This document shows positions 1 to 64,000 of a DNA stretch of 64,000 nucleotides, piece after piece (position 1 is the first letter of the stretch; every line of letters begins with the position of its first letter). Below the pieces are notes generated by a model. That model did no database searches and was not told the origin of the DNA. It saw only the letters and a program-made list of their open reading frames with translations. The translations under genes were made by a program, and so were the position numbers. This DNA comes from a virus. Location of the stretch: positions 1 through 64,000 of IMG/VR virus record IMGVR_UViG_3300025013_000002. One strand, written 5' to 3'.

Positions 1-206
1 AACGCTACCGTGGAGCGCATGTGGTTGATCAGGCCAAGAGGCTGAAGCCTGCTCTGCGGAGGGTGGTATTTTCCTGTAGATGAACTGGCTACCTGAGTCA
101 GGTACGCGGGCGCCTTCATCAGCGTATAGGCCACGAAATCCTGGATCAGCGGATTCTTGATTTGCTTCAGTTCGGCTTCAACTAATTCGATAATTTCTTC
201 GCTCAA
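1..206 (-). CDS. HD-domain phosphohydrolase, N-terminal part (runs off window edge)
   Basis: Own translation from TTG at 206: MSEEIIELVEAELKQIKNPLIQDFVAYTLMKAPAYLTQVASSSTGKYHPPQSRLQPLGLINHMRSTV. The ASSTGKYHP...GL..H pattern is typical of phage HD hydrolases; the HD dyad would lie outside the window. Confidence 0.6.
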   Translation of the reverse strand, partial: MSEEIIELVEAELKQIKNPLIQDFVAYTLMKAPAYLTQVASSSTGKYHPPQSRLQPLGLINHMRSTVA

Positions 207-424
207 TTCTTTTCTGTCTCCTTCACCTCAGCGATCCCGCTGATGAAATCTCGGTTTAGACAAGTGGTTCGCCCGGAGGGAGTTTCGATGGTCACCCACT
301 CGACCGAAATCCCTTTCAGGATTCCTTCGTGTGGGATCTGGGCGCCGTACTTGTCGATCAATTTTACTGTCTTGCCAAACAAGGCTTCGACTCCGGTTGC
401 CTCTGGCTTCTTTCTAGGTGGCAT
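203..424 (-). CDS. small hypothetical protein, possible Sm/SH3-like beta fold
   Basis: ATG at 424 (MPPRKK...LFGKTVKLI...EGILKGISVEWVTIET); stop overlaps the next start (TTGA). Confidence 0.5.
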   Translation of the reverse strand: MPPRKKPEATGVEALFGKTVKLIDKYGAQIPHEGILKGISVEWVTIETPSGRTTCLNRDFISGIAEVKETEKN

Positions 425-641
425 CCTCGTCCTCGTAGTCATCATCCCCTGCATTCTCGTAGGCTTCGTCCTCGAACTGGCGGATGTAGCCCTCAAGTTT
501 TTCTGCGGCAGTTACGAATGCACTCCGGAGGCGGTGAAATTCGGGGTCCTCAATCTCAGACCAATCGCTGTATTCGCGGAGCGCGTAGTCAAAGCCTTCG
601 TAGTCGATCTTGTAAAACAGGTTGGTAAATTCGTTGCTCAT
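414..641 (-). CDS. acidic hypothetical protein
   Basis: 75-aa ORF tightly packed in the operon, GAGG RBS. Confidence 0.6.
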   Translation of the reverse strand: MSNEFTNLFYKIDYEGFDYALREYSDWSEIEDPEFHRLRSAFVTAAEKLEGYIRQFEDEAYENAGDDDYEDEDAT

Positions 642-768
642 CCTCTTCCTCCTCAGGTTCCCAGCACCAGGCGTCTTCAGGAATCACCTGGTCCGATTTC
701 AGTTCACACTCGCCCCCGCCGTAATCGACGGGGGCTATTCTTGTGTACGGGCAATGCGAGTAGCACAT

Positions 769-1056
769 CTACTTCACGGCCCTCCACTCGATTACTTTGA
801 CCTCGACAGGTTCGACTTCGGTGACCTCAACTTCTTCAGGCCACCACTCGCTGTCGTAATCCCAGTCAGTGAAAGCACTCCCTGACCGGGACTCGACGAG
901 GCTGTAGTGCTTGTCTTCGAACTTGAATACGATTTCCCTGCATTGGTACTTGTAGTCTTGAATCCACTCGCCTTCTTCAACGATCTCGAATCCTTCAGGA
1001 GTATCTTCTTCAGTGATGGCGATCATCAGGTCTTTTGCGAATTTTCTAGTTTTCAT
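769..1056 (-). CDS. hypothetical protein (paralogue triplet, copy 3)
   Basis: MKTRKFAKDLMIAI...PEGFEIVE...IVFKFEDKHY; overlapping start/stop with neighbours. Confidence 0.7.
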   Translation of the reverse strand: MKTRKFAKDLMIAITEEDTPEGFEIVEEGEWIQDYKYQCREIVFKFEDKHYSLVESRSGSAFTDWDYDSEWWPEEVEVTEVEPVEVKVIEWRAVK

Positions 1057-1324
1057 CTCTCAACTCCTTCCACTTGAAATTGCCTTCGTCCCAGTAGACT
1101 TCGTAAGCCGGAACATCCCCTTCCCAGTTTGCCAAAAGCCCTTTCGGTCTCCCACCGCCATTCCAACCAGAGAACTGATAAAACCTGCCTCCTACCCGGA
1201 AGACGACGCTGGTGCCCTTACCGTCGTCCCACGACAACTTCAACTCAAGAAGTTCATACCCCTCAGGAACGATCTGACCCGCGAGCGCGATGATGTCGTC
1301 CTTGGGAAAATATTTAGTTGGCAA
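1046..1324 (-). CDS. hypothetical protein (paralogue triplet, copy 2)
   Basis: MPTKYFPKDDIIAL...PEGYELLE...VVFRVGGRFY. Confidence 0.7.
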   Translation of the reverse strand: MPTKYFPKDDIIALAGQIVPEGYELLELKLSWDDGKGTSVVFRVGGRFYQFSGWNGGGRPKGLLANWEGDVPAYEVYWDEGNFKWKELRDEN

Positions 1325-1613
1325 TGGGTAGTACCTCCCAACCAGGCCTACAGAATTCGTGATGAACCACTTCGTGTGCGCTCATCCCTGCGACCCCAAA
1401 ATCCAGTACAGAGACTTTCTCCCAGCCTTCCACCAGGTCGTACATGAATACGTAGTGCTTGCCCTCGAAACCAAAGACGACTTCTTTGAACTGCATTCTG
1501 CCTGCAGCAGGTGTGATCTTGTGGTGGTTAGCCTCCAAGATCTCATAGCCGGTGGGGGCAGCCCCGTTGATCAGAGAAATCAGCGTTTCCTTGTTGAATT
1601 TTCTAGTTCCCAA
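1314..1613 (-). CDS. hypothetical protein (paralogue triplet, copy 1)
   Basis: MGTRKFNKETLISL...PTGYEILE...VVFGFEGKHY. Confidence 0.7.
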   Translation of the reverse strand: MGTRKFNKETLISLINGAAPTGYEILEANHHKITPAAGRMQFKEVVFGFEGKHYVFMYDLVEGWEKVSVLDFGVAGMSAHEVVHHEFCRPGWEVLPIAN

Positions 1614-1622
1614 TTTTTTCTC

Positions 1623-2561
1623 CTAATACATCTGCAGGAGTCGCTCTAGCGCGATCTCCTCAACGTCGTAGCGGCCCGGAGCCCAGTGAGTCAGAATAGC
1701 GAGCCCTCTCCAGTAAGCGTTCAGGCCTCCGTAGGCGTAGGCATCAACATGAGAAAAGAACGCCCCTAGCATACTGATTTGGGTGATGGTGTCTGACCCG
1801 TGGCGGTAGTAATTCACGCTCTCGCGACGGTGTGAATGACCGTAGACCACTGATTTAGCCGTTTGCTCAGCAGCCCGGTGAATCGCGTATTTCCCGGTAA
1901 CCGGTTGATTCGCGGCATTCTGGGGTGCGTGCGTAAAGAGAACGCCTTCGATCTCGATGTTCTCTCGGTACTCCACCACGGAAGTAACGCCCAACTCAGG
2001 AAGCCCAAGGTCCTTCACAAGGTCTAGGTGCTCTTTCAGTTCAGGCTTGGTTTCGAGGTAACGGTCTAGCCTGGAACAATGGTTGCCTTTTATGAAGACC
2101 ACTTCCGGGCGGTAACCCGCGATCTTCTTGCTGGGCTCCAGCAAAAGTCGAAGTGCCTCCTTCCCCGCTTCCATGTCCTCTTTGTACCTGCGCCCCTCCA
2201 TGACTCCGGATTTGGTCAGGTCCCAGTTACTCAAGGATTCAAGGCTGACCCAATCCCCCAAGGTGATTACTCGATCCGGCCTGCGTTCAGCCATAAGCTG
2301 ACCCGCCTTCTCGAATCGGGTAAGATCCTGGCCCGGACCCACGTGAGCATCGGGGATGACCAAGGAAGTGCTCCAGCCCTTGTCCGACTTCTTCCCCAAG
2401 TACTCCTCTTTCGCAGCGCTCCACCCGCCGAAGACGCGCATGAAGGGGTCCTCGGTAACTCCGAATTCCGCGCGCATTTCTCTTCGAGTGGGCATCTTGT
2501 CGTGCCTCTCTTCGAACTGACCTAGCAATTCGAGGAGCTGTTCTTTCGTGTAACTACTCAA
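1623..2561 (-). CDS. calcineurin-like metallophosphoesterase with N-terminal helical repeat (homing-endonuclease-associated-repeat-like)
   Basis: Motifs DAH, GDW, GNH, THAP, GHSH in the canonical order; N-terminus YTKEQLLELL...PT..EM....FMRVFGGWSAA. Confidence 0.85.
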   Translation of the reverse strand: MSSYTKEQLLELLGQFEERHDKMPTRREMRAEFGVTEDPFMRVFGGWSAAKEEYLGKKSDKGWSTSLVIPDAHVGPGQDLTRFEKAGQLMAERRPDRVITLGDWVSLESLSNWDLTKSGVMEGRRYKEDMEAGKEALRLLLEPSKKIAGYRPEVVFIKGNHCSRLDRYLETKPELKEHLDLVKDLGLPELGVTSVVEYRENIEIEGVLFTHAPQNAANQPVTGKYAIHRAAEQTAKSVVYGHSHRRESVNYYRHGSDTITQISMLGAFFSHVDAYAYGGLNAYWRGLAILTHWAPGRYDVEEIALERLLQMY

Positions 2562-2569
2562 TTTGACTC

Positions 2570-2992
2570 CTATTCAGATGTGAATTCATCTGGGCGAAAT
2601 TCAGAAATAATAAGTTCCGCCCTTGGGTTTTCCTTGTCGATTCCGCCGAACTTGTACTCGATCTGAGGGATGAACGTATAATTGTCGTCCTCCAGGAGTT
2701 TCAGTTCAATCAGCGCGTCGTCTGCGAATTTCTGAACCACCGCCCCGATGTTCGCCAGATCGAACAGCCGCTTCGTCGAGTAGAAAATCGTGTAGGTGAA
2801 TTTGTACGGTGGCTTGCCTAGGTCACCTTCGGCCTTCTCGACTGCCTTAGCTACGATTTCCTTGTACAGGATCTTCAGCGCGTTGCTCTCATGGTGCTGC
2901 CAGTTGCGGTAATTGTTGAGGGTCAAGTAATACTTCGGCCCATCCTTCGTCTTCCTCGGGATGGTCACTGTCAGGGGCAGACTAATCTTCAA
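2570..2992 (-). CDS. RusA-like Holliday junction resolvase
   Basis: RLFDLANIG...KFADDAL...LLEDDN...ENPRAEL matches the RusA D-x-x-N...K...D...DD pattern. Confidence 0.75.
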   Translation of the reverse strand: MKISLPLTVTIPRKTKDGPKYYLTLNNYRNWQHHESNALKILYKEIVAKAVEKAEGDLGKPPYKFTYTIFYSTKRLFDLANIGAVVQKFADDALIELKLLEDDNYTFIPQIEYKFGGIDKENPRAELIISEFRPDEFTSE

Positions 2993-3200
2993 GGTATGCC
3001 TTCAGTTGGTCTGCGATGTCCCCACAAAGGTTGTCGGTGACACTCCACGTGGTTCCTTGCTTGGTGACGCAGTTACCTTTTCCGATTTCAGTGAAGTCGC
3101 CGTAGATACGCTCCAGTTCTTCCCTGCTCTCAATCACGAAGTTCACCATAATCGGCTTGAACTCCGCTTCCTCCCTCGTCACTTCCACTTTCATCTTCAT
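2982..3200 (-). CDS. hypothetical protein
   Basis: ATG at 3200 after AAGGAG (MKMKVEVTREE...). Confidence 0.55.
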   Translation of the reverse strand: MKMKVEVTREEAEFKPIMVNFVIESREELERIYGDFTEIGKGNCVTKQGTTWSVTDNLCGDIADQLKAYLED

Positions 3201-4716
3201 CTCCTTTTCCCGTTTCAACTGGCAAAAATCGCCAGCATCCGTCTTCTCTTGCTTCGATCCGGTGCCCCTTATAATGATAAGGGACCATCTCAAGCATCTC
3301 AGGTTCCCACGACGATTTCCGCCGCTTCTTGGTCATCACGCCCTTAGCTACGATCCAGTTCCCAACTCCGTTGTGCGAAAAATAATACCTCATGCTTTTG
3401 TCGCAGATGGAGCAGATCCCCGCGCCGTGCGACGGAGCATTCGTGCCTCCGCAAAGGGTACATTTTTCAACTCGGGTGTGTTTTCCGTGCAGCCTGTATC
3501 TGCGCCAAGGGGCCTTGTCCCAGAGGATTTTCCTGCCAACGCCAATCTTAGTCCCTCCCACTTTCAAGTAGAGGAATTCCAAGAGTTTGCCCTTCACCGG
3601 CTTGATGTTGTTGAGTAGGGCGTTGTCCCTCCCCGCGAAGCTGAAAGCTACCCGGAAGAGATCCCCGTTGAACCAAACTAAAAACCCTTTGGCGTTCCCA
3701 CCTACGTGCCAGAATCGTTCGACGATTCCCACGGTCACCCTGACCTCGACCACATGAGACTCGCCGGTTCTGGCGGTATCCTGGTCGGTCAGAGTGAGGT
3801 ACTCGCAATCCGAGTGCTCCATGACCTTGACGACTTCGCCCAAAACTTCCTCTTCCTGAAATGCGAGGCCCACATAATTGGGCGTGATCTGCGTGAGTAG
3901 GTTGTTATCCTGAAATTTTCGCAGCTTCTCTACTCGCTCGGGAAACGGGGTTGTGGGGTTGCCGTTGAGGGTCAAGGCAAACTCCTTCAGATTGTCGAAG
4001 TAATCAACTGGGTGAAACACGATCCTTCCTGAGGACACCCGCCCCGCGTAGCCCGTCAGGGTAAATCGTGGAGTGCCGATGTACTGAAGATCAACCGGCA
4101 GAAGTGGTTTCACAGGAACCAATTTTCCTGCATCGCACATAAACGACCTACTTGATCTAGGCTCCCTAGAGACCACCCCTAGCCTCATATCATCAGCCAT
4201 GACAGCGGAGATAGCGACCGGGTAGTTCAACGCAGCGAAGCTTGTCTGGAGGGCCTCAGGTGCCTTATAAATTTCGAAGGTGTTAACCACACCAAGGTCG
4301 AGCGAGGTCTGAATCTCCATGACGGGCAATCCTTTGGTAAAACTTTTTGAAACTAGGGCTAAATAAAATTCCCTGTCGATTTTACAGGTCTTCGCTAGAA
4401 ATCGAATTAACTCCGACTCCCTCGTGCAGGTCACAGCTTTCCGGTTGAAGAACCTGACGACTTCCAGAAAACCCTCAAAGCTCGCTTCGGAGATTTCTAG
4501 TTCCGGGACTGAGTGGTACCTGGATTCGTCGATGGCCTTGAACCGAAAATTCGACATACAGAACCAGCAGGCGAACGTGAGGAGCCATTCGGATTCTTCT
4601 GGGAGCTTCAGGACCCCCGCAGCGAATTGCTTTCTCTTTTCCTTGGGTGACCTGAGTTCTACTAGCGAATTCCTGAAGTTCAAAACTTCTTCGATGTTGG
4701 AAAGTTCGATTTTCAT
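3130..4716 (-). CDS. degenerate ATP-dependent DNA ligase paralogue with C-terminal Cys4 zinc finger
   Basis: Colinear by-eye similarity to the ligase at 17303-18700; KxDG motif replaced by VMADDMR; C-terminal CTLC...CSIC. Confidence 0.6.
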   Translation of the reverse strand: MKIELSNIEEVLNFRNSLVELRSPKEKRKQFAAGVLKLPEESEWLLTFACWFCMSNFRFKAIDESRYHSVPELEISEASFEGFLEVVRFFNRKAVTCTRESELIRFLAKTCKIDREFYLALVSKSFTKGLPVMEIQTSLDLGVVNTFEIYKAPEALQTSFAALNYPVAISAVMADDMRLGVVSREPRSSRSFMCDAGKLVPVKPLLPVDLQYIGTPRFTLTGYAGRVSSGRIVFHPVDYFDNLKEFALTLNGNPTTPFPERVEKLRKFQDNNLLTQITPNYVGLAFQEEEVLGEVVKVMEHSDCEYLTLTDQDTARTGESHVVEVRVTVGIVERFWHVGGNAKGFLVWFNGDLFRVAFSFAGRDNALLNNIKPVKGKLLEFLYLKVGGTKIGVGRKILWDKAPWRRYRLHGKHTRVEKCTLCGGTNAPSHGAGICSICDKSMRYYFSHNGVGNWIVAKGVMTKKRRKSSWEPEMLEMVPYHYKGHRIEAREDGCWRFLPVETGKGDEDESGSDEGGSGVQADYGELRD

Positions 4717-5363
4717 CAGACTCCGATTTTTCCCGTATACCTCTCCATAGGCGAGATCTGCGTTACGTTATCCTTTTTACCATCCTTGTGCTCCTGCGCG
4801 TAATCCAGAAGGTACCGCTGTACCGACTGGTACCAGCCCTTTGCAGTCACTTGATTGAGGTTCATGTGGCCGTGCTTTCCATCTGGCGCAGAACTCCGCA
4901 TATATTCTTTCAGTTCACCAGATGCCCAAGCCCTTGGTAGGTACAACCACCAAGGCTCCAAGGCCACTGCCAACTTATCGGCCATACATAACCTGGAGGG
5001 CTCATCACCGTTTCTTTTAGCTAAGAACCGTGAATGGTTTAAGCAGAAGAAGTACCAACGAGCACCGTCGTAATTACCAGACAAATACCGCAAGAAACGT
5101 AGAGGATTCCAACTCCAGAGATCCTTATGGTGGTAATCAAACAACCAGTGCATAATCTTAGCCCCAGCATAGGGATGAAGTTCTCCTTTAGGACCATCCA
5201 TCTCAGGACAGCCCCAGTAGCCCCAATCATGTACCAGGAACGCCACCCACAGGCGCGGGTCCCACGGGAACCCATAGAGCTTCCACCACGCCAAGGCCAC
5301 AACAAAAGGATGCCACCACCAGAGATGCACTCCGAACAATAAAGATTTAGTTCCTACCTTCAA
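4716..5363 (-). CDS. HD-like metal-binding hypothetical protein
   Basis: H...HDWGY...H...H...ADKL spacing typical of the HD superfamily. Confidence 0.5.
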   Translation of the reverse strand: MKVGTKSLLFGVHLWWWHPFVVALAWWKLYGFPWDPRLWVAFLVHDWGYWGCPEMDGPKGELHPYAGAKIMHWLFDYHHKDLWSWNPLRFLRYLSGNYDGARWYFFCLNHSRFLAKRNGDEPSRLCMADKLAVALEPWWLYLPRAWASGELKEYMRSSAPDGKHGHMNLNQVTAKGWYQSVQRYLLDYAQEHKDGKKDNVTQISPMERYTGKIGV

Positions 5364-5372
5364 ATACTCCTC

Positions 5373-7607
5373 CTATTGCTGAATTGATGTCGTTCCGTCC
5401 TCGTGTTTAGTTGCTCTGATCACGCTGTCGTAGGTCATCGCCAAGGCCAACTCGCTGTGGGCTATGGTGAATAGAGCCTTGTTCTGGCCTCTCAGATGAT
5501 CCAGCACCGCAAAAAGTCCAGCCTTCCCCTCTTCATCCAACGACCCGAAGATTTCATCGAGGCAGAGAACGTTGAAGGAAGAGGAGCCCGTGGCTTCCAA
5601 AATTTCCAACGTAGCGAAGAGGCAGGACATCTTGACTCGCGCCTTCTCGCCCTCCGACCAGTTCGCCCACTTGACCGTCTTGTGGGAATCGGTGACCGTG
5701 AATTGGACCTCGCCGTCTTCATCGAGATAGAATACGCACGCGATTCTGCCCGAGGTGATCATCTCCGAATATTTTCGGATCAGGATGTTGAAACTCCTCA
5801 AGAACCTGTCGATTTTCCTGACTCGGTAGCCTTTCGGCCCGAGGATTCCCAACCAATTCCTGATGTCCTCCAAGGTGCTTTCTGCGTTGGACAACTCATT
5901 TCTTGAGGCGGCTAACCTCAATAAAAGGTCGCGGTTGTTTTCCTCGACTTGGCGGTTGAGTTCCTTCCGGGCTCTTGATAAAGCATTGTGGTCCTTCGCC
6001 TTGGTGACTTCAGTATCAATTTGGGAAACCTCGTTTTTTACTGAAATCAACTGCGAAGCGACTTCGCCCAGCTTCAGGTCAAGCCCAGCCAGAACCAGAG
6101 GATCAGCCTCGACCACAGGACCAACTTCAGCCCTCAACCGGTTCAACTCGTTCTGCTTCTGCTCGAACAGCAGGTGCTCCATCCCGATCCCAACGGCTTC
6201 CTGGAGATTCTCCGAGATTCGCCGTTTGCGATCTGCGAATGTGCTGACATCAAGCTGAGCCTGGTTCCCGTCGATCTTGGTGTCAGGATTGGCTTCGAGC
6301 TTTTCAAGCTCCTGCGTTTTCCTGGTGATTTCCTGCCAAGCCTTTTGAACGGCTCGGTACTTCGAGAGGGAATCGGAGCACTTGTTCAGGATCTCGTAGC
6401 CGGTTTCGATCTGGCTGAAAAGCTCCGCGATTTGTCCTTCGAACTGCGTCGGGTCAACTCCATGACCACAGGTAGGACAGGCGCCAGATTCAGATGATTT
6501 TTGAAGGCTCAGTCGTTCGGTCTCGCGCTGGCTTACGTTCGCCTGGGTCTTCGTCCGGAGATTTTCGATTTTGCTGATCTGCTCCTCAGCGAACTCCAGT
6601 TCAACTTCAGGAGTCTCCAATCCAGCCAGCTCCTCCCTCAAGGGAACCAGCCGGTCAATCTGCGGCTTGGCACTTTGGTACCTAGCCAAGACCCCTTGAG
6701 CCTCTTGCAGCAAAGACTCCGTGGTTCTGAGTTCTTCCTGAAGCTTAGTTGCTCTGCTTTGTGCGTCCTCCTTGGCTAAGGCAGGAACTTGGAAATCCTT
6801 CAGTTCCTTCTCAAGTTCCTGAATCTTGCTCTGGGTTGCTTGGTTCGCCTCGGCTGTTTTCAGCTTCTCCGCAAGTTCCAAGCGGTCCCTGGAAAGTTCC
6901 AATTGCTGCGCTTTCAAACTATCAACTTCAACCCAAAGCAGCTTCAGTTTGGATTCAAGCTCAGCAACCTCGACTTCCTCCAGTTCAGGCTGAGGATGAA
7001 CCACGCCCTGCTCCATCAACTCGATGTTTTTCTGGAGCATCAGAATCTTGCCGTGCTTTCCTGCGAGGCCCTTTTCCTTCTCCTTCATCCGGTCGAATTC
7101 TGCGTCGAGTTCATCCAGGCGATTAACGCGGGAGATGAATTTTTTCCTCTCTCCGTCTGAGGAGGATTCGAGAAGATTCAGGGAGCTTTTAGGGCTCTGG
7201 TAGACGAGGTCCACGAAAGTCGAATAGTCGGTTTCGAGGACCTCTTCGATGAACTTCAGATTGTCCGGGATTCTTTTCAGATGCCGCTTGTGCTTCGCTC
7301 CGTTGACCTCTTCATAAATCTCGATCTCGCCGGTTTTCTTCGAGTTCTTGACGTGCCACTCGGAAGCGCCCTTGGTGAACCAGATTTCAATCTCGTAGGG
7401 CTGGCCCGTGATCTCGTTATTCACGTCAGCGATCTTGGTGCCCTTCGGGTTCTGGTTGAAGAGGCCCTGGATCAACGTCAGGAAAAGGCTCGTCTTGCTG
7501 GCGCCGTTGTTCCCGATGACCGAGTGAATCCCATTCTCGAACCTGAAGTCGAGGTACTTGTAGGCGAAGCAGTCTCTGGCAACGACTCGGGTGAAATTGA
7601 CTACCAC
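5373..7607 (-). CDS. sbcC: SbcC/Rad50-like ATPase (T5 D13-like recombination exonuclease subunit)
   Basis: Walker A GNNGASKTS, Q-loop VYQ, long coiled coil with CPTC zinc hook, signature WSEGEK, Walker B LCLDE, H-loop IAHS. Confidence 0.92.
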   Translation of the reverse strand: MVVNFTRVVARDCFAYKYLDFRFENGIHSVIGNNGASKTSLFLTLIQGLFNQNPKGTKIADVNNEITGQPYEIEIWFTKGASEWHVKNSKKTGEIEIYEEVNGAKHKRHLKRIPDNLKFIEEVLETDYSTFVDLVYQSPKSSLNLLESSSDGERKKFISRVNRLDELDAEFDRMKEKEKGLAGKHGKILMLQKNIELMEQGVVHPQPELEEVEVAELESKLKLLWVEVDSLKAQQLELSRDRLELAEKLKTAEANQATQSKIQELEKELKDFQVPALAKEDAQSRATKLQEELRTTESLLQEAQGVLARYQSAKPQIDRLVPLREELAGLETPEVELEFAEEQISKIENLRTKTQANVSQRETERLSLQKSSESGACPTCGHGVDPTQFEGQIAELFSQIETGYEILNKCSDSLSKYRAVQKAWQEITRKTQELEKLEANPDTKIDGNQAQLDVSTFADRKRRISENLQEAVGIGMEHLLFEQKQNELNRLRAEVGPVVEADPLVLAGLDLKLGEVASQLISVKNEVSQIDTEVTKAKDHNALSRARKELNRQVEENNRDLLLRLAASRNELSNAESTLEDIRNWLGILGPKGYRVRKIDRFLRSFNILIRKYSEMITSGRIACVFYLDEDGEVQFTVTDSHKTVKWANWSEGEKARVKMSCLFATLEILEATGSSSFNVLCLDEIFGSLDEEGKAGLFAVLDHLRGQNKALFTIAHSELALAMTYDSVIRATKHEDGTTSIQQ

Positions 7608-7861
7608 TCCTCTTCCTCCATGCTCCGGCTTGGAGGGTACAATACTTCGTCTTGGTACCTGCCGATGAAGAGGCCGACGAAAAGCGTCTGGAAGGCGAAC
7701 CCTCGGAGCGACGGGAGGAACATGAAGGGGAAAACCATATCATCCAGGTAGCCCATCAGGGAGAACTCAACGTCGATGCCGAAGAGCCTTAAACGGAGTG
7801 AGATCGTTCTGTTGGGCTTGTTGAGTGAGCCGTCGATATCGAATAAATCTTTGAGTTTCAA
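7601..7861 (-). CDS. hypothetical protein
   Basis: 86-aa ORF overlapping both neighbours in the operon. Confidence 0.45.
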   Translation of the reverse strand: MKLKDLFDIDGSLNKPNRTISLRLRLFGIDVEFSLMGYLDDMVFPFMFLPSLRGFAFQTLFVGLFIGRYQDEVLYPPSRSMEEEEW

Positions 7862-8871
7862 GCTGCCTCCTTCCAGACCGTCATCATCCGGTCGATTTTA
7901 TTTTCGTCGTACCCAAGCTCGCCAAGGTACAAAGCCAGTTCCTCGTCGAGCGACCGGTTGGCAATTTCTTCCTGCTCTCCATTTTCCTGAACCAGAACCT
8001 GCAAAGCTTCAGGAACCTTCACCAGCTTGACGTTGGCCTGAGGCGCTGAGATGGTCTTCAACTCAGGAACGGTGCCAGTGACCTCGATCCGGTAGAAGTC
8101 GGTGTCGTTCAGAGCGGGGAATTCTTCATCCGCTCGAATTCGGATCTGAATTAGTGAAGGCAAATTTGTGGCTAGACGCTCGTACTTCGCGGTGCCTTTG
8201 TCAATGGTCAGGAGGAGAACTCCGGTATCGACCGAGGATTGAAACTCCTTGTTGATCGGGTGGTTCGTGTAGACTAGCTTGCCTAGTTCGTACCTGCTGT
8301 GAATGTCCCCTACGACCGCAAGATCGAAAGGCTCCAGCAAATGATCGACATCAATTTCCTCCTTGACGAACTGATTGTAGTTGCAGCGGAAATGCGAGAT
8401 CAGGATGTTTGTGTGCCCTTCTTGAAACTCGAACTGGACTCCTGCGGGTGGAATTTCCTTTGGCAGGTTGCAGTGGTTCATGAAGTGGAGCGAGAAACGG
8501 TCGTCAGGAAAATGAGCACTCCAATCGGTGCTTCTGTAATTAACTTGGATCGTTTTGTCCTTGCCCATGTCTAGGTGCTTGAAGGTATCCTTGCCAGGCC
8601 CAATCGTACAATGATTCCCGGAGACTAAGTAAACTTCGACCCCCGCCTCACGACACATTCTGAAGAAAATTAATGCAAGCTCCTGCTCATCTAGGTCAGG
8701 CTCACATCTCTCAAAAACATCACCTGCGACAATAAGCTCTGCGTGATGGTGAAGGCAGGCTTCAATTAAATAGTCGAAGAGGCAAAAATAGCGTTCGATT
8801 TGCCAGGTTGTAGGAGCCTCTCGCCTGAGCCAGATGTGCCAATCTGCGGTACAGATAAATTTTTTAGGCAA
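7858..8871 (-). CDS. sbcD: SbcD/Mre11-like nuclease (T5 D12-like)
   Basis: ADWH, AGDVF, SGNH, SH, GDIH phosphoesterase motifs; upstream of the SbcC-like gene. Confidence 0.9.
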   Translation of the reverse strand: MPKKFICTADWHIWLRREAPTTWQIERYFCLFDYLIEACLHHHAELIVAGDVFERCEPDLDEQELALIFFRMCREAGVEVYLVSGNHCTIGPGKDTFKHLDMGKDKTIQVNYRSTDWSAHFPDDRFSLHFMNHCNLPKEIPPAGVQFEFQEGHTNILISHFRCNYNQFVKEEIDVDHLLEPFDLAVVGDIHSRYELGKLVYTNHPINKEFQSSVDTGVLLLTIDKGTAKYERLATNLPSLIQIRIRADEEFPALNDTDFYRIEVTGTVPELKTISAPQANVKLVKVPEALQVLVQENGEQEEIANRSLDEELALYLGELGYDENKIDRMMTVWKEAA

Positions 8872-9403
8872 CTAGCGCCTCCTCGCTAAAAGGTTGATGA
8901 ACACTTCTGGCTTTCTTGGCTACAACCTCTGCTTCCGCAATTGTGTCAAATCTTCCGAAGTACATATAAGGGCCTCCTCCTGGCTCCTTGACTCGGACCG
9001 TCCATTTGCCAGATCTAGCACATTGGGACACCCCACGCACCCCTGACTTACTTCTTTTAGTGGCACCTTTTCTGTTCTGTCCATTTTCAGATTTTGTTGC
9101 CAACCTCAAGTTGCTCTTCCTGTTGTCACACGGGTTGTGGTTAATGTGGTCTACGTCGAAGCCTTTTGGTGCGTCTAACAAAAATCTTGACATGACAACA
9201 CGACTACTGGTACCCGACACCTTGCCATACACGACTACATAGCCGCCGCGTACCGTTAAACACCAATGCAGCCCACACTCTTTTAGTCGAGCAACATCTT
9301 CCGTGTCTACCAGAACTACCGCTATATGATTTCGCCCTTTTATCGTTAGTTCCGTAGTTTTGTCATTAATTTCTTCATATTCGTTGGTTACCCTACGACG
9401 CAT
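8864..9403 (-). CDS. free-standing HNH homing endonuclease (HNH_3 + AP2-like domain)
   Basis: VDHINHNPCDNRKSNLRLAT..EN..N followed by SGVRGV...W...YFGRFDTIAEA. Confidence 0.9.
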   Translation of the reverse strand: MRRRVTNEYEEINDKTTELTIKGRNHIAVVLVDTEDVARLKECGLHWCLTVRGGYVVVYGKVSGTSSRVVMSRFLLDAPKGFDVDHINHNPCDNRKSNLRLATKSENGQNRKGATKRSKSGVRGVSQCARSGKWTVRVKEPGGGPYMYFGRFDTIAEAEVVAKKARSVHQPFSEEALVA

Positions 9404-9795
9404 TTCTTGAACTCCATTTCCCTCAAGGGTGTCAGGCTCGAATCGCTAGGCTTGTCGGTGAGGCCGAAGCAGACCAGCTTCACGTCGGTGCTAATAAATC
9501 TACATCCCTTGAACAGGGAATGGCTATTTTCTCGAACCTGATACCCAGGAACCACGTAGCCTTCCGTTCTGGATTTGGGCACGTAAGAGCCAAGGATATC
9601 CCCTTCAATTATCAGCTTGTTATCCACGACCTTCGCGGAGTCCACAAATCCAACATTGAGGTGCTGATTGAAATCCCCAAGAATCGGAATCTCCTTCCCT
9701 TGTATGGCCTCAGCCATCTGGTAGAGAGCTTCGGGCGCGAATCTTTCTTGCCTCAAGTCAACTTCAGTCGAAGCGGCTTCTGCGATGAATCTCAT
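9388..9795 (-). CDS. HK97 prohead-protease-like protein, apparently degenerate
   Basis: VDLRQERFAPEAL...IPIL....VGFV...LIIEG...PGYQV...LVCFGLTDKPSD parallels the S78 protease pattern, but the catalytic Ser/His are not evident. Confidence 0.45.
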   Translation of the reverse strand: MRFIAEAASTEVDLRQERFAPEALYQMAEAIQGKEIPILGDFNQHLNVGFVDSAKVVDNKLIIEGDILGSYVPKSRTEGYVVPGYQVRENSHSLFKGCRFISTDVKLVCFGLTDKPSDSSLTPLREMEFKKCVVG

Positions 9796-10029
9796 TTAGG
9801 CCACCTCGTCTTCCGGGTCCTTGTCGCATCCGAACAAGGTGTCCATCCCGTACTCCTCGTTGGCTTCACAGGCAATGCCGTGGAGGATCAGATCAATCTC
9901 TTCGAGGGCATCGGTGTCGATCTCGTCGAAATTGCGAAGGCCGCAGAGACGATCAAGCACGTAGGCGCGAGCCTCTTTGAGTCGCTCCGGGTTGATTGCT
10001 AGGTGATAAATTTTGAATTCTTCGTTCAT
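9796..10029 (-). CDS. hypothetical protein
   Basis: AAGGAG RBS, 77 aa. Confidence 0.6.
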   Translation of the reverse strand: MNEEFKIYHLAINPERLKEARAYVLDRLCGLRNFDEIDTDALEEIDLILHGIACEANEEYGMDTLFGCDKDPEDEVA

Positions 10030-10048
10030 TTTGGATCTCCTTAACTCG

Positions 10049-10124
10049 TGGAGCCACTGACAGGAATCGAACCCGCAACATCTTGGTTACAAGCCAAGCG
10101 TTCTTCCATTTGAACTACAGCGGC
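10049..10124 (-). tRNA. tRNA-Thr(UGU) with encoded CCA
   Basis: Reverse complement folds as a cloverleaf: GCCGCTG acceptor, GTTC/GAAC D-arm, CTTGG-CT TGT AA-CCAAG anticodon arm, GCGGG-TTCGATT-CCTGT T-arm, 3' TCCA; 76 nt. Confidence 0.95.
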
Positions 10125-10129
10125 TTAAA

Positions 10130-10625
10130 TTAGTGTCCCGTATGAGGCCGGGACCACGCCTACTCCTGACTCACCCAGCACGTCTACCGGCCACCTCTGG
10201 AGTGTGGTGGTTGGCCTCGGACTTTCGCCTGCTAAGACGCTTAAGTTTCCGAGGCGCCATAAGTGTCCCTCACGGGACGTAGATTTCCGGTTCCCTCATT
10301 ACTACTCAACTGCACCGGAAGGTCGTTGAGCTATCCCCATAACCAGCAGGTCTCTGGAGCAGACTTCCACGCGGTCTGCCAGCGCTGCCTGAATAACTAC
10401 CGTAGAGTACAGGCTCCTCCCCTTTCACACGTTTCAGGTCGCTCATGTTAGGCTTGGGTACAACCACCGAGAACACAGGTTTGAGCTTCAAGCGCCTAGC
10501 AACTAGGCACCTCAGAGGCTTGCGCTCCAACTTCGCTGTACCAGCTACCAGCCTTAGCCAAATAAGGCCATGCCCTCAATGACGTGCTACTCGTCCGCGT
10601 CTACACCTCCTGTTCTGAGGGAGAA
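10130..10625 (-). ncRNA. candidate large structured non-coding RNA (about 490 nt) upstream of tRNA-Thr
   Basis: No credible ORF or RBS in an otherwise gap-free operon; more than 10 complementary segment pairs including long-range pairs, a GNRA tetraloop and an H-type pseudoknot (see findings). Boundaries approximate. Confidence 0.65.
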
Positions 10626-10644
10626 AAGTGAGCGGGGTTATTTC

Positions 10645-10854
10645 CTACAGAAACGCCTGCTTCATTTTCTCAGCGAGCCTGGTTGCTTCCAGACTTTCAC
10701 CAAGGTGCTTCTCGCGAGCATTCATCAGATCCGAAATCTTGGCTTCGATGCCTTCTGCGGCAGTGTCGTGCTTCGAGGAATGGGCCTCAAGTTCACGGAT
10801 GGCCTTCTGGAAGGTACCCATGATTTGGTCGATGGTTTTACATTTGAGGAACAA
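10645..10854 (-). CDS. small coiled-coil protein
   Basis: AAGGAG RBS, heptad pattern. Confidence 0.6.
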   Translation of the reverse strand: MFLKCKTIDQIMGTFQKAIRELEAHSSKHDTAAEGIEAKISDLMNAREKHLGESLEATRLAEKMKQAFL

Positions 10855-10879
10855 TTTATTCTCCTTTTAGTTTTTGGTT

Positions 10880-11083
10880 TTAGTCCTTAATCACGTCCAC
10901 GGTCTCCTGCATGAAGAACGTGGTCACTGAGCTGATCCAAATCAGGGCGAACATCGTCCCTACAACTCCCCAGACCCAACCTGCTGCCTGTAGCCGGTCC
11001 AGGAGGAGCCAAGCAACAATAGTCGGTACGGTTGGGATTCGCACAGGGATCTGCTTGTAGCTGATAACTTTTACTGATTTCAT
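10880..11083 (-). CDS. small membrane protein (2 hydrophobic segments)
   Basis: PTIVAWLLLD...WVWGVVGTMFALIWIS. Confidence 0.6.
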   Translation of the reverse strand: MKSVKVISYKQIPVRIPTVPTIVAWLLLDRLQAAGWVWGVVGTMFALIWISSVTTFFMQETVDVIKD

Positions 11084-11093
11084 TTTGTCTCCA

Positions 11094-11139
11094 GAACAAC
11101 TCCGCAGGCCAGGGAGGGCCTATACCTGCGGAGTTGCTC
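11094..11139 (-). terminator. long GC-rich hairpin after the SSB-like gene (terminator or processing signal)
   Basis: CAACTCCGCAGG...CCTGCGGAGTTG inverted repeat; no strong U-tract. Confidence 0.45.
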
Positions 11140-11144
11140 ACTTT

Positions 11145-12071
11145 TTAGAATACGATGTTGTCGAAGTCGGCGTCTTGTGCTCCTGCACCCAGGCCACCAG
11201 AATTGCCAGCCCCTTTACCCTCGATGCTCATTCCGGGAGGAAGAGATTTCTGCGCTTCTTCCTTGCGGGTAGCCGAGATCAACTTGCGCTGGGACTCGAA
11301 GCCCCTTACGGACTCGTCAACCGCCTTAACGGTCTCGGTCAGCAGCTTGCGCTCTTCGAGGGGATACGGGCGATCCTTCTGGAGAACCGGAGTGATGATC
11401 CAGTAGACGTTGGTGCCGTTGATCTGCTGCTCGGTGGTCAAGAGGGTCGGGAAGAAGTAGAGGGGAAATTTCCCCGCCGAGTCCAGGTACTGTTTGAAGG
11501 GCAGGAAGCTGGTACCCTTGAAGTACATGATCGCCCCTTTGGTCTCCTCACCTACCTTGACCTGCACGAAAACCTGATATTGACACGTACACTTTTCGTC
11601 CTTGAGCACGTTCTTCGCACGACGCGGGCAGGTTCTGGACATGCACTCGTGGCCCAAGTTGTCACCTACGGCTTTCTCGCCTGGATCGAGCACGAGTTGG
11701 CTCTGGCAGATGTGCTTCTTGGCGTCCTTGACTTTCTCAGAGTCCGGGAAGAACGAGAACTTGGTCCCGAATTTCACGATGGTGATCTCAGGATTGGCTC
11801 CGCAGTCGATGCCGATGTCCTCGATAATCGTGTTCTTGCCTTCTTGCTTCGTGATCTGGTTGTAGACAAAGTTCCCCATCGGGACGGTGTTGCCTTTGGT
11901 GTCCTTGATCGGGTACTTGTTGACTTTGAGAGTCGGGGTCTTATCGAACGAAGTGTTGGTGGCCTGCCCGGTCGCACCAAGAATTTCCCTGATCTCCTCT
12001 GGAGTCATGCCTTCAAAAAGGTCTGCGAGGTTCACTGTTGCTGCGTTAGTTTTTTCAGTTGCTTTTGCCAT
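11145..12071 (-). CDS. putative ssDNA-binding protein (T5 D11-like position)
   Basis: ATG at 12071 after AAGGA; acidic/aromatic C-terminal tail DADFDNIVF after a Gly-rich linker; upstream of the SbcD/SbcC genes as D11 is in T5. Confidence 0.55.
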   Translation of the reverse strand: MAKATEKTNAATVNLADLFEGMTPEEIREILGATGQATNTSFDKTPTLKVNKYPIKDTKGNTVPMGNFVYNQITKQEGKNTIIEDIGIDCGANPEITIVKFGTKFSFFPDSEKVKDAKKHICQSQLVLDPGEKAVGDNLGHECMSRTCPRRAKNVLKDEKCTCQYQVFVQVKVGEETKGAIMYFKGTSFLPFKQYLDSAGKFPLYFFPTLLTTEQQINGTNVYWIITPVLQKDRPYPLEERKLLTETVKAVDESVRGFESQRKLISATRKEEAQKSLPPGMSIEGKGAGNSGGLGAGAQDADFDNIVF

Positions 12072-12150
12072 TTTGAGATTTTCCTTAAATAATTTGAGAT
12101 AGTTGGGTTCCCTCCCTGATTTTTTAAATTCATTTGTGAATTGTTGGTGG

Positions 12151-12179
12151 AAAAGAGGAGCCCTCTTTGGGAGGGCTCC
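12151..12179 (-). terminator. intrinsic terminator
   Basis: GGAGCCCTC-ccaaa-GAGGGCTCC followed by TCTTTT on the minus strand. Confidence 0.8.
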
Positions 12180-12187
12180 GATCAAAA

Positions 12188-12577
12188 CTACAGCGCATCT
12201 ACCATCGCCCTAAGCTGCTCAAGGGATGCACCTAGGAGCTTCTCGTCTTCCTTCTGCGCGATGATCGACATGAGCTTCTGCTTCTTCTCCTTGGACTCCT
12301 TGACCTTCTCTGCAGCCTCGGCCTCGTTCAGTCTGACTTCTATCACGCGCTTGATGACCTCGAACTTGAGTTGGAGCACGGCGTCGAGGTTTTTGCTCTT
12401 GACGACGAAGCTCTCGGTGTCGCTGTCCTTCAGCTTGCGATGCAGGTCCTTGGCGATGTTGTCGAGGCAGGCGCCGTTGTTGACTGCGGTGAGCGGGAGG
12501 TCCCACAGGTCCTCGGTGCTGAGGTTGCCCTTGGGAGACTCGAAACGAATTTTCATCCTGCTGGCTTTTTCGAACAT
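12188..12577 (-). CDS. conserved phage hypothetical protein (coiled-coil C-terminus)
   Basis: MFEKASRMKIRFES.KG.LSTEDLWDLPL; AGGAGG RBS; co-transcribed with the 670-aa gene. Confidence 0.75.
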   Translation of the reverse strand: MFEKASRMKIRFESPKGNLSTEDLWDLPLTAVNNGACLDNIAKDLHRKLKDSDTESFVVKSKNLDAVLQLKFEVIKRVIEVRLNEAEAAEKVKESKEKKQKLMSIIAQKEDEKLLGASLEQLRAMVDAL

Positions 12578-12588
12578 TTTTCTTCCTC

Positions 12589-14601
12589 CTAGAAGTTGAT
12601 TTTGAGGGTGCGGGTGAAGCTACCCTTGACTCTGCAAAGTACGCTGCTGCGCTGCGTTGAGGAGAACCCGATTCCACTGAGTTGGTTCTCGGACTCCTCG
12701 ACCTTCATCTTGGAGCCTACGACCTCGAAGACCTTCCGGTGCGCGTTCAGTTCCTCGTTCAGGAACTCGTTGTAGAAGCCCCGCGCCTTGCCTTCGTTCA
12801 CGCACTTGTCGAGCATGAAGAAGAAGTGCTTGTTTCCTACGCCATGCCCGTCCCAGTGGTTCGGGGAGTGCATGAGGACGTTGACCTTGTGGAAGGTCTG
12901 CGTCGGGAGGCCCCATACGACCTTCGATGTCTGCGAAGAAGGCAGCGACTTGACGATCTCGAATCCGTCCTTGTGGCTGTACTTGATCTGGGCGACTTCG
13001 ACATAATCCCTGGGGTGCATCACCTTGGGGTACGCGAAGTTGTAGGTGGTCCCAGCGAACTCGATCTCGACTTCGAAACCGAAGTTGTCGCTGTTGCGCT
13101 GGGAGAACTGGTGGACCATCAGCGTATAAACGCCCTCGCGCATCTGGCGCTTGTCGGAGTAGTAAATATTCTCCGCAGGATCGGTCCTCATCCCGTCTGC
13201 GCCGTTTGCGTCCAGGTCGAGGCACCCACCATTCGGAGATAGCCTGCGGCGGTTCGAGTAGTAGATCTTGTGGCCGTTCGGCTCGATCATGTGGAAGTCG
13301 AGGTCGTCGGTATTGTTCCACGCCAGCCTGCAGCAGAGGTCGCCTTCGACCTTCCCACCAGCCTTCTTGACGCGCTCCTTGATCGAGTCCGTCATGTCGC
13401 CTGTGTACGACCACGAGAAGTTGTTCGGCCACTTGAACATGCCCTTGGCGTCAGAGTCGATGGGAGCGATCAGGCTGACCATGTTCCCGGCGTGCTTGTT
13501 CTCAAGCAGGATCTCCAACGACTCCACCTTCGGTAGAACATTGGAGATAAATTCTGCGATCCCGATTTCTTCAACTCGGTCGAAACTTTTCATGTTCTCG
13601 GGAACAGCCCCAGCCAACTCCTCGAACACATTAGTCATCCGCTGCTTGGATTCCCTGTTGGCGAACAGGATGTTGTTCACGGTGATGTCTTCCATGACCG
13701 CGTACCTGCGCTGGAGGGCAGAGGTTAACCCGAGTTCCTCGATTGTCCTCTGCGCCTTCTCGATCATGCCCTTGGTGATCAGAGCGCTGGGGCGCTTGTA
13801 GTTGCTAGGCGCCACCTTTGCCTCGAACGATCCTACAGACGGCTCCAGGTCCTTGCCTTCGGAGAGATCCACCAGCAAAGTCCCGATGACCGTGCCTCGA
13901 ATTTTGGAGACAGACTGGGGCACGCTCTTCACCCGCGACCAGCAGAAGATGTCGTGCTGCGAAGCCGGAAGCTTGGCGAATTCCTTCTTCAGCTTCAAGA
14001 AGCTCTCCACCGCGAACTTGTGTTCCTCGCCCCGGTACAGCGAATTCTGCGCGATCAGCTCCAGCACTGTGTCGATGGAATCCAGAGAGATTTCCTTGAG
14101 GCTCCTCAGGAAAACGTCCTTGGTGCTCCTGGACTCAGACAGTCTGGCGCCGATGTCGAGCCCTTTGACCACTCGGTCGGTCGGGATCTTGATGTAGAAG
14201 TGCTCCCAGGTAAGCATTTCTCCCGAATCCGTCTGCTGGAAGTTTTTGTCAACCCCGGCTACGGACTCAGGGTGGAGGAAGATGTTGCTGATTTCGCTGG
14301 ATTTAACCAGAGTGGAAAGCGCGTCCGAAACTACCTGATAGAAGCCGCCGGGCTGGGCGTCCCAGATACTGACCACTTTCCCGTCGATGATGGCAACTAC
14401 GTCGCCAACCGCTCTGATAAAGGATCGACAGCAGGTGCAATCGTGCTCCGTGCGTTCTTTGTAGATCGGATCGGTGCCTTCTGGGAAGCTGCTGAGGTAG
14501 GTCTCCCAGAGAAGATCCTTGGAAACCTCGGCGCGAAAAAGCTCGTGCTGCTTCATCACATCGAACTGCTTTTGAACCGCTACCTTGAAATCGTTGAACA
14601 T
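12589..14601 (-). CDS. large conserved phage protein with C-terminal YfaP/DUF2135-like motif
   Basis: ATG 14601 after AAGGAGG; HDCTCC motif near the N-terminus; LAWNNTDDLDFH..EP...LDLDAN...ENIYY. Confidence 0.7.
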   Translation of the reverse strand: MFNDFKVAVQKQFDVMKQHELFRAEVSKDLLWETYLSSFPEGTDPIYKERTEHDCTCCRSFIRAVGDVVAIIDGKVVSIWDAQPGGFYQVVSDALSTLVKSSEISNIFLHPESVAGVDKNFQQTDSGEMLTWEHFYIKIPTDRVVKGLDIGARLSESRSTKDVFLRSLKEISLDSIDTVLELIAQNSLYRGEEHKFAVESFLKLKKEFAKLPASQHDIFCWSRVKSVPQSVSKIRGTVIGTLLVDLSEGKDLEPSVGSFEAKVAPSNYKRPSALITKGMIEKAQRTIEELGLTSALQRRYAVMEDITVNNILFANRESKQRMTNVFEELAGAVPENMKSFDRVEEIGIAEFISNVLPKVESLEILLENKHAGNMVSLIAPIDSDAKGMFKWPNNFSWSYTGDMTDSIKERVKKAGGKVEGDLCCRLAWNNTDDLDFHMIEPNGHKIYYSNRRRLSPNGGCLDLDANGADGMRTDPAENIYYSDKRQMREGVYTLMVHQFSQRNSDNFGFEVEIEFAGTTYNFAYPKVMHPRDYVEVAQIKYSHKDGFEIVKSLPSSQTSKVVWGLPTQTFHKVNVLMHSPNHWDGHGVGNKHFFFMLDKCVNEGKARGFYNEFLNEELNAHRKVFEVVGSKMKVEESENQLSGIGFSSTQRSSVLCRVKGSFTRTLKINF

Positions 14602-14635
14602 CTGATCCTCCTTTTGTTTTGTCTTCAATCCATAT

Positions 14636-14690
14636 TTGAATCCTAATTCATTTCTGAATTATTGTCAAGCTAAAAATTCACTTCTGAATA
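14636..14690 (-). promoter_or_regulatory. sigma70-type promoter with two motif-A operators
   Basis: TTGACA (14668-14663); motif A 6 nt upstream (14675-14689) and again in the spacer (14645-14660). Confidence 0.7.
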
Positions 14691-14699
14691 CTTTCTGGT

Positions 14700-14736
14700 G
14701 AAAAAGAGGAGCCCCCTCCTAGCCGAGGGGCTCCTC
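14700..14736 (-). terminator. intrinsic terminator ending a short non-coding transcript
   Basis: GAGGAGCCCCTC...GGGGGCTCCTC-TTTTT. Confidence 0.8.
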
Positions 14737-14807
14737 ACAACTTCTGCACCTAGTTTGCGGCTATGCACAGCACTACTGTGTAACCGGGGACCACATGGAC
14801 TTGAAAT

Positions 14808-14860
14808 TCACAATAATCTACTTCGGCCTAAATGTCAAGCAAAAAATTCACATCTGAATA
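14808..14860 (-). promoter_or_regulatory. sigma70-type promoter with upstream motif-A operator
   Basis: TTGACA (14838-14833), 6 nt downstream of motif A at 14845-14859. Confidence 0.6.
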
Positions 14861-14861
14861 T

Positions 14862-15953
14862 TTATTTGACGATCATCAATTTTTCTGAAGCACGCGTATA
14901 CGCGGTGTAGCGCCAGCGACGGTGCATTTCCTCATCGTTCCCGAACAATTCCTCAAAGACCATAATTTTCGGCGCCTCTGAGCCCTGAAATTTGTGGCAG
15001 GTCAATGCGTAGCCGAAGTCGAACTGCTCGATGCCTCGCTGGTAATATACAGAACCACCAAGGAAAACCTGATCGTCGATATCGAGACATTCGTAGGCAA
15101 CCCCGTCGTCGTTCGTGAAGTCCAGGTAGCGACCAACCGAGTCATAATTAACGCACGTCCCGAGCATCCCGTTGACGAGCCCCATCTCGTTATTATTTTT
15201 CAGACAGATGAGCTTATCGCCGGGTGCAGGGAGATCGCCTTTAAATCCGAGTAATCCCCTGATTTCCTCGTTTAATTTCCTTCTAGTATTGTTGAACCCG
15301 CAGATCACCTGATCAGCGCTCAATAAAAATTCATCAGCCACGCGGAACCACGGGATCACGAAGCACGTATCTCCGTGCCTCCCGTACCCGATGTCCTCCC
15401 CAATCCGGATCGAGTGAGCCAGGCGAATAATCGGGTTGTCCATCGCCTGGCGGTGGATCGTCTCCAGTCGATAATCTGGGTTGAGCATCAGGTTCGCCTG
15501 ATCCTTGGACACAGGAGGAAGCTGAAAGTGATCACCGATGTAAAGTACCGGAATCCCGTAGCTTTCCAGATCCAACTTGATCGTGCTACTCACCATTGAG
15601 GACTCATCGCAGATGATCAGCTTGACCTTTTCTAGTTCCACGAAGGACCTTCGGCAAAACGTGACTTTTCCTTGATCGTCAATTCGGGGCCGGTAAATCA
15701 ACCCGTGGATCGTCGTAGCTGGCAAGCCTTTTTTACGAAGGACCATCGCCGCTTTGCCTGTGTAGGCGACGTGGCGGATGTCGTGCTCTTCTAGCTTGAG
15801 ATCATCGACGATGAAATTTACTAGCGTCGTTTTGCCGGTGCCTGCGTAACCACCAAGGACGAAGGTTTTGGATGTGGAGTCGATGGACTCGAACCAAGTT
15901 TTAATCGCGGTGACAGCGCCAGCTTGCTCGTCGGTTAGGGTTATTTCGGACAA
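14862..15953 (-). CDS. Dda/RecD-like SF1B helicase
   Basis: GYAGTGKT, AYTGKAA, TIH, DESSM, GDHFQLPPV, HRQ, YALTCHKFQGSE, YTAYTRA. Confidence 0.92.
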   Translation of the reverse strand: MSEITLTDEQAGAVTAIKTWFESIDSTSKTFVLGGYAGTGKTTLVNFIVDDLKLEEHDIRHVAYTGKAAMVLRKKGLPATTIHGLIYRPRIDDQGKVTFCRRSFVELEKVKLIICDESSMVSSTIKLDLESYGIPVLYIGDHFQLPPVSKDQANLMLNPDYRLETIHRQAMDNPIIRLAHSIRIGEDIGYGRHGDTCFVIPWFRVADEFLLSADQVICGFNNTRRKLNEEIRGLLGFKGDLPAPGDKLICLKNNNEMGLVNGMLGTCVNYDSVGRYLDFTNDDGVAYECLDIDDQVFLGGSVYYQRGIEQFDFGYALTCHKFQGSEAPKIMVFEELFGNDEEMHRRWRYTAYTRASEKLMIVK

Positions 15954-16937
15954 TTAGAACCTCCCTGAGAAGGGCTGGAGCCAGAAGTCAGCTTTTTCTG
16001 CAGCAGCGACTTTTCCACATTCGAGGAGCCATTCCTTGACTTCGTGAACGTCAGGAGAATTAGGGTTCCCGAAATCCTCCAGATTCTCCTTCAGGTACAC
16101 GATCCCCTCGACTCCAAAAATCTCCATCTCGACTTCAGGCGTGTGGTGAAGGTCAGCCAGCTTCAGGTTCCTGTAGGCCGTCTCGAAATTCTCCTTGAGC
16201 CCTTCCTTCACCTTCGCAGGCATCCTCGAAATTTGAAGCGAGTCCAATTGCTTCTCGACTTCCTGCATGGTCCCACATTGGCGAATCATCTTCAGGGCGA
16301 AGGTTTCCCCGAGGCCTTTCACGGTCCAGTAACCATCGGAGGTGTCACCCGACAAAGATTTTACGTGAGCGAACTGCCAAGGCTCGATCTCGTACTGCTC
16401 CTGGAAGGCCTTCAGGTTCAACCAGAGTTTGGGCGGGATCTTCTCGCCTTGGCTCAAGGGCATAATCATGGGCTTTGCGTAGCCCGCTTGTGCCACTCCG
16501 GGACGGAGGAGTTGTAGCATGTCCGCGTCGGTGCTCAGGACCATCACATCGAATTCTTCGAGGTCAACGTGGCGAACCACGAAGCTGATCACGTCGTCAG
16601 CCTCCACCCCTTTGACCGAGAGGCAGGGAATCCCCATTTTCCTCGCGAGGTCAACGCAGTCGGGCATCTCCTCGTTCCTGAATCGAGCGTAGCGAGCGAG
16701 TTCAGCCGCGTCCCATTTTTTCCTGGTTTCCTCTCGGTTCGCCTTGTAGCCTTCGTAGATGCCCAGGCGGTACTTGGATTTCCCGCCCTCGCACGCGAAC
16801 ACAACTTTGTGGACCTTGAACTGCTCGACGATCTTTTTGATGTCGCTGAGGAAGCTCCAGGCTTTGTCCGGGTTCTTGAAATGGTACTGGCTGAAGAAGG
16901 AGTTGGCGAAGTCCACAAGGAGGATTCGTTTTTTCAA
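15954..16937 (-). CDS. 5'-3' exonuclease / flap endonuclease (T5 D15-like)
   Basis: LLVD, YR..IY.GYKANR, GVEADDVI, STDADMLQL, GDTSDG..VKGLGE (H3TH motif). Confidence 0.92.
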   Translation of the reverse strand: MKKRILLVDFANSFFSQYHFKNPDKAWSFLSDIKKIVEQFKVHKVVFACEGGKSKYRLGIYEGYKANREETRKKWDAAELARYARFRNEEMPDCVDLARKMGIPCLSVKGVEADDVISFVVRHVDLEEFDVMVLSTDADMLQLLRPGVAQAGYAKPMIMPLSQGEKIPPKLWLNLKAFQEQYEIEPWQFAHVKSLSGDTSDGYWTVKGLGETFALKMIRQCGTMQEVEKQLDSLQISRMPAKVKEGLKENFETAYRNLKLADLHHTPEVEMEIFGVEGIVYLKENLEDFGNPNSPDVHEVKEWLLECGKVAAAEKADFWLQPFSGRF

Positions 16938-17299
16938 TTGGACCTCCCCAGCATTTCCTCAGCTTTCTTCCTTCTTGCCAATTCAGCCTCCTTTTCCAGC
17001 ACCAATTCGTGGACCTTCGCGATCACCTTTTCTTCCGAGTAATTCTTGTGGGTCTTGCCACAGCGGAGGCAGACTTTGGATTCTGGTGAACTGGGGATCG
17101 CCCGAGACAACCCACCGTGAAACGGTAGGAACTCGAAGAGCACAATTTCGTCGGACTCCCTTTTCCAATAAAACCAACCATCCTTTTTTTGCTGCCCACC
17201 AAAACCCTCGCGGGTCAAGAAATTACCTACCAATTCCCAGAGCAATGGTGCGTCATTCAGAACCTCCCAGTCATGCCAACCAATTTTACAGAGATTCAT
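16934..17299 (-). CDS. hypothetical protein (LC..GWH.W / C.RCGK zinc-binding type)
   Basis: ORF within the operon. Confidence 0.6.
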   Translation of the reverse strand: MNLCKIGWHDWEVLNDAPLLWELVGNFLTREGFGGQQKKDGWFYWKRESDEIVLFEFLPFHGGLSRAIPSSPESKVCLRCGKTHKNYSEEKVIAKVHELVLEKEAELARRKKAEEMLGRSN

Positions 17300-17302
17300 T
17301 TT

Positions 17303-18700
17303 CTAGCCCTCGATATTCGTGCTTGTTTTGTCATCCCGCAGCCGCAGCCACACAGGGAACCTCAACGAGCCATCAGCCGTAACTTCCTGGCCTGAGACCT
17401 CGCCTATTAAACCTACGAGGCGCCCACACAAATGCTCCACCCACATTTCGTAGCGTTGAGCGTCATCAAATCCAGTTCCGCAGTCAGTCTTGATAGTCCC
17501 GCAGTCCGACGCCATTTTGACGCCGCCGAGCATTCCTTGGTACTTGCCCTCGCCTTCGTAGGCTCCTACGATTCTCAGGTCTAGGGTGAAAAACTCCTTG
17601 ACCTTGAGCCACCGCCTTGACCTTCCGAAGTCGTAAGGCCCTTCCATCTCCTTGACAATTAATCCCTCGCCAGGGCCACACGAATACTCCACCTCCTTCC
17701 CCTTGGAATTCAGAACTGAATACTTCTCGCCGCCTTTCGTCCTAACGCGGTGGAAAAGCTCCTTCAATTCTGCTTCGTTATTCGCGATAGCGTTCGGCAG
17801 CAGGATCAGGTTGTTGAAGGGCTGCTCCTGGCGCTCGAAGAGGGAGGACAGTTCGAGCTTTCTGTCTGAAAGAGGCGCCGACTTCTTCTGCTCAAAGAAG
17901 GTTTCGACGGGCAACAAATCCCAGCAAAAAAATCCAAGGTACTCCCTCACTTCGGCAGCAGTCGTGGCTTCGTTCTTGAGCAGAGCTTTGCCTCCCTCGT
18001 ACACCCAGTTCCCGTCCTTGCACTTCAAGAAAGTTTTGTTGTCCGGATTGAACCTCTTCGCGAGAATTTCCCCGTCGAGAACAAAATCCGTTCCGGGTCT
18101 CAACTTCAGGATCTCCGCAGCGATCACTCCGCGCTCATCGAATTCATGCCCTTCCCTACTAAAAAACGTCACCTTCTCGTCTTTGCAGACCGCGATACAG
18201 CGAAGGCCGTCGAGCTTCTCTTCTACTAAAACGGGATACTTCAACGTAGGCCAGAGATTCTTCGGCGTCTTGCCTCCTTTGTAGATCGGCTGGGCGAGCA
18301 TCACGTCGAACGTCGGAATCAATTTGGGAAACGCGGCATTGATCGTGGATTCATCAATACCCGCTTTCAGATCCCTCGTGACAATCCGCGAAACCCACAT
18401 CGCCCCGGTTTCGGTACATTTTTTCATCAGATTTCTGATCATATTCTTCGCAGCAGTCGATCCGGTTTCATGCTTCGCAAGTAGAAGGAGAAGCTCCTCC
18501 AGATCCTGCGTGATGTCAGGCTGAACCTCGTTGTAGGACGAGGGGAACTCGATCTGCTTGATTCGGTAGGTGATGAACTTATTGTAGGTCAAGCTCAAGA
18601 GCTTCCTGAGATTCGGAGAATCGTTCCTTTTTAAAATCTCAATCTTCTCGTTTCTTGAAGCAGTTTCTTGGATTTGCTGAAAAACTTCGAACTCTTTCAA
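17303..18700 (-). CDS. lig: ATP-dependent DNA ligase
   Basis: EEKLDGLR (motif I), VLDGEI, FFCWD, EGLIVK, WLKVK, CGTGF, SLRFPVW.RLRDDK. Confidence 0.95.
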   Translation of the reverse strand: MKEFEVFQQIQETASRNEKIEILKRNDSPNLRKLLSLTYNKFITYRIKQIEFPSSYNEVQPDITQDLEELLLLLAKHETGSTAAKNMIRNLMKKCTETGAMWVSRIVTRDLKAGIDESTINAAFPKLIPTFDVMLAQPIYKGGKTPKNLWPTLKYPVLVEEKLDGLRCIAVCKDEKVTFFSREGHEFDERGVIAAEILKLRPGTDFVLDGEILAKRFNPDNKTFLKCKDGNWVYEGGKALLKNEATTAAEVREYLGFFCWDLLPVETFFEQKKSAPLSDRKLELSSLFERQEQPFNNLILLPNAIANNEAELKELFHRVRTKGGEKYSVLNSKGKEVEYSCGPGEGLIVKEMEGPYDFGRSRRWLKVKEFFTLDLRIVGAYEGEGKYQGMLGGVKMASDCGTIKTDCGTGFDDAQRYEMWVEHLCGRLVGLIGEVSGQEVTADGSLRFPVWLRLRDDKTSTNIEG

Positions 18701-18897
18701 ATTTGTTCCTCCCTCTTAACCACCGCTACCTGCTCGGGGAATTTATAGAAGATATCCTCTTCGACACTCGACTTGAGCTTGACCTTGTGAGGGGTAATCC
18801 CTAAAATCTCAGCCACACAAAGCGAATACAGGTAGCCATTTACGTTCGTCACCACTTGTTGCCCGACTTTCAATTCGTTTCCAACTACGTCTTTCAT
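18697..18897 (-). CDS. small SH3/KOW-like hypothetical protein
   Basis: MKDVVGNELKVGQQVV after GGAGGAG. Confidence 0.55.
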   Translation of the reverse strand: MKDVVGNELKVGQQVVTNVNGYLYSLCVAEILGITPHKVKLKSSVEEDIFYKFPEQVAVVKREEQI

Positions 18898-19070
18898 TAA
18901 AAGTTCTCCTCCATAAGCTTCCTCCTTTAGCATTCCACGATCACATCCATAATCCGCTCCCAGAACACCGCTTGTCCTGTGTAGGGGCAACAGACTGGAA
19001 GCTCGGGATTTTCGTCGTCTACGTCCAGGACGCAGAGGGCATCACAGCAATCACAGATGAACTCAGTCAT

Positions 19071-21596
19071 TTACGCTGCGTCCTCCATGTCGTCCTCAGA
19101 TTCCTCCGAGTCTTCCTCTTCGCTCTCAGCCAAAGCGACCCACTCAAGATCGAACTCCTTCAGGTCTGCCCAGGTCTTGCCTACCTCAGCGTCAGCCTTC
19201 ATCGGGAAGTCCGCAGTCAATCCCTTCGGCCACCTGCTGAGGTGCCTGACGATGAATTCGTGCGCTTCGGAGATCATTGAATCCGGGACTTCCATCTCAC
19301 ACGAATCGTGGATGACGTTGATGATTTTGAAGGGCAACCCACGCTCGTCGATCTCGGCCCACATGTTGACCAGGCTCTGGAGCATCCCGTCACTGGCTAC
19401 CGACTGGATGATAAAGTTGTTGGCTTGGCGTTCAGCCCTAGCCCGCAGCCCTTCGTCCTCGGAGTCGATGTGAGGAACCCGCCGTTTCCTTCCAGAGACT
19501 GCTACCGCGTAGCCGTGCTCCCTAGCGAACATCACATTTTCCTGAAGCATCTGGCGGATGCCGTAGTGCTTCGCGAAATATTCCGCGAGATTCTTCTGGG
19601 CCTCTTCAACGGAGATCCCAGCGTTCTTCGCAATCAAGGCAGGAGCGGCTCCATACAAAGCGGCGAATCCTAAAGTCTTGGCGATCTGGCGGTAATTGTT
19701 GTACTTCTCCTTGACCTCATGGACTTCGCAGTCGAGCTTGAAAACTTCCCGTGCCGTATTCGAGTGAGGATCGAGCCCGTTCTTGAAGCCCTCGACCATC
19801 GCAGGGTCCTTGCTGATTGCTGCGGTGATCCGCAACTCAGCGTTGGAGAGGTCGGCTACGACCAGAGAAGTTCCCTCTTCTGAGATGAAGCATTTTTTGA
19901 GCTTCTGTGCTTCCTCGGAGTGCATGGCGATGTTCTGCATGTTAGGGGCTACGCAGCTTATACGTCCGGTCTTTGGTGAGGCTACACGGAACGAGCAGTG
20001 AATCCTGCTGTCCACCGAGCGGTTGATGATTGCCAGCACGTAGGTGCTGAGCATCTTCTTTAGCCCCTCCATCTCCTTTATGACCCGCAAGGCACCAACA
20101 TCAGGGAATTGTTCGGCCCAAGCCAGGAAGCTCTCTTTGTCCGTCGAGTACTCGCCCTTCTTCGTCTTTTTTATCTGCGGGAACTTCAGCACGTCCTTGA
20201 AGAGGAACCGCTTGTGGTTCACACTGTTCACGAGGAAAACCAGAGGTTTCTTCAGTTCAGTGATCGCGTTCTTGCGCTTGGCGTTCTCCTTCTCAAGCTG
20301 GACTCGGGACAGAAGAGCAACCGCCGTCTGGATCTCAGGCAACGTCTTGAGTTCCTCACCAAGAGATTCGATCCTTTCCTCAAGCTCGGCTTTGTATCGC
20401 TCAGCTTCGGGAAGGTCCACCTTCCAGCCACACTGCTCGATCCTCGCCAGGGCGTAAGCGTAGGTGCTCACGTCCTTGAAAACCTCAACTTGCTCCTCGA
20501 TCTCCAACTGCTTGTCGAAGTAGTCCGCAAGTTGGATCGAGGCATCCACGTCCATGCAACTATAAGGGAACAGGACTTCCAGCGGGATCAAGTCGTAGGT
20601 GAAGTCGGTTTTCTTGATCTTGTGCTCTTTGCAGTACCTGGACTTGAAAAGCTCCAGCGGGGCATCGTAATCCCCGAAGCCATCCAGAAGAGTGGCCGCG
20701 CAGTACTTCAGCGAGTGAGATTCCCTGTTCTCGTCGCAGAGGAAGCTCGCAATTAAAACGTCGTAGACGTTGTGCTTGCAGAGCTTGGTCTTGTACTTGT
20801 ACGCGAGGTGCTTGAAGTCGAAGTAGATGTTGGCCCCGATCTTCATTCTGGAATCGTCGTCGATCAGGTCGTTGCACCCAGTTACGATTTCGGCCCACTC
20901 TTGCGCGGTCCAGTTCCCGTGGTAATCCGGAGTCGGAATGCAGTAGCCGTAGTTAGCCTTGTGCGAGAACTGAATCGTAAGCACTTTTCCTTGATTAAAC
21001 TGCAGCGCAGAAGTCTCAATGTCCAGTGCGTACCGGAAAACGTTCTCCTTGTAGAAGGCGTAGAAGGCCCTGAACTTTTCGATGGTGTCCACGAGCGTAT
21101 AAAATCTAGGCTCGCGTTCTTCCTCGATCAGTTCAGGGAACTGCATTTCCCTCTTAGCCAACTCCAAGCACGTCTTGATCGTCCCTACGATGTCCGGGTT
21201 GTGCTTCACCATCGAGTAGGGTGGAATCGTCAGGGCCTTCGTCTGGTACTTCTCGCACTGGATGATCCTGCCGTAGAACTTCGAGGCACCCTTCGAACCC
21301 ATGCAAAGCTCGAAGGCTTTGGCTGTAGCGAAGAGCAGGAGGTTCGGAGCGTAGGACCCAATGAACTCGTCTACGTACTCGGCCTTCTCCTTGAAACCTG
21401 CTGCCTTTCCGTCTGCGTAATCCGACAGGCAGATGACCGAAACATCTTCCAACTCGATCCCAACTTCGGTGAGGCCCTTCAACAGATCCTTCAGCCCATA
21501 CTTGTTGATAACCCCGCTGTCGATCCAGTCCTGGTGCTGTGGCTGGTCGTAGATGACCAGTACTTTATTATTTGGTGCTTTTCTTGGTGTGATCAA
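19071..21596 (-). CDS. polA: family A DNA polymerase with N-terminal UDG-like domain and 3'-5' exonuclease
   Basis: Exo motifs DIET, NIYFD, YSCMD; polymerase motifs TGRIS..PNMQN, ADLSNAELR (A), RQIAKTLGFAALYG (B), IHDS (C). Probable TTG start at 21596. Confidence 0.95.
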   Translation of the reverse strand: MITPRKAPNNKVLVIYDQPQHQDWIDSGVINKYGLKDLLKGLTEVGIELEDVSVICLSDYADGKAAGFKEKAEYVDEFIGSYAPNLLLFATAKAFELCMGSKGASKFYGRIIQCEKYQTKALTIPPYSMVKHNPDIVGTIKTCLELAKREMQFPELIEEEREPRFYTLVDTIEKFRAFYAFYKENVFRYALDIETSALQFNQGKVLTIQFSHKANYGYCIPTPDYHGNWTAQEWAEIVTGCNDLIDDDSRMKIGANIYFDFKHLAYKYKTKLCKHNVYDVLIASFLCDENRESHSLKYCAATLLDGFGDYDAPLELFKSRYCKEHKIKKTDFTYDLIPLEVLFPYSCMDVDASIQLADYFDKQLEIEEQVEVFKDVSTYAYALARIEQCGWKVDLPEAERYKAELEERIESLGEELKTLPEIQTAVALLSRVQLEKENAKRKNAITELKKPLVFLVNSVNHKRFLFKDVLKFPQIKKTKKGEYSTDKESFLAWAEQFPDVGALRVIKEMEGLKKMLSTYVLAIINRSVDSRIHCSFRVASPKTGRISCVAPNMQNIAMHSEEAQKLKKCFISEEGTSLVVADLSNAELRITAAISKDPAMVEGFKNGLDPHSNTAREVFKLDCEVHEVKEKYNNYRQIAKTLGFAALYGAAPALIAKNAGISVEEAQKNLAEYFAKHYGIRQMLQENVMFAREHGYAVAVSGRKRRVPHIDSEDEGLRARAERQANNFIIQSVASDGMLQSLVNMWAEIDERGLPFKIINVIHDSCEMEVPDSMISEAHEFIVRHLSRWPKGLTADFPMKADAEVGKTWADLKEFDLEWVALAESEEEDSEESEDDMEDAA

Positions 21597-21808
21597 ACCT
21601 CGCCATCCTCCCAGCAACTTGCGTGAACCAACTCTTTCCGACTACCAACCCGAAACCTAACCGCCACTTTCCCTGAAATAACTTCCCCTGACTTGCTTCG
21701 ATTCGAGCGACCGCCTGTGACGACCACGAGTGCCCTCACCACGGCTTTGTCCTGCTCCTTGAACGGCTGGTTACAAACCGCGCAGATGTTATGAAATCCT
21801 CCTGCCAT
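21593..21808 (-). CDS. small zinc-binding protein
   Basis: CAVC...HASC; GGAGG RBS. Confidence 0.6.
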   Translation of the reverse strand: MAGGFHNICAVCNQPFKEQDKAVVRALVVVTGGRSNRSKSGEVISGKVAVRFRVGSRKELVHASCWEDGEV

Positions 21809-21837
21809 TTCTACCTCCCATTCAGATGTGAATTTGT

Positions 21838-22134
21838 TTAGTCGCAGATAAACGTGCCGTCTTTGCGGCCCTCATCCAGGCGAGCCTGCCCTTCCACTTT
21901 GGTCTGCAAGCGAGGCCACCACAGCCCGTCCGGTACAGCCAAGCCGGTCATCATCCCAACTGGGAGAGGCACGATGAAAAGGTAATCCTCGGTGCAGTGC
22001 TCAACGGCCTCTTCCTCGGTCTCGAAGAGCCCTTCCAGCATCCAGCCGTTTACCTGCCCATCGTCTGCGATACCAGCCATGTGCTGACCCACCGCGTACA
22101 TTTTCCTGATCTCAGGATTTTCCCACCATTTCAT
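21838..22134 (-). CDS. hypothetical protein
   Basis: AAGGAG RBS, 98 aa. Confidence 0.65.
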   Translation of the reverse strand: MKWWENPEIRKMYAVGQHMAGIADDGQVNGWMLEGLFETEEEAVEHCTEDYLFIVPLPVGMMTGLAVPDGLWWPRLQTKVEGQARLDEGRKDGTFICD

Positions 22135-22144
22135 TTTCGTCTCC

Positions 22145-22438
22145 TTAGAAATCCCACGCTTTCTCTTCGATCTGAGCGCCCTTGCTCCGCAGGAACGGAA
22201 TCAGCACGTCCTTGAAGCAATTAGGGCAAATGTCTACGTTCAACTCGGTGCCCCAGCCTCCCTCCGGATAACTGGAGCCGTCCTTCTGGCGAACCGTCAC
22301 TTCTACCTCGACTTCGTTCACCTCCCAGGAAGAAGACTCCCAGTTCCCGCGCTTGGCTACCGCACCGCAGAGATCGCAGGTGGTTTCTGCTAGGTAAGTC
22401 TCAACTCCGGTTCTAGGCCGAGTTTCGTACTTCTTCAT
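22145..22438 (-). CDS. zinc-ribbon hypothetical protein
   Basis: CDLCG...DICPNCF. Confidence 0.7.
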   Translation of the reverse strand: MKKYETRPRTGVETYLAETTCDLCGAVAKRGNWESSSWEVNEVEVEVTVRQKDGSSYPEGGWGTELNVDICPNCFKDVLIPFLRSKGAQIEEKAWDF

Positions 22439-22450
22439 TTTTCGTCTCCT

Positions 22451-22780
22451 TTAGGCGTGAGCCAGCGGCTCCCAACCGAACCGGCTCATCCGCTGCAAGT
22501 ACTCCATCTTGCTCTTGTAGATTTCTAGGCTCGCATAGCAAATCGAATCCCCCAGCATTTCATCCCTGACGAACTTCAACTCGATCTTGTCCCACCAGGC
22601 GCAATCAGTTACGTCGTACTCGCAGCAAAAAACCCTCCCATCCTCCAGGAGCACGTCGATGTCCACTTCTTCAGGGCCATACGAGCAACGAAGAATTTCC
22701 ACCCCACCAAGCTCTCGGATAACCTCTTCAAGCACCGAGGAATACCTCGCACCCTCCGTTGCTTCTACGATGTCGAGCAT
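22451..22780 (-). CDS. hypothetical protein
   Basis: ATG 22780 after GGAGG. Confidence 0.6.
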   Translation of the reverse strand: MLDIVEATEGARYSSVLEEVIRELGGVEILRCSYGPEEVDIDVLLEDGRVFCCEYDVTDCAWWDKIELKFVRDEMLGDSICYASLEIYKSKMEYLQRMSRFGWEPLAHA

Positions 22781-22781
22781 T

Positions 22782-23204
22782 TTAGTTCCTCCCGAGGAAG
22801 ATGAAAGTTTGGTGCGCGTCTTTGCAGAGGGCACGGTAGAAATCTTCTACGCGAATATCCTTAAACACCAGCCAAGGCTCGTCTACGTAGATTCGGTTGA
22901 ATCTTTCAGTCGGGTAAGGAAGATTTCCTGTGGTCCAGTACACCTGTGCGGGAGTTGCTGAGTACTGAAGGGCTTGCTCGTAACCGCCCACCACAATCAG
23001 ATCCCCTGCCTTCGCTCTGTCCTTGATGCACTCGGTCTTGCCTGCACGTCGGTTAGGGTTCACATGAACCGTAGCAATATCCATCGCGTAACCCACAGGC
23101 CCTAGCACACTGAACCACTTTTCGTCCTTGAAGCGCTCCCGAAACTGCTCATTCGCCTCGACCAGCAAATCCACCGCACAACAAAATTTTTCGTAATGAT
23201 CCAA
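22782..23204 (-). CDS. small P-loop NTPase-like protein
   Basis: RRAGKT (Walker A-like) and IYVDE (Walker B-like) in only 140 aa. Confidence 0.5.
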   Translation of the reverse strand: MDHYEKFCCAVDLLVEANEQFRERFKDEKWFSVLGPVGYAMDIATVHVNPNRRAGKTECIKDRAKAGDLIVVGGYEQALQYSATPAQVYWTTGNLPYPTERFNRIYVDEPWLVFKDIRVEDFYRALCKDAHQTFIFLGRN

Positions 23205-23207
23205 TTT

Positions 23208-24236
23208 TTATCCCTCCGGTTCGTACAACTCGTTTCCACATTTCCCCTTCGCGTTGAAAGGGCATTTCCATTTTTTGCACTCGGCACCGAACTCGATCTT
23301 GAACTCCCAATTTTCGAGGAGACAGGTGGGGAGCTTGATGGTGCCTCTGCCTGCCAGAGCAAGCTCCAGCCTTTCCCTATCGAGATCCCCAAGATCGTCT
23401 CCGGATTCGTAGTACACCGACAAATCAGCCATCGTCACCTTGAACCACGGAGTCAACGCCGCGCAGATCTTCTGAGCCGCTTGGCACCCAGCTTTGTCGG
23501 GATCTGCGACGTAGCAAATCTCCTCAGCGCCAGTAGAGAGCAGCATCATGATTTTGTTAGCGCTGAAGTTATTTACGCCGAAATAACAAATTGCCGGGAA
23601 CCCCATCGAGTTGGGCTTGATCGCGTGGAACAAGCCCTCACCTAGCAGGATCATCTTCGGCTTTTGTTTCTTGACTAAATCAATTGGAAAAAGCCAATTG
23701 TGCCGACAGGTGCTGCCCTTGTTCCTTAAATAGCGAGGCTGCTCATCTCCAAGCGCCCTGGCATCAACCCCGACGAGCTTCCCGTCAACGTAAATTGGAA
23801 CTGCCAGGCGGTTCGAATACCTTCCCCTTAAAACTTTGACCGCCCCGATCTCCTGGTAGAAGGAAGCAGGAATTCCTCGGTAATCTTCGTCCCAAATTTC
23901 CCCACTCGGAAAAAATATTTCAGGAGCCTCCTCGACAACCGGAACTTCCTCAGTCTTGCTCAGCCTCGACAAAATTCCTCGTAGCCCGAGCCCAAGCTCC
24001 TGCATTTCGTCCAGTTCTTCACCGAGGAGCCATCGGTACATCCCAGCCTGATTTAGCTTAAATCCACAAGACCAGCAGTGGCCCACCTGCTTCTCCAAAT
24101 TAATCTGGAATGAGGGCCTCCCGTCGATTCCGCCTGCGTGGAGGTGCTGGTGAGGACAGGTGATTGAAATCTCCATGCCCCCTTTAGCTTCGTAGTCGAT
24201 GCCCCTACTTTCGAGCAGATCAAGGATTTCCATCAC
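23208..24236 (-). CDS. DNA primase (Zn-finger + TOPRIM)
   Basis: CP..H.....PSF...HCWSCG zinc domain; LGEGLFH, ADPDKAG, DDLGD TOPRIM motifs. Confidence 0.88.
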   Translation of the reverse strand: MMEILDLLESRGIDYEAKGGMEISITCPHQHLHAGGIDGRPSFQINLEKQVGHCWSCGFKLNQAGMYRWLLGEELDEMQELGLGLRGILSRLSKTEEVPVVEEAPEIFFPSGEIWDEDYRGIPASFYQEIGAVKVLRGRYSNRLAVPIYVDGKLVGVDARALGDEQPRYLRNKGSTCRHNWLFPIDLVKKQKPKMILLGEGLFHAIKPNSMGFPAICYFGVNNFSANKIMMLLSTGAEEICYVADPDKAGCQAAQKICAALTPWFKVTMADLSVYYESGDDLGDLDRERLELALAGRGTIKLPTCLLENWEFKIEFGAECKKWKCPFNAKGKCGNELYEPEG

Positions 24237-24424
24237 TCAGGCCGATTAAAGAGGACAAAAAGTTCCTCGGCGTCAAGCTTCTCAAGCGCCTGCTTGTCCC
24301 ATTCCCAGTCATCTTCCCCACAGAATTTTGCTAGTTGCTTTTCCTCCAGCATCGCTGCGTCGGTGGTGCTCAGCATCCCCCTTCCGATTACCGCTGCGAC
24401 CAGCATTTCCTTGATGTCGCTCAC
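24233..24424 (-). CDS. small hypothetical protein (tandem paralogue)
   Basis: Aligns by eye with 24425-24616 (IK..V..AV.G...LS..DA...E.K..A.F.....W.W.K.AL..L..E.L..L). Confidence 0.7.
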   Translation of the reverse strand: MSDIKEMLVAAVIGRGMLSTTDAAMLEEKQLAKFCGEDDWEWDKQALEKLDAEELFVLFNRPE

Positions 24425-24616
24425 CTAAACCTCCCTCATCCACAGCTCCACCAATTGCTCGGTGCTTAGCGCTCCAAGGGCTTCCTTGTTCCACTTCCAG
24501 GAAAATTTGTCGTTGAAAGTAGCGAAGCCCTTATCCTCCATCAGCCTGGCGTCCTCCACACTCAAGAACGCCTTGCCCATCACCGCGTCTAAAACGAGTT
24601 GCTTGATTTGGTTCAT
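24425..24616 (-). CDS. small hypothetical protein (tandem paralogue)
   Basis: See 24233-24424; AAGGAGG RBS preceded by motif A. Confidence 0.7.
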   Translation of the reverse strand: MNQIKQLVLDAVMGKAFLSVEDARLMEDKGFATFNDKFSWKWNKEALGALSTEQLVELWMREV

Positions 24617-24659
24617 GCGGCCTCCTTTTTAATTCACTTCTGAATTTGTTCAGCCAAAC

Positions 24660-25445
24660 CTAAGACTTCAAATACTTAACTAACTCATCGACCGTCGTAA
24701 TCATCCCCGGATCTTCCCATTTCATAGCAACCCCGTTCAATTCGAAGTACCTCTTCTTGAACTCCACAGGGTCCAAATGCGAGCAAACTAAAGTCGGCTT
24801 GCCTTCCGTCCTTCGGTGCTGGATCAGCATCTGCAAGACGGATTGAGAAAAATCGGTGGTGTACTCCGTCCCGACCATGTACAGGCAAAGCAACTCCGCT
24901 TTGTCGGCTGTGGTTGCTACGTAATTATTCTGATCCCACTTTTTGATCTCTTCGAGGAGCTTCCCGAAACTCACCATCTTCGCATCAACTCCGGACTTGA
25001 TAGCCGCTTTGATAATGTTCGAAGCCGCCTGAAGAGCTGCGGATTCAAACCCCGAGTGGAAGTAGAGGACCAGCGGCTTGTTCAGGATCTTGCCGACAGC
25101 ACCCAGAATCAAATCGTAGGCGTTCACGGTCTTGACCCCAGCGACCGGAGTTTCGTCATTCCGGATGTACGGGACTGGCACTCCGGAGGCTTTCAGCTTT
25201 TTCTCGAAAAACTCTAATTCTTGCATGAGGCTCCAAAGGTGCTGGTCGATTTTCTCAATCAAGCCAGGTAATAAAATTGGGACCTCAGTGAGGTCCCTGT
25301 AATTTTTAACTATAACCCTTAGGTAGGGCAGAGGGATTCTGAGGTGGTGCTTGAAGATTGAATGTTGATTCCATCCGAGGTAACCCAGCGGCTCGATTGG
25401 GGATTTGTTGTAGTTAGCCCCTGCCAAAGTAATTCGCCACAGCAT
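24660..25445 (-). CDS. DnaC/IstB-like AAA+ protein with degenerate Walker motifs
   Basis: C-terminal half (VSFGKLLEEIK...AELLCLYMVGTEY.TDF...LIQHR...KPTLVCSHL...F) follows the DnaC/IstB pattern; lies between helicase and primase genes. Confidence 0.55.
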   Translation of the reverse strand: MLWRITLAGANYNKSPIEPLGYLGWNQHSIFKHHLRIPLPYLRVIVKNYRDLTEVPILLPGLIEKIDQHLWSLMQELEFFEKKLKASGVPVPYIRNDETPVAGVKTVNAYDLILGAVGKILNKPLVLYFHSGFESAALQAASNIIKAAIKSGVDAKMVSFGKLLEEIKKWDQNNYVATTADKAELLCLYMVGTEYTTDFSQSVLQMLIQHRRTEGKPTLVCSHLDPVEFKKRYFELNGVAMKWEDPGMITTVDELVKYLKS

Positions 25446-25695
25446 CCTCTCGGGAGATCTCCAGCATCTTGAGGCAGTGCTTCAGGAGCTTCTCGTCAAC
25501 AACATCTTCCTTCCGGCAGAATTTGCAGGAGGATTCTGCATAGGGGTCTTCTTCGTCCTCGTCTGCCCGAACAAAACCATCCTTCTCAGCACACTCATCG
25601 GAGCACCACACGTTCCCGCAGTCGCAGCATTCAAAGTAACCGCAATCCGGGAACGTCTCGCCACACCTGACACAGGAAAAATAATCAACGCCCAT
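25414..25695 (-). CDS. Cys-rich small protein
   Basis: Four CxxC-type pairs; GGAGG RBS. Confidence 0.65.
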   Translation of the reverse strand: MGVDYFSCVRCGETFPDCGYFECCDCGNVWCSDECAEKDGFVRADEDEEDPYAESSCKFCRKEDVVDEKLLKHCLKMLEISREDAVANYFGRG

Positions 25696-26056
25696 CCCTA
25701 ACCTCCAAAATTTACTCGCATCGAAGCGAGGAAGTAATCCATCCCGAACGCGCCGACCCCGAGGCTGAGCCCCGCGATCCCATAGAGGATGCAGCAGGCG
25801 ACAATCGAAGTCCCGAGGTCGTTCATGACCTTCCCGATCTTAACCAACATATCCCCTCCGCGCTTCCAGAATGTGAGCCAATCCAGGACGAGCCACAGTC
25901 CCAGAATCTCCTACAGGAACCAAGATGCACTTCGGCATGACCCGCTTGAAGCCTTGAGCGTCCGTGATGACGCGAGACTTGTGCATCTGCCTCGCCAGCT
26001 TGATCTCGGCTTTGTCGTTGGAAAGTACTGAGAATCCGCAGTTCTTGCAAAAATAA

Positions 26057-26326
26057 CTAAACTTCATTCGAGATAACCTCCTCGACCATCCAGTCACTGA
26101 AGTAGAATTCACAGGCATCATCTTCAGCCTCAAACCAAGTGTGGACTTGAGAATCCTCGTCTTCTTCGTGTTCCCACACTTTAAACACGGCCAGTTCCAC
26201 CCCACAGAACTCCCGCATCTCATCAACAAACGAAGGTCCTCTGTTAAGGTTATGGAACTCCGAGTTCTCCTCCAGCAGTTTCTTCCAACTCTTGATCCTA
26301 ACTTTGTCTCCAGCTTTAATTTCCAC
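26057..26326 (-). CDS. SH3-like hypothetical protein
   Basis: KAGDKVRIKSW...FSDWMVE. Confidence 0.65.
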   Translation of the reverse strand: MEIKAGDKVRIKSWKKLLEENSEFHNLNRGPSFVDEMREFCGVELAVFKVWEHEEDEDSQVHTWFEAEDDACEFYFSDWMVEEVISNEV

Positions 26327-26338
26327 TTCCTGCCTCCT

Positions 26339-26560
26339 TTAAAATAAGAACCACTTTTTCTTGAAGTCCGGGCAATCCAGATTTCGGTTTTTACTCGGGT
26401 AATCCGCGACGCGCCTCAGGATCTCCTTGCCAGTTCTGGGGTCGTATCCGGTGCCTTCGAAGCAAGACAGGTGGGAGCACCTCTCGCCTCCGAAGTCCCA
26501 CTCCCCAGGAGTTACGAAGTGGCTACATCGCTTGCAGACCACCTTCTCCTTAATTTCCAT
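26339..26560 (-). CDS. Cys-rich hypothetical protein
   Basis: CKRCSHF...C...N.N.DCPDF. Confidence 0.6.
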   Translation of the reverse strand: MEIKEKVVCKRCSHFVTPGEWDFGGERCSHLSCFEGTGYDPRTGKEILRRVADYPSKNRNLDCPDFKKKWFLF

Positions 26561-26801
26561 CTCCTGCCTCCTTAAATGGCCTGAATCCTGTCAGATTCAG
26601 GGTTTGCTTGTAGATTCTTCCGGTCGAATTGCAGTCTTTGCATTCGTAGTAGGTGATCTGGTACTCGTGATGATAGTAATCCACCAACTCCCTGTGCTCG
26701 TTCCTCCCTACTCCTGAACACCTCTTACAAAGCGCAAGCTCCTCTTTGATCAAGCCCTCTAACGTCAGGTGCTTGATCGCTTCACGTAAATCCGTGATCA
26801 A
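26550..26801 (-). CDS. DnaJ-type zinc-finger-like small protein
   Basis: CKRCSGVG...CKDCNSTG. Confidence 0.6.
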   Translation of the reverse strand: MITDLREAIKHLTLEGLIKEELALCKRCSGVGRNEHRELVDYYHHEYQITYYECKDCNSTGRIYKQTLNLTGFRPFKEAGDGN

Positions 26802-27025
26802 ATCCCAACCCTCCTCTTCCTCTTTTTCCTCAGTGATAACGGCACCACCAATTCAGGCGCCCCATACTTCTCCGTGATTTTTTCCTCAGGCTGAAACTTC
26901 AGAAGTTCCTGGTACTTGCGTGAGTACTCCGCACAGCGCGACTTCGTGCCCGTCTTGCACATGTAGACGCATACGGTTGCATCCTTGGTCCCTCCGCATT
27001 TCAGGAGAGGACATCTCATTTGCAT
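26798..27025 (-). CDS. Cys-rich basic small protein
   Basis: GGAGGAG RBS, 75 aa. Confidence 0.55.
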   Translation of the reverse strand: MQMRCPLLKCGGTKDATVCVYMCKTGTKSRCAEYSRKYQELLKFQPEEKITEKYGAPELVVPLSLRKKRKRRVGI

Positions 27026-27424
27026 TGGGTCTCCTCCAGATCAGGCAGTGGGCAATCTTCGGGGAACACGTCCCACTTGATACGATCCCCCGTTTCCACG
27101 CAGTACTCAAAGCCTGACCTCACTTCGCAGCTGGGGCAGAAAAGGCAGTTCAAAATTGAGACGGTGTAGATTTTCATGTGGCCTCCTTTTTAAAAACTTA
27201 TGTCCAAGAATTTAGCTCGGTCGAAAGCCCGAAGCTGCTTGAAGTTAGACAGAATCTTATTGGGTAGGGCATCTAGGTCTCCTCCAAGTCCGGCAGTGGG
27301 CAGTGCCAGGCGATCTCGTTCGTGTTGGGAATGCCCTTTCCACTCGCAGAACAATAATCAGAGCCATAACCTTTGCTCAGATTAGGGCAGTTGTAGCAGC
27401 ACCAAACCTCTTCGGTGTAGATTT

Positions 27425-28141
27425 TCACGCAGCCTCCTCAATTCGCCTCTTGGCGATTTCAAAATAATTCTCATCCAACTCCATCCCGATGAAGTCTCGA
27501 CCCAAGCGCTTGCAGGCGACCCCTGTAGTTCCCGAGCCCATACAGTTGTCCAGCACAAGATCACCTTCATCCGTGTAGGTCCTCAAAAAATATTCCACCA
27601 ACTCAACCGGTTTCTGCGTCGGGTGAACCCCGTTCTTCTCAACAGAGAACCTCAGGACGCTTCGTGGGTACCTTTCCACGCTCCCTCCTCCGGAGGAAAT
27701 GGAATCCGCCTCAGCGTAACAACTGCCCGACCGTCGAGTGTAATAGGAGTTGACCGGCTTGTGCCCCGTGGTCATCTGCGGGTGATATTTTGGCAACTTC
27801 TTGTAGAAAATCAGGATGTTCTCGTGAGCCTTCATCGGAGCTTTCTTCGCATTCAGGTGGCCCGTTGCCGTGCCCTTCTCCCAAATCCATTCGTACCTGA
27901 GCAGCTTCAGGTTGCTGGCTCCGAGCACTTTGTCGAAAGGAGTCTGCGCGTGCAGCGCGATCACTCCTCGATCCTTGATTACTCGTTCGTAGTGCTGCCA
28001 GAGCCGGTCCAGCGGGATTATCGTGTCCCATTTGCACTGGGTCGTTCCGTAGGGAAGATCCGCACAAATCATATCAACGCTTTTGTCTGGGACCGACGAA
28101 AGCAGTTCAAGGCAATCGCCTTGTATCAGGTGAATCGTGAT
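27425..28141 (-). CDS. N4-C/N6-A DNA methyltransferase (beta class)
   Basis: IQGDCLELL...DLPY (motif IV variant), HPTQKP, VLDNCMGSGTTG (motif I). The conserved N-terminus extends upstream of ATG 28072 to an ATC at 28141 behind GGAGG. Confidence 0.9.
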   Translation of the reverse strand: MTIHLIQGDCLELLSSVPDKSVDMICADLPYGTTQCKWDTIIPLDRLWQHYERVIKDRGVIALHAQTPFDKVLGASNLKLLRYEWIWEKGTATGHLNAKKAPMKAHENILIFYKKLPKYHPQMTTGHKPVNSYYTRRSGSCYAEADSISSGGGSVERYPRSVLRFSVEKNGVHPTQKPVELVEYFLRTYTDEGDLVLDNCMGSGTTGVACKRLGRDFIGMELDENYFEIAKRRIEEAA

Positions 28142-28153
28142 AGGCCCTCCTCC

Positions 28154-29509
28154 CTAAAAACTAATTTTCGTGAACTTCGCTTTATCAAAAGCTTTCAACT
28201 CCTTGAAGTCGCTCAGAGGCTCCCCCGGAATCGTTTTGTAATTCCTGAATTTCATGAACTGGTTCGTGACCGTGCCTAGTTCCAGGTCCTCCTTGTCGGT
28301 GACCATCGCGATTGCCAAGTCTGCGTCGTTGATGATGTTCTGAGAAAAGCGAATCTTGCCTTCTTTGGAGTCGAACTGCAGCGGCGTGATGACGATGCAG
28401 TTCCCTCTCCTGGCGAACGTCTTCAAGGCCTTGGACATCTCCAGGTACCTCTCCCAGCTCTGAAGTCCTCGGTGCCCTGCACCAGCCGGGATGATCGTGA
28501 TGTAGTCACAAACATAAATCCGGACGCCCTTAGTGCTCCGCAGCAGTTCCATCTCCACCAAGAGGTCATCGAAGTTTGGAGCGTGGTCATAAATATAAAA
28601 CCCCTCCGGTTTCCGCTCGAATCGCAGAGCCGCTTCCTGGATGAACTCTTCTTCTGATAAACCCGCTTCAAGGCTCTCCTCCACAAAATTCACATCTGAA
28701 TTGATGAAGAGAAATTTCAACTTAGCTGCCCTTAATTTCCCCCGCTCCTCCTTTGTCAATTCATCAGAAATAATGTTGCCGAGATCCACGTCCGATTCAT
28801 GGGACCAGATCCTTGCCATGATCTCTTTCTTGCCCTGCTCCCAGCTCCAGTAGGCGACTCCCTCGCGGTACTTGTTGTACTGGTGGATGCCGATGGAGTG
28901 GGCTCGGGTCGATTTCCCCGTCCCGGTGTCGCCGCAGATCAGAACCAGCGAGCCAAGGGAAATCCCATTTCTTCGGTCGATGTCCGGAACGCCGGTTGTG
29001 CGCCACTCGAAGCTAACATCTGCACCCGCAAGGGTGAGCATGTCGGAATTCAAAATCTCGTTATCGCCCGTCAGTAGGATCTGCTCATGCAACCCGCTAA
29101 AAAGAGCGAAGGCCTTCTCCGTGTCCCTTGCTTCAGCGGCGTGGGCGATATCTTGGAGTCCCAATAAAAGATGACGCATCTTCACCTGGTCCGTCAGCTC
29201 GGTCATTAGCATGTCGTCGGTCAAGCCGTTGATGTCCCGTTCCTGGATCTGATCCAGCAAAGCCATCAGGTATCGCTGCTTGTCCACCGTCGAGCACTTG
29301 GAAGCTACGTTGCTCCTGAGAACGTCCCAGCCGATGAATTGGCCTGTGTCCACGAAGAATCTCTTGACCAAGGTGAAAAGTTTAGCAAGCTCCTCGTTGC
29401 CGAAGTGCCTTGGAGAGAGCCTTACTAGAAGCTCAGGATTTTTGTCTTGAAGCACCTTCTTGAGCGCGTTGAGTTCCAGTTGAACCGAGGCGCTCAAATT
29501 CGTACCCAC
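28154..29509 (-). CDS. DnaB-like replicative helicase
   Basis: GDTGTGKS, SWEQ, VCDYI, PLQ, RFS..I..DAD, KFRN. Confidence 0.88.
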   Translation of the reverse strand: MGTNLSASVQLELNALKKVLQDKNPELLVRLSPRHFGNEELAKLFTLVKRFFVDTGQFIGWDVLRSNVASKCSTVDKQRYLMALLDQIQERDINGLTDDMLMTELTDQVKMRHLLLGLQDIAHAAEARDTEKAFALFSGLHEQILLTGDNEILNSDMLTLAGADVSFEWRTTGVPDIDRRNGISLGSLVLICGDTGTGKSTRAHSIGIHQYNKYREGVAYWSWEQGKKEIMARIWSHESDVDLGNIISDELTKEERGKLRAAKLKFLFINSDVNFVEESLEAGLSEEEFIQEAALRFERKPEGFYIYDHAPNFDDLLVEMELLRSTKGVRIYVCDYITIIPAGAGHRGLQSWERYLEMSKALKTFARRGNCIVITPLQFDSKEGKIRFSQNIINDADLAIAMVTDKEDLELGTVTNQFMKFRNYKTIPGEPLSDFKELKAFDKAKFTKISF

Positions 29510-30285
29510 CCAGTCGCAGGCGGGACATCAATAGTGTCCTCTGCGAGCTTTTTGAGACCAGTCATAATCGAATCTCCGGTCGTGTGCCTAATCAGAGGCT
29601 CGTCGTAGACGTCTTCGTCTGGCCGGGAACCGAATTTATCTCTGTCGAACCAACCAAGATCGTCCTTGACAGGCTCGTCGTAGGCGTCTTCGAGCCACTT
29701 CTTGGTCAAGGGAAAAACCACTTCCTTCTCGATGTCTTCCACGAGATTTTTAGGCTTGAAATGCTCCCGGATGTAGGCAGGGCAGAGGCTCTCCGGAATC
29801 TCAGCCTTGTCCTCCACAGGTTTCAAGCGGTTGGTTGCACCGAGGTCCAGTTTTTCCTCAGAATCTTGCGTAGTAAGTATCGGGGGAGTAGACTTACTAT
29901 GCTGGTTAAAGTCGGAGCAGTAGACGATATGAGCGTCGCATCCTCCATACTCCCCAAAGAACGGGGGATTTTTGAGGGGAGGAAGTAGCCCTCCAGTCGC
30001 TGGAACATGACTGGTCGATTTGTCTAGCATCTCCTTCATGCAAGCCAAAAAAGCATCTGACTTCTCCACAGCCTCCAAGTTGCTGATCTCCCTCTGCAAA
30101 TACCACAAAGCCTTGCGAAGATCCTCCAGCGTTTTCCCTGAATCCTTCTTCCCCGCTCTCGAAATGTACTTCACGACGTTGCCGAGGCAGAAGCCAAGGT
30201 TCCAATTTTCAATAACTTTAATCGCTTCGTAGGTGTTGTCCTCGCCACCGTAGTGGCTCGGGTGGTTCACTTGCTCTTGGCTCAT
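29494..30285 (-). CDS. DUF3310 (T7 gp1.7-like) domain protein with long C-terminal extension
   Basis: VNHPSHY....EAI......GFCLGNVVKYISRAGKK...EDLRKALWYL; ATG at 30285. Confidence 0.8.
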   Translation of the reverse strand: MSQEQVNHPSHYGGEDNTYEAIKVIENWNLGFCLGNVVKYISRAGKKDSGKTLEDLRKALWYLQREISNLEAVEKSDAFLACMKEMLDKSTSHVPATGGLLPPLKNPPFFGEYGGCDAHIVYCSDFNQHSKSTPPILTTQDSEEKLDLGATNRLKPVEDKAEIPESLCPAYIREHFKPKNLVEDIEKEVVFPLTKKWLEDAYDEPVKDDLGWFDRDKFGSRPDEDVYDEPLIRHTTGDSIMTGLKKLAEDTIDVPPATGWVRI

Positions 30286-30479
30286 TAGTCCTCCACAAAT
30301 TCGATTTCGTCTTCCGCTACATTGTCCCCGTACAGCTTGAGGCTCAAGACATTGCGAAGCTCGTAGGGGTACTTCACGGCATCCCAGCCCTCGACTACCT
30401 CGCAAACCGTCCCTTCCGGAATTCCGTGATCTTCCGAGCCCTTCACCACAACTACCCGATCTCCTACTTTAAATTTCAT
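30285..30479 (-). CDS. small SH3/KOW-like protein
   Basis: MKFKVGDRVVV; GGAGG RBS behind two motif-A copies. Confidence 0.65.
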   Translation of the reverse strand: MKFKVGDRVVVVKGSEDHGIPEGTVCEVVEGWDAVKYPYELRNVLSLKLYGDNVAEDEIEFVED

Positions 30480-30488
30480 CCTGCCTCC

Positions 30489-30553
30489 AATTCACTTCTT
30501 GATTTTTAATTCACATCTGAATTCAACTTAGCACGAGCCATGTGGCGTGTCAA
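30489..30553 (-). promoter_or_regulatory. sigma70-type promoter with tandem motif-A operators
   Basis: TTGACA (30553-30548), then motif A at 30508-30523 and 30489-30504. Confidence 0.6.
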
Positions 30554-31877
30554 GAGAAAAATCAGGGTTGCCAATAATTTTGTATCCAAGTCCTCGGTAC
30601 CACCTCAGCCGATTGCCTGCGAACCTCCAGGCCAAATTGCCTCGGTCGTAGAGGTCGTAGACGATTGGCGTTGGTTTGCCTTCTAGCGCCCTGACGATTC
30701 TGCCTACGAGTTGCGTGACGGTCGCTTCGTTGTTTGTAGGTTTCGAGAGGATCAGGACGTCCAACGAAGGAATGTCTGTGCCTTTGTCCAGCTTCTTGTC
30801 AGCAAAAACCGCCTGCACATTTCCCGAGGCAACCTCGTCCTTCAACGCCTGGTCCTGCTTCAGAGTGGTCGAGCCTACGTAAAGAGTAGCCGAGCAAAAT
30901 TCACTCACCTTCGCATGAAGGTAGGTCAGCGACTCAATCCGGGCGCCCACGAAGAGCACTCGCCTTCCCCGCAGGACCTCCTTTTTTATTAGCTCGATGA
31001 TAAACTCGTTCCGCTTATCGTTCTGCGAAAGCTCGGTCAGGATCTTCGAGAAGTCGTCCGGGTTGTTCGAGCACCAGGCAACGTCCGTGGGTAAAAAATG
31101 GATCTCCGGGATCATCGTGTTGGAGTCCTTCATCTCCACTGAAATGTCCGCGATCAAGTCAGTCAAAACTTCGTTCGAAAATCCCTTCTTCATCAGCGTA
31201 GCTGTGGTCCCAATCCGGTACTTGTTGTTGAGGGACATCAGGACTTTTTTGTAGGTGGTCGCCGCTGAAATCTGCATCTCGTCGCAGACGCAGCAGCCGA
31301 AGAGGTCCTTCATCTTTTTCAGGATCTCGGGGTTTCGATTCAAAAATTGAAATGTAGAAATTACAACATCCGCTTCGAGATCCTTCTCCGACTTCAGGAT
31401 GGCTGCGTCCTTGTTCCAGACCATCTTGAAAGCCTCCTGCCATTGACCGGCGAGGTTGCCTTGGTCCACGAGGATCAGCGTCTTTTTCTGGAGGTGGCCT
31501 GCGACCCAGGTGTTGACACAACTTTTTCCTGCTCCGCATTGTGCCTTGAGCACTCCGTAGAAATTTCTTTGGATGAACCTCAGGAACTCCCCGGAGGGGG
31601 AGGCTTGATGTTCTCGCAGCGTGAAGCCCGCATTCAAAACAAAAGGCTCCTTCAGCCCAGCCCCTTTACTTCTCTCATCAACCAGTTCCTGCCCAGTCAA
31701 CACCGAGACCATCTTCAGCTTGGTTGAATTCAGAGGCAGGAAAGCAACTCCGTCCCGATAAATATAATTTTGGATCACCTCCCCGTTTCGATTTTCGTGG
31801 CTGTACATCTTCAGGACTTCTAATTTTGTTGAGTCCTGAAGTTCAACTCGGGCCAAATTTCTTATCAGGATGGGCAT
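30528..31877 (-). CDS. SF2 helicase (T5 D10-like)
   Basis: LREHQ, CGAGKS, CDEMQ, TAT, GTDIPSLD, QLVGRIVR, YDLYD. Confidence 0.88.
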   Translation of the reverse strand: MPILIRNLARVELQDSTKLEVLKMYSHENRNGEVIQNYIYRDGVAFLPLNSTKLKMVSVLTGQELVDERSKGAGLKEPFVLNAGFTLREHQASPSGEFLRFIQRNFYGVLKAQCGAGKSCVNTWVAGHLQKKTLILVDQGNLAGQWQEAFKMVWNKDAAILKSEKDLEADVVISTFQFLNRNPEILKKMKDLFGCCVCDEMQISAATTYKKVLMSLNNKYRIGTTATLMKKGFSNEVLTDLIADISVEMKDSNTMIPEIHFLPTDVAWCSNNPDDFSKILTELSQNDKRNEFIIELIKKEVLRGRRVLFVGARIESLTYLHAKVSEFCSATLYVGSTTLKQDQALKDEVASGNVQAVFADKKLDKGTDIPSLDVLILSKPTNNEATVTQLVGRIVRALEGKPTPIVYDLYDRGNLAWRFAGNRLRWYRGLGYKIIGNPDFSLDTPHGSC

Positions 31878-32055
31878 CAGTAGGTGGTCACCTTGGTGAG
31901 GGAACTTACTACCAAGGAATCTAACTCTGAACAGGCAAATCCCCTGCCCCACACCTCAATTTTCACTTGCAGCCCAAGCTCCTTGGCCTTCTCCAGCTTC
32001 TGGTTCAACACGAAAATGGCATCTCGGATTTCTTCAGCGAGCTTTTCTTCTTCGT

Positions 32056-32334
32056 TCATTTTCCCAACTCCTCCCTTTCCTTGTAAGCAGCGACCGAGAC
32101 TTCCAGTGGCACCACCGGGGTGAGCATCTGTGGCGAAAATGGGTAGCCGAAAGTAAGCTGCCCGACCCAGATCTTCCGGTGCTTCATGAGGTCCGCGAGA
32201 TCAGTGTCGTCCAGTTCCCAGCAGGTCCAGACTAACCCCGTTGTGTCCTTGCAAATCAGCGCAGGAAGATCCAGGTACTCGGGCTGATCCTTGCCTAAAA
32301 TTACGTTCTGCCCTTTAAAACTCGTGGGTTTCAC
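32056..32334 (-). CDS. conserved phage hypothetical protein
   Basis: F..QN..LGKDQPEY.DLPA....TCWEL...IW.GQLTFG.PF.P pattern. Confidence 0.7.
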   Translation of the reverse strand: MKPTSFKGQNVILGKDQPEYLDLPALICKDTTGLVWTCWELDDTDLADLMKHRKIWVGQLTFGYPFSPQMLTPVVPLEVSVAAYKEREELGK

Positions 32335-32513
32335 TCCTCAAACTCCTTCGCGATAAAGCTCGCTCTGTAATGTAACTCCAAAAAATTGTTGTCTTCCGGG
32401 TGGTTGAGTACGTGGTCCATCAGCCTGTTTAAAATCTGGCTGAAGATTGGGCCTGGCTTCAGGCCCATCTCAATGAGGTCCGATTCCTTCAAGGCTAAGT
32501 CAGCGAAGTTCAT
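32331..32513 (-). CDS. stand-alone CCA-adding-enzyme C-terminal (tail)-like domain
   Basis: DLAL...DLIEMGLKPGPIFSQIL..L.D.VL..PE.N resembles the tail of class II tRNA nucleotidyltransferases. Confidence 0.55.
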   Translation of the reverse strand: MNFADLALKESDLIEMGLKPGPIFSQILNRLMDHVLNHPEDNNFLELHYRASFIAKEFEE

Positions 32514-32684
32514 TTCCTCTCCTATCCCAAATACCTGTTAGGTGCAGCACCTCTACCCAAATTCATCTGCCATTTCAGGTGGCCTCTGGCCCACCAGTCC
32601 TTCAACTCTTGGAGGGTAAAATTTCCGGCGAAGCACCCAACGCCCTTCTCCCTCAACCACTTGACTCGCTTGCCTCTCATTTTT

Positions 32685-33089
32685 CTACCTCATGCTCTGC
32701 ACCAAGTTGTGGCTGCAGTAGCCGTTTTTGGCTACGCTGATCGCCTCGCCTGTTGAAATAAAATACCCGCCCAAATCCCAGTCCTTAACCAGGTCTCGCA
32801 AATAACCGTAACTGATTCCTAAAATGTAGGCAGCGTCTTTCCGCGTGTAGCCTTCCGACGCCACTTGAATAACGTCCTCTTTCGAGACGCAGCGGGAGCT
32901 GGCTCTGGTGTGAGGGTACAAGTGGGTCATGCCATTTTTACGAATCACCTCCCCGAAATTCCTTAAGCTAAGCCCCAACCTCTTAGCAGCAGCACGCTGG
33001 TTCAATCCAGCGACTCCAACGCAGTCGGCGTAGGTGATGCCACATTGAGGGAAGAGGATTTTGTTGGTGTTGGTCAAAATTTCCTCCAT
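32685..33089 (-). CDS. tandem helix-turn-helix protein
   Basis: GLNQRAAAKRLGLSLRNF and GYTRKDAAYILGISYGYL. Confidence 0.65.
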   Translation of the reverse strand: MEEILTNTNKILFPQCGITYADCVGVAGLNQRAAAKRLGLSLRNFGEVIRKNGMTHLYPHTRASSRCVSKEDVIQVASEGYTRKDAAYILGISYGYLRDLVKDWDLGGYFISTGEAISVAKNGYCSHNLVQSMR

Positions 33090-33394
33090 TTCTATTCAGA
33101 TGTGAATTTGTTAGGGCAAAAGGATTTCCATGTCGTCATCAGGGTGCAGAGGAGTCACCTTCAAGGCTCCTCTTCCTCCCAAGGTGTCGAGCAAATCCTC
33201 GCACCAGAGCCAACTCCTACGACGGCTTCTATACTCCTTCTCGTACCACGCCACCTCCCTCTCCAACCCTTGGTACGGGTTTTGAATTTTATCGTAGGGA
33301 AGTGGAGGGCGCTGAGCGTGAACATCAGCGACTGCTCTTTCCGCCACCTGTTTTCTTAGCAACCTACCTGCTTTGCCCATTTTTTTTTACTCCT

Positions 33395-33700
33395 TTATTT
33401 ATACCTCACGACGGGCTCTGCGGCGTCCTCTTGGCACTTCATTGGCTGACTGGGTTGATCAGGATAACCTCCTTTTTGGTTAACCTGAATCACGGTCACG
33501 TTGTCCTCGAACCCGTAGTTGCCGTTGTCAGAGGTACTCGTGACCGCCAGAAATTGTAAGCCGAATTTGCAGAACGGCCTCACAAAAATTGTGGCTTGTG
33601 TTCCTCCCTTTTCGGTAGGCACGCGTCGAACCTCGGTCCCTGCCTGGGCTGCTCCAGCGCCGAGACACCAAACTATAAAAGCTGCTGCGAAAATTCTCAT
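33395..33700 (-). CDS. exported protein with signal peptide
   Basis: MRIFAAAFIVWCLGAGAAQA signal-like N-terminus with AxA cleavage site. Confidence 0.6.
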   Translation of the reverse strand: MRIFAAAFIVWCLGAGAAQAGTEVRRVPTEKGGTQATIFVRPFCKFGLQFLAVTSTSDNGNYGFEDNVTVIQVNQKGGYPDQPSQPMKCQEDAAEPVVRYK

Positions 33701-33711
33701 TTTTATTTCTC

Positions 33712-34803
33712 CTATTCCGCCGCCTTCACGTTCAATAAAGGCTTGATATGGTCAATCACCCTCACGGTGACTCCCTCCTGCTTTGCCAGCACGTAATTGA
33801 TGTCCTTGTAGGCGGCGGGTGCCTCATCTAGGATCGAACGGTCGGTCGAGCAGATGATCCCGCGCATCCCGTCCTTGAACTCCTGATAATCCAGCGTCTT
33901 CTTCGCCTGATTCCTGCCCATGACCCTACCGCAGCCGTGAGACGCCGAGGAGAGATAATGAGTCTCGCCCAAGCCCTCCGTGATATAAACCCCGTCCCGC
34001 ATGTTGGCGGGGATTACGCCGAGCTGCCCAAGGTCCGCTGGAGTCGCACCTTTGCGGTGCAGGACTCCTTCAGCAGTTACAACGGCGTGATTGTGGTTCT
34101 CGTTGATGAGGTTCTTCATCAGGAGCTTGGAGACCTGAGAAATCCCAAGCACACCCAGAACCGCCTTCATCATCCTCAATCGGTTCTCCAGTGCCCACTC
34201 AAGAGCGAAATTCATGTCCTGAAGGTACGCCTGTCCAAGCTCAGATTCAAGCTGGAACATCCGGCCCTGCTTCATATACCAGCCGCCGATTGTGTGACCT
34301 ACGTTTCTGGAGCCTGAGTGGATCGTGATGCAGAGACTACCGGCTTGGTTCTCGCCCAACTCGATGAAATGATTTCCACCACCTAGCGTTCCGAGTTGAG
34401 TGCCTACTTTAGCCTGGACCTTCTGGAGTGTATTTTTGTCCAGCGCTTCGGACTTGAATTTTCTTGAGTAACTTTTCTCCGAAGCATGTGAGGAGAACCC
34501 CGTAGGGATTACCTTCAGGATGTCGTTGTAGATGCCACGCAGCGTTGTGACCTCAGCAGCGACCATCTGCGTGTCCAAGCAGCACATGCCACACCCGATG
34601 TCGTATCCGACGAAACTCGGAGATATCATCCCATCCAGGAGAGCTACCCCTCCAATCGGCAGGTCGTAACCTGCGTGGACATCAGGCATGATCGCCAGCT
34701 TCTTCAGGCAATCCAATTCCAGTACATCAAAAATCTGCTGCTGAGCGGACTGCTCAATTTCCTCCAGCGGAACCATCGAGAACAACTTGTCGAGCTTACT
34801 CAT
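33712..34803 (-). CDS. rtcB: RtcB RNA ligase
   Basis: MPDVHAG, VGYDIGCG, GTLGGGNHFIE, HSGSR, HNH, HRKGAT, SASHGCGR, DEAP.AYKDI. Confidence 0.95.
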   Translation of the reverse strand: MSKLDKLFSMVPLEEIEQSAQQQIFDVLELDCLKKLAIMPDVHAGYDLPIGGVALLDGMISPSFVGYDIGCGMCCLDTQMVAAEVTTLRGIYNDILKVIPTGFSSHASEKSYSRKFKSEALDKNTLQKVQAKVGTQLGTLGGGNHFIELGENQAGSLCITIHSGSRNVGHTIGGWYMKQGRMFQLESELGQAYLQDMNFALEWALENRLRMMKAVLGVLGISQVSKLLMKNLINENHNHAVVTAEGVLHRKGATPADLGQLGVIPANMRDGVYITEGLGETHYLSSASHGCGRVMGRNQAKKTLDYQEFKDGMRGIICSTDRSILDEAPAAYKDINYVLAKQEGVTVRVIDHIKPLLNVKAAE

Positions 34804-34877
34804 CTCTCCCTCCTAAATTCACTTCCGAATTCCTACTCCAAAAGGAAGCGGCCTCCAAGAAACCGCCTCCCTCCAAA

Positions 34878-35234
34878 TCAACCCTCAATAATATCCGAGA
34901 TCTCCTTCAGCACTTTCTTCCCCTTCGCCGTCAGATAAACCGCGTTCGCCTTTCGGTCATCTACGTCGGGGCGCTGTGCAACCAACTCGTAACCAGCTTT
35001 CGTTTTATTCCCATTGTCGGATTCTACCAGGTAGACCGAAAGTTTTTTGACGTTTCGAGAAACGGTACCTTGGGGCCACCCAAGTTTCTCCGCTATTTTC
35101 GGTTGCGTGATCCCATCCTGCTCAGCGATTGCCAGTAAAAGCATGACGTGCTGCAGGGGAAGTTCTGCGAATATTTTTTCCAGCACATGCTGCGCCTTCT
35201 TGAACTTCACGAGACCACTTGTTAATCCAGCCAT
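34878..35234 (-). CDS. MarR-like winged-helix DNA-binding protein
   Basis: IAEQDGITQPKIAEKLGWPQGTVSRNVKKL...DRKANAVYLTAKGK. Confidence 0.85.
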   Translation of the reverse strand: MAGLTSGLVKFKKAQHVLEKIFAELPLQHVMLLLAIAEQDGITQPKIAEKLGWPQGTVSRNVKKLSVYLVESDNGNKTKAGYELVAQRPDVDDRKANAVYLTAKGKKVLKEISDIIEG

Positions 35235-35326
35235 TTTGTTTTCCTCCTTGTTTTGGTTTTATTTTCTAAGCCAGCAATTCAAATTAGAATTTACATTCGA
35301 TTGTGAATTGCCTAACTCAAAAATTT

Positions 35327-35683
35327 TTAAGCTGAGGATTCCACGATGGACCTCAACTCCTTGAAAATCTGCCTTCCTCTAATCGACAGGACCACTTCTC
35401 GTTCACGGCGGTTCTCCAAGCTGATTCTCAAATTGATCAGCCCGTAGCCCATTTTCACCGTCCTCTTGGAATCTATAGCGACCAAATAAGATGGACCCAG
35501 CAGCCTCAACATATTTGTTAAGGTGGCTCTGCCCAGCTTAGAAAGGTCCTTCAAATCCGAGATTGTGATTCCTTCTTGCTCAGCTACCAGCAAGAATAGG
35601 TTTATCAACGAGGACGAAATGCCTTTAAATCTCTCTCCGTACAACTCCTGGAATCGCTCAGCGTAAGCAGGGTCGAGAGGCAT
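35327..35683 (-). CDS. second MarR-like winged-helix protein (paralogue)
   Basis: VAEQEGITISDLKDLSKLGRATLTNMLRLL...NRREREVVLSIRGR; probable ATG 35683 downstream of a TTGACA promoter. Confidence 0.8.
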   Translation of the reverse strand: MPLDPAYAERFQELYGERFKGISSSLINLFLLVAEQEGITISDLKDLSKLGRATLTNMLRLLGPSYLVAIDSKRTVKMGYGLINLRISLENRREREVVLSIRGRQIFKELRSIVESSA

Positions 35684-35786
35684 GTCGTCTCCAGTTGGTA
35701 TCCATTTGTGATTAAGAATACACATCTGATCCGAGAGTGTCAAGCGGTTTGACTCAGATTTTCAAAACAAGGAGGTTTGAATTGTT

Positions 35787-36545
35787 CTACTCGGCCACCT
35801 CGATGTCGTCGAAGCAACCAGGAAACCTCGCTTGCATCAACCTGAGAAGCGGCATTGAAACCTCTCGCATTTGCGGATGTGCTGCTTTCGCCGTCCTGAG
35901 TTTGAAGAACAGGCGCCACTCTCGGAGATTTGCGGTCATTACGAGTTCTGTTTTTAGGCTGTTGGGGAGGACCGAACGGGCTTGCTCGGGACGCTCACCA
36001 AGGTGGCGTTGGCGCAAGTAGTTGTCCTCAGCCAGTTGCATTGAATAAAGCCAGCCGGTCATCGGGTCGCCTAATTCTTCCAGCGTGGCTCTTGCTGCGT
36101 CGTCAGTCGCGATGCTTGCTTCGCCCGGCAGCAACTGAGGATACCAAGGCGGTATCATGAACCCCAAGCTCTGAGGTAGCCACTCCGCATCACAAGCAGG
36201 GCAAGTAACCTCCGCGTACCTAGCCTCCATAGACCCACCACAAGCGCCACATACCACTCGTGCGGCGTAATCACAATAGCGAGTCGATTCCTGACTGAAG
36301 CTCGCGATCCGGTGTCGCACAAGCTCGTGCGAGACACCCCGGGCACACACAAACCTAACCGAAGCTGCAGCATGTTCTAAAACAGACTCGTGGCCGCGCT
36401 TCAGGATCATCGCTACGAACTTCTCTGCGGAGTCCTCGGTGATCTTGTCCTCTGACTTGTAGCAGGTCCTGCCTGCGAGTTCGATCAGCTTCAGGGCGTC
36501 CGGGGTGGAGGATATGATTTCTACTGAGGGTTTTATAAGTCTCAC
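35787..36545 (-). CDS. thyX: flavin-dependent thymidylate synthase
   Basis: GHESVLEH, RGVSHELVRHRIASFSQESTRY, ARSVLP, NLREW..F.KLR...AHPQMR. Confidence 0.95.
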   Translation of the reverse strand: MRLIKPSVEIISSTPDALKLIELAGRTCYKSEDKITEDSAEKFVAMILKRGHESVLEHAAASVRFVCARGVSHELVRHRIASFSQESTRYCDYAARVVCGACGGSMEARYAEVTCPACDAEWLPQSLGFMIPPWYPQLLPGEASIATDDAARATLEELGDPMTGWLYSMQLAEDNYLRQRHLGERPEQARSVLPNSLKTELVMTANLREWRLFFKLRTAKAAHPQMREVSMPLLRLMQARFPGCFDDIEVAE

Positions 36546-36829
36546 GCGGCCATCTCCTCTTCGATCCCCACAGGACTCACCGACCACTCGCGATCATCAG
36601 AGCCGATTTCGTAATTCAGGTCAATCCACTTTTTGAATCTTGCTGCCAAGACTTCTCCAAAGTGGTGCATCAGAATCCGCTGTCCGGTCAGGATCACCGA
36701 ACTGTGGCTGAAGGATCGTCTGATTTCATCCAGCATCCCTGGGGCGTACATCTTTATCTCCCAGTGACAGTTTCCCGCAGCCAAAACTTCCTCGATCTCC
36801 ACAGCGAACTTTTTGATGTCGATAAGCAT
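36542..36829 (-). CDS. hypothetical protein
   Basis: AGGAGG RBS behind motif A. Confidence 0.6.
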   Translation of the reverse strand: MLIDIKKFAVEIEEVLAAGNCHWEIKMYAPGMLDEIRRSFSHSSVILTGQRILMHHFGEVLAARFKKWIDLNYEIGSDDREWSVSPVGIEEEMAA

Positions 36830-36865
36830 TTACTTCCTCCTAGATTCAGATGTGAATTCATTGAA

Positions 36866-37471
36866 TTAAAAATGTCGATATTCCCTAGCCAATTTTAAAA
36901 CTTTCCTCACGTATTTCGGATTCCTCTTGCCTCTGCTGAAAGCCCCAGTGCCTAAATTATAAACCTGAAGCCCGTTCCGGACCCCATACTTCGTCACGTA
37001 CTCCTTCAGGATTTCAGCAGAGCACCTGATGTTAACCTCGGGATCGTACTTTTCAGACTCCTTCGTAATTAAGGGGAACCGGTCGGCGTGGGCTTTGAAG
37101 TCCACCTGCCCAGAGCCCTTCGCACCGGTCCTACTTCTAGCGAAGGGGTAGCCCTCGGACTCAGCAGTGATGACCCCGACTAAAAGGCTCAGGTCCAGGC
37201 GTTGCTCTTTCGCCGCAGCAATGGTAGCTGCTGCCTGGTACTCAGCCAGCTCAGGCCAAAGCCGCTCGTTCTTCTCCATGTACCACAGCGTCAGCCGCTG
37301 GGTTGCTGCGTTGACTTCCTGCTTTTTACCTTCGACCAAAACTTGGGCTTTCTGATCCACCTTCTGGACTTCCAAGAGCGCCTTGGTTGCGACCGCAGTT
37401 GCCGCTGCTGTTAAAATCACCAGCACAACTCCGATCTGGGCCAGGTGAGCCACCCGGATTTTAAGCCTCAT
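36866..37471 (-). CDS. membrane-anchored lytic transglycosylase (SLT domain)
   Basis: N-terminal hydrophobic segment; VITAES (catalytic Glu), S.TGAKG.GQV, DPEVNI, YNLG. Confidence 0.85.
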   Translation of the reverse strand: MRLKIRVAHLAQIGVVLVILTAAATAVATKALLEVQKVDQKAQVLVEGKKQEVNAATQRLTLWYMEKNERLWPELAEYQAAATIAAAKEQRLDLSLLVGVITAESEGYPFARSRTGAKGSGQVDFKAHADRFPLITKESEKYDPEVNIRCSAEILKEYVTKYGVRNGLQVYNLGTGAFSRGKRNPKYVRKVLKLAREYRHF

Positions 37472-37616
37472 TTGCTGCTCCTTTTCTCAAAACGTACTCC
37501 TTGTCGATCAACTCTCTGAGGATCAGGGATTTGTTGGATTTCCCTGTTCCTAATCTGACGAGTTCCTCTAGTTTTTTAGTAGTGTCCTCGTCGAGTGCGA
37601 TGCAGTGCTTGACCAT
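37461..37616 (-). CDS. ribbon-helix-helix (CopG/Arc-like) regulator, 51 aa, not in ORF track
   Basis: Own translation: MVKHCIALDEDTTKKLEELVRLGTGKSNKSLILRELIDKEYVLRKGAANEA; upstream AAGGAGGT. Confidence 0.6.
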   Translation of the reverse strand: MVKHCIALDEDTTKKLEELVRLGTGKSNKSLILRELIDKEYVLRKGAANEA

Positions 37617-37839
37617 CACTTTTTAAATCACCTCCTTTTATTTGATATCCTGAGCGGTTCCTACAATTTTTACCCTCGATGTGTCGCCCCACCTAGCGAT
37701 GGCAGATCCGCTTTGCTGAAGGCTCAGTTTAATTTGGTATGCCTCCCAACGCATCCCCAACATAAAAATAATCCCCATCAACGCGGACGATACCACCAAC
37801 ACAAACAAAATTTTCATTTCAATCCACCTCCTTTATTTA

Positions 37840-37902
37840 AATTCAGATCTGAGTATATACCATCTCACCTACCAAGTCAAGATAAAAATTCACTTGTGAA
37901 TT
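37840..37902 (-). promoter_or_regulatory. sigma70-type promoter flanked by motif-A sites
   Basis: AATTCACAAGTGAATT-6 nt-TTGACT-17 nt-TATACT-CAGATCTGAATT. Confidence 0.7.
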
Positions 37903-38459
37903 CCAACCGGAATAGCAAGGGCCTCATTAAGAGGCCCTTCAGGAAGCTTGGATATTTAATTGTGGCCCTACTTCAAACAAATGCTACTCACTCCAGGGGA
38001 TCGTTAGGACAGGCGCCGTCTTCGTGATCGTCACACAAGGCAGCTTGCAGCGCGTCCCGGTGATCTTCCGTGAGCATTTCTGCTACGGCTTGGAGTTGGT
38101 TGAGGTGACGAGGGCAATTTTCGCAGTTAGGCAAGTGGGGCATTAAATCTCTCCTGTGTTCCATGGAATTTGTGGTTGAAAGACCACAACGTAAATTACT
38201 AAAAATAAATGAAAGGTCAATCGGTTTTGCTTTGTTTTTACCTATTCAGAAGCGTATTACTTTTCAGGTGAAAAGGCAAGGGAAAACTTGGGTTCGGAGC
38301 AACTTTTCTTAGCGCTAACTTAAAGATCTAATGATTACTTGGCCTTGCAACAAGACCAGATTAGTGATGTTGAATCTGGATTGTATAGTTGACTAATTTA
38401 CTAAACAACACTCAAATTAAAACCACATCTGAGCGATACAGTATACTCAAACCCACTAA

Positions 38460-39143
38460 TTAAACAGGACCAATCCTCACCAAGAGATTCTTGACGCCCT
38501 GCGAGGTCCAAACCTTTTTCTTCCTGGGAGTCTGGATTCCTGCTTCGGTCAATTGCTGAGCCAGCGCCGTTAAAGATGTGATGCCCTGACTCTGAAATTT
38601 GAGGATCTCGGGCTTCAACTTCTCGGCTCTGAGATCCGCCTTTGTTCGGTTTTTCAGGGAGCCTTGGATTCTGCCATCACTGAACTTCTCGGAATCTCTA
38701 TTCAAGTGGCAGGCCTTGCCCAACTGAACTCCCTTCGCCTTAGCCGCTTTCAGGCCGTTCTTGGTCCTCTCCCTGATCCTCTCCAGCTCGTACTCAGCTA
38801 CGCACCCGAGCACGTTCAGGACGAATCTGGAAGCGTTGGGGAAATCGCAGATGATGATCTCGACTCCGGAATCCAGGATCGCCCCGAGAAACGAGAGGCT
38901 TCTGGAGAGACGATCAAGTCTTGCTGTGATCAGCCTGCAGCCGGTCAACTCGCAGTAGTTCAGGGCCTCCTTCAAGACCGGTCTTGAAGGAGGCCCGCCG
39001 GATTCGACTTCTACAAATTCCTTGATGACTACGAGATTGTTCCTAGCAGCATATTCCGCCCGAATAGTCCTCTGCGCGTCAAGGCCATGCCTTTCCGACT
39101 GAGATTTAGTGCTCACCCTATCGTAGCTGACCACGCGCTCCAT
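38460..39143 (-). CDS. serine recombinase (resolvase catalytic domain + short C-terminal DNA-binding domain)
   Basis: YDRVST..Q, E.ESG...RPVL, ARLDRLSR, AEYE...IRERTK.GL; C-terminal SL..LA..L...GI.TPR...WT..GV; ATG 39143. Confidence 0.92.
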   Translation of the reverse strand: MERVVSYDRVSTKSQSERHGLDAQRTIRAEYAARNNLVVIKEFVEVESGGPPSRPVLKEALNYCELTGCRLITARLDRLSRSLSFLGAILDSGVEIIICDFPNASRFVLNVLGCVAEYELERIRERTKNGLKAAKAKGVQLGKACHLNRDSEKFSDGRIQGSLKNRTKADLRAEKLKPEILKFQSQGITSLTALAQQLTEAGIQTPRKKKVWTSQGVKNLLVRIGPV

Positions 39144-39144
39144 T

Positions 39145-39438
39145 TCAGACCTCCTTGAACTCGCCTTCCTTGGTTCTTGAAATGAATCCATTCTCCAGCA
39201 CAGTGAAGCGCACCTTGGCTCCACTTACAAATTTCAGTACGATGTCGCAGTCATATATCTCAGCATCTCCTAGCGAAAAAGCCGCAGCAAAGTCCCTTTC
39301 AATATCCTCCCGACCCCTTGGGGTATGATCGCTTTCCCAAGTAACCACCCACGCATCCTGCACCAATCCTCCGAAAATTTCATTGGCGGCTTCGAGCAGA
39401 TTCTTGTCCCTTCTGATCAAGTCAAACGACATTTTCAC
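39145..39438 (-). CDS. hypothetical protein
   Basis: Translationally coupled to the recombinase gene. Confidence 0.55.
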   Translation of the reverse strand: MKMSFDLIRRDKNLLEAANEIFGGLVQDAWVVTWESDHTPRGREDIERDFAAAFSLGDAEIYDCDIVLKFVSGAKVRFTVLENGFISRTKEGEFKEV

Positions 39439-39989
39439 TCCTCCCTGATAAATTTCTGCAGGAGCAACACGATCTGCCCCGCTTGCTCCTTGGTGATCTC
39501 GATGCTGGTTTCAGTGTCGCTATGCCAGTGGTCCGCGCTGTGCTCCGTGTACTCCAGCAAGAGGTGCATAGGGAATACCTCGTATTCATGCAAGACGAAC
39601 GCGCAGGTTGGTATTAATTCAAGCTTGGTTTCTCTCATTTTTAGGCCCTTCTCCCGTTGAAATAAAGAATCCTGTCTCGGCAACATGGGCACACGATGGT
39701 CGGTACGTAGTCCCTAGCAACCCAAGCGGCGATCTCTGTGTTGATATTTCCGTCTTCGTCCACAATATCTGGCTTCTCGATTCTGCTAAGATCCAGGACC
39801 ACTCCGCAATTCTCGCACGAAATTAGGTTCATGATTTGGTTTCCTTGTTCTGGACCGCGCTGACCGTTGGGTACTTCCCATACTCGGCACGCCAATCCTT
39901 AGCAGCTTTATTGATCGCGGCTTCTCTGCCGGATGCCTTCACTTCGTACATCGTTCGGTTGACCTGCTCGAAAAACACCTCATAAGTTT

Positions 39990-40385
39990 TCACTTCTCCT
40001 CCCTCCGTTTCTCCCACCACTCATCAAAGGCTTCGCTCATACTACCTGCAGGGTTGTTGCAGCACCAGCGGAAGAACTCGCAGGCGACTTGTTTGTGGGT
40101 CAATTTGTCAGCGGAGGCAAGTTGATCGGGGTTGGTTATGGCTTCGCGGATATCTTCTTCAATAAGTGTGGCCGTTCTGTCACATGCGTCATCGTAGTGG
40201 CTCTCGCACCGCGCAATCTTGTACCCCGCTGCGATCCGTGCAGCACACTCCATCCCTATTGCCTCTCCGAGGGCAAGGGCCTTGTCCCACGCAGCCCTAG
40301 CTACTTCTTTATGGCTGATTCGCTCGCTGACTGCGAAATCATACTGGTAATTAAAAGCTGCGTACCACTTCTCAAAGTCGTCCAT
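39990..40385 (-). CDS. hypothetical protein
   Basis: GGAGGGAG RBS, 131 aa. Confidence 0.6.
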   Translation of the reverse strand: MDDFEKWYAAFNYQYDFAVSERISHKEVARAAWDKALALGEAIGMECAARIAAGYKIARCESHYDDACDRTATLIEEDIREAITNPDQLASADKLTHKQVACEFFRWCCNNPAGSMSEAFDEWWEKRREEK

Positions 40386-40556
40386 TTTATTTCTCCCTCC
40401 CGCAGTTCAAGCATTCGTATTCAGGTTCCCTCACTCCAGACCCTTCACCGATCACAGCAAACGAGATCAAGGAAGCGGCTACTTGGGTGAAGAACCCGGT
40501 TTTCGGTAATTTTCTGTGGATTGTAGCAGTCTTGCATACGGGGCAGAATTGGGTGG

Positions 40557-41117
40557 TCATTTGGTAGCCCCTCTGAGTTCTTTGCAGTCGTGGCAATTCA
40601 TATCTTGCCTACCGCAGCCTGCTGCTCCACAATCTGGAAACCGAATCATCTCGCGAAGCCTGTTCGTCTCACTGTTGAGCCGGTCCCGTTCAACCTCCAG
40701 CTTCCTGTACTCCTCCGCGTTCGCAGCCAAAGCCCGATCTTTTTGCTCCAGGTGAATCTTGAATCTCACAGCTTCGGCTTTGAGTTCATCTCGCTCGGCC
40801 TCCATAGCGTAGTAGGCGTTCGACCAGTATTTGCGGGTTGCCTCTTCGTCGCGCTCCAGCTCCTTAATCCGCTCCTGCAGTTCACCCCTCTCCTTAACCA
40901 GCCCCTCTACAACTTCAACTAGCCGGTCAACCTGGCACCCTGCTATTTTCTGGATCAGGGCGATGGTAGACTGAGCGGCGGCGAGGTCGGCACGGAGGGT
41001 TGTGAGTTCACTGGTTGACTCGCCAGGGAACTTTGCGTTACATCCCGTACACCAATCTTCGTCAGCGTTAAACATGACAACGCTTGTGCTCCCACACTCA
41101 GGACAATTTCGTCTCAT
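40557..41117 (-). CDS. Zn-ribbon + coiled-coil protein
   Basis: ATG 41117: CPECG...CTGC then long heptad region. Confidence 0.6.
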   Translation of the reverse strand: MRRNCPECGSTSVVMFNADEDWCTGCNAKFPGESTSELTTLRADLAAAQSTIALIQKIAGCQVDRLVEVVEGLVKERGELQERIKELERDEEATRKYWSNAYYAMEAERDELKAEAVRFKIHLEQKDRALAANAEEYRKLEVERDRLNSETNRLREMIRFPDCGAAGCGRQDMNCHDCKELRGATK

Positions 41118-41414
41118 TCTCCACCTCCTGCCGCTCTTGCTTTGAGCGCGTAACGCTTGAACCACTGCCATTGAAGGCACAGCCACCCGCCATGTTGCAT
41201 GTACCGGAAGGGTTGCCAGTTGCCTATCGCAAAGTAAACCCAGCCACCTTGCTTTGTGTGAAAAAAGACCTTCACTCCCCCACCTCCGATGCCGCAGCCC
41301 TTGGCTCCCACCGGCAGGTTGTCTCGCAGCCTCTACACTCCTCAGATTCGCCTTCATCGTGGGCGCAATCATCGCACCCATGCTCATCACAGTTTTTCTT
41401 GTAGCACTCTGTCA

Positions 41415-42002
41415 TTACAGCACCTCCGATGCCACAGCGAGGGCGGCTTTTGTCTCGACAAGGGCGCATGAGCATTCGCGGCCCACAAATTCCCCGGTAT
41501 AGCAGGCACAGGATTTCAGATGCCATGCGTAGAACTCCATAGCCTCTAGTGCTCTCTCCCTCAACCCCTTCTCGCGCTGCTCGGATTCTTTAAGAAGATC
41601 CTGTAATTCACCGCACCTTATATCAGTTTCCTGCCAGTGGGCGTAGGCTTCCTTCTCGCGCTGCTCGGCGGATTCAGCGCGGGCTAAGAGTTTCTCCACA
41701 ATCTCCCTCATGTTGGTAACACGATACATTTCACAGCAATGTGCTCGTTGACGCTTCACCTCCTCCCTTGCTTGGGATAGGGCGGATTCGGCTTTCAATC
41801 TCTCCTCGCGTTCATCCTGCCACGCTGTAAACGGAAAGGTCTCTTTCTCCTTGAACAATCTCAGGTCTGCTTTCTCTCTCCCCCGCTCCTCACAGAGTTG
41901 GGTGAGGCGAGTATGTTCTTTTAAGAGTGTCTGCATCATCTTTACCGTGGGTTTGTAATCTTGGGTCATCGCAGCCCTGATATCTTCTATTGATAAATCC
42001 AT
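41415..42002 (-). CDS. coiled-coil hypothetical protein
   Basis: GGAGG RBS; repeated ESEQREK/ESAEQREK. Confidence 0.6.
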   Translation of the reverse strand: MDLSIEDIRAAMTQDYKPTVKMMQTLLKEHTRLTQLCEERGREKADLRLFKEKETFPFTAWQDEREERLKAESALSQAREEVKRQRAHCCEMYRVTNMREIVEKLLARAESAEQREKEAYAHWQETDIRCGELQDLLKESEQREKGLRERALEAMEFYAWHLKSCACYTGEFVGRECSCALVETKAALAVASEVL

Positions 42003-42032
42003 CTTCCATCCTCCCTGCGACATTTTAAGTCG

Positions 42033-42719
42033 CTACTTGTTCCAATCCGATAAAACCCCGTGAACAAATCCTTTAAAATAGTCGCCTGAAATCCCACTTC
42101 CAGGTGCCGACATTTCCCTGAGCTTGGACAAAAGTTCCTCGGTGGTCAGGCCAGAGAGTTCAGCAGGAGGAACCTCTTCATCTAAGCCAGCATCACTTTT
42201 GGGCTCCTCAGCCTCAACCACCAAATCCTCCTTCACCGAAACTCCGATGGCTCCCATCTCGCGCATTTTGGTTTCGATGATAGCTAAAAAATCCAGAATA
42301 TCCGACTCCACGACAAACCTCGGATAGAGCGCCTGGAAGACTTTCCAATGAGCAGAACGAGCGCCTCCTCTTTCTTTAAACGGGTCTTTTCCTTTCTTGT
42401 AGGCCACGAGTACACCTTCTCGATAAATGTCCTCTGTAGACCCCTTGAGGGCTTCAGAATCACCTAATGAGAAGATGTAATGGTTGCCTAGAGGATCTCT
42501 GACTTTAGCCAGGATCAATTCCTGGATTGGCTTCGCTTCCATGTCGTACTCCTTCGGGTGCCCAATGTGGTAGCTCCCGCAGATTTCACATTTGTAGGGC
42601 TCAATTCGTTCTCCTGATTTCTCGGAGGATTGCTCCGCTTTCTTCTGAGCAGTCGAGAGCAGTGCGTACTTAATTTTGGGCTTGCACATTCTTAAAGCCC
42701 TTTGTTGGAGTTCGGTCAT
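42033..42719 (-). CDS. hypothetical protein with N-terminal Y.C..C...H.GH zinc finger
   Basis: CKPKIKY...PYKCEICGSYHIGH. Confidence 0.65.
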   Translation of the reverse strand: MTELQQRALRMCKPKIKYALLSTAQKKAEQSSEKSGERIEPYKCEICGSYHIGHPKEYDMEAKPIQELILAKVRDPLGNHYIFSLGDSEALKGSTEDIYREGVLVAYKKGKDPFKERGGARSAHWKVFQALYPRFVVESDILDFLAIIETKMREMGAIGVSVKEDLVVEAEEPKSDAGLDEEVPPAELSGLTTEELLSKLREMSAPGSGISGDYFKGFVHGVLSDWNK

Positions 42720-42908
42720 TTTAGGACTCCTCGTAGGCTGTGCAGGAGAATTATCAGCATGAACATCAGGATTCCGAAGGGGATTCCTAAGAGCCCGTAG
42801 ACACGGTACCCGGAATCAAAGCGAGGAGGCGCCCAATCCTTCTTCGGCTCCTCTTCGAGGCTGCGGTAAATGGCATTAGCTTTTTCGGTCAGTTTAGGGT
42901 TGTTCATT

Positions 42909-43208
42909 TTAATTCTCCTTTGGTTCTAAGCCTCGCTCAACCAAGTGAGCGTAGAATGCTAGGTAATCGTCCACTACGTTCGACCTTCCGATCTTCACAA
43001 CCCCGTGATTCTTATGCACTAATATCGCTCCTCCACATGATGCCTTACGCAGGAAGCCTTGCTCGGCAGCGAGTGTTTCAAGTTCCTGAGGATAAACCCC
43101 TGACCTAAAGAACGGATGGGAGCAATTAGGACAGCGCCTAAATGACAGCCTTTCCTGCGGGAGACCTTCCCAGCCACATAAGTAGCAGGTTATTTTAGCT
43201 TCGAACAT
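42909..43208 (-). CDS. Zn-ribbon hypothetical protein
   Basis: CYLCGW...CPNC. Confidence 0.6.
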   Translation of the reverse strand: MFEAKITCYLCGWEGLPQERLSFRRCPNCSHPFFRSGVYPQELETLAAEQGFLRKASCGGAILVHKNHGVVKIGRSNVVDDYLAFYAHLVERGLEPKEN

Positions 43209-43220
43209 TTCTTCCTCCTA

Positions 43221-43499
43221 TCAATATTCGCTCGGCCTGAGCACGGTCGTAGAACTCCTGTCCCCTTCCGTCACAATCCACACGACCCCAAACTCCTCCG
43301 ACTTGTAGACCGAGAAGATCCGGTCTCCTCTCCAAAGAGCTGCCTCGTTCATCTCCTTGTCCTCGGCGCAGGTGTCGCCCCAATCTCCGTCGAGGTGCCT
43401 GTGGATGCAAGACTGGACGAAGATTTCAAACTTCGGATTTTCAGTAGATTCCTCAAAGATGCTCCTGGTTTGGACTAGCTGACCCGCTTTGAATTTCAT
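43221..43499 (-). CDS. conserved phage/plasmid hypothetical protein
   Basis: RH..GDWG..C.ED...NE.AL..G.RI.S.Y...WIVTE.DRS.TTVL.P.EY family pattern. Confidence 0.75.
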   Translation of the reverse strand: MKFKAGQLVQTRSIFEESTENPKFEIFVQSCIHRHLDGDWGDTCAEDKEMNEAALWRGDRIFSVYKSEEFGVVWIVTEGDRSSTTVLRPSEY

Positions 43500-43527
43500 T
43501 TTGAACCCCCATTTCCTAGATTAACGT

Positions 43528-43560
43528 GGATTTTAATTCACTTCTGAATTTTTGTCAAGC
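43528..43560 (-). promoter_or_regulatory. sigma70-type promoter with motif A in the -35/-10 spacer
   Basis: TTGACA-AAAATTCAGAAGTGAAT-TAAAAT. Confidence 0.75.
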
Positions 43561-43809
43561 TAAAAATCCCAGTTCCTACCCTTGTCCTCGTCCAGGACGA
43601 AGAGGATTTCAAGCTCTGCCCCACACTCCGGGCAGTCCTGATCCGCCGAAATGAAGGAGCAATCCGAAGCAAGCTCCAGGTTTATATTAACGTAGTACCA
43701 ATCAATCGCGTGACCGCAGTTAGAGCATTTCATACAACCTCCTGTTTTACTTAGGTTTTAAGTGGGATTTCACATTTCACTAAATTAAAGAATTATAATA
43801 AAAAAAGAC

Positions 43810-43940
43810 TTGACAAACTCTTAGAAATCATGGTATCCTAAAACCGGCGCTAGCCGATGAAGTATAGATTAATACCCCAATTAACTAGGTAGGGTTTTAG
43901 GTACCATTTTGGCTGATAATAGTTGACTAGAAAGGTAGGG
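43810..43940 (+). promoter_or_regulatory. antisense promoter/sRNA element 1
   Basis: TTGACA-18-TATCCT with extended -10 TG; downstream TTAATACCCC...CTAGGTAGGGTTT shared with element 2. Confidence 0.55.
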
Positions 43941-43941
43941 A

Positions 43942-44247
43942 TTAAATCTCAAATTCCTTTCTCGCTGCAGCACCCATCTTGTCCGGATAAACACCCTCCT
44001 CGTCCGATATGACCTCCCAGCCATACTCGAACGATGTTAGGTTTTCGTAATCCTCCCTTGGAGTCTCGGAATTGCCCTCCCAGTCTTCGGTGCCTTCACC
44101 CATTCTGAGACGCCCGATGCAGTCGCTTAGGGTATCTTTGTCAAACTCGAATCCGCTGTGGAAGTAGATGCATTCGCCTGCCTCATTGAAAACTGCCAGA
44201 TGGAGCCCACCGCCATTGTCCTCGATTGCCTGGAACGTCGTTTTCAT
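43942..44247 (-). CDS. acidic hypothetical protein
   Basis: AAGGAGG RBS, 101 aa. Confidence 0.7.
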   Translation of the reverse strand: MKTTFQAIEDNGGGLHLAVFNEAGECIYFHSGFEFDKDTLSDCIGRLRMGEGTEDWEGNSETPREDYENLTSFEYGWEVISDEEGVYPDKMGAAARKEFEI

Positions 44248-44265
44248 TTCTTGCCTCCTTTAGTT

Positions 44266-44604
44266 TTAATCCCTCGCTACCGAGTAGCAAACCGATTCCC
44301 AGTTGAAGGTTAATTCGAGTTCCATCGCTCCACTTTCCCAGGTCCAGAACTTGAGCTGGAATCCTCCGACGCCCAGCCGATTGTATGGCAGATGACCCGG
44401 CTCGGCAAGGAGTTCTTTCAGCCTGGAGAACATCGAGCAGCAAGAGGACCTCATCGAGCTGATAGTAGGAACCATGTGCCCCGGACCCTCGTTCGCCCAA
44501 GTCCAACCATTAATCAGCATCAGGGCTCGCACCTTCTCGAAGTCGAATTTCTCCATGATTTCTTGGAAGGTTTCTTCAATATTCTGGAGTTGCGCTGCGT
44601 TCAT
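44266..44604 (-). CDS. hypothetical protein
   Basis: IME.FDFEKV..LM....WTW pattern; GAGGAGG RBS. Confidence 0.7.
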   Translation of the reverse strand: MNAAQLQNIEETFQEIMEKFDFEKVRALMLINGWTWANEGPGHMVPTISSMRSSCCSMFSRLKELLAEPGHLPYNRLGVGGFQLKFWTWESGAMELELTFNWESVCYSVARD

Positions 44605-44605
44605 G

Positions 44606-44920
44606 CTAGGCCTCCTCAGCTTTTTTGACTGCCTGCTCTGCGATTACCAGCAGGTCCTCGATGGTGTTGGTGCTCATCGGGCCGAAGTGCTTAATACCCG
44701 AAAGCCGGTCGTGAATGTCCTTCAGGGCATCCAAGAGAGCAGGGGCCTGGGAGATCAGCCTGCAATTTGCCTCGTCGATTTCTACTCTCTCCTCTAAGGT
44801 CAGCGTGCATTCCTCGTCCTCAGGGTCCAACTCGATCTGCGCCCCGAGTATTTTGTAGTAGCCGTCTAGGTAGCCAGTCACGTTCCAAGGCCCCTTCGTG
44901 TGCTTCGATTCGATTTTCAT
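44606..44920 (-). CDS. HT.GPW / AN..LI..AP.LL.AL family protein
   Basis: HTKGPWNV...EANCRLISQAPALLDAL. Confidence 0.75.
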   Translation of the reverse strand: MKIESKHTKGPWNVTGYLDGYYKILGAQIELDPEDEECTLTLEERVEIDEANCRLISQAPALLDALKDIHDRLSGIKHFGPMSTNTIEDLLVIAEQAVKKAEEA

Positions 44921-44963
44921 TTCCTACCCCCAATTATTAGAGAAAAATAATTTAATTTACCAC

Positions 44964-45095
44964 TTGACAAATCCCAAAAGTATGGTACACTTAAAATCGC
45001 CGCGAGGCAAAAAGGATTATAGTTAATACCCCTACTATCTAGGTAGGGTTTAGCGAGGATTTGGTTCCTACTAAACCCTACCTTTTTAGTGGGAC
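44964..45095 (+). promoter_or_regulatory. antisense promoter/sRNA element 2
   Basis: TTGACA-16-TACACT with extended -10 TG; shared downstream sequence; hairpin AGGTAGGGTTTAG...CTAAACCCTACCT followed by TTTT (terminator-like). Confidence 0.6.
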
Positions 45096-45108
45096 AATTA
45101 TTCCTGGG

Positions 45109-45309
45109 TTAGCCCACCACGTTGAGCCCAATGAAATCCGGCTTAGCCAGCCTCTTTAATTCGTCATACACTTCCTCCGATCCGAACTCATGGGTGAAAA
45201 CAGGCCGACCGAAAAGCTCCTCGGCATAAGCGTGCATGTCTGCGAAGTCTCCGAGCATGAATCCTGTGTAGGCTGAAACGATTGCTGCTTCCCTTTTGGT
45301 CATCTTCAA
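45109..45309 (-). CDS. conserved small phage protein
   Basis: TKREAAIVSAYTG.MLGDF..MH.Y.E..FGRPVFTHE pattern. Confidence 0.7.
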   Translation of the reverse strand: MKMTKREAAIVSAYTGFMLGDFADMHAYAEELFGRPVFTHEFGSEEVYDELKRLAKPDFIGLNVVG

Positions 45310-45402
45310 ATCTCCTTTTCCACATCCTCTGTGGATAACTCCTGTTAAATTTGTTAGTAAAGTTAGGCGCCCTGTGGTAGGGCGCGGTGAATAGCGGATT
45401 GC

Positions 45403-45771
45403 TTAGGATTTGTGCTTGAGCTTGTCGAGGACCGCCTGAGCCTTATAAACGTGGCAAGTGCAGTAGCGCTCCGGATTAGCGGTACGTTCTCCTCTACACT
45501 TGCAGGCAGGGTGATGAATGGAGGCAGCGGAATGCTCAAGCGCAGCCACCATTTCCTCGTGGTAGTTCAGGGCCAGCGCGATCAACTTGGCTCTCGCTTC
45601 GTCTTGCTCCTCAAGACCGTAGGCCAGCTTGTGCACCGTGGTGTTAGTAGTGGCAACCCAGTCAATCCCGGCTTCCGCAGTCTTGCCAAGCACGGAGTAA
45701 ACGGTGGTCTTATGCGCTGCTACCGGAAACTTGATGTTGGCTTGCTCGATTAATTCGGCGTAGGACTTCAT
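45403..45771 (-). CDS. hypothetical protein (divergent AN..LI family member)
   Basis: EARAKLIALALNYHEEMVAALE; AAGGAGG RBS. Confidence 0.65.
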   Translation of the reverse strand: MKSYAELIEQANIKFPVAAHKTTVYSVLGKTAEAGIDWVATTNTTVHKLAYGLEEQDEARAKLIALALNYHEEMVAALEHSAASIHHPACKCRGERTANPERYCTCHVYKAQAVLDKLKHKS

Positions 45772-45772
45772 G

Positions 45773-46069
45773 TTATGCCTCCTTTTTGTTCAGATTCAAA
45801 ACTCCCAGTGTCCGGTCGTAGGTTTTCTGTAGTCCCTCGCCTAGAGGGTGATTCAGCAGGTGGTGGGCGTATTCGTTCAGGAGGCCCAGCAACTCCTCCC
45901 TCTCGTTCACGGCATCGCAGATCGTCTTAGCGATCTCCCTCGTTTCCTCATTCGTCTTGCCCTGGACCTCCGCGATGACTTCCATGTTATCAGTCAGGAT
46001 CTGCGTGGAGTCTACGAGGGTCTCGGCTATCATGACGAAATGAAGCGGCATTGAAATGTGAGATTTCAT
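45773..46069 (-). CDS. hypothetical protein (divergent AN..LI family member)
   Basis: EIAKTICDAVNEREELLGLL; ATG 46069 lies inside a motif-B copy. Confidence 0.6.
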   Translation of the reverse strand: MKSHISMPLHFVMIAETLVDSTQILTDNMEVIAEVQGKTNEETREIAKTICDAVNEREELLGLLNEYAHHLLNHPLGEGLQKTYDRTLGVLNLNKKEA

Positions 46070-46711
46070 TTTTTTTTTATTCCTCCTAGTTGAGCAGGCA
46101 AGCCTGCAAGAGTTCAACCAAAATTCTGAGTTGTTCAGGGTCGAGGTTCATTTTTGGATCTCCCCTGTCGAGTAATAAACCTGGCCGTCGATCACGATCT
46201 GGTAGCTTTTGAGACCTTCGGCATCGGCCAGTTGCCTCATGTAAGCCTTAATCTGCTCGGTGCTCGAAATGTTGAACTCTCCACTGAATGGAACCCAGTT
46301 GTACTCACCAGGATCTCCGAGTATTTCGACGTAAGCGTAATGCTTGACCATTTGGCACTCTCCTTTACCTTGTTCTGAGAGCAAGGCACCCTCTTCCGGG
46401 GCTGTTTATCCACAAGTGAATGGGAATGTATATGTGAATTTTAGTTTGGCCTTTGTAGGGCATCCTCGTTCGATTCAGCCCAAATCCTTTGCAGGTCGAA
46501 CCTGCTCCTGTACCAAGCCAGATCCTCGATCCTGGTCATGCTGACTCCGGTGGCTTGGTTCTTCCTCGGTTGATCGTAGACGCAGAGCTTGCCGTCCTCG
46601 ATCTCGTACCAGCGTTGAGCTTTCATTGATCCTCCCAATCCTGGTACACTTTCCAAAGCGCCCAGAGTGTAGCTGCTACGATGACGAAGAAGATGAGGTG
46701 GATGGTTTGGG

Positions 46712-46996
46712 TCATTTCGAGCCCTCCTTGGCTTTTCTGATTGCTTCGCGAGCTTTGCGCCAATCAGATGCTAGAGGCGGGTTGTTCCCGGTGTCCTGCC
46801 AGCGCACCAGATTTTCCAACGCCTCCAGCAATTCCGGAGCAGCCGCCATCAAATCCGCATTTGCCTGATATTCCTCCTCGTAGCGGTTGTAGACCAAGGC
46901 GATGTCGTAATCCCGTTCATCCGAAACGATTCCTTGGCTGTGATCTCCAGCGTGGTTGACTAGGCGCCAAGGACCTGGGGAAAATTTATTTTTCAT
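46712..46996 (-). CDS. PGPW / AN..L..AAPELLEAL family protein
   Basis: FSPGPWRL...QANADLMAAAPELLEALE. Confidence 0.75.
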   Translation of the reverse strand: MKNKFSPGPWRLVNHAGDHSQGIVSDERDYDIALVYNRYEEEYQANADLMAAAPELLEALENLVRWQDTGNNPPLASDWRKAREAIRKAKEGSK

Positions 46997-47279
46997 TTTG
47001 AACTCCTTTTGCTTTGGCTACGACCCGGCGAGCCTCTTCCCAGGATGCTGTGTCAGGTAAGCCCCAAATCGTGATTAGATCCTCCAGCGCTGCGAGAAGT
47101 TCTGGAGCTGCTGAGATCAAGGCACAATTTGCCTCGTCGATTTCCGTTACCTGCTCACTGGTGAGGTGGGGAAGTACGTCTTCAGGATCGAGTTGAATTT
47201 GGGCTCCAAGAATCTTGTAGAATCCGTCCCTGTAGCCCTCCACGTTCCAGGGCATAGGTGTAAATTTATTGGTGCTCAT
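46986..47279 (-). CDS. PW / AN..LI.AAPELL.AL family protein, close paralogue of 44606-44920
   Basis: PWNVEGYRDGFYKILGAQIQLDPED versus PWNVTGYLDGYYKILGAQIELDPED. Confidence 0.75.
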   Translation of the reverse strand: MSTNKFTPMPWNVEGYRDGFYKILGAQIQLDPEDVLPHLTSEQVTEIDEANCALISAAPELLAALEDLITIWGLPDTASWEEARRVVAKAKGVQNEK

Positions 47280-47692
47280 ATCTTCCTCCCAGCCGCTATC
47301 AAAATAAAAGCGGCGAATGCTCCGGTTAATGTTAGAAGCTGCAGGGCTCCGATGGTTTGGTCGAAGAGGGTCATTTTTGGACCTCCAATTCCTTCCTGAT
47401 CCAAGCCGCGAGGTCATCTGGTCTGCAACCAGCGGAAGGCCAATTTTTGACCATCCGGTCGAACTCGCGGATCTTCATTTCTTGGTTTTGCTGGATTACT
47501 TCGCTCGCTTCCAGACCCATCTCCCTATAAATGTGACTGGCGTTGTCGCCAGTGTTCTTGGCACTGACGGATTTGTCTGTGGCCAAATCGGTCCAGGTAA
47601 AGGCCTAATAGCGGTTGCAGTAGGTGTCCGCTTTGGAATTGTAGATGGTGATTTGGGCTTTGATTTGTCGGATCATTTTAGGCCTCCTCTTG

Positions 47693-48337
47693 TTAGTCCC
47701 CGCTCGGAAAGTTCTTGCAAACCTGGATGTGCCTGGTCTTAATCTGTTCGTCTGACATGACTGCTCTTGGTCCGCGACGGTAAATCTGCAGCGCCAAGTT
47801 AAGTGCAGCGCCCCACTGAGATCCAGATAAGCCTAGAGCCTCAATCCGTTTGTTCGCAAATCCTGCAGCTTTAATTTCCTTCTGGTTCCTCTGCCAAGTC
47901 TCTTGGTCCTCCCAGGCTGAATAGTCGTAGCCCCTCTCAAGCAAATGCCTAAGAATCTCAGCGGTTGTAATTTGGATAGCTTGCTCGTACCCAGGACCAA
48001 ACCCTCCCATCGAAATTGACCGGACTGATTTTCCTTTGTCCCATCTGTTCAACCAGTCAGCAGCATCAGTGCCGTAGATCTCGATCTGGCCGTGCTCTTT
48101 GTCCTCTGCTTCGGTGCGATAGAAAACTTTCTTTCCGTCAAGGAACACTCCGCGCACCACAAAGCCTATCCCACGACCGTAGAATCTTATTTCCATACCT
48201 TCCTCTGGAATCACAGGGGAGGAACTAGGGATGAAGAAACCCCACCCGTCATGCTTGGTAATCTCCCATCCATTACCTACGGCGTTAACTTTTTTGATTG
48301 TGGCTACTTCGAACTGCAAGTCATTTTCCGGGAACAT
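47693..48337 (-). CDS. hypothetical protein
   Basis: 214 aa, AAGGAG RBS preceded by motif B. Confidence 0.75.
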   Translation of the reverse strand: MFPENDLQFEVATIKKVNAVGNGWEITKHDGWGFFIPSSSPVIPEEGMEIRFYGRGIGFVVRGVFLDGKKVFYRTEAEDKEHGQIEIYGTDAADWLNRWDKGKSVRSISMGGFGPGYEQAIQITTAEILRHLLERGYDYSAWEDQETWQRNQKEIKAAGFANKRIEALGLSGSQWGAALNLALQIYRRGPRAVMSDEQIKTRHIQVCKNFPSGD

Positions 48338-48408
48338 AATTTTTCTCCTTTAAATGTGAAATCTCACTTTTCTGGGAGACTCCCGAAGGAGCCTCCCTCC
48401 TTCATAAC

Positions 48409-49011
48409 CTACTCCCCGAAGTAGAAGCAGCGGCAGTATTCAAGCACGATCTCTTCCTCCTCGGAAGTCAATTCAAGAGGTTCCCAAGGAGTGAACCAGT
48501 CCTGGTAGAAGATCTCGGCGGACTCGGGCTGGTTCCACTGACCGAGTTCCCCCTCGATCTTAACCGCAGGTCCTCCGGTGCAGAGTAGGATCTGGAACTC
48601 TTCGGCGGAGTGATCCTCCGAGCCGGGGCAATACCAACCCGAGCGGACCTGAACCGAGAGGGGATCTTCGTTGATACGCTGGCGAGCGTCGTCGGCGTCT
48701 TTGCACTCGCCTGCTTCGGCTTCGAGTTCGTCGAGTTCCTCCTGATTTTCTTCTTCCCAATCCGAGAGTGCTTTTTCCGCCTCGTCGTTAGCCTCCTTCA
48801 ATTCGAGGTAGCTGGCAGCCCTGAGGTTGCAGTTGTCCGCGTAATCCTTGAGATCTCTTGCAGCGGTTGTGAGTGTGTCGCGGAGATCCTTCTTCTCCTC
48901 CCTCAACTCCTCCAGCCGATCCCAATCCAAATTCAACGCCGCCACCATTTCCTTAATGGATTCAAACTGCGCTCGGGCCTGGTCTTTCGCTCTTTCGTTG
49001 TCGTTGCTCAT
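48409..49011 (-). CDS. highly acidic coiled-coil protein
   Basis: Glu/Asp-rich; C-terminal ILLCTGGPA..I.G.L......YQDWFTPW; motif B before RBS. Confidence 0.75.
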   Translation of the reverse strand: MSNDNERAKDQARAQFESIKEMVAALNLDWDRLEELREEKKDLRDTLTTAARDLKDYADNCNLRAASYLELKEANDEAEKALSDWEEENQEELDELEAEAGECKDADDARQRINEDPLSVQVRSGWYCPGSEDHSAEEFQILLCTGGPAVKIEGELGQWNQPESAEIFYQDWFTPWEPLELTSEEEEIVLEYCRCFYFGE

Positions 49012-49094
49012 TTTGTTGCCTCCTTGTTTAGGAAATGTGAAATCTCACTTTCCTATTGTTAGAGAAAAATAATGGATATACTCAAAGATTTTAC

Positions 49095-49124
49095 TTGACA
49101 CGGGGCCAGCACTCGTGGTATAAT
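49095..49124 (+). promoter_or_regulatory. antisense promoter element 3
   Basis: TTGACA-18-TATAAT with extended -10 TG, facing against the surrounding minus-strand genes. Confidence 0.6.
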
Positions 49125-49305
49125 GCGGCTACTTTTCCGAAAGGAAAATAATATATAGTACTTATATAGCCACGATTTAAGCCTCCCTGATTCCCTCCTC
49201 TTCCTGCTCTAGCAGACACTCCGGACAAATGCAACCTGGATTTTTGGTTGTTTGGTGGAAATGCCTGTCGCATAGGACGCATTCGGTGGTCATTGGTGGG
49301 CCTCC

Positions 49306-49935
49306 TTATCCCTGATAAATTTTCCCGTCGTCTCCGACGTACAAGTCCACTTCCCCGAATCGCTTAGAAGAAGATGTCAGCCGCTCGCCAGCATCTTTAG
49401 GCCAATCCCCATCCCAGAATCCACAGCCGTGTCCGTTCCGGGTGAGCCAGAAGTCGTGTCCTGCCTTGGTGAAATCCAGGCCGATGTCCTCCCAATTCTC
49501 GTTGATGAAGCGGGCGCAGTCCTCGTCCATTTTTTGAAACGTCTCTGGCGCGAGGTCTGAGATTCCGTAGTTGTAGTCGAGCGGAATGTCCTGGTCGTCT
49601 GTGGAAGACCACAGCGTGGCCTCAATATAAGCCGTTAGAAATTCGTTGATCGAGGGGATCTCCTCCGCATTAGGGAAGATCTCTTTGAATTTCATCCTAG
49701 CCTCATTCCAATCAGCAGCCCTCAAAAATGCCGCCTGCTCCTCGTCGTCTCCATCTCCCCAGGCTACGAAGAGAGGTTCACCACAGCCCCAGTAAGCACC
49801 GCCTGGGTCGTACCCCTCGTGGAGCGGGACCTGCTCGATGTTGATCCGAGTGACGGAATCGGCTTCCTGGAGCGAGTCAGGTCGGCCCATTTGGGCTCCA
49901 GCAGTTGAATATGCTTTCGTGTAGTTGAATTTCAT
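49306..49935 (-). CDS. acidic two-domain conserved phage protein
   Basis: GA.MGR...GYD.GGAYWG.G N-domain; F..AYIEA.LWSS...AGHDFWLTRNGHG.GFWD.DW C-domain. Confidence 0.75.
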   Translation of the reverse strand: MKFNYTKAYSTAGAQMGRPDSLQEADSVTRINIEQVPLHEGYDPGGAYWGCGEPLFVAWGDGDDEEQAAFLRAADWNEARMKFKEIFPNAEEIPSINEFLTAYIEATLWSSTDDQDIPLDYNYGISDLAPETFQKMDEDCARFINENWEDIGLDFTKAGHDFWLTRNGHGCGFWDGDWPKDAGERLTSSSKRFGEVDLYVGDDGKIYQG

Positions 49936-50187
49936 TTCATCCTCCGAAATGTTGTATAGCTTTGTCCGTTCGCATAGCAGCGATGCGAGACAGCGCCGGT
50001 AATGTCATCCCCGCACTTAGGGCAGCAGGCTTTATAGGGAGGCTTCGGTACCTCAACGAAGGAATTTTCGTGGGCGTACCCTGTGTACTCCCGCCCACAG
50101 TAGGAGCAACTTAGTTCTACTGTGACCCCACTGCCCAGGATCACTTTGTCCTCCCGAAGAGGCATTCCGCATTTGCAGGTCATGGAT

Positions 50188-50649
50188 TTAGTCCTCCCCT
50201 AGTATGGCGAATCGAGTCCTGCTCCCTGCCAAGTAGGTCCCACAGCAGTCGCAGTCACTCGTAGAGAATTCGTCTTCTCCGTGCTCTCTTTCACTGAGTT
50301 CCGCGCTGGAGCAATGAGGGCAACCAGGGACTTCTTCGGGCTCGCTGCAGTCGGAGCACTCCAGCCCTTCCTCTACTTGCCAAGTGCATCCTTCGCAGTC
50401 CGGGTTTTTCACCTTGATCAAGTTGCTCTCCAGCAGGTACTCTCCGCAGTCGTAGCAGGTGAACTCCTTTTCGTCGGTGCAGTCTAAGACTAGGTGAGGG
50501 CCTAGATCCGCCAGTCCTCTGTCGATAGCTTCGATCTTGGCGTCAAGCTCCTTCCCATCCAGGTAATAACCCAAGCCAGAGTAATCGGCGTTGACTGCTA
50601 CCATCGTGCAGTCGGCGCAGAGCCAGATGTCGCGGTGAAGAACTTTCAT
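50188..50649 (-). CDS. Cys-rich acidic protein
   Basis: Multiple CxxC pairs; motif B directly before GGAGG. Confidence 0.7.
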   Translation of the reverse strand: MKVLHRDIWLCADCTMVAVNADYSGLGYYLDGKELDAKIEAIDRGLADLGPHLVLDCTDEKEFTCYDCGEYLLESNLIKVKNPDCEGCTWQVEEGLECSDCSEPEEVPGCPHCSSAELSEREHGEDEFSTSDCDCCGTYLAGSRTRFAILGED

Positions 50650-50680
50650 TTCATCCTCCAAAAAAAATGTGAGATTTCAC

Positions 50681-51214
50681 TTAGTAGCCAAGCGTCTCTT
50701 CCTCGTCGCCGCCCAAGCACGCTTCTTCGCGCTCGTCCTCTTCCTCCTGGTATTCGCGCTCCTTCTCGGCAGCATCTTCTGCCAACGAATCGGCAGCGTA
50801 GGCCGCGCTAACTTCGTCGTCGTAGATGTGGTCCGTCTCGACGGAAGTAGCCATGCCTTCACCCATCGACCAGCCCACGATAAAACCTCTGTCGTGGTTA
50901 AGCCGGATCACGATTCCTCGGATTTTATCGCTGTCGCCGTACTCGTCGGTGTACCAGCCGGTGTGCCCAATCGAGGCGTCCGCCACCTCATCGCACCATT
51001 TCCAGCGGTGGATAGGATTCGAGAAGTCGCTGTCGAGGTAGCAGGAGAACCCATCGGCGTTAGGCGTCGGCGCCGAGTAATAACCTCCGGTGTGCTTGTA
51101 TCGCTCCTGGCGCTGCTTCTTGGTTCCCTTCGGTAACTCACTCAGGTATTTAGGGAAATTGAATCCGGCGAAGGTGAATTCCGTTTCAAGCTTGCGTTGG
51201 CGTCCTTTTAACAT
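50681..51214 (-). CDS. acidic hypothetical protein
   Basis: ATG 51214 after AAGGAGG; HTGWYTD...IRGIV.RL; Glu-rich tail. Confidence 0.75.
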   Translation of the reverse strand: MLKGRQRKLETEFTFAGFNFPKYLSELPKGTKKQRQERYKHTGGYYSAPTPNADGFSCYLDSDFSNPIHRWKWCDEVADASIGHTGWYTDEYGDSDKIRGIVIRLNHDRGFIVGWSMGEGMATSVETDHIYDDEVSAAYAADSLAEDAAEKEREYQEEEDEREEACLGGDEEETLGY

Positions 51215-51434
51215 GGGGTGCCTCCTTAAATGTGAATATTCACTTCTGAATTGATTAGCGCCAAACCTGGAGGTCAAATTTTGAATCCTCCGGGAACCTC
51301 TGCTTCATTTTTTGAACTGCCTCTTCCTCCGAAGCGGCGTCGATGTAATACCCTTGTCTTGCTGAAGGATCTTTGTGTCCGGGGCATCCTGGCTCGTAAA
51401 GATCGGGACGGGTTAGGCGGAATTGAGGCATGGT

Positions 51435-51749
51435 TTAGTCCTCCTTCTGGGTGCTCAGTTTGTCAAGTGCTGCACCCCACTTTGTGAGCCTGTCCTCTTC
51501 AACTTTGAGGGATGCCCGCTGCCTTTCGATGCTCTCAGCAGCACTTTTGATTTCTGCCTGAGCCTCAACCAGAGCGGATTCCAGGTCAGGGTGGTACATA
51601 TCAACTCCACAGCGAGCAACCCTACCGTCGCCATATCGAATCTTGAGGGAGGGTAACCTGCATCCCGGCAAAATGCCCTCTTCAAGTACGGTTATCGTTT
51701 CAATCGAGATGGTACCATTGTCGTTAAAATGGATGTCATAGCGTTTCAT
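51435..51749 (-). CDS. hypothetical protein
   Basis: ATG 51749 after GGAGG and motif B. Confidence 0.65.
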   Translation of the reverse strand: MKRYDIHFNDNGTISIETITVLEEGILPGCRLPSLKIRYGDGRVARCGVDMYHPDLESALVEAQAEIKSAAESIERQRASLKVEEDRLTKWGAALDKLSTQKED

Positions 51750-51777
51750 CTTGTCCTCCCTCGTAAAATGTGATATT

Positions 51778-52161
51778 TCACTTTTTGCTTCGTTCACTCA
51801 ACTCATCGACCGCCAGAATATTGCTGAAGTAATCCCCTTCGTTCCCTGCGGAGGAATACTTCTCGTTCACGAAATCATCCTCCTCAAATCCCTGCTCCAG
51901 AGCGTCCTTCCTGAGTTCCTCGATATAATCCGGATCTGCGAAGTAGCCTTTGTACCCCTTGTCCTTGCAGTAGTCGGCTATGGCGTCGTGGCAGGCGCCT
52001 AGATCCGAGTTCCCGTGAATCAAAAATCCTGCCGAGACATAGCAGCCGGTGTCGAGCCAGATGATGTAGGTATTGGGCCAGAAGTGCTTGTCTGAAGGAT
52101 TCACGTAGTCGATGGATTTGCGGCACTCCCGGAGCCACTTGGCGAATTCAGTTCGTTCCAT
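51778..52161 (-). CDS. acidic hypothetical protein
   Basis: AGGAGG RBS after motif B. Confidence 0.7.
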   Translation of the reverse strand: MERTEFAKWLRECRKSIDYVNPSDKHFWPNTYIIWLDTGCYVSAGFLIHGNSDLGACHDAIADYCKDKGYKGYFADPDYIEELRKDALEQGFEEDDFVNEKYSSAGNEGDYFSNILAVDELSERSKK

Positions 52162-52662
52162 TTCCTACCTCCTAAAAAATGTGAGATTTCACTTTTTACT
52201 ACCTAAACATCCAGCTACACATCACCAAGCCGCAGACAGCAACCAAACAAACCAAGATCCTCCCTACGGCGGCTTCAGTTTCCCTTTTCTGTTCGAATTG
52301 GGCTCTCTGTTTGAGGACGGTGGTGGAGACGTAGTTCACGAAACCACCTCCACTCTCTCCATCCTGAGATCGACCCAAGCCAATCCATCGTTAAACTGCA
52401 CCAGGACCATATCCGCCAATTCTTCAAGGCAGTGACCAATTCCGGTTCCGATTACGTAAACTTTTTGATTTTTCATTTTGTGGCTCCTTTTCCCGTAAAA
52501 TGTGAGAATTCACTTTTCCATCAAGATTCACTTCTGAATACCTTAAGCCACCAAAATCCTCACCACGTAAGGATGGCCGTAGTTCATGAACCAGTCCCAG
52601 GTCGTTTTGATCCTTCTTGTCTTGCCTGATTTAGTTCTGACTTCGCAGATGATCGTCATGGC

Positions 52663-53079
52663 TTAGTCCTCCTTTTCTGGCGCCGTATTGCGCGCATCGC
52701 AGATTTCCCATTCATTCAAGCTTTCGTCCACCACATGGACCATCTCAGCGACAGCCACCCTTTTCCCGCAGGAGTCGCAGGCTCTCATCGTGGGGTCCTC
52801 TAAATACATCCCTTCCCCACAACAAGGGCAGCGCTCGCCGTTGTCTTCGATTTCCCCTCGCTTAGACTTTTGCTCACAATCGGGGCACTTTATTTCCTCG
52901 CCTCTAGCCTCCCGTTCGATTTCATGCTCGATGTACTCTTCTGCCAGGGTCTCGGAGCGAAATGCGGAAACGTGGCCATACCTACCAAGCAACTCGTTCC
53001 ACCTCTCGACAGCTACCCAGCCAATCCCGGTTTGCCCTGCAGGCACAATTCTGTAAAATGGGATTTTGATGAATTTCAT
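52663..53079 (-). CDS. zinc-ribbon hypothetical protein
   Basis: CPDC, CPCC, CDSC; AAGGAG after motif B. Confidence 0.7.
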   Translation of the reverse strand: MKFIKIPFYRIVPAGQTGIGWVAVERWNELLGRYGHVSAFRSETLAEEYIEHEIEREARGEEIKCPDCEQKSKRGEIEDNGERCPCCGEGMYLEDPTMRACDSCGKRVAVAEMVHVVDESLNEWEICDARNTAPEKED

Positions 53080-53109
53080 TTTGTGGCTCCTTTCGTAAAA
53101 TGTGAAGTT

Positions 53110-53406
53110 TCACTTTTTACCTTTCAGCCATTCCCTAATCCGAATCATCCCCTCGCTGCTAATCTGCCAGACCGGAACTCCACCATCCAGATAAAGGCCC
53201 CTCTCTTGGTCGCCTTCCATTAAAGTGCTTAGGTAGTACCTGGACACGAACTGACCGAAGTCCGTATGATCGTAACGGCAGTCATAGAATTCGACCGTCG
53301 GATCATCTTGGTCGTGCTCCAGGCAGAAATTGAGTCCGTATTTATCACCTTTTTGTACGATCCGGACGAGCCAGATCATTCCTTGGTCGTTGAATATTTT
53401 GATCAT
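53110..53406 (-). CDS. conserved hypothetical protein
   Basis: VRIV..GD.YG...CL......VEFYD.RY.....GQFVSRYY..TL.....GL.LDGGVP.W. Confidence 0.7.
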   Translation of the reverse strand: MIKIFNDQGMIWLVRIVQKGDKYGLNFCLEHDQDDPTVEFYDCRYDHTDFGQFVSRYYLSTLMEGDQERGLYLDGGVPVWQISSEGMIRIREWLKGKK

Positions 53407-53557
53407 TTTTGAGCCCTCCTACCGCACCATTTTCGATGAAGAAGTTGTTCGGGTACTTCAGCTCCAGGCAGTAGACGATGGTTTCCAGTGGGAATCCTCT
53501 GTTGACCAGTTGCTGCACGTAGGCTTGCCAAGGCAGTTTCATTTTTAACCTCCTTCT

Positions 53558-53615
53558 GACCGCAGGTTTCCTCAGGTTGATTGCTTCGCAGGAGAACATG
53601 AGGAAACCTGCGGTC
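53558..53615. repeat. hairpin element C, copy 1
   Basis: GACCGCAGGTTTCCTCA-24 nt-TGAGGAAACCTGCGGTC. Confidence 0.85.
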
Positions 53616-53626
53616 CAACTATCAAG

Positions 53627-53836
53627 CTACTCAGCCCACATTACCAGATCCGAGAAAAGACCCTCGGCCTCTGGGAGTTCCCACAGCCCGTCTTTGTTCC
53701 TGGAGGCTATTATCGTGTCTCCGTCAGGTCCGCTCCTCAGTTCTCCGTAGGTTATTTGCATGTAATCCGAGAAGGGGCCTAAGTCCTCACTCATGGTCGA
53801 GGTAGCAACATTTTCACCGCGTACATAGTAATTCAT
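53627..53836 (-). CDS. hypothetical protein
   Basis: ATG 53836 after AAGGAG. Confidence 0.6.
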   Translation of the reverse strand: MNYYVRGENVATSTMSEDLGPFSDYMQITYGELRSGPDGDTIIASRNKDGLWELPEAEGLFSDLVMWAE

Positions 53837-53963
53837 TTTATTCTCCTTTTGGTTGATGGTGGTTGAACTCGGTCGATTCAAATAAATGTGAAATTTCACT
53901 TTTACGAAAACCTCAGTAAGATAGCCGTCGCCCAAACAACTCCGAGCCAAACTATAGGTGCCA

Positions 53964-54260
53964 TCATATCGTCCCTCCGTGCTTTCGGATAATCTCCCGG
54001 ACAACTTCCAGAGGGACGTATGAATAAACGGGAGAACCTTCGTAGGTATGATAAGGAGCCAAAAGTTCTTCTGGTTTGTTAGGGAACCCAACCTCGACAT
54101 CCGAGTACAAAGCGAGCTTGAAGAAGTCCATTGTCTTAGGACAACAAGCGTGACGATCGCTTGCCTGGACACTCATCATAAACCCGTCTTTGCACACGAT
54201 CTGAGGGAATAAAACTCCCTGGGTCCTTGTGGGAAGTTTGATTTCAATTTTGGTGGACAT
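53964..54260 (-). CDS. conserved phage hypothetical protein
   Basis: IVCKDGF.MSVQAS..H.C.P....VEVGFP......VY.YVP..VV..II.KHGG. Confidence 0.75.
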   Translation of the reverse strand: MSTKIEIKLPTRTQGVLFPQIVCKDGFMMSVQASDRHACCPKTMDFFKLALYSDVEVGFPNKPEELLAPYHTYEGSPVYSYVPLEVVREIIRKHGGTI

Positions 54261-54602
54261 TTGGATCTCCTTTGTAATTACGGGCTATTTCCGAAATGGG
54301 CGGATAGGGATGAGGGGAAAGAACTTTATAAAACCTTTGTCTTGGCGTTTATAGCGGGTTTGGATCTTTTCGTCAAGCATTTTAATTCACATGTGTATTT
54401 AAATTGGAATGTGAAACCTCACTTTTATGGTTTATTTGACGGGCGAATCAGGTAAACTACGCAAACTTTGCATAGCTGGTGTAAAACCTTATTAAATACG
54501 CAGGTTTAGTCAGGTTTCTAGCGGAGCTTGGATATTGAGTTATGCCTGCGGTGGATTAGGGAGGATGCAGGATCAGTCAATTTTCCAGCGAAGCTTTAAT
54601 CA

Positions 54603-54646
54603 TGAGGAAACCTGCGGTTGAATTGGGAGCTTCGCAGGTTTCCTCA
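54603..54646. repeat. hairpin element C, arm-swapped copy
   Basis: TGAGGAAACCTGCG-16 nt-CGCAGGTTTCCTCA. Confidence 0.8.
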
Positions 54647-54689
54647 ATTTTAATGCGAAGCTGGTTGGCTTGAGGCGGACTGCGAGGTA

Positions 54690-54902
54690 TTAAAGCACTT
54701 CTTTCTCCGTGACGAAGTATTCGCGCTCGAAACCTTCGGGAGCGTTGATCTGCCATTCCTGGCCTTTGGCGTGCGCCTTTTCGCTGGAGGAAAAGAGGAA
54801 GGTTTCAACCCAGCGATCATCCGAGTAGGGCTCAAGGGTGTCTTCAATCTGCGCGAGTTCATAGACGATCATTTTAATTTCTCCTTTTTCTCGTTTCCCC
54901 AA
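54690..54902 (-). CDS. small acidic hypothetical protein
   Basis: AAGGAG RBS before the internal MIVYEL; true start is probably that ATG. Confidence 0.55.
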   Translation of the reverse strand: MGKREKGEIKMIVYELAQIEDTLEPYSDDRWVETFLFSSSEKAHAKGQEWQINAPEGFEREYFVTEKEVL

Positions 54903-54976
54903 GTTCCAACGCGTTTCCCTTCCTAGATCAAAAAGGATATACGCGCCGGTCCTGGGGGTTTTTAGGTAGTTCGTTT

Positions 54977-55006
54977 AGGCGCTATGTGAAATTTCACATA
55001 GCGCCT
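54977..55006. repeat. perfect 30-bp palindrome centred on motif B
   Basis: AGGCGCTATGTGAAA|TTTCACATAGCGCCT. Confidence 0.9.
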
Positions 55007-55679
55007 CTCAAGGTCGAGCTACGATCCGCGCCCTGGACCTGCAGGGCACCTCTTTTGCTCCATCTAAAGACTGCGAACATCCGTTTGCAGAGTTTAGAAA
55101 ATGTGAAATATCACTTTTATTTGTTCCATTATGTAACACATCCTGGATGAAATGTGAATTTTCATATTTTCTAAATAGAGCGGGACCGGCTCGATGCTTT
55201 GGGCCGGTCCCGCTTTGTTGCCTCAAAAATGTGAACTTCACATTTTTAATGAGCTTTTCTTTAACCAGTGAACCGATTGCCTCATGCCTCGCCTTTCTTA
55301 TCAGCGACACAACTATTAGCAGGACGGTCAGTATCTGGCGTTTAAACGGCCCTTCTGTTTAGATGTATGGTAGCACCTCCCCCGCTTCTTATCTCTCGAC
55401 TATAAGGGGATATTCCGCCTTTCCAATCTGTTACCTTGTACCGTCAGGCAGACTCCCATAGTTGGGGCCTCTGTCTGCAGTCATTTGGATTGATACAAGT
55501 CAAGGATCGAACGCGCTAAATCTTGTGCTGATCCTGTCGGCAATAGGTGACAGGTTCTAAGGTTTCGTGCCCTATAGCGGGACACTACTTTCTCCGTTTG
55601 GCATTTTGCTAGAATGCCTGTACAGGTGTCAAGCTGTACACGTCATGCCTCAATAGTCTCAATGAGCGGGGAAATGATA

Positions 55680-55740
55680 CAAGGGTCTTGCTCTGTAGCT
55701 TCTAGATCCTACACCTAGAAGCTACAGAGCAAGACCCTTG
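55680..55740. repeat. perfect 26-bp inverted repeat with 9-nt loop
   Basis: CAAGGGTCTTGCTCTGTAGCTTCTAG-atcctacac-CTAGAAGCTACAGAGCAAGACCCTTG. Confidence 0.9.
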
Positions 55741-55765
55741 CCGGTTAGGGCAAGGGCCTTTGGCG

Positions 55766-56200
55766 CTAGGCAGAGGCACCGGCCTTTTTAGCCTCTTTCA
55801 TGGCTTTTTCCAGAGCTGCGAAAAGCCCCTCATTCCCTGCACATTTCGTCATGACGGCCTTAACGTAGCTGTCAACGTTGAACTCTTTGGTGCAGTTGGA
55901 GTTATCACCGCTGTTCCTGATGAAGTCATACAGCCTCTTGAGGAAGCGCCCACACTCGCCTTTGTCCTGAATAGCCTCGGTGTATTTCTCGGGAACGTCG
56001 CGGCCAGCCTGCAGCATGGCGTTGTGTACCGTGTGAACGTAGCCGGTTGCCTTTTCCGGCACGCCGAAGTGCGTTTCGATGGTGGAGATGGTATCCATCA
56101 TGCGGGTCTGTTGCGAGGCGTAGGCTTTGCTCTCTGCGTCAACGGTTTTCAGAATGGCGGTTCTAGCTTTGATACCCATGGACTCGATTTGCTTTTTCAT
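55766..56200 (-). CDS. hypothetical protein, first gene of the leftward transcription unit
   Basis: ATG 56200 after AAGGGG, downstream of a TTGACT-17-TATAAC promoter. Confidence 0.65.
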   Translation of the reverse strand: MKKQIESMGIKARTAILKTVDAESKAYASQQTRMMDTISTIETHFGVPEKATGYVHTVHNAMLQAGRDVPEKYTEAIQDKGECGRFLKRLYDFIRNSGDNSNCTKEFNVDSYVKAVMTKCAGNEGLFAALEKAMKEAKKAGASA

Positions 56201-56284
56201 GATATACCCCTTTGGCCTATGGCCGGTTGTGGTGCAAGGCACCGTGTATGCTTCCCAGGTGAGCCGTTCGTTCATGTTGATACA

Positions 56285-56313
56285 GTTATAACAGCTACCT
56301 TGTTTCAAGTCAA
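56285..56313 (-). promoter_or_regulatory. leftward sigma70-type promoter
   Basis: TTGACT-17 nt-TATAAC with AT-rich UP region. Confidence 0.7.
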
Positions 56314-56392
56314 CACTATTTTTCACATTTATTTTAAAATAATTATTCTTGTGTAAAACAAGGTACTTAGGCTGTTAATTCATATTAGGTAG

Positions 56393-56500
56393 CTCCCCTC
56401 GGTCGATCCCTACGACCTCCCCTCGGTCGATCCCTACGACCTCCCCTCGGTCGATCCCTACGACCTCCCCTCGGTCGATCCCTACGACCTCCCCTCGGTC
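56393..56500. repeat. perfect tandem repeat, 24 bp x 4.5
   Basis: Unit CTCCCCTCGGTCGATCCCTACGAC at 56393, 56417, 56441, 56465 plus a half copy at 56489. Confidence 0.97.
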
Positions 56501-56571
56501 ACTGGGGGCGGGGTGAAAGTTTTAATGAGAGCCAGGCTCCCTTACCCATTCACACACACGCTACGAGTTAA

Positions 56572-56625
56572 AATTCAGATGTACATACTTTTATCTTGAC
56601 ACGTAGCGAGTAAAGTGTTAAGGTT
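56572..56625 (+). promoter_or_regulatory. rightward sigma70-type promoter
   Basis: Degenerate motif A, then TTGACA at 56596 and a TAAGGT-type -10. Confidence 0.55.
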
Positions 56626-56654
56626 CAATACAGGCAAAACAAAGGAGAAATAAA

Positions 56655-56981
56655 ATGGAACGAGTAAAAATTGGAGATAAATTTCACGCTTGGACAGTGA
56701 TAGCAGGCCCCATCATGAAGGGCAAAGGTCTCAAGTATTGGACATGCCAATGTGCTTGTGGGACTCAGAAGGAGATCCAGCAGTACTCCCTACTGAATGA
56801 CCGCACCCATAGTTGTGGGTGCCAGAAGGTTTTCTCCGAGGAAACTAGAAAGCTCCTGTCCGAACTCAGGAAACAGCGGCCCGCCCCAAGAGCTAAGGGG
56901 TTCACCCAGACTGAAGAGACGAGGGCGAAGATAAGCCAGGGTGCCAAACAAAGGTGGGAGGAGAGGAAGGCGCAGCCATGA
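56655..56981 (+). CDS. NUMOD3-containing DNA-binding protein (homing-endonuclease-derived, no nuclease domain)
   Basis: W.CQCACG...THSCGC domain plus two SEETR.LLS/TEETRAKIS repeats. Confidence 0.7.
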   Translation: MERVKIGDKFHAWTVIAGPIMKGKGLKYWTCQCACGTQKEIQQYSLLNDRTHSCGCQKVFSEETRKLLSELRKQRPAPRAKGFTQTEETRAKISQGAKQRWEERKAQP

Positions 56982-57155
56982 CCCTACCCTACCTGCTTCG
57001 CACTGTTACCAGGGGTTCTACTCAAATTAGCCCACAGGGTTCCTCAATCCAGCCTGCTTCGCACTGATCCTGACCGGTACCTGTGGTCCAACTAGACGAG
57101 CCTGTGGCTGCACCGGGATAAACAAAATACCAGCGCCAACCCAAGAGGAGTTAAA

Positions 57156-57536
57156 ATGAAGACGATCATACGGAATCACCCAGCAACTTCCCAGGAAGCT
57201 ATCCAGTTCACCCAGCACCTCCTCCAGTCCTTCCCCATCACCACCAGAAGGCAGATCACCATCGAGTTCAGGTCTACTAACTCTATTGGGAGGGGGAATT
57301 GGGGCATGGCGCACGATTACAAATTCAACAACACGCTCTTTCTGGAACTGGCCCTTGGGACTTCCAAGGAACGCAGAGATCTCCAGGATCTCCTCCACAC
57401 AATTGCCCACGAGTACTGCCACGCGCTCCAATACGACCAGGAGAAGCCTGCATCCTGCACTGAGGCGGACCTCTTCGGAGACAAAGAGGTGCCCAAGTTT
57501 CTGGAGGAGAACCTGCGGATGAAAAAGGCTGCTTAA
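57156..57536 (+). CDS. HExxH zinc metallopeptidase-like protein
   Basis: LLHTIAHEYCHALQY...EAD.F. Confidence 0.7.
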   Translation: MKTIIRNHPATSQEAIQFTQHLLQSFPITTRRQITIEFRSTNSIGRGNWGMAHDYKFNNTLFLELALGTSKERRDLQDLLHTIAHEYCHALQYDQEKPASCTEADLFGDKEVPKFLEENLRMKKAA

Positions 57537-57770
57537 AATTTAACAGGAGGAACAAATGACCAAAATTTACTACGAGATCGACATCACCAAGGCACCGGTA
57601 GGACCGCCTGTGCGCTTATTTAGGGAAGGCTTCGATACGCGCCGTCTGAATGAAGAGCGCCTGGAGGACTACTACCGGTACATTGAGGAGTTCAAGAGGC
57701 AGCGGGAGTTAGCCCGGTCCAAACCCAGCAGCTAGAGCACCTCTCCCCTATTGTACCTGGGGTAATGCTC

Positions 57771-57829
57771 CATATATGATACGTTAAGCCTAAAAATATG
57801 ACTTAATGATTCATATTTGATACGTTAAG
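57771..57829. repeat. 18-bp direct repeat pair
   Basis: CATATATGATACGTTAAG (57771) and CATATTTGATACGTTAAG (57812). Confidence 0.75.
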
Positions 57830-57980
57830 AGGGCAAAAGTAATGTGGGATTTGAACCGGAGGTTGGATTTTGGGATTGCTAAAATTTTGGGGATGTGGGT
57901 TCAGAAAGGATATACTTTGGGGAAATGCAAAAATGTCAACTAATGGTTTACAAATTTGTGGATTTTCAATTTGTTACCTA

Positions 57981-58044
57981 GCGAACCACAGGTTTCCTCA
58001 GGTGGATCGCTTCGCGGGAGAACATGAGGAAACCTGTGGTTCGC
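57981..58044. repeat. hairpin element C, copy 2
   Basis: GCGAACCACAGGTTTCCTCA-24 nt-TGAGGAAACCTGTGGTTCGC. Confidence 0.85.
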
Positions 58045-58159
58045 CTAAGCCGTGCTCTTGTGGTCCCAGTAACGTTAAGCAAAATTTACAAAACCTACCT
58101 GAAATGTAAATTTTATTTTACGATAGCCACTTTAAAATTCACGCAGCGAAGCGAAGTGC

Positions 58160-58209
58160 ATTCACATCTGAATTTTTCTCTTGACAAATATTCAGAAGTG
58201 AATTACGAT
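58160..58209 (+). promoter_or_regulatory. sigma70-type promoter with two motif-A operators
   Basis: ATTCACATCTGAATT-6 nt-TTGACA-17 nt (containing ATTCAGAAGTGAAT)-TACGAT. Confidence 0.8.
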
Positions 58210-58297
58210 GCAGTTCAACAAGAGGTCTGCCTGCCGCTAACGGGAGAGGCCTTTTGTTTTAGCAGGACAAATTCAGATGTGAATTAAGGAGACCATT

Positions 58298-58558
58298 TTG
58301 ACCGTTAAAGAGTTGATCGAGGAACTGAAGGACCTGCCGCAGGACGCTGAGATAATCATGCAGAAAGACACCGAGGGGAATGGCTACAGCCCTTTGTCTG
58401 TAGTTGATCCAGACGCGATTTACGTTCCGGACAGCACCTGGAGCGGAGATGTTTATTCGCTGGATTGGACAGCGGAGGATTGCTGTTTGCAGGAGGACGA
58501 CTGGGAGGAAATGAAGGCCAACCATCCGAGGTGCGTAGTTCTGGCACCAATAAATTAA
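58298..58558 (+). CDS. MTVKELIE.L-type small phage protein
   Basis: MTVKELIEELKDLPQDAEI...DTEGNGYSPL. Confidence 0.75.
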   Translation: MTVKELIEELKDLPQDAEIIMQKDTEGNGYSPLSVVDPDAIYVPDSTWSGDVYSLDWTAEDCCLQEDDWEEMKANHPRCVVLAPIN

Positions 58559-58568
58559 GGAGAACATT

Positions 58569-59045
58569 TTGACGATCACGATCAAAGAAAGTAAGACAGC
58601 GGATTCCCGGACCTGCGGAGATCCGACGAAGGTGACCAAGGAAATCTTGGTCGCTTCCACAGTGCAGCACATCGAGGACGTAGGGAAGGGCATCGAGTTT
58701 ATTCAGGGAGCCTTAGGCGAGGCCATAAAGTGGCACGACTTCGACAAACTGACCTGCCTCGACCAATTCCACTCCGACTTCCAGACGGGTTTTAGTGAGC
58801 ATAGCTGGTGGGACTCCCACAAGATCTGCTCCAGGCACCATCTTTTAACTGAAGAAGGTGTGCCAGAAGACGTTGACCTGATCGACGTGCTGGAGTTCAT
58901 CGTCGATTGTGTCATGGCGGGGATGGCTCGAAGCGGAGCTGTTTATGACTTGGAGCTTCCAGATGAACTGCTGCAGCGAGCCTTTAGGAACACGGTGGAC
59001 CTTTTAAAGGACGCGGTGGTGGTGGAGGTCTCCGATGAGCCTTAA
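58569..59045 (+). CDS. HD-like (DUF5662-type) protein
   Basis: HIEDV...HDFDK...H....RHH...DLIDVLE..VD...A. Confidence 0.65.
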   Translation: MTITIKESKTADSRTCGDPTKVTKEILVASTVQHIEDVGKGIEFIQGALGEAIKWHDFDKLTCLDQFHSDFQTGFSEHSWWDSHKICSRHHLLTEEGVPEDVDLIDVLEFIVDCVMAGMARSGAVYDLELPDELLQRAFRNTVDLLKDAVVVEVSDEP

Positions 59046-59367
59046 GCCCTACTGGGTCAAGCACCCGGTTCAACTTCGTCTAGCAGCATTACTCGCGATC
59101 CTGACTTCACCGCTCGCGGTTTGCTGGTTCGTCTGCGAGAGCATTTGGGAGCAGCGTGGCGGTATTGCTAGAGCCTACAAGGAAGCTTGGGGCTACGTGA
59201 TTAAGGGAGGTGGGTGATGTTTCAATTGGCAGATTTTTTATTTATAACATCGGGCGCCACCATCGTGGGTTTTTGAGACCAACTGGATGCTAGGCATCGC
59301 GACTTGGCTCATAGCAACTGCCTGCAAGTCAGGCAGCAACTACAGATAAAATAAAAGGAGATCAAAA

Positions 59368-59748
59368 ATGGAATGGTATCACGTTTATTTGTTCACGAGG
59401 TTGGATGGTCTGAGTGGTGCGTTTTGTTTTTCTGGGATTTTGTTGGGCGTCATCACGGTGATAGCTTTAGCTTTCCTGCCCATTTTAGCCCACGAGGTGG
59501 AGGACACAGCAATCCTCAAAAAGATTTATGGCGTGCTTGTCGGGACCGCCCTCTTCTTCAGCGCAGGCGCCCTAGCAATCCCAACTCAAAAAGAAGCAGC
59601 CGCGATTTACCTGCTGCCGAAGCTGGCAAAGTCCGAGTTCGCTTCTGAGGCATCGAAGATTCCTACGGACGCTGCTAAGCTTTTGAGGTTGAAGCTGGAG
59701 CAGTACATCGCGGACATCGACCCGGTGAAGGAGGCAGAGAAGAAATGA
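59368..59748 (+). CDS. membrane protein
   Basis: Y..TRLD, two hydrophobic segments, IPT.KEAAAIY.LP. Confidence 0.7.
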   Translation: MEWYHVYLFTRLDGLSGAFCFSGILLGVITVIALAFLPILAHEVEDTAILKKIYGVLVGTALFFSAGALAIPTQKEAAAIYLLPKLAKSEFASEASKIPTDAAKLLRLKLEQYIADIDPVKEAEKK

Positions 59749-60536
59749 TCTGGCTTATAAGATTTGGATTGGGCACGGCTTATTTCGGGTTCGCTTGGTG
59801 CGGAGTAGTTTTTTACCTGGATATGCTCTGCGGCAAATATGGCCTCGCCCTGTCGATGCTTTTGTGCCTCGCAATCAACGCTGTTAATGTCGCGCTGTAC
59901 CACAAGATGTTAGGCGAGGAGGCCCAAAAGTGACCAAATGTACTTGGGTCGATTGCCTTGCTCAAGGAATCAACCCACAGTTTTCTAAAGATGGCGAAGA
60001 GTGGGCCTGCCTGTGCGACGAGCATCACGAGAAGTTGGAAGGGGTGTTGGAATCGGCGAGGAGAGTAGGTTCGGACGCGGTGCTGCCCACTTGGGCCAAT
60101 ATTTTAGACGTGTGGGCTAAAGCTCAGGGTGGGGCTGCGGAAGCGGCGAGGAGGATTTGAGATGACCCACATCGAAAAAGAAGTAATGGAAAAGATAAAG
60201 GACGAGCCTTGGTTTGAGGGGCGGGATTGTCAGTACGAAAACTGTGCCTCTCACGGGTGTGAAGACTGTACCCACGATAGCAAAGATTACGCAGGCTGCA
60301 CCTACTGCTCTGACGGAATTTGTCAGTGGAAACAAGCATAGGAGCTAAAAAAAAATGGAACCCCACAATTTCGTCAAGCTCTATCGAAGCATACCTTGGC
60401 TGGTTTGCAGCAAATGTGGGCTCGTAAGACTCAGGAACCCGTTCACCGATTGGTGCGTCCGGAATGGCTGCGATGCAGACGAGAGACCGGACTACAAGAA
60501 AATGCGAGATAAATTAACTCGACAGGAGGTTTAAAA

Positions 60537-60836
60537 ATGGAAGTGATTTGTGATCACGGTAAGGAGAGTTGCGGGAGTTGTATACACAGCGCACCGCATG
60601 AAAGGTATATAATTGGTTGCAGTTGCGAGACCTGTGGTAGCACAGGTGAATGGGTCCAATGCATTCCGGTCGAGGCTAAAAAGGACTGCGACAACCTGCT
60701 GGGGAGGCTCAAGGGTCAGATCGAAAAGATAGCCGAGAACACCCCATACAAGAACGAGGTGGATGTAGCGGGGCGCCTGCTGGGGAACCAGATGGTTATC
60801 ATGGAAGCTCTTGTGGCTTTGCTGGAGGCGAGATGA
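60537..60836 (+). CDS. Cys-rich hypothetical protein
   Basis: AGGAGG RBS. Confidence 0.6.
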   Translation: MEVICDHGKESCGSCIHSAPHERYIIGCSCETCGSTGEWVQCIPVEAKKDCDNLLGRLKGQIEKIAENTPYKNEVDVAGRLLGNQMVIMEALVALLEAR

Positions 60837-61099
60837 GTTGGACTGACTGCGTTTGTGTCGAAAACGAGAACCACAACGGTGAATACGCCGAGTGCCTCAT
60901 GTGTGAGATCGAGCGACTAGGTGAATACGCCGAGGACTTGAGTAGTGAGGTCGAGAGGAGTCACGAGGAGAACCGGCTTCTAAGAGACCAGGTTGCTCGG
61001 CTGCAGGCCTCAACAGGTGCATCTGTGATGCGCGGGAAGAACCAGAGGATTGAGGCGTTGGAGGAGCAGATAGAGGAACTCAGGATTCTTGCGTTTTAA
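60833..61099 (+). CDS. coiled-coil hypothetical protein
   Basis: ATGA overlap with the previous gene. Confidence 0.6.
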   Translation: MSWTDCVCVENENHNGEYAECLMCEIERLGEYAEDLSSEVERSHEENRLLRDQVARLQASTGASVMRGKNQRIEALEEQIEELRILAF

Positions 61100-61130
61100 C
61101 AAATTCAGATGTGAATTCAAAGGAGATAAT

Positions 61131-61781
61131 TTGAGCAGAGGAGAAAAGCTCCGGGTCTTAGTTGCCTGTGAGTACAGCGGAATTGTTCGCGATGCCTTTA
61201 TCGCAAGAGGACACGACGCAATGAGTTGCGACCTGCTTCCAACTGAGAAGCTCGGTCCACATTACCAAGGAGATGTTCGGGACATTCTCGATCAGGGCTG
61301 GGACCTACTGATCGCCCACCCAGACTGCACGTACATAACCAGCAGCGCGGAGTGGGCCTACGGCGATGGCCCTTACCACCAGAAGGTTAAGCCCGAGACC
61401 TTAGTTGGTGCTGCTAGGAGGGCCGCGAGGGAGGATGCGCTTGATTTCGTCAGGCTGCTTCTCGCTGCGCCGATCTGTATGAAGTGCATCGAGAACCCTG
61501 CACGGGGGGCCATTAATACGAGGGTCAGGAAGCCGGATCAAATCATCCAGCCTTGGCAGTTCGGTCACGACGCGAGCAAGGCGACTGGGCTCTGGCTTGA
61601 GGAGCTTCCTCACTTGTTGCCGACTTGTTTGGTGCTTCCTCGAATGGTAGGGGCGCTCCCGAGGTGGGGCAATCAGACGGACAGTGGGCAGAACAAGCTG
61701 ACTCCGGGAAAAGACAGATGGAAAGAACGAGCCCGCACCTACCAAGGTTGGGCTGACGCTATGGCGGATCAATGGGGATAA
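61131..61781 (+). CDS. short C5-cytosine-methyltransferase-like protein
   Basis: RVLVACEYSG.VRDAF, SCDL, GDV, AHPDC, IENP, QP.QFG...K.T.LW; TTG start after AAGGAG and motif A. Confidence 0.75.
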   Translation: MSRGEKLRVLVACEYSGIVRDAFIARGHDAMSCDLLPTEKLGPHYQGDVRDILDQGWDLLIAHPDCTYITSSAEWAYGDGPYHQKVKPETLVGAARRAAREDALDFVRLLLAAPICMKCIENPARGAINTRVRKPDQIIQPWQFGHDASKATGLWLEELPHLLPTCLVLPRMVGALPRWGNQTDSGQNKLTPGKDRWKERARTYQGWADAMADQWG

Positions 61782-61792
61782 GGAGCTAGAAA

Positions 61793-62185
61793 ATGTCAAG
61801 TTTTACGAAGCAGGGCCTTTCTTTAAACGAAGGTGACAAGGTGAAGTGGGATGGTCTCCCGGCACTGGTTGTAGCGGTAGCTGAGGAGGACACGGAGTGC
61901 CCGTACAGGGTATTCAGCGAAGGACACGAGGTGTCCGGGTGGGTGAGTGGGGAGGTGCTGGAGTTGGTGGAGATGGCTACCTACGAAGAGTTCCTGAACG
62001 AGGAACTTTTAAAGGTCGGGGATTTTGTGCGCACGCGACATGGAAGAGGGGTTTTAATCCAGATAGACCAGGATGACGACAGCATACCCTACTTTGTGGG
62101 CGTGTTTGGCTCAGAAGGGCGCTGGATTGAATATGACGAGGAAATCACCTTCATCTCCCGCCCTGACTACGGGGAGGTGGTTTAG
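61793..62185 (+). CDS. tandem SH3-like hypothetical protein
   Basis: EGDKV and KVGDFV repeats. Confidence 0.65.
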   Translation: MSSFTKQGLSLNEGDKVKWDGLPALVVAVAEEDTECPYRVFSEGHEVSGWVSGEVLELVEMATYEEFLNEELLKVGDFVRTRHGRGVLIQIDQDDDSIPYFVGVFGSEGRWIEYDEEITFISRPDYGEVV

Positions 62186-62674
62186 ATGAAACCTGAAATT
62201 GGGGATAAGGTTCGGGTAGATGATTGGTCGGGTCAGCACGAAGGGGTCGTGTTCAGGCTCCCGACAGAAACCGTTCCGGAATACTATGTGGGTCGTGAGA
62301 CTGGCTCTGTGATCTATACCAAAGAAGACAAAATCACAGTCCTTTTCAGGCCTCGTTACGAGTACGTCAACCAGAATCCGTTCAAGGTTGGCGACCTGGT
62401 GACTTGGTATGGCGAGAGGTGCTTGGTGGTTGGGCAGGTGGATGAGGGTGAGTGGAACTACCGAGTTTCTCGGCTGAACTACGAAGGGGATTTAACCTCT
62501 GTAAGGGAGCAGGATCTTACGCTGGTTCACGCCGCAGGGCATCCGGAGGAGAAGGTTTCGGTTCAGGACGTTGAGCCTGAAGGTTGGTACGGGTACCCGG
62601 ATGAGGTGCCTGTGGAAGAACCCAGCAAGCCCTTCAATTTTGAGGAGGTGTACGATGAGCCAATCCCATTTTAA
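62186..62674 (+). CDS. tandem SH3-like hypothetical protein
   Basis: IGDKVRV and FKVGDLV repeats; acidic tail. Confidence 0.65.
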   Translation: MKPEIGDKVRVDDWSGQHEGVVFRLPTETVPEYYVGRETGSVIYTKEDKITVLFRPRYEYVNQNPFKVGDLVTWYGERCLVVGQVDEGEWNYRVSRLNYEGDLTSVREQDLTLVHAAGHPEEKVSVQDVEPEGWYGYPDEVPVEEPSKPFNFEEVYDEPIPF

Positions 62675-62858
62675 CCTGCTTCCCTGCCCCTTCTGCGGCT
62701 CTCCTGCAGAACTGGATGTGATGGAAGACCACCACGGCGAGTACTTTAACTTGGGTTGCTTGGACAATGGATGCCCCGCTCGCTGGATCTACTACACGAC
62801 CGCCTCTGAGGATATCTCGGTCGAAGAAGCAGTTGCAAAATGGAACGGGAGGGTTTGA
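62655..62858 (+). CDS. Lar-family restriction-alleviation-like zinc-finger protein
   Basis: LLPCPFCG....C....C......EAVAKWNGR. Confidence 0.7.
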   Translation: MSQSHFNLLPCPFCGSPAELDVMEDHHGEYFNLGCLDNGCPARWIYYTTASEDISVEEAVAKWNGRV

Positions 62859-63032
62859 TGAGCGGAGACAGATTTTGCAACTGCGACTTCACCATCTCCC
62901 GCCTACAGGCCCAACTGGAGCTGGCTCACAAACGCGAGTCAGAGCTTGAGGAGTTGCTGAGGGAGGCCAAGGAATTAGCAGAAACCTACCGCGTTTTTAC
63001 GCGGAGAACAATTCAGACAAAAGGAGCAGAAA

Positions 63033-63458
63033 ATGTTTAGAGATGTGAAAGTAGGAGATCGAGTTTGGGATATCAGATTTGGGTGGGGCACAGTGAGGCA
63101 CGTAAGTCCTCTTGGGTTCTTCCCTCTTCATGTAGAAATGGACCTTCGTGACGAAGGCGAGGCTATTTTTGAGGAGTACACTTGGGAGGGCTACGTGATC
63201 CCGCAGCCACTCAACCCAACCCTCTTCTGGGACGAGATCGTAATCAAGGCGCCTGAGAAGCCTGTGAGGTTGGTCGAGAGAACGTTTGAGGGTTGGGTGA
63301 ATTTGTATGAGGTAGGCGACCCCTGTTTCCATAGTACCAAGAATGGAGCGGACCTTGCTGATTCTGGCAGGCTGGGTGTGTTCAGTGTGTCCTTGGTAAT
63401 CAAAGAAGTGCCTGAATGTGTTGCCCTGTGTCTGGAGGGCTTCAATGAACTCGCGTAA
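63033..63458 (+). CDS. hypothetical protein
   Basis: KVGDRVW..RFGWG.V...PTLFWDEI....P.KP pattern. Confidence 0.7.
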   Translation: MFRDVKVGDRVWDIRFGWGTVRHVSPLGFFPLHVEMDLRDEGEAIFEEYTWEGYVIPQPLNPTLFWDEIVIKAPEKPVRLVERTFEGWVNLYEVGDPCFHSTKNGADLADSGRLGVFSVSLVIKEVPECVALCLEGFNELA

Positions 63459-63897
63459 CATCGCAAAATGTGCCATCTGCTGCGACATCATCGAGTCCAC
63501 GTACCGCCACCATTTTATTACCTGCAAGTGTGGCGCGATCAGCCTGGATGGTGGAGATGATTATCAGAGAGGTGTAGGTGAGCCGAAGGATTTCCTTCAG
63601 CTTAGCGAAGAAGAAATCGCTGCGTGGGATTCGGTGCCTACTGGAAGGCTGGAGGATTGGGCTTACGTGGGTGGAGTCATCTACGGGGCCGTCTTCGACG
63701 ACAAGCTGAAGCGTTTTCGTGATGGAACCGAGATCCACACTTCCTCGGTGGCATCACCCGCGAAGGACCGGAAGGAGGGGAAGGTGATCCAGACCAGAGG
63801 TAGCACCTATTTACTAGGCAAAAAGTTCGAGCCGAGGAAGGATTGGACTGCTGAGGTCGTGGAGGTAGCGGCTGAGGTTGGAGTTGGTGCGTTTTAA
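63445..63897 (+). CDS. two-domain hypothetical protein with N-terminal zinc-binding module
   Basis: N.AKC..C.DIIES..RH.F..CKCGAI..DGG.DY.R, then G.V..D...RF.DG..I.TS......T..STY.L. Confidence 0.7.
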   Translation: MNSRNIAKCAICCDIIESTYRHHFITCKCGAISLDGGDDYQRGVGEPKDFLQLSEEEIAAWDSVPTGRLEDWAYVGGVIYGAVFDDKLKRFRDGTEIHTSSVASPAKDRKEGKVIQTRGSTYLLGKKFEPRKDWTAEVVEVAAEVGVGAF

Positions 63898-63900
63898 ATC

Positions 63901-63930
63901 AAAGCCCTTGGGTCTTCCCAAGGGCTTTTC
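63901..63930. terminator. intrinsic (possibly bidirectional) terminator
   Basis: AAAGCCCTTGGG-tctt-CCCAAGGGCTTTT. Confidence 0.85.
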
Positions 63931-64000
63931 GTTTATTCAAATTGCTCCCCAAATTTATCTGCGTCCTTCCTCTTTTGCTCCCTATCGACGAACGCATATT

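Follow-up and report, generated by a model that had tools for sequence, protein, structure and literature searches.

Few enzymes are as well studied as the polynucleotide ligases. Ligases wrap a DNA duplex with three domains, the DNA-binding domain (DBD), the nucleotidyltransferase (NTase) domain and the OB domain, and the lysine of their motif I (KxDG) is the acceptor of AMP. The uncultivated groundwater phage studied here has two ligase-type genes within the window (the whole stretch of 64,000 nucleotides that we analyzed), one normal and one degenerate; we call the 528-aa product of the latter the pseudo-ligase. The closest described proteins, T4 DNA ligase (gp30; 6dt1, DBD 5wfy), a Rhizobium phage ligase (9fzx) and the Prochlorococcus marinus ligase (6rar/6rce), have the same three-domain order and fold, and like true ligases (PF04675/PF01068/PF14743) the pseudo-ligase keeps the glycine of motif III and the arginine of the PLxxR helix. 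Unlike true ligases, it has neither the motif I lysine and KxDG, nor the D and E of motif III, nor a conserved lysine where motifs IV/V would lie, and at E ≤ 1 none of the Pfam ligase models recognizes it. In contrast to the T4-type enzymes, it also adds a Cys-rich basic domain of ~100 residues and an acidic tail.

Three further systems offer partial parallels. For eukaryotic DNA ligase IV, several papers describe a non-catalytic, structural role in end joining (PMC9638927, PMC3549972, PMC11754673, PMC3694833). As described there, a ligase scaffold can serve DNA repair without catalysis by holding ends or complexes, which is a functional precedent, but the forms concerned are engineered or point mutants of an active enzyme working with Ku/XRCC4, whereas the pseudo-ligase is a natural, ancient and separately encoded phage family with no sign of Ku/XRCC4. 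In the m3G-cap-binding domain of Snurportin-1 (1xk5), which is not an enzyme, a nucleotidyltransferase-type fold is used for binding, and this structure aligned with residues 151–470 of our model at Z 8.9 (rmsd 4.3–4.4, 166–169 of 204 residues). Snurportin-1 itself, however, binds an RNA cap and serves eukaryotes as an adaptor for nuclear import, and it has no DBD, ligase-type OB arrangement or zinc domain. Eukaryotic Nbs1/Xrs2, finally, are accessory factors of Mre11–Rad50. TelN of phage N15 is reported to be an inhibitor of Mre11–Rad50/SbcCD (PMC12624138). Like these proteins, which are encoded with Mre11–Rad50 or act on it, the pseudo-ligase has an apparent link to this machine, as its reading frame suggests translational coupling to sbcC in five related loci, but it has no sequence or fold relation to either. 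In literature searches, we found no natural, conserved and catalytically dead family of DNA ligases, one of the searches returning ubiquitin-ligase "pseudoligases" only; this outcome, like the lack of hits in Pfam, PHROGs and NCBIfam, agrees with a preliminary description, made by eye from the sequence, that knew of no described equivalent.

Results

The 528-aa reading frame (Table 1) has exactly the coordinates and length first assigned to it, and its ATG overlaps the stop codon of an upstream 215-aa gene by one base (TGATG). Its product had zero matches in Pfam (E ≤ 1), PHROGs (E ≤ 0.1) and NCBIfam (E ≤ 0.1), a PDB sequence search returned zinc-ribbon-like noise only (E 0.5–10), and neither tblastn nor megablast found a match among 50,697 phage records. 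Homologues numbered 17 in the first search and 62 in a representative library, where 51 representatives matched at E ≤ 1e-30. Conservation extends down to 22–25% identity across 50 representatives, with strongly conserved motifs peculiar to the family. All copies seen have an intact frame, and the gene is kept by purifying selection (dN/dS of 0.106–0.133 in four pairs), strongest in the OB domain (0–0.08). A scan of positions 1–10000 for promoters and terminators gave numbers not above those of shuffled sequences (3 vs. 4.7 and 15 vs. 10.4).

Table 1. Positions of the pseudo-ligase gene, its parts and the genes discussed with it in the window
Feature	Position	Strand	Basis
RusA-like Holliday junction resolvase gene, downstream	2570..2992	-	phrog_1682 2.6e-30
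528-aa ligase-fold pseudoenzyme gene	3130..4716	-	ATG at 4716, stop at 3130-3132
Residues 503-528 and stop, acidic disordered poorly conserved tail, net charge -7	3130..3210	-	pLDDT <50, variable alignment
Residues 401-502, family-specific basic C-terminal domain, net charge +10, CxxC-x12-CxxC zinc-ribbon-like site	3211..3516	-	Alignment
Codons of C419, C422, C435 and C438 (putative Zn ligands)	3403..3462	-	Conservation
Residues 326-400, OB domain (GFxVWFNG...FSFxGxxNALL), net charge +7	3517..3741	-	Most constrained part
Residues 151-325, nucleotidyltransferase (adenylation) domain fold without catalytic residues	3742..4266	-	Structure match
Residues 165-178 (YPVAISAVMADDMR), degenerate motif I; V172 at the position of the adenylated Lys of KxDG	4183..4224	-	Alignments
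Residues 1-150, helical DNA-binding domain of T4-ligase type	4267..4716	-	Structure match
SbcC/Rad50-like gene, upstream	5373..7607	-	phrog_77 4.9e-69
SbcD/Mre11-like gene	7858..8871	-	phrog_100 2.6e-15; PF00149
Intact ATP-dependent DNA ligase gene	17303..18700	-	PF01068 1e-15, PF14743 2.2e-09, PF04675 7.1e-08, phrog_114 4.6e-96

The second ligase-type gene encodes a real ligase, matched by Pfam and PHROGs and carrying KLDG, FVLDGE, EGLIVK and LKVK. The preliminary description had aligned the two proteins by eye, and their colinearity proved to be beyond chance. While BLASTP found a weak similarity between them (E 0.022, residues 98–187 of the pseudo-ligase against 82–176 of the ligase), hhalign aligned the 17 relatives with the ligase family over 353 columns (Prob 88.7, E 2.5e-06) and the 50-relative profile with an alignment of 33 ligases of the phage's own ligase family over 348 columns (Prob 97.3, E 2.1e-11). 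Negative controls, in which the 50-relative profile was set against SbcD and SbcC alignments, gave Prob 0.1–0.3 and E 0.19–0.52. Cross hmmsearch between the families, with small sets, gave E-values of 1e-05 to 1.5e-07. The pairings made by eye of KGLPVMEIQ.. with KAGIDESTI.., of LNYPVAIS.. with LKYPVLVEEKLDG.. and of TPFPERVEKL with APLSDRKLEL were the same in hhalign; FHPVDYF, originally paired with FFCWDLL, was instead placed on LPVETF, some residues downstream of it. The pairing of EYLTLTD with EGLIVKE appeared in the 17-row profile but was lost in the 50-row profile, where VGIVE fell on EGLIV instead.

The predicted structure agrees with this relationship. In a Foldseek search, the AlphaFold model (pLDDT 85.2) matched T4 DNA ligase (6dt1) best, at E 1.9e-11, and had 74 PDB matches at E ≤ 0.001; the 49 matches listed comprised 2 to the capping enzyme PCE1 and 47 to DNA ligases or to repair complexes that contain one. 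Ligases also ranked first (Z 10.9–10.2) when 48,161 chains were scanned independently of Foldseek; these whole-model searches scarcely probe residues beyond ~420. Domain by domain, VIA-align matched model residues 10–144 to the DBD of T4 ligase (5wfy; Z 10.6, rmsd 3.4, 127 of 132 residues aligned), and the NTase domain to the ASFV ligase (6iml; Z 9.5, rmsd 4.3, 151 residues aligned, model 153–324) and LigIIIa (10ye; Z 9.3, rmsd 4.9, 158 aligned). The NTase and OB domains together matched the Chlorella virus ligase (1p8l; Z 9.4, rmsd 6.2, 220 of 276 aligned), with OB matches at Z 6–6.8. The DBD–NTase–OB architecture anticipated from the letters was thus recovered by AlphaFold, Foldseek and per-domain matches (Z 9.4–10.9), and the pseudo-ligase is a descendant of a T4-type ATP-dependent DNA ligase. 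The rest of the structural proposal, an intact ligase in the same phage and an added Cys-rich C-terminal domain, holds as well.

The loss of the motif I lysine is family-wide. Column 172, aligned to K162 of the ligase, contains V (18), I (14), L (12), M (2), A (2), F (1) and C (1), and lysine in 0 of 50 relatives. KxDG is found in none of the 50, as against 31 of 33 true ligases, and 41 of the 50 have no lysine at all in columns 168–177; the motif I lysine is also missing from 4 further locus-encoded copies. Loss of this residue and purifying selection, which the preliminary description had expected to coincide among homologues, therefore both hold (K 0/50; dN/dS 0.11–0.13). In motif III, both acidic columns are hydrophobic across the family, D209 being replaced by V (18), A (10), L (6) and others and E211 by Y (21), F (13), L (8) and others, and the glycine alone is kept (48/50). 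Motifs IV/V cannot be placed residue by residue because the 17-row and 50-row alignments disagree, and their loss is consequently argued solely from columns 300–331, which contain no conserved lysine (maximum 13/50, at column 319). The earlier statement that the residues of motifs III–V are gone is thus borne out directly for motif III and, for motifs IV/V, by this absence.

The NTase region as a whole (residues 151–328) contains no conserved lysine, the best columns being 184 (R23/K22) and 198 (K in 20 of 50); column 184, the only strongly basic one, alternates between arginine and lysine and so cannot be the nucleophile. Other ancestral positions are kept, namely G222 and R261 (each 48/50) and D238 and D311 (each 46/50), and the continued conservation of G222, R261 and D238 indicates that the former pocket is still under constraint.

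The CTLC...CSIC pair that had been noted as a gain is conserved in the family: C419 is found in 50, C422 in 49, C435 in 50 and C438 in 38 of 50 relatives, the remaining 12 having T or S there, and a histidine occupies column 429 in 36 of 50. The two CxxC knuckles have a conserved spacing and would form a Cys4 zinc ribbon; profile matches of the domain to the uS14/bL32 zinc ribbons are weak (E 0.5–1.2). The accompanying basic patch is conserved in part, R465 in 49 of 50 relatives and K464 more variably (K26/R15 of 50). In the full-length model the C-terminal domain has a pLDDT of 84–92. Folded alone from a 5-row alignment of DNA references, it reached a pLDDT of 53, too poor to search, and an ESM Atlas search with residues 398–505 returned no usable feature match and structures at TM ≤ 0.36.

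We read the gene neighborhood in the window clade, in locus L004 (32% identity) and in genome G005. All have the order sbcD, sbcC, zero or one variable small gene, pseudo-ligase, zero or one small gene and Holliday junction resolvase, and the gene is thus linked to sbcD–sbcC across divergent genomes, as an accessory of an SbcCD module would be. In the window itself, the 215-aa gene lies between sbcC and the pseudo-ligase gene. In five related loci, the stop codon of SbcC overlaps the pseudo-ligase start (ATGA), though these do not represent five independent lineages, as they fall into the near-identical groups L001/L011 and L002/L003/L014. The downstream resolvase is RusA-like in the window and RuvC-like in L004 and G005, which indicates that the role was kept while the gene family was exchanged. 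A fourth lineage, L015, was uninformative and was rejected as context: its GC content changes from ~0.29 to 0.46 near position 7050, a membrane-protein frame runs into the pseudo-ligase at about residue 45, and it is probably a chimeric assembly. A complex prediction with SbcD, the head halves of SbcC (1–180 and 575–744) and residues 326–505 of the pseudo-ligase gave scores of 0.34, 0.00 and 0.00 and, having no folded controls, weighs neither way.

Discussion

The pseudo-ligase has kept the shape of a ligase and lost the residues that seal DNA, and its probable task is to hold DNA for the recombination machinery rather than to seal it. On the grounds of fold, charge and gene order, we put the probability that it is a non-catalytic DNA-binding accessory of phage recombination and repair at about 55%. 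Such a protein would be incapable of self-adenylation and of DNA sealing, but it may retain an affinity for DNA, carried by its positively charged OB (+7) and zinc (+10) domains, with nicks, branch points or ends as possible sites of contact. Its place in the recombination and repair module would then be that of a structural accessory, which could hold or mark lesions in DNA for action by the SbcCD nuclease, by the resolvase or by the active ligase. Phages of the T5 type carry site-specific nicks, a fact that has no part in our verdict. The preliminary description had likewise proposed a nick- or DNA-binding factor and had offered nick protection, a transcription factor or an anti-defense decoy as its use. 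Of these, the sbcD–sbcC and resolvase context points to recombination and repair, and this analysis found no specific support for a transcription factor or an anti-defense decoy.

A more specific form of the accessory role is tentative and, in our estimate, somewhat doubtful. The pseudo-ligase might be a third component of the phage Mre11–Rad50 machine, a clamp that closes around nicks, ends or resolved junctions without sealing them and makes a further contact, with DNA or protein, through its zinc domain. Bound there as a protein block or landing pad, it might set the sites of SbcCD cleavage or select the breaks that go on to resolvase and true ligase. If so, viruses of prokaryotes would have their own counterpart, built from a ligase, of the subunits added to Mre11–Rad50 in eukaryotes for lesion recognition.

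Many paralogous pairs of pseudoenzyme and enzyme work as a dead copy and a live copy, and the pseudo-ligase could similarly partner the active ligase as a regulator or scaffold, binding the enzyme or the same DNA site and tuning or targeting the sealing, for example by passing resolvase nicks to it. The two families are detectably homologous, and an intact T4-type ligase accompanies the pseudo-ligase in the window and in all four related records with a completeness of 56% or more (no ligase was found in G004, which is 31% complete). This co-occurrence is weak evidence, however, as phages with such a replication module may carry a ligase anyway, and the genes are ~12.6 kb apart in the window and non-adjacent in G003 and G005; we consider a partnership of this kind unlikely.

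A binding clamp that cannot seal would also shield a nick, and the pseudo-ligase might be a protective or counter-defense protein that caps phage nicks and ends against nucleases (those of the host, the phage's own SbcCD or restriction-like systems) or that acts as a decoy for a host factor recognizing ligases or nicked DNA. A phage protein, TelN of N15, is reported to restrain Mre11–Rad50 at DNA ends (PMC12624138), and the acidic tail and the variable small neighbors resemble accessory regions. The gene, however, is found in the conserved replication and recombination core and not among the early accessory genes, it is conserved down to 22–25% identity across the 50 representatives, and no link to a defense system was seen in this analysis, all of which makes a protective function improbable.

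That the protein is still an enzyme, with a relocated nucleophile or another chemistry in the remodeled pocket (D238, D311 and R261) or in the zinc domain, strikes us as very improbable. The former active-site sheet positions D238, D311, R261 and G222 are indeed 92–96% conserved, and migrated catalytic residues are described for some pseudoenzymes in a review (PMC10211241). Against this, residues 151–328 are devoid of any conserved lysine, D238 and R261 look structural because the aligned positions are conserved in true ligases too, and the structure matches listed include no enzyme family besides ligases and capping enzymes. Finally, a functionless duplicate of the ligase gene in decay would explain the loss of all catalytic motifs (for motifs IV/V, as judged by the absent conserved lysine), but a pseudogene is ruled out by the dN/dS of 0.11–0.13 and a family of 51 representatives at E ≤ 1e-30, and the frame intact in all copies seen, the conserved motifs of the family's own and the added domain leave this explanation a negligible chance.

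For the recombination and repair accessory that we favor, the consequences depend on whether it binds lesions without sealing them. If it does, a clamp-like enzyme scaffold would be reusable as a sensor or adaptor, the SbcCD and junction-resolution pathways of bacterial viruses would gain a new accessory, and the protein may provide a ready-made reagent for binding nicks or ends. With this finding, at least 51 metagenome protein clusters that are currently "hypothetical" receive a name and a hypothesis that can be tested.

Ligase ancestry of the protein

The gene of the pseudo-ligase lies exactly where the preliminary description had placed it, with 528 codons from ATG to stop, and the second gene named there encodes a bona fide ATP-dependent DNA ligase, as judged by family matches (PF01068, 1e-15; PF14743, 2.2e-09; PF04675, 7.1e-08; phrog_114, 4.6e-96) and the motifs KLDG, FVLDGE, EGLIVK, and LKVK. 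The pseudo-ligase matched no model in Pfam (E <= 1), PHROGs (E <= 0.1), or NCBIfam (E <= 0.1) and no sequence among 50,697 phage records in tblastn, and a sequence search of solved structures returned zinc-ribbon noise alone. Pairwise BLASTP between the two proteins was marginal (E 0.022) and placed ..NYPVAISAV.. over ..KYPVLVEEKLDG.., the same stretch that had been judged colinear by eye; profile–profile comparison makes the homology clear. For that, we identified 17 homologues with 34–95% identity in a collection of 5.8 billion proteins and 62 matches in a library of 1.84 billion representatives, 51 of them at E <= 1e-30, the eight weakest (E 5.8e-07 to 6.6e-04) being short stretches mostly from the cysteine region. 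The protein and 49 near-full-length relatives were aligned, omitting fragments (P0017, P0158, P0160, P0167, P0175, and P0177–P0184) and weak matches (P0185–P0192), as were 33 homologues of the intact ligase chosen among the matches listed (at least 120). In hhalign, an initial 17-row family alignment matched the ligases with Prob 88.7 and E 2.5e-06 over 353 columns, and the 50-row alignment with Prob 97.3 and E 2.1e-11 over 348 columns (query 10–386 on ligase 2–440). Control comparisons of the 50-row profile with neighboring proteins gave Prob 0.1 and E 0.52 for SbcD and Prob 0.3 and E 0.19 for SbcC.

The AlphaFold2 model, computed from the 17-row alignment, has a mean pLDDT of 85.2 and a pTM of 0.60, with pLDDT below 50 in the last 26 residues only. 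In Foldseek against the PDB, the top match was T4 DNA ligase bound to DNA (6dt1, E 1.9e-11), and next came the ligase of a Rhizobium phage, human ligase III, and the ligase of a Prochlorococcus. There were 74 matches at E <= 0.001; the 49 listed comprise 47 DNA ligases or repair complexes that contain one, plus 2 entries for the capping enzyme PCE1. A Foldseek-independent scan of 48,161 representative chains again put ligases at the top (Z 10.9–10.2), with generic OB folds for residues 324–403 (Z 6–6.8), and the matches in BFVD were viral DNA ligases, with a best E of 4.9e-11. Because the relative poses of the three domains differ, TM scores over whole chains are low (0.2–0.3); domain by domain, the alignments to ligases are good. 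Model residues 10–144 match the DBD of T4 ligase (5wfy; Z 10.6, rmsd 3.4, 127/132 residues), residues 153–324 the adenylation domain of ASFV ligase (NTase; Z 9.5, rmsd 4.3, 151 residues), and residues 151–401 Chlorella virus ligase (NTase and OB; Z 9.4, rmsd 6.2, 220/276 residues). As ligases head every structure search, the predicted fold is ligase-like, as had been anticipated.

Loss of the catalytic residues

We mapped the invariant columns of the ligase alignment through hhalign onto the family alignment. The motif I lysine, K162 in 33/33 ligases, falls on V172 in a column of V (18), I (14), L (12), M (2), A (2), F (1), and C (1), so that the loss of the adenylated lysine, proposed from the single protein, is borne out in all 50 members; it is likewise absent from 4/4 further copies read from related loci. 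KxDG occurs in the NTase region of 0/50 family members vs. 31/33 ligases, and 41/50 have no lysine within columns 168–177. Ligase residues D164, G165, and R167 correspond to variable columns. The suggestion that the catalytic residues of motifs III–V are gone stands for the motif III acids, D209 being replaced by V, A, or L and E211 by Y, F, or L with the intervening glycine kept in 48/50. Over motifs IV and V the 17-row and 50-row profiles align differently and therefore no residue-by-residue equivalents can be named; no column between 300 and 331 has more than 13 lysines among the 50.

As potential replacements, we listed all columns with at least 40% lysine or at least 70% lysine plus arginine. 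Within residues 151–328 only three qualified: column 184 (R in 23, K in 22), a poor candidate because a nucleophile would not tolerate R/K alternation; column 198 (K in 20/50); and R261, the counterpart of an arginine nearly invariant in ligases too. Judged by alignment, this region thus appears to hold no conserved lysine that could stand in spatially for the lost one.

Purifying selection

The dN/dS ratios (Nei–Gojobori) of the window gene against three relatives with 95, 93, and 91% protein identity, and of one further pair, were 0.120, 0.122, 0.133, and 0.106; the gene, which lacks the lysine throughout the family, is under purifying selection. The OB domain has the lowest values (0–0.08), and in two pairs the acidic tail evolves almost neutrally. 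The family has strongly conserved motifs of its own, among them GFxVWFNG..F.F.G..NALL (OB domain) and EKCxxCG...GxCxxC (tail); together with the dN/dS ratios, these rule out a decaying ligase duplicate.

A cysteine-rich basic domain

Residues 401–502 are without counterpart in the aligned ligases. The gain of CTLC...CSIC noted earlier is a family trait, the cysteines of this putative zinc site being kept at C419 (50/50), C422 (49/50), C435 (50/50), and C438 (38/50). In the 12 most divergent members, C438 is T or S (site residues 419–438, window 3403–3462), and a histidine is found at column 429 in 36/50 members. From sequence, this histidine might replace the fourth ligand in the T/S members, i.e., form a Cys3His variant of the site. 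The basic patch also described is conserved in part: R465 is present in 49/50, and K464 is K or R in 41/50. Net charge is -1 in the DBD, -6 in the NTase, +7 in the OB, +10 in the C-terminal domain, and -7 in the last 26 residues. Folded alone from 5 sequences, the C-terminal domain reached a pLDDT of 53, and a search of the ESM Atlas with it matched nothing usable.

Genomic context

The whole IMG/VR record is 82,561 bases long and by the CheckV estimate 73% complete, the window being its first 64 kb. The same DNA is present in groundwater metagenome runs, possibly those it came from, and, at 0.96 of sampled words, in a single sediment metagenome from a different study. Megablast found no close cultured relative, and the family A polymerase is ~26–28% identical to those of T5-like phages.

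Features of the recombination module in the window and in two divergent relatives
Feature	Position	Strand	Remark
Family A polymerase	19071-21617	minus	window
Intact ligase (P0002)	17303-18700	minus	after polymerase
Flap endonuclease	15954-16937	minus	after ligase; several genes, then SbcD-like
SbcD-like	7858-8871	minus	phrog_100
SbcC-like	5373-7607	minus	phrog_77 4.9e-69
215-aa gene	4716-5363	minus	matches no Pfam, PHROGs, or NCBIfam model
Pseudo-ligase (P0001)	3130-4716	minus	between 215-aa gene and small overlapping ORF
103-aa ORF	2982-3293	minus	overlaps last ~160 bases of pseudo-ligase gene, another frame
RusA-like junction resolvase	2570-2992	minus	phrog_1682 2.6e-30
HNH_repeat (PF18780) + calcineurin-like metallophosphoesterase protein	1623-2561	minus	end of module
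95-aa gene	L004 11721-12008	plus	phrog_986 ('RNA-binding protein') 7e-29
RuvC-like resolvase	L004 12008-12541	plus	phrog_159 4.6e-11
RuvC-like resolvase	G005, L054 1086-1679	minus	phrog_159 2.2e-11
HNH_repeat/metallophosphoesterase fusion	G005, L054 3-1064	minus	end of module

Five related loci with 91–95% identity, which fall into two groups of near-identical copies (L001/L011 and L002/L003/L014), lack the 215-aa gene, and in them the stop of SbcC and the start of the pseudo-ligase overlap in ATGA. In the window this gene sits precisely at that junction, carrying a GAGGAG site of its own, and its stop likewise overlaps the pseudo-ligase ATG. By eye, its product has an HD-like stretch, VHDWGYWG. 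The locus L004 comes from a complete genome of 113 kb that has terminal repeats; the pseudo-ligase copy there is 32% identical and lies in the order polymerase, flap endonuclease, SbcD-like, SbcC-like, pseudo-ligase, 95-aa gene, RuvC-like resolvase. The virus record G005, which a back-translated motif pattern retrieved, holds a copy with 45% identity to the homologue P0013, itself 42% identical to the window protein, and the genes there run polymerase, ligase, flap endonuclease, SbcD-like, SbcC-like, 143-aa gene, pseudo-ligase, RuvC-like resolvase. The 143-aa gene is unrelated to the 215-aa gene and occupies the same slot, and the junction of sbcC and pseudo-ligase thus looks like a variable insertion point. 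As the window clade, L004, and G005 share this order, the place of the pseudo-ligase between a Mre11–Rad50-type nuclease and a junction resolvase is kept; at this conserved position the resolvase has undergone non-orthologous replacement, being RusA-like in the window clade vs. RuvC-like in the two divergent lineages. Among the related records, a PF01068 match above cut-off marks an intact ligase in G001, G002, G003, and G005, whereas none was found in G004, which is 31% complete.

The HNH_repeat of the fusion that ends the module, in the window and in the distant G005, is homing-endonuclease-associated. The 103-aa ORF, which may in fact begin at an internal Met, has no family match; it shows 61–68% identity in L001, L011, and L013 and is matched over its first 25 residues only in L002, L003, and L014. 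A further locus (L015 1–8426, JGI contig Ga0076010_125) has a low-GC stretch (0.27–0.42) with sugar-nucleotide and membrane glycosyltransferase-like genes that runs in frame into the pseudo-ligase from about residue 45, GC going up to 0.46. This is probably a chimeric assembly, not a true fusion, and for that reason says nothing on gene order.

A proposed non-catalytic DNA-binding factor

The protein has the ancestry and fold of a ligase, has lost the motif I nucleophile and the motif III acids, and is under purifying selection; it has added a cysteine-rich basic domain and keeps its place in a recombination module, the same genome encoding an intact ligase at another site. Of the reading as a non-catalytic nick- or DNA-binding factor, the pseudoenzyme part is established by residue loss, fold, and selection, and the DNA-binding function is what we infer. 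No enzyme-AMP would be formed, and a protein for which this step is impossible would be unable to seal. It would retain the DNA-encircling scaffold and probably bind DNA through the OB and zinc domains, its most constrained and most basic parts. It may act with SbcCD and the resolvase, or on their substrates and products. SbcCD is reported to cut adjacent to protein blocks (PMC6265447), and a dead clamp bound to a lesion could therefore, speculatively, direct or restrain it. Ligase IV appears to offer a precedent for a catalysis-free repair role of the ligase body.

That the protein is instead a partner of the active ligase is unlikely. A role as a protective or counter-defence cap carries the same low probability, and a cryptic enzyme is less probable still.

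The preliminary description knew of no equivalent, and our full-text literature search likewise found no natural dead polynucleotide ligase. Since the protein lacks the chemical features that define the ligase family, it is not classed as a DNA ligase despite its ligase scaffold; it represents, at the level of a family, a new pseudoenzyme variant in the covalent nucleotidyltransferase superfamily.

Follow-up and report, generated by a model that had tools for sequence, protein, structure and literature searches.

A probable conserved structured RNA with a near-invariant core and exchangeable arms in a narrow clade of uncultivated phages

Along the sequence analysed here, from an uncultivated groundwater phage (the window, 64,000 nucleotides, positions 1 to 64,000 of IMG/VR record IMGVR_UViG_3300025013_000002), a chain of minus-strand genes is tightly packed from 1.6 to 30 kb, and one gap in this chain is the largest by far. 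What occupies this gap is the question raised by the locus. On the minus strand, which is the RNA sense, the stretch without ORFs comprises 520 bases (10125-10644). It is bordered by the gene of a 69-aa protein (10645-10854, minus) and by a tRNA-Thr gene with anticodon tgt and an encoded CCA (10049-10124, minus; called by ARAGORN, 65.7 bits with the Rfam tRNA model), and no family-matching ORF lies between them. The GC content of the gap is 55.4%, compared to 51.4% for the window. A search of the whole 82.5-kb record found this tRNA to be the only one, and two related IMG/VR records were found to carry none. No promoter-like or terminator-like site was called within the gap, and comparisons of the neighbouring genes with Pfam and PHROGs gave no clue to function. 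A sequence-only reading had correctly pointed to the exceptional size and GC-richness of the gap, and had proposed a single ornate non-coding RNA of about 490 nt, packed with complementary pairs, closed by a helix spanning 400 nt and adjoining the tRNA gene.

The complementary words listed in that reading do exist, 17 of 18 exactly where it had placed them and 1 off by one base. The pseudoknot-capable words at 10330-10285 are also present, and the last hairpin ends 10 nt from the tRNA, as had been claimed. The density of such words in 10130-10625 is another matter, since it does not exceed chance in a comparison with 300 dinucleotide shuffles: complementary 6-mers number 40 against 32.9 +/- 7.2 (equalled or exceeded in 52/300 shuffles), 7-mers 11 against 8.2 +/- 3.6 (75/300) and 8-mers 3 against 2.1 +/- 1.9 (103/300). 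Local hairpins show no more than a mild enrichment, with 10 stems of 5 bp against 5.3 in shuffles (26/300) and 4 stems of 6 bp against 1.2 (21/300). A folding energy no better than that of shuffled controls had been named beforehand as evidence against the RNA, and this is what was found. The minimum free energy of the whole gap has a z of -0.59 on the minus strand (24/100 shuffles fold as well) and -0.96 on the plus strand (14/100), and that of the conserved core alone +0.84 (167/200 fold at least as well); the 3' extension alone, composed of add-on hairpins, has a z of -1.86 (9/200). The low folding energy that generally marks structured non-coding RNAs is thus missing from both gap and core. 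Therefore, the argument for an RNA has to come from conservation and covariation, both invisible to a reader of a single sequence.

For this purpose the window was compared with 6 other distinct variants (L002, L047, L048, L050, L051 and L052) from IMG/VR and JGI metagenomes. The part common to all 7 variants is only 10359-10638 (minus), 280 nt long here and 190-283 nt in the relatives, so that the conserved unit is not the whole of the proposed 490 nt but its 5' part of about 280 nt. None of the three proposed long-range helices can form in all 7 variants. Two of them have one strand inside 10158-10285, a segment found in the window only, and the third (10614-20 with 10510-16) requires a 5' domain and a middle arm of the type seen in the window and L002; it is still paired in L002 via G-U, and the remaining five variants have a different arm.

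As judged from the same comparison, the remaining 3' part of the gap (10125-10358, 234 nt), which is absent or different in relatives, is a strain-specific string of add-on hairpins outside the conserved RNA. Module E1 (10286-10358, minus), a small hairpin with a pseudoknot-capable helix pair, has a counterpart in L050 only, and a Logan contig spans its boundary with the core at 10358. Between these two copies of E1, 1 compensatory pair, 1 wobble-compatible change and 1 lost terminal pair can be seen. The pseudoknot at 10330-10285 is compatible with L050, the one relative having it, at a level reached by 246/500 shuffles with 2 sequences. Module E2 (10158-10285, minus) consists of hairpins, one with a GUGA loop, and is restricted to the window type; in L050 and one Logan contig, 32 other letters stand in its place. 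Module E3 (10125-10157, minus), the hairpin GUCCCG/CGGGAC followed by the 10-nt linker to the tRNA, is also present in L050 and L052, and its 6/6 pairs are invariant in the 3 sequences.

The core itself, all of it on the minus strand, begins with an invariant 5' end, ACCCCG, and a 5' hairpin domain, P1 (together 10595-10638), as read from the variant sequences. The interior of P1 exists in two unrelated versions, type A (found in the window) and type B, closed by the helices CCGC/GCGG and CCGA/UCGG, respectively. Three of the closing pairs were counted and are invariant; the fourth covaries and, being misaligned by MAFFT, was identified by eye. A near-invariant 5' junction strand follows (10573-10594), composed of ACGAGUA, the P2 5' strand GCACGU and then CAUUGAGGG. 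Next comes a hypervariable arm, P3 (10443-10572), 130 nt here and 44-132 nt in relatives, which is replaced wholesale between variants and by 63 other letters in Logan contigs. The core ends with a near-invariant 3' block of 84 nt (10359-10442), which contains the P2 3' strand (ACGUGU, pairing with GCACGU), a purine tract with GGAGG at 10416-10420, the hairpin P4 (10414-10410 with 10391-10387), an invariant 8-nt palindrome CAGCGCUG (10387-10380) and the hairpin P5 (10379-10374 with 10364-10359).

The contrast between these blocks and the flanking genes is large. Summed pairwise over the 21 variant pairs, the 3' block differs at 36/1779 positions (2.0%) and the 5' junction strand at 22/525 (4.2%), compared with 163/532 (31%), 370/895 (41%) and 442/1981 (22%) at four-fold degenerate sites of the flanking genes. 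Some of the near-identity of the blocks could reflect recent recombination instead of purifying selection. These values bear on one possible explanation, namely that the gap is plain spacer or the graveyard of a larger tRNA cluster with no function of its own. Decay predicts divergence at least equal to that of four-fold sites (22-41%), not 2-4%, and the invariant blocks have no tRNA match in Rfam. A few observations would suit such an origin: 3 of the 7 variants have no tRNA, the P3 arm of L050 and L052 is weakly tRNA-like, and the same linker stands 3' of tRNA-Gln in L047 and L051 and of tRNA-Ser in L052, a pattern suggestive of a single array that underwent differential loss. On balance a decaying array is considered very improbable.

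Pairing in the core is maintained across the variants. In a model of 27 pairs in 6 helices, 99.5% of 188 cells are paired, and 4 pairs are changed on both sides, a number matched by 1/500 shuffles. Covariation scores 0.131, compared with 0.066 in shuffles (0/500), and sliding the partners leaves 0.040 at most; this last contrast is inflated, because the structure was derived from the same 7 sequences on which it was tested. The double changes of the core are confined to one 4-bp helix at the foot of the swapped P3 arm, where 4/4 pairs of the closing helix are changed on both sides. Additionally, 3 double changes separate the window from L002 in an inner hairpin of P3, and all of them leave its pairing intact. 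P2 is 100% paired, with one-sided changes to G-U or U-G in 2 of its pairs. In P4, its inner 3-bp stem and P5, 14/14 pairs are invariant and for that reason carry no covariation information; with P1 included, 17 pairs never vary, and these neither favour nor oppose the fold. An extra helix, ACCC/GGG, is predicted in 3 of the 7 variants and is invariant in sequence. The partner predicted for the G-rich tract by thermodynamic folding differs between variants, so an exposed GGAGG is not established.

Codon-type conservation, which had been put forward together with missing covariation as the result to be expected from homologues if no RNA existed, was not seen. The arms are 44, 61, 64, 79, 79, 130 and 132 nt long and so do not keep a reading frame, and single-base indels occur inside the conserved parts. 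A hidden small protein gene could be looked for in a 74-aa ORF with a TTG start (10306-10530, minus), and one frame is indeed open across the invariant 3' block. The 5 substitutions in that frame, however, comprise 3 non-synonymous changes, 1 stop and 1 synonymous change, which is not codon-like; the frame is broken by the differences in arm length, its C-terminal continuation is different in every variant, no RBS or start stands at a conserved place, and no PHROG or other family match was obtained. A protein gene is therefore hardly credible here. Overall, general features of structured non-coding RNAs can be recognised in the element, namely compensatory change, a non-coding pattern and evolution slower than neutral, with the covariation located in the P3 foot and one inner hairpin among 7 variants. 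Part of the gap is probably a conserved, folded non-coding RNA with a near-invariant core and swappable arms.

The same patterns might in principle be produced at the DNA level, with the invariant blocks serving as a protein-binding or recombination site, for example as a boundary for the exchange of gene modules and tRNAs, and with the inverted repeats at the arm ends representing inserted DNA modules in place of RNA helices. The locus is a mosaic junction, in which arms, add-ons, tRNAs and neighbouring ORFs have been exchanged exactly at block edges. HNH endonuclease genes are close by in 4 variants, a perfect 8-bp palindrome lies inside an invariant block, and identical blocks could both be maintained by homologous recombination and promote it. 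Several results speak against this explanation. G-U or U-G occupies 12 of the 188 cells, including an invariant G-U in P2, and these wobbles, which would be A-C mismatches on the other strand, agree with RNA pairing on the gene strand, as do the wobble replacements at three positions. Mutations within the arms preserve pairing (3 double changes). Also, each genome holds one copy of the element, and neither a repeated promoter-like piece nor a second copy of any block was found elsewhere in the genome, contrary to what an operator or promoter family would show. A DNA-level element is accordingly regarded as improbable.

The relation to tRNA genes is recurrent but not universal. tRNAs stand directly 3' of the element in 4 of the 7 variants (Thr; Thr and Ser; Gln; Gln) and are absent in the other 3, so that of the original proposal of a non-coding RNA beside a tRNA gene, the conserved element with comparatively supported helices on the gene strand has survived, and the constant tRNA neighbour has not. 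In L050 and L052 the P3 arm resembles a tRNA weakly, D and T arms included, at 14.1 bits (E 5.1); this is below the Rfam gathering threshold of 29 bits and is accompanied by no ARAGORN call. The P3 arm of the window itself displayed no tRNA likeness in an Rfam search with E up to 10.

The earlier decision to assign the RNA to neither GOLLD nor ROOL was upheld. In cmscan, the window gap matched none of the 4227 families of Rfam 15, both of these included, whether at the gathering threshold or with lax filters and E up to 10. L047, L048 and L050-L052 gave no match at E up to 1 except their tRNAs, and the L050 element gave none at E up to 10 beyond its sub-threshold tRNA-like P3 arm. tmRNA, RNase P RNA, group I and II introns and the self-cleaving ribozymes of Rfam were rejected in the same manner, with no match to their family models.

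GOLLD and ROOL deserve a closer comparison, being abundant phage RNAs beside tRNA genes whose structures are now solved and which still have no known function. According to the published descriptions, Rfam contains profiles of both (bioRxiv 10.1101/2024.12.08.627333), ROOL measures about 581 nt and many GOLLD RNAs exceed 800 nt, and GOLLD is built from a conserved 3' part and a variable part, sometimes with tRNAs inside (bioRxiv 10.1101/2024.12.08.627333; PMC5737381). There, ROOL is located in phages and prophages near tRNAs, with which it may be co-transcribed, and is given no known function (bioRxiv 10.1101/2024.12.08.627333; PMC5737381). A divergent member of either family would thus be expected in the very context observed here, a phage genome with adjoining tRNA genes, and for GOLLD the build is also similar, as the element has an invariant 3' block, a hypervariable arm that is weakly tRNA-like in two variants, and downstream tRNAs in 4 of 7. 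Beyond this the resemblance ends. The element has 190-283 nt in its core and 520 nt in the whole gap, its sequence and helices are unrelated to those of GOLLD, it comes from one narrow clade, and it has one junction with about five to six supported helices and its sole pseudoknot candidate in a non-conserved add-on, which sets it apart from ROOL. The covariance-model searches effectively refute membership in either, the likelihood of which is taken to be close to nil.

Two other comparisons concern architecture and context. Riboswitch aptamers and small ribozymes typically have invariant junction nucleotides flanked by helices that are free in sequence and length, and the invariant junction and variable arms of the element resemble them in architecture only; the element differs from riboswitches in having no constant downstream gene or expression platform, and no Rfam riboswitch or ribozyme matched it. 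The tRNA gene cluster of phage T4 yields small stable non-tRNA RNAs, co-transcribed with the tRNAs and released by tRNA-processing enzymes, whose function is unknown. These are set beside the element by description, and the resemblance is a lead only.

Taken together, the core at 10359-10638 (minus) is best explained as an autonomous non-coding RNA module of a small phage clade that acts as a free-standing molecule, a reading to which a probability of roughly 0.55 is assigned. In our reading it would represent an unclassified structured phage RNA, analogous to GOLLD and ROOL and belonging to neither. The RNA would be transcribed in the same direction as the surrounding genes. Two near-invariant strands, about 22 nt on the 5' side and 84 nt on the 3' side, are predicted to form a junction clamped by P2 (GCACGU with ACGUGU), from which the exchangeable P1 domain and large P3 arm would extend, as would the invariant hairpins P4 and P5. 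The invariant and largely unpaired junction nucleotides may form the working surface, among them the palindrome CAGCGCUG and the GGAGG, which resembles a Shine-Dalgarno sequence and is followed by no start codon. Since the genes on both sides vary, and tRNA genes or a tRNA-like arm recur, a partner in the translation or tRNA machinery is suggested for such a free RNA, and regulation of one particular neighbour gene appears unlikely. Where a tRNA follows, it is plausible that RNase P, cutting at the 5' end of the tRNA, would set and release the 3' end of the RNA.

The main competing explanation is that no independent RNA is released and that the element acts in cis between cistrons, either as a structured spacer directing processing of the polycistronic transcript by RNase E, III or P, or by stabilising the downstream tRNA or mRNA through a 5' structure with the ribosome-binding GGAGG. 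It is always located between co-directional ORFs (the tRNA-Thr and all neighbouring genes share its strand), and the gap holds no called promoter-like or terminator-like site of its own. In 2 of the 7 variants (L002, L048) the last hairpin directly adjoins the RBS region of the gene that follows, as does the last add-on hairpin of L050, and hairpin modules are gained and lost freely on the 3' side. A cis role also agrees with the invariant GGAGG, which has no properly spaced start codon after it, and simple processing or stability hairpins would explain the swapping of entire hairpin modules no less well than an intricate tertiary fold would. On the other hand, about 106 nearly invariant nt are far above the usual need of processing sites or protective hairpins, and the low predicted stability of the core would be odd for a protective structure. 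The downstream cargo varies as well, being a tRNA, an extra ORF (2 of 7 variants) or p77, and therefore no single downstream target is served; on the upstream side, 2 of the 7 variants have a different gene. A purely cis-acting spacer is a possible alternative, though a doubtful one.

If the free-standing RNA is accepted, a more ambitious and quite tentative extension can be formulated. The element might be the founding member of a new compact class tied to phage tRNA islands, with an invariant catalytic or partner-binding junction and a plug-in arm able to host a tRNA-elbow mimic. Such an RNA might act on the translation or tRNA machinery of the host, for example by capturing 30S subunits via the start-less GGAGG, might self-associate via CAGCGCUG, and would be functionally akin to GOLLD and ROOL, only smaller. 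Were this true, it would be easier to dissect than either. Like them, it occurs in phages in the vicinity of tRNAs and combines an invariant part with a variable one that is sometimes tRNA-like, and a smaller RNA with these habits could make it easier to learn why such RNAs are maintained beside phage tRNAs. The natural arm-swap variants already show which parts are dispensable; a practical limit is the narrowness of the clade.

The element is known only from a narrow clade of uncultivated phages of groundwater, sediment and wastewater. A covariance model, CM R1, scores 191-261 bits on every copy used to build it, and over 45 sources (672,384 bases) it detected nothing beyond those copies. Against 50,697 phage records, blastn of the gap matched with the tRNA part alone, and tblastn of the 69-aa neighbour protein gave no match. 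In the Logan/ENA assemblies, however, this protein taken alone occurs on 33 + 8 contigs. Synteny was followed through 39 IMG/VR loci carrying relatives of a 679-aa protein; beyond two close relatives it ends after the next gene, and neither blastn/nhmmer nor CM R1 found the RNA at these loci. One locus, L010, has tRNAs in tight gaps without such an element. Three core words searched in IMG/VR returned only the two known relatives and two 18-mer matches (L054, L055), which were rejected as homologues by the covariance model, and a 20-mer from E2 returned 0 matches there. Among 185,579 GTDB genomes, one core word had 0 matches; the sole match of the other (L056) is in a Gemmatimonadota MAG, where it lies antisense within the ORF of a 539-aa ATPase, and proved on inspection to be a chance match.

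A literature search found no published description of the element. The study PMC10690425 derived structured-RNA candidates from covariation in viral intergenic regions of IMG/VR, the same data source and type of evidence as used here. It reports tRNA-like candidates among others, which measure 29-151 nt and were required to occur in at least 3 unique IMG/VR regions; its motif lists, which lay outside the search, may include a fragment of the element. Finally, none of the 8 sequencing runs listed as holders of the element is recorded as RNA. In a wastewater run whose library is labelled RNA-Seq cDNA yet rated 'probably DNA', two 151-nt contigs of depth 2, on which no conclusion is based and which may be a single read pair, cover only 10358-10635.

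A conserved, probably structured non-coding RNA is present in the gap that separates tRNA-Thr(tgt) (10049-10124, minus strand) from the stop codon of a 69-aa gene (10645-10854) belonging to a PHROG of unknown function. The gap (10125-10644) measures 520 bases, contains no family-matching ORF, and is the largest within the first 30 kb of the window. Its source record is a linear 82.5-kb IMG/VR virus with an estimated completeness of 73%, and the public runs containing this DNA are groundwater and sediment metagenomes. The surrounding genes, closely packed and all on the minus strand, include those for SbcC-like and SbcD-like nuclease subunits and for a free-standing HNH endonuclease, besides small ORFs for which no Pfam matches were found. 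The sequence-only reading, which proposed a large ornate RNA at 10130-10625, was right about the existence of such an RNA; the conserved core (10359-10638, minus) is smaller than described and has other boundaries.

Two IMG/VR contigs, with neighbour proteins 65-98% identical, match the gap over its 5' ~290 nt (about 87% identity) and have neither the tRNA nor the 3' ~222 nt. A 21-letter word taken from where conservation is highest brought in six further JGI metagenome contigs, one of which has the same sequence here as the IMG/VR relatives. The comparison set thus comprises 7 distinct variants (window, IMG/VR and JGI metagenome contigs), a small sample from one narrow clade, and the distribution of the RNA is narrow. 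In Logan contigs from the same habitats, two replacement joints were seen independently, with 63 letters in place of 10444-10572 and 32 letters in place of 10158-10285; a near-identical core was present in a wastewater run. A 19-letter junction-strand word was also seen antisense within a 539-aa ATPase ORF of a Gemmatimonadota MAG (L056, 4922-4996, minus). As a homologue this locus was judged a chance match, its 14.8 bits with the core covariance model being driven by that word.

The core begins with an invariant ACCCCG a few bases past the upstream stop codon. It is followed by the 5' hairpin domain P1, which exists in two unrelated versions (closing helix CCGC/GCGG or CCGA/UCGG), and by a near-invariant junction strand. 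The P3 arm, of 44, 61, 64, 79, 79, 130 or 132 nt, is swapped wholesale between variants. A near-invariant 84-nt 3' block contains the second strand of the clamp helix P2, a GGAGG-containing purine tract, and the hairpins P4 and P5 with the palindrome CAGCGCUG between them. Three optional modules lie between core and tRNA-Thr: E1 (10286-10358), common only to the window and contig L050, E2 (10158-10285), unique to the window type, and E3 (10125-10157), common to the window, L050 and L052. Additionally, the P3 arm shared by the window and contig L002 (window 10443-10572, minus) carries a 19-nt near-copy of the P4 hairpin region (10387-10414, minus), at 94.7% in L002 (3383-3401) and more diverged in the window. 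Judging from this sequence likeness, the arm may have originated by internal duplication.

Over all 21 pairwise comparisons of the variants, differences number 36 in 1779 positions (2.0%) for the 3' block and 22 in 525 (4.2%) for the 5' junction strand, whereas three flanking genes differ at 22%, 31% and 41% of their four-fold degenerate sites. Recombination at the mosaic junction could contribute to the identity of the blocks. In a 27-pair core model, derived from the same seven sequences used to score it, pairing holds in 99.5% of 188 cells. Changes on both sides occur in four pairs, a number that 1 of 500 shuffles reached; the covariation score was 0.131 vs 0.066, and the signal was lost when the partners were slid. 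All four form the foot of P3, which reads CAUG/CAUG, CAUU/AGUG, CAC/GUG or GCCU/AGGC by variant. Changes at two positions of P2 (three sequences in all) each gave G-U or U-G. Because 12 of the 188 cells are G-U, one of them invariant, an RNA on the gene strand is indicated, and a DNA-level reading, in which such recombination would have a part, is improbable. P4 with its inner stem, P5 and the three pairs counted in P1 are invariant and so carry no information for or against the fold, and the predicted partner of the G-rich tract is inconsistent among thermodynamic predictions. Within the window-type P3 arm, one hairpin stays paired although it differs from L002 by three double changes, and none of 81 predicted pairs is broken. 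In the wastewater contig, three letter changes at 10560-10564 all lie within the loop of a predicted hairpin, and a change at 10536 turns G-U into A-U. A coding reading, for which one frame is open, was rejected: the P3 arm lengths break any frame, single-base indels occur within conserved parts, and the few substitutions in that frame are mostly non-synonymous.

The complementary words on which the RNA was first proposed exist, 17 of 18 exactly as placed and one off by a base. Their number, described as a dense packing, is at chance level: at least as many complementary 6-mers, 7-mers and 8-mers occurred in 52, 75 and 103, respectively, of 300 dinucleotide shuffles of 10130-10625. Short local hairpins were only mildly enriched (26/300 and 21/300 shuffles reach the counts). 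On neither strand did the whole gap fold better than its shuffles (z -0.59 and -0.96), the core alone folded worse than the average shuffle (z +0.84), and the 3' part alone was marginally better (z -1.86, 9/200). Therefore, by the standards that the sequence-only reading itself set, the RNA would be dismissed. The words of its H-type pseudoknot are real and survive in L050 with one wobble change, and an adjacent small hairpin there shows one compensatory change; the module is missing from five of the 7 variants, and its pairing count, from two sequences only, was equalled by 246 of 500 shuffles.

tRNA genes follow the core or its modules in four of the 7 variants (Thr in the window, Thr and Ser in L052, Gln in L047 and L051) and are lacking in the other three. 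No tRNA other than tRNA-Thr was found in the window's record, and none in two related IMG/VR records, one 91% complete. Because one short linker follows the last tRNA on its 3' side, whether tRNA-Gln (L047, L051) or tRNA-Ser (L052), the sequences suggest that one tRNA array, older and larger, was lost differentially, with variants keeping different pieces of it. As an account of the gap as a whole, a decayed array is improbable beside the near-invariant blocks. Downstream of the RNA, before the p77 homologue, L047 (after tRNA-Gln) and L050 have an additional ORF of about 85 aa, another sign of a swap point at this locus.

GOLLD and ROOL are marked by phage location, tRNA neighbourhood and unknown function, all of which the element shares; with GOLLD it also has in common a conserved 3' part with a variable rest, and embedded tRNAs. 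It is nevertheless not a member of either family. No covariance-model match was obtained at any threshold tried, and its size is a third to half of theirs. It is like them only in a loose sense, in context. The RNA is new to Rfam; a piece of it may already stand in the motif tables of PMC10690425, a catalogue of IMG/VR structured-RNA candidates.

The upstream gene is different in two of the 7 variants, and two have the extra downstream ORF. Since both neighbours vary, the RNA is unlikely to serve as the regulator of a single gene. Partner-binding or catalytic RNAs show this kind of pattern, in which junction strands stay constant and arms are freely exchanged. The company of tRNA genes, a weak resemblance of the L050 and L052 P3 arm to tRNA D and T arms (14.1 bits, below threshold), and the invariant start-less GGAGG point towards a predicted link with tRNA or the translation machinery. 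Because of the varying neighbours, this pattern and these pointers, a free-standing, autonomous structured RNA is the favoured candidate, with a probability of about 0.55; any particular partner is far less probable. Such an RNA would be co-transcribed with the neighbouring genes, and in the window's strain RNase P at the tRNA would trim its 3' end. The main rival, a purely cis-acting processing or stabilising spacer, is unlikely and still ahead of the DNA-level, decayed-array, coding and GOLLD/ROOL readings.

Elsewhere in the window, 55179-55671 (~500 nt) showed no similarity to the element by blastn or the core covariance model. The HNH endonuclease gene (8864-9403, minus), between a 135-aa gene and the SbcD-like gene, is missing from the same spot in the L002/L008 type, and L050-L052 have versions of 30-45% identity. 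A smaller gap of 233 nt (14629-14861), where the minus strand has no long ORF, immediately precedes a gene for a conserved 679-aa protein, whose nearest cultured relatives, in Caulobacter phiCbK-like phages and Ralstonia phage phiRSL1, are only about 54% identical. This gene and a 129-aa gene (12188-14628, minus), a pair without Pfam match, are the sole part of the neighbourhood kept in distant relatives. Both genes are present in 37 of 39 IMG/VR loci and the larger alone in one more; phiCbK-like and Vi1-like phages are among these.

Follow-up and report, generated by a model that had tools for sequence, protein, structure and literature searches.

What acts on the short palindrome that recurs between the early genes of this groundwater phage, and does it do so on DNA, on mRNA, or at sites of gene exchange? 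We analyzed a stretch of 64,000 nt (the window) of an 82,561-bp contig. On the minus (transcribed) strand, the repeat, motif B, reads aAAAGTGA-N4-TCACATTTt. It is 19 to 21 bp long and is a near-palindrome, dyad-symmetric save for one base. The initial annotation had listed at least 14 copies and a variant with a 3-nt center (N3), and all 15 places are real.

The pattern AAATGTGANNNNTCACWTT, with up to two mismatches, has 26 strand matches in the 64-kb window, where 0.29 are expected, and none of 100 shuffles reached 26. The matches comprise 13 N4 loci from 46054 to 55150, which coincide with the annotated copies. An additional weak site in reverse orientation is at 43759. A scan of the whole contig agreed with the proposed confinement to about 9 kb: every match with at most one mismatch lies within 46054-55168, and all 12 GTGA-N4-TCAC cores lie within 48356-55114. 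Motif B read backwards, used as a control, had no match on the 82,561-bp contig. A second motif, motif A, has the hexamer GTGAAT in common with motif B; it is spread genome-wide in the same phage, whereas motif B occupies only 46054-55245 of the 82,561 bp. The reported overlap of the two was found at 51238-51251. All motif B copies have a single polarity, as had been claimed; they lie in one co-oriented operon, so strand and transcription direction coincide. A search of the window with Rfam models at gathering score matched only a tRNA at 10052-10124, and none matched motif B. The repeated early-gene palindrome is confirmed as an observation. Its copies and neighboring elements are as follows.

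55227-55245, minus strand: N3 variant AAATGTGAAGTTCACATTT, a perfect palindrome just upstream of the terminator hairpin; kept in W, G001, G002, and L038
55173-55213, minus strand: intrinsic-terminator-like hairpin with T-rich tail, between an upstream structured RNA region and the motif B head copies
55150-55168, minus strand: motif B head copy, AATATGA...TCACATTT, in a block nearly invariant in three of three aligned relatives
55099-55117, minus strand: motif B head copy, 51 bp downstream of the 55150 copy, without a nearby ribosome-binding site (RBS)
54982-55009, no strand: 28-bp perfect palindrome with a motif B core (GTGA-AATT-TCAC at 54986-54997)
54407-54425, minus strand: motif B copy with an A-like site and promoter P2 downstream of it and no adjoining RBS
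54348-54376, minus strand: promoter P2, TTGACG-17-TATAAA, kept in five of five contigs that hold the stretch
53884-53902, minus strand: motif B copy, start codon 47 nt downstream
53098-53116, minus strand: motif B copy, a pattern match
52498-52516, minus strand: motif B copy, then Shine-Dalgarno sequence (SD) and ATG; a motif A site lies 9 nt upstream (52526-52539)
52177-52195, minus strand: motif B copy, then SD and ATG
51766-51784, minus strand: motif B copy, then SD and ATG; the upstream gene stops at the left-arm TGA
51228-51251, minus strand: composite site in which motifs A (51238-51251) and B (51228-46) overlap, then SD and ATG
50665-50683, minus strand: motif B copy, then SD and ATG
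49033-49051, minus strand: motif B copy, then SD and ATG
48352-48370, minus strand: motif B copy, then SD and ATG
46054-46072, minus strand: degenerate motif B copy with an ATGA arm; the SD is upstream, and the left-arm ATG is the predicted start codon (MKSHIS...)

The initial annotation placed the motif before the RBSs of successive genes and named a systematic scan as the test. We called genes by our own simple rule of open reading frame plus SD, and the scan bore the association out. Of the 13 N4 copies in the window, 8 have an SD no more than 12 nt downstream, and their ATG lies 13 to 21 nt past the motif. At least two related groundwater phages also carry motif B, as do 11 contig fragments, and 81 distinct contexts were drawn from 15 sequences. 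An SD lies 1 to 10 nt downstream of the motif and a start codon 13 to 22 nt downstream in 53 of these 81 contexts. The start codon is inside the motif in 5 of 81 by the gene calls and in 7 by eye, and 19 of 81 copies have no gene start within 60 nt. The window copies at 53884, 54407, 55099, and 55150 and the palindrome at 54982 do not adjoin an RBS.

The median intergenic gap is 39 nt with motif B and 3 nt without it. This occupation of gaps between uncoupled early genes, and the U-rich run immediately 5' of the SD, would suit a standard 5' linker, a small hairpin with an AU-rich standby stretch that insulates each RBS without a trans-acting partner. However, such a role would need no sequence-invariant arms, uncoupled genes outside the early 9 kb lack motif B, and some copies are far from an RBS. 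We regard a linker as highly improbable.

Base-by-base conservation agrees with the claim of fixed arms around a variable 4-nt center. Position by position, the left-arm GTGA is kept in 69, 80, 81, and 78 of the 81 contexts and the right-arm TCAC in 81, 81, 81, and 76. The four center bases vary, with at least 14 different centers among 61 intact cores. The commonest arm variants are G>A on the left (12/81) and C>T on the right (5/81). These mirror each other, so on DNA they are the identical half-site change, which favors a DNA operator. In RNA, the commoner variant breaks a pair, while C>U keeps a wobble pair. The right arm and T run are more strictly kept than the left arm, which counts against a DNA operator.

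The one asymmetric base is an A that replaces T before the left GTGA. At this mismatch position, A is found in 72 of 81 contexts on the left and in 81 of 81 on the right. Its state follows mRNA context: T is present in 2 of 53 RBS-adjacent copies and in 7 of 28 others (Fisher p 0.007, with copies that are not independent). Neither the N3 nor the 28-bp palindrome adjoins an RBS, and each has T on both sides. The A removes an AUG and breaks an otherwise perfect 8-bp hairpin with a U run. We read the asymmetric A as a probable concession to being transcribed.

These features raise the main rival to a DNA operator, an operator at the RNA level. A phage protein would bind a small hairpin with the conserved A.A mismatch beside the RBS, and early-class translation would be repressed or the polycistronic RNA cut into units. 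The element would then resemble the targets of T4 RegA or RegB, or the sites that RNase III cuts between the early genes of T7. The identical polarity relative to transcription, the 53 of 81 contexts with SD and start codon downstream, the start codons in the left arm of five copies (seven by eye), the retained mismatch, and the strict conservation of the right arm and U run all argue for it. We also take UCAC/AUUU of motif B to resemble an RNase E type site, which would point the same way.

However, the RNA itself gives little structure. The stem has 4 bp and about -3 kcal/mol, with a T run after it, and probably does not terminate transcription. Folding energies are -3.1 to -4.1 kcal/mol for nine of the 14 window copies, and z is -3.6 or lower in only 4 of 14; the N3 variant folds at -9.4 kcal/mol. 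Among the 81 contexts, which were collected by a sequence pattern with up to two mismatches that limits how many structure-preserving variants can be observed, both sides were altered in 1 of 553 cells. The covariation score was 0.069. Shuffles averaged 0.068, and 231 of the 500 equaled or exceeded the observed score. In the terminator-like hairpin at 55173-55213, by comparison, the stem sequence differs in G002 and the pairing is kept, and therefore the changes there are compensatory. The fixed stem and free loop of motif B are the opposite of usual protein-bound RNA hairpins, and the pair-breaking G>A outnumbers the wobble-keeping C>U. Copies upstream of P2 and at the operon head lie far from an RBS. 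Pfam searches with 70 proteins revealed no RNA-binding domain except RtcB. The earlier suggestion of an RNA hairpin thus fares poorly as an autonomous structure and stands as a protein-bound RNA operator, which we consider unlikely but weightier than any other competitor.

The copies had also been proposed as recombination sites that make each early gene an exchangeable cassette. Gene turnover is real. Across motif B, the same upstream gene is followed by different, unrelated genes, and the SDs after the motif vary from copy to copy, each moving with its downstream gene. Population variants are joined at or next to motif B in run X5 (47387>48347, 49488>50662, and 49651>52168) and in run X8 (51749>52175). 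Of 858 homology ends, 287 fall within 30 nt of a motif B center, a zone that makes up 9% of the span. A recombinase gene is also present.

38460-39143: small serine recombinase, resolvase-type, 87.9 bits

However, turnover is about as frequent without the motif. Variable junctions make up 35 of 54 instances with motif B and 23 of 45 without it, and homology ends per site number 3.38 and 2.71, respectively. All 15 sequences keep a colinear gene order free of permutations and inversions, a pattern that single-site insertion would not give. Therefore, an integron-like recombinase reading is unsupported. Serine recombinases need matching central bases, and the centers of motif B differ between copies. 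The serine recombinase, named earlier as a possible catalyst, is 7 kb distant with no motif B copy beside it, and nothing links it to the sites. An integron attC array was rejected as well: order is colinear, no tyrosine recombinase adjoins the array, and the only tyrosine integrase is about 9 kb away on the other arm (contig positions 63933-65171). An attC site is 57 to 141 bp long, with paired core sites and extrahelical bases, and motif B is 19 to 21 bp. That motif B is primarily a recombination site for exchangeable early-gene cassettes, served for example by the small serine recombinase, is in our view highly improbable.

The remaining proposal, a repressor array on DNA, fits best, with invariant arms, two-sided changes in 1 of 553 cells, and copies away from RBSs. 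In the conserved head block, two or three copies are kept at fixed spacing, away from any RBS. A copy lies upstream of the A-like site and P2 in five of five contigs, which also favors a DNA operator. The fixed arms, variable center, lack of compensatory change, weak hairpin, and copies near P2 and the operon head therefore point to a DNA operator, and we see an even chance that motif B serves as one for a dimeric, phage-encoded regulator. The pattern, its positions, its conservation, the lack of covariation, and the gene turnover are observed in the sequences; we infer binding, the identity of the protein, and any effect on expression.

In this model, the operator would pair two directly adjacent 7-bp half-sites, W-GTGA-R-W, in head-to-head orientation; together they form a 14-bp core with an A tract on one side and a T tract on the other. 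A dimeric phage DNA-binding protein would control the leftward immediate-early operon from copies at the operon head, upstream of the internal P2, and in nearly every translationally uncoupled early gap. Protein bound in the gaps could stall RNA polymerase and mask the ribosome-binding region. Recurring at many junctions, the identical 20 bp and SD would also supply homology for module swap or loss, which we regard as a by-product. The palindrome at 54982 lies in a stretch of about 118 bp that is unique to the present phage, and run X5 contains the joint 54943>55062.

Promoter evidence is mixed. Motif B has no conserved -35 upstream or -10 downstream, with information of at most 0.18 bits at -7 to -1, and a promoter scan gave no enrichment (12 found versus 9.9 expected). 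P2 is absent from the scan list because the final base of its second hexamer is A. TTCACA of the 55150 head copy could serve as a weak -35, and the scan did not flag a promoter at this copy. The head promoter is poor and poorly conserved (TACATA, TACAAA, TCCAAA), which counts against a DNA operator; therefore, the head copies may also be transcribed by read-through. The single operon, the RBS adjacency, and the start codon sometimes inside the motif count against it too, since an mRNA translational operator would be expected to show them as well.

Three phage proteins are candidate readers.

34878-35234, minus strand: winged-helix protein of the MarR type that may read motif A or B; MarR_2 score 36.9 bits (cutoff 27)
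35327-35683, minus strand: winged-helix protein that may likewise read motif A or B; weak MarR match, 17.1 bits; kept in G003 and G004
37461-37616, minus strand: CopG-like protein (ribbon-helix-helix, 51 aa), the third candidate; RHH_1 18.1 to 19.6 bits, just under the 20.5 cutoff

The first is 88% identical in G003 and G004 and has two A-like sites upstream of its gene. It is paralogous to the second (30% identity, E 7e-14). All three are kept in G003/G004, the one relative that holds the stretch. No motif B copy lies close to any of the three genes that encode them, which counts against a DNA operator.

With the phage-encoded readers at the stage of candidates, a host global regulator or nucleoid protein might instead bind motif B and couple the early genes to a host signal. 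We take the arms AAATGTGA and TCACATTT to equal the CRP consensus arms. By our own count, the 55150 head copy would be centered about 37 to 41 bp upstream of a possible start site, the position used by class II activators. However, a CRP/FNR-type operator is spaced as TGTGA-N6-TCACA, and all 12 window cores of motif B have a 4-bp spacer, the N3 head variant a 3-bp one. Across 185,579 species genomes, a scan found just nine single matches, in unrelated taxa. We consider a host factor very unlikely.

One phage factor might also read motif B twice: in DNA form, as an operator at promoters, and in nascent or mature mRNA, as a polar element beside the RBS. The 20-bp unit and SD would then be a portable "regulated start" that each newly gained early gene takes over through recombination at the unit, its left arm giving the stop of the preceding gene (TGA) or the start of the following one (GTG/ATG). 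The early region would be a self-standardizing cassette array without a dedicated recombinase. This combination is, we think, distinctly unlikely.

The locus is a useful test bed. It offers two related motifs from one hexamer, three small candidate DNA-binding proteins of which two are paralogous, a polar base that tracks mRNA context, and a natural population with many cassette variants. A reader, if found, would show how a temperate groundwater phage switches a whole class of small early genes, and whether such repeats act on DNA, RNA, or both. Short dyad repeats at early-gene junctions recur in unrelated phages, and we know of no reader demonstrated for any of them.

Cluster A stoperators are asymmetric 13-bp sites that are read by a monomer and spread genome-wide. 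Motif B is dyad-symmetric save for one base and lacks the genome-wide spread. Its orientation does follow transcription, though a single operon cannot separate this from strand. The immunity repressor binds stoperators and halts elongation. Like the motif B copies, many of them lie inside operons and are oriented with transcription, besides the early-promoter site (PMC9283540).

The omega heptads of pSM19035, (T/A)ATCAC(T/A), are likewise 7-bp TCAC-containing units that abut in either direction, and one ribbon-helix-helix dimer of the omega repressor binds each heptad (PMC4627068). The phage, too, encodes a CopG-like protein. However, the motif B units face each other (GTGA..TCAC) and differ from the heptad in the second base (PMC4627068), and the resemblance is one of half-sites only.

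T4-type PeSL cassettes are described as repeated regulatory elements between small early genes in a hyperplastic region, where relatives differ by gene gain, loss, or replacement at the elements (PMC2839356). In these respects, they are like motif B. However, a PeSL is a strong sigma-70 promoter with a terminator stem-loop (PMC2839356), whereas motif B has no -35/-10 pair, no promoter enrichment (12 versus 9.9), and a weak hairpin, and turnover in the present phage is not special to motif B junctions.

The 17-bp dyad repeats of Cluster O, TGTTCGG-N3-CCGAACA, share invariant short arms and a variable center, and they too occur by the dozen, either between genes or where genes start (PMC4351075). 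In that account, their reader is not known, and one repeat also flanks a gene found in only one Cluster O genome (PMC4351075). They are genome-wide without meaningful orientation, whereas motif B spans 9 kb and has one polar base.

The Cluster K repeats, SAS and ESAS, are confined to non-structural genes in one orientation, and ESAS lies just upstream of SD and start in many gene families, as motif B does (PMC3203893, PMC12699233). ESAS are reported as inverted repeats without compensatory changes, considered by the authors more likely to be DNA-binding sites, with a function still untested in 2025 (PMC3203893, PMC12699233). ESAS differs in its 17-bp imperfect arms and 4- to 13-bp spacer, against 7- to 8-bp arms and a fixed 4-bp center, and sequences, host, and phage lineage are unrelated. 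It also accompanies a separate 13-bp SAS that contains the SD, GGGATAGGAGCCC, 3 to 7 bp before the start (PMC3203893, PMC12699233); the motif B repeat excludes the SD, and no such SAS was found, the SDs varying among copies. Motif B has the ESAS-type trait itself, an inverted repeat directly 5' of many SDs, in one orientation and without compensatory changes. It is a further case of a phage repeat type with published analogues in Cluster K and Cluster O mycobacteriophages.

Motif B, the 20-base near-palindrome placed before small genes of the leftward early operon, was scanned for as AAATGTGANNNNTCACWTT with up to two mismatches. The window gave 26 strand matches, against 0.29 expected, and these correspond to 13 loci already picked out by the initial annotation plus a weak reverse site at 43759. 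The remaining two places that it had named hold a 28-bp perfect palindrome with a motif B core (54982-55009) and a variant with a 3-bp spacer (55227-55245), here called the N3 palindrome. Across the whole contig, matches with at most one mismatch all lie within 46054-55168, and the backwards-read control pattern had no match. The contig contains 12 GTGA-N4-TCAC cores, all at 48.3-55.1 kb, so the reported confinement of motif B to the early region is borne out. Motif B is clearly real, conserved, and under selection. The 28-bp palindrome is carried by a stretch of about 118 bp (54943-55062) that the related contigs G001 and G002 lack, as does a variant in sequencing run X5.

The whole contig is 82,561 bp long and is rated 73% complete in IMG/VR, and the source runs containing the window DNA are groundwater and sediment metagenomes. 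No nucleotide match to the window was found among 50,697 phage records, and the family A DNA polymerase is less than 30% identical to the best cultured-phage matches listed. From about 55 kb, the leftward arm opens with some 35 small genes, none with a secure Pfam match (19 scanned); the sole match in that scan was NUMOD3, on a rightward-arm gene. Replication and repair genes follow on the leftward arm (helicases, DnaB-like, PolA, RtcB, and ThyX). Because a tyrosine integrase is encoded at contig positions 63933-65171, the phage is probably temperate. Among 185,579 species genomes, neither a prophage nor a relative turned up; the motif-plus-Shine-Dalgarno (SD) pattern gave nine matches there, all single, in unrelated taxa, and dismissed as chance. 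The following features were also seen in or beside the early region.

49177-53079, minus strand: CxxC-rich early proteins (e.g., 52663-53079, 50188-50649, 49932-50183, and 49177-49293) that resemble zinc ribbons, with a Pfam match in none.
47371-47676, minus strand: gene in which a TAG stands in frame at a position that is Trp in the homologues from G002 and the related locus L029, a single nonsense change or polymorphism that does not indicate stop-codon recoding.
56393-56500, between the divergent arms: 24-bp tandem repeat of 4.5 perfect copies, replaced by a different 24-bp unit in relatives; it looks iteron-like and may be an origin or a lineage-specific binding array.

Scanning IMG/VR for the exact motif returned 12 stretches. 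Four were the relatives G001 to G004, and the other eight, single AT-rich matches, were discarded. The motif-plus-SD scan of JGI metagenomes returned 23 stretches, with 14 relatives, mostly from one groundwater sample, and nine single matches (GC 0.26-0.70) that were discarded. G001 and G003 are one phage, since their overlap is perfect and a 106.6-kb metagenome contig bridges them; G004 repeats G003. From 15 sequences (the window phage, two related phages, and 11 further contig fragments) we collected 81 distinct motif B contexts. Copies less than 16 nt from a sequence start or less than 45 nt from an end were excluded, as were L026, L047, L044, and G004, which are identical to G001, G003, or G002.

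On the transcribed (minus) strand, motif B reads aAAAGTGA-N4-TCACATTTt. The left arm GTGA is conserved, position by position, in 69, 80, 81, and 78 of the 81 contexts, and the right arm TCAC in 81, 81, 81, and 76. An A follows TCAC in every context, and the base preceding GTGA is A in 72 and T in the other nine. The dyad is broken at one position only, where the sense strand has A at both sides. The arms and the polarity are fixed, as originally described; the centre does vary but is not random, since it opens with A or G, has mostly A or T in the middle, and closes with T or C. Because of this non-random centre, motif B is better described as two putative 7-bp half-sites, W-GTGA-R-W, abutting head to head.

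Gene calls were made by our own rule, an ORF plus an SD, and not by a trained gene finder. The initial annotation had placed motif B before the ribosome-binding site (RBS) of successive early genes. This holds for 53 of the 81 copies, in which the SD lies 1-10 nt and the start codon 13-22 nt past the motif. It does not hold for 19 copies, around which no gene starts within 60 nt. In four others, the start codon is 31-60 nt away, and in five by gene calls, or seven by eye, it lies within the left arm. In the latter arrangement, the SD precedes motif B, and the GTG or ATG of the arm opens an M-K-x-H-I frame in several unrelated families. In 14 contexts, the upstream gene stops at the TGA of the left arm. 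Of 163 gene junctions, 67 contain motif B; the median gap is 39 nt at these and 3 nt at the others, many of which are ATGA overlaps. Therefore, motif B fills nearly every gap between translationally uncoupled early genes.

The most likely reading, to which we give about an even chance, is that motif B would be a DNA operator for a dimeric phage regulator of the immediate-early operon. It is suggested by arms that are fixed in sequence around a free centre. It is also suggested by stem covariation no better than that of shuffled alignments: on the stem drawn from the dyad, two-sided changes occur in 1 of 553 cells, and the covariation score is 0.069 versus a shuffled mean of 0.068, with 231 of 500 shuffles scoring at least as high. 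The commonest arm variants, G>A on the left (12/81) and C>T on the right (5/81), are mirror images on DNA, whereas the commoner of the two, G>A, breaks a pair if read as RNA. The RNA hairpin itself is marginal; with a 4-bp stem, nine of the 14 copies in the window reach -3.1 to -4.1 kcal/mol, and z is -3.6 or lower in just four of the 14. Copies also exist far from any RBS, in the head block of the operon and upstream of the internal promoter P2. With its fixed arms, lack of covariation, and copies away from the RBS, motif B favours the repressor array on DNA, one of three alternatives in the initial annotation.

The main rival is an operator acting at the mRNA level, which we consider rather unlikely. 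All copies share one polarity, most have an SD or start codon close by, the mismatch is retained, and the right arm and U run are conserved more strictly than the left arm. The RNA hairpin of the initial annotation would be weak by its fold; the polarity, the SD proximity, and the retained mismatch speak for an RNA element. The mismatch may also be accommodated by the DNA operator. A T precedes the left GTGA in two of the 53 RBS-adjacent copies versus seven of the 28 others (p 0.007, for copies that are not independent), and the N3 and 28-bp palindromes, which lie away from an RBS, have T on both sides. We infer that the preferred DNA site is T-GTGA at both sides. Copies transcribed right before an SD would carry A because a T would create both an AUG and a hairpin with 8 bp of perfect pairing ahead of a U run.

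Motif B was rejected as a promoter, because no conserved -35 or -10 element surrounds it and the 1-10 nt to the SD leave a start site no room. The promoter scan gave 12 promoter-like sites versus 9.9 expected. It is also unlikely to be a terminator; no terminator-like site coincides with any copy, and the hairpin is weak. Terminator-like sites numbered 10 versus 13.3 expected, and no known RNA family matched in the motif B region.

The head block of the operon is highly conserved and contains, in order, the N3 palindrome, a terminator hairpin, two motif B copies 51 bp apart, and a further hairpin. The stem of the terminator hairpin covaries between phages. The -35/-10 pair at the head is poor, varies between phages, and was not flagged by the promoter scan. 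A TTGACA-18-CAAAAT sequence at 55603-55632 was discarded as the conserved start of the early operon because it sits in a 17-nt insertion absent from all three relatives. The head copies may be transcribed too, by transcripts that start at the promoter of gene 55766-56200, upstream of them, and read through. Farther into the operon, the motif B copy that stands before an A-like site (motif A being a second palindrome family) and P2 is conserved in 5/5 contigs. The features around these sites are as follows.

54348-54376, minus strand: promoter P2, TTGAC(G/T)-17-TATAAA, itself conserved in 5/5 contigs, with an AT-rich upstream stretch, the A-like site directly upstream, and the motif B copy farther upstream.
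55250-55760, minus strand: ORF-free stretch after gene 55766-56200, conserved in 4/4 phages; its hairpins retain pairing despite sequence changes, and it ends at the N3 palindrome and terminator.
49095-49124, plus strand: promoter that matches the consensus perfectly, TTGACA-18-TATAAT plus an upstream TG, and is directed antisense into the early operon.

Mosaicism is strong in the early region, where pairwise BLAST gave blocks of 73-98% identity split by unrelated DNA. G003 lacks 4.7 kb of the window phage (51218-46498). Contigs G001, G003, and G004 end inside the motif B cluster (loci L022, L023, and L024), and such breaks fit a strain-variable region. In a family map of the 15 sequences, the genes keep a colinear framework whose slots between motif B copies vary; gene order is nowhere permuted or inverted. 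Across motif B, a homologous upstream gene meets unrelated downstream genes, and the SD stays with the downstream gene. Contigs of run X5 have joints at or beside motif B (47387>48347, 49488>50662, and 49651>52168), as does one of run X8 (51749>52175), from which exactly one unit is missing. The joint 52518>55226, which looked like a 2.7-kb deletion between two copies, was discarded, as it belongs to a G002-like contig that carries one more motif B copy next to the N3 palindrome.

The turnover and the joints at motif B agree with the third initial alternative, in which recombination sites make each gene an exchangeable cassette. Its recombination-site role is not supported by comparison with the other junctions. 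Departures from the commonest right neighbour occur in 35 of 54 instances at motif B junctions versus 23 of 45 without motif B. Homology ends fall within 30 nt of a motif B centre in 287 of 858 cases (3.38 per site) and within 30 nt of a junction without motif B in 266 of 858 (2.71 per site). Genes are also inserted within units, without motif B. Since junctions without motif B are nearly as variable, exchange occurs at motif B as at any conserved linker, and motif B has no special status as a recombination site, cassette exchange being a side effect and not its purpose. A small serine recombinase is encoded at 38460-39143 (Resolvase, 87.9 bits in Pfam). No motif B copy lies near its gene, and a serine recombinase would be hampered by centres that differ between copies; its action on motif B is considered very unlikely.

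Pfam scans of 70 proteins gave, on the leftward arm, three small DNA-binding proteins as candidate readers of motif B.

34878-35234, minus strand: MarR-type winged-helix protein (MarR_2, 36.9 bits versus a cut-off of 27).
35327-35683, minus strand: adjoining paralog of the former (30% identity, E 7e-14).
37461-37616, leftward arm: CopG-like ribbon-helix-helix protein (19.6 bits versus a cut-off of 20.5).

G003 and G004 have both winged-helix proteins, one of them 88% identical. Scans of viral contigs for farther relatives recovered G003 and G004 alone for one of the two proteins and nothing for the other. The paired genes (34816-35790, minus strand) are served by a TTGACA-17-TATTCT promoter of their own; two A-like sites stand in tandem between the genes, and a terminator and an A site follow the pair. 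Motif A, ATTCAS-NN-STGAAT, occurs genome-wide and beside promoters. At 37860-37900 and 54385-54398 (minus strand), it lies 7-9 nt upstream of TTGACT-type -35 boxes. Motifs A and B use the same hexamer, GTGAAT, with its relative orientation reversed, and at two early junctions they overlap. Matching the two paralogs, as dimeric regulators, with the two related palindromes would make an attractive pairing. P0001, the product of gene 55766-56200, was set aside as a reader. It had no Pfam match when scanned as a 186-aa frame; its homologues form five clusters only, all without a name, as are its Atlas matches (0.85-0.86), and the G003 and G004 contigs, which stop short of its region, lack it. For HTH_3, the contig gave only an 11.8-bit match.

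The arms of motif B equal the consensus arms of CRP; however, its spacing is 4 bp and not the 6 of CRP. For the reading of abutting 7-bp units that face either way, omega of pSM19035 offers a ribbon-helix-helix precedent (PMC4627068). The closest published analogue we found is the ESAS/SAS of Cluster K mycobacteriophages, oriented repeats directly before the SD of many non-structural genes, with no compensatory changes and of unknown function (PMC3203893). Their function was still untested in 2025 (PMC12699233). In Cluster O phages, a 7-3-7 dyad whose arms are invariant occurs more than 30 times, without orientation (PMC4351075). Cluster A stoperators resemble the repressor reading of motif B in being intra-operon repressor sites, but they are asymmetric and genome-wide (PMC9283540). 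PeSLs are likewise tied to modular shuffling, but they are promoter-terminator units (PMC2839356). Motif B adds a case to this known, still unexplained class of repeats, and its points of interest are a single polar base tied to mRNA context, a left arm that doubles as a stop or start codon, a hexamer common to a second motif family, and a short list of candidate readers.
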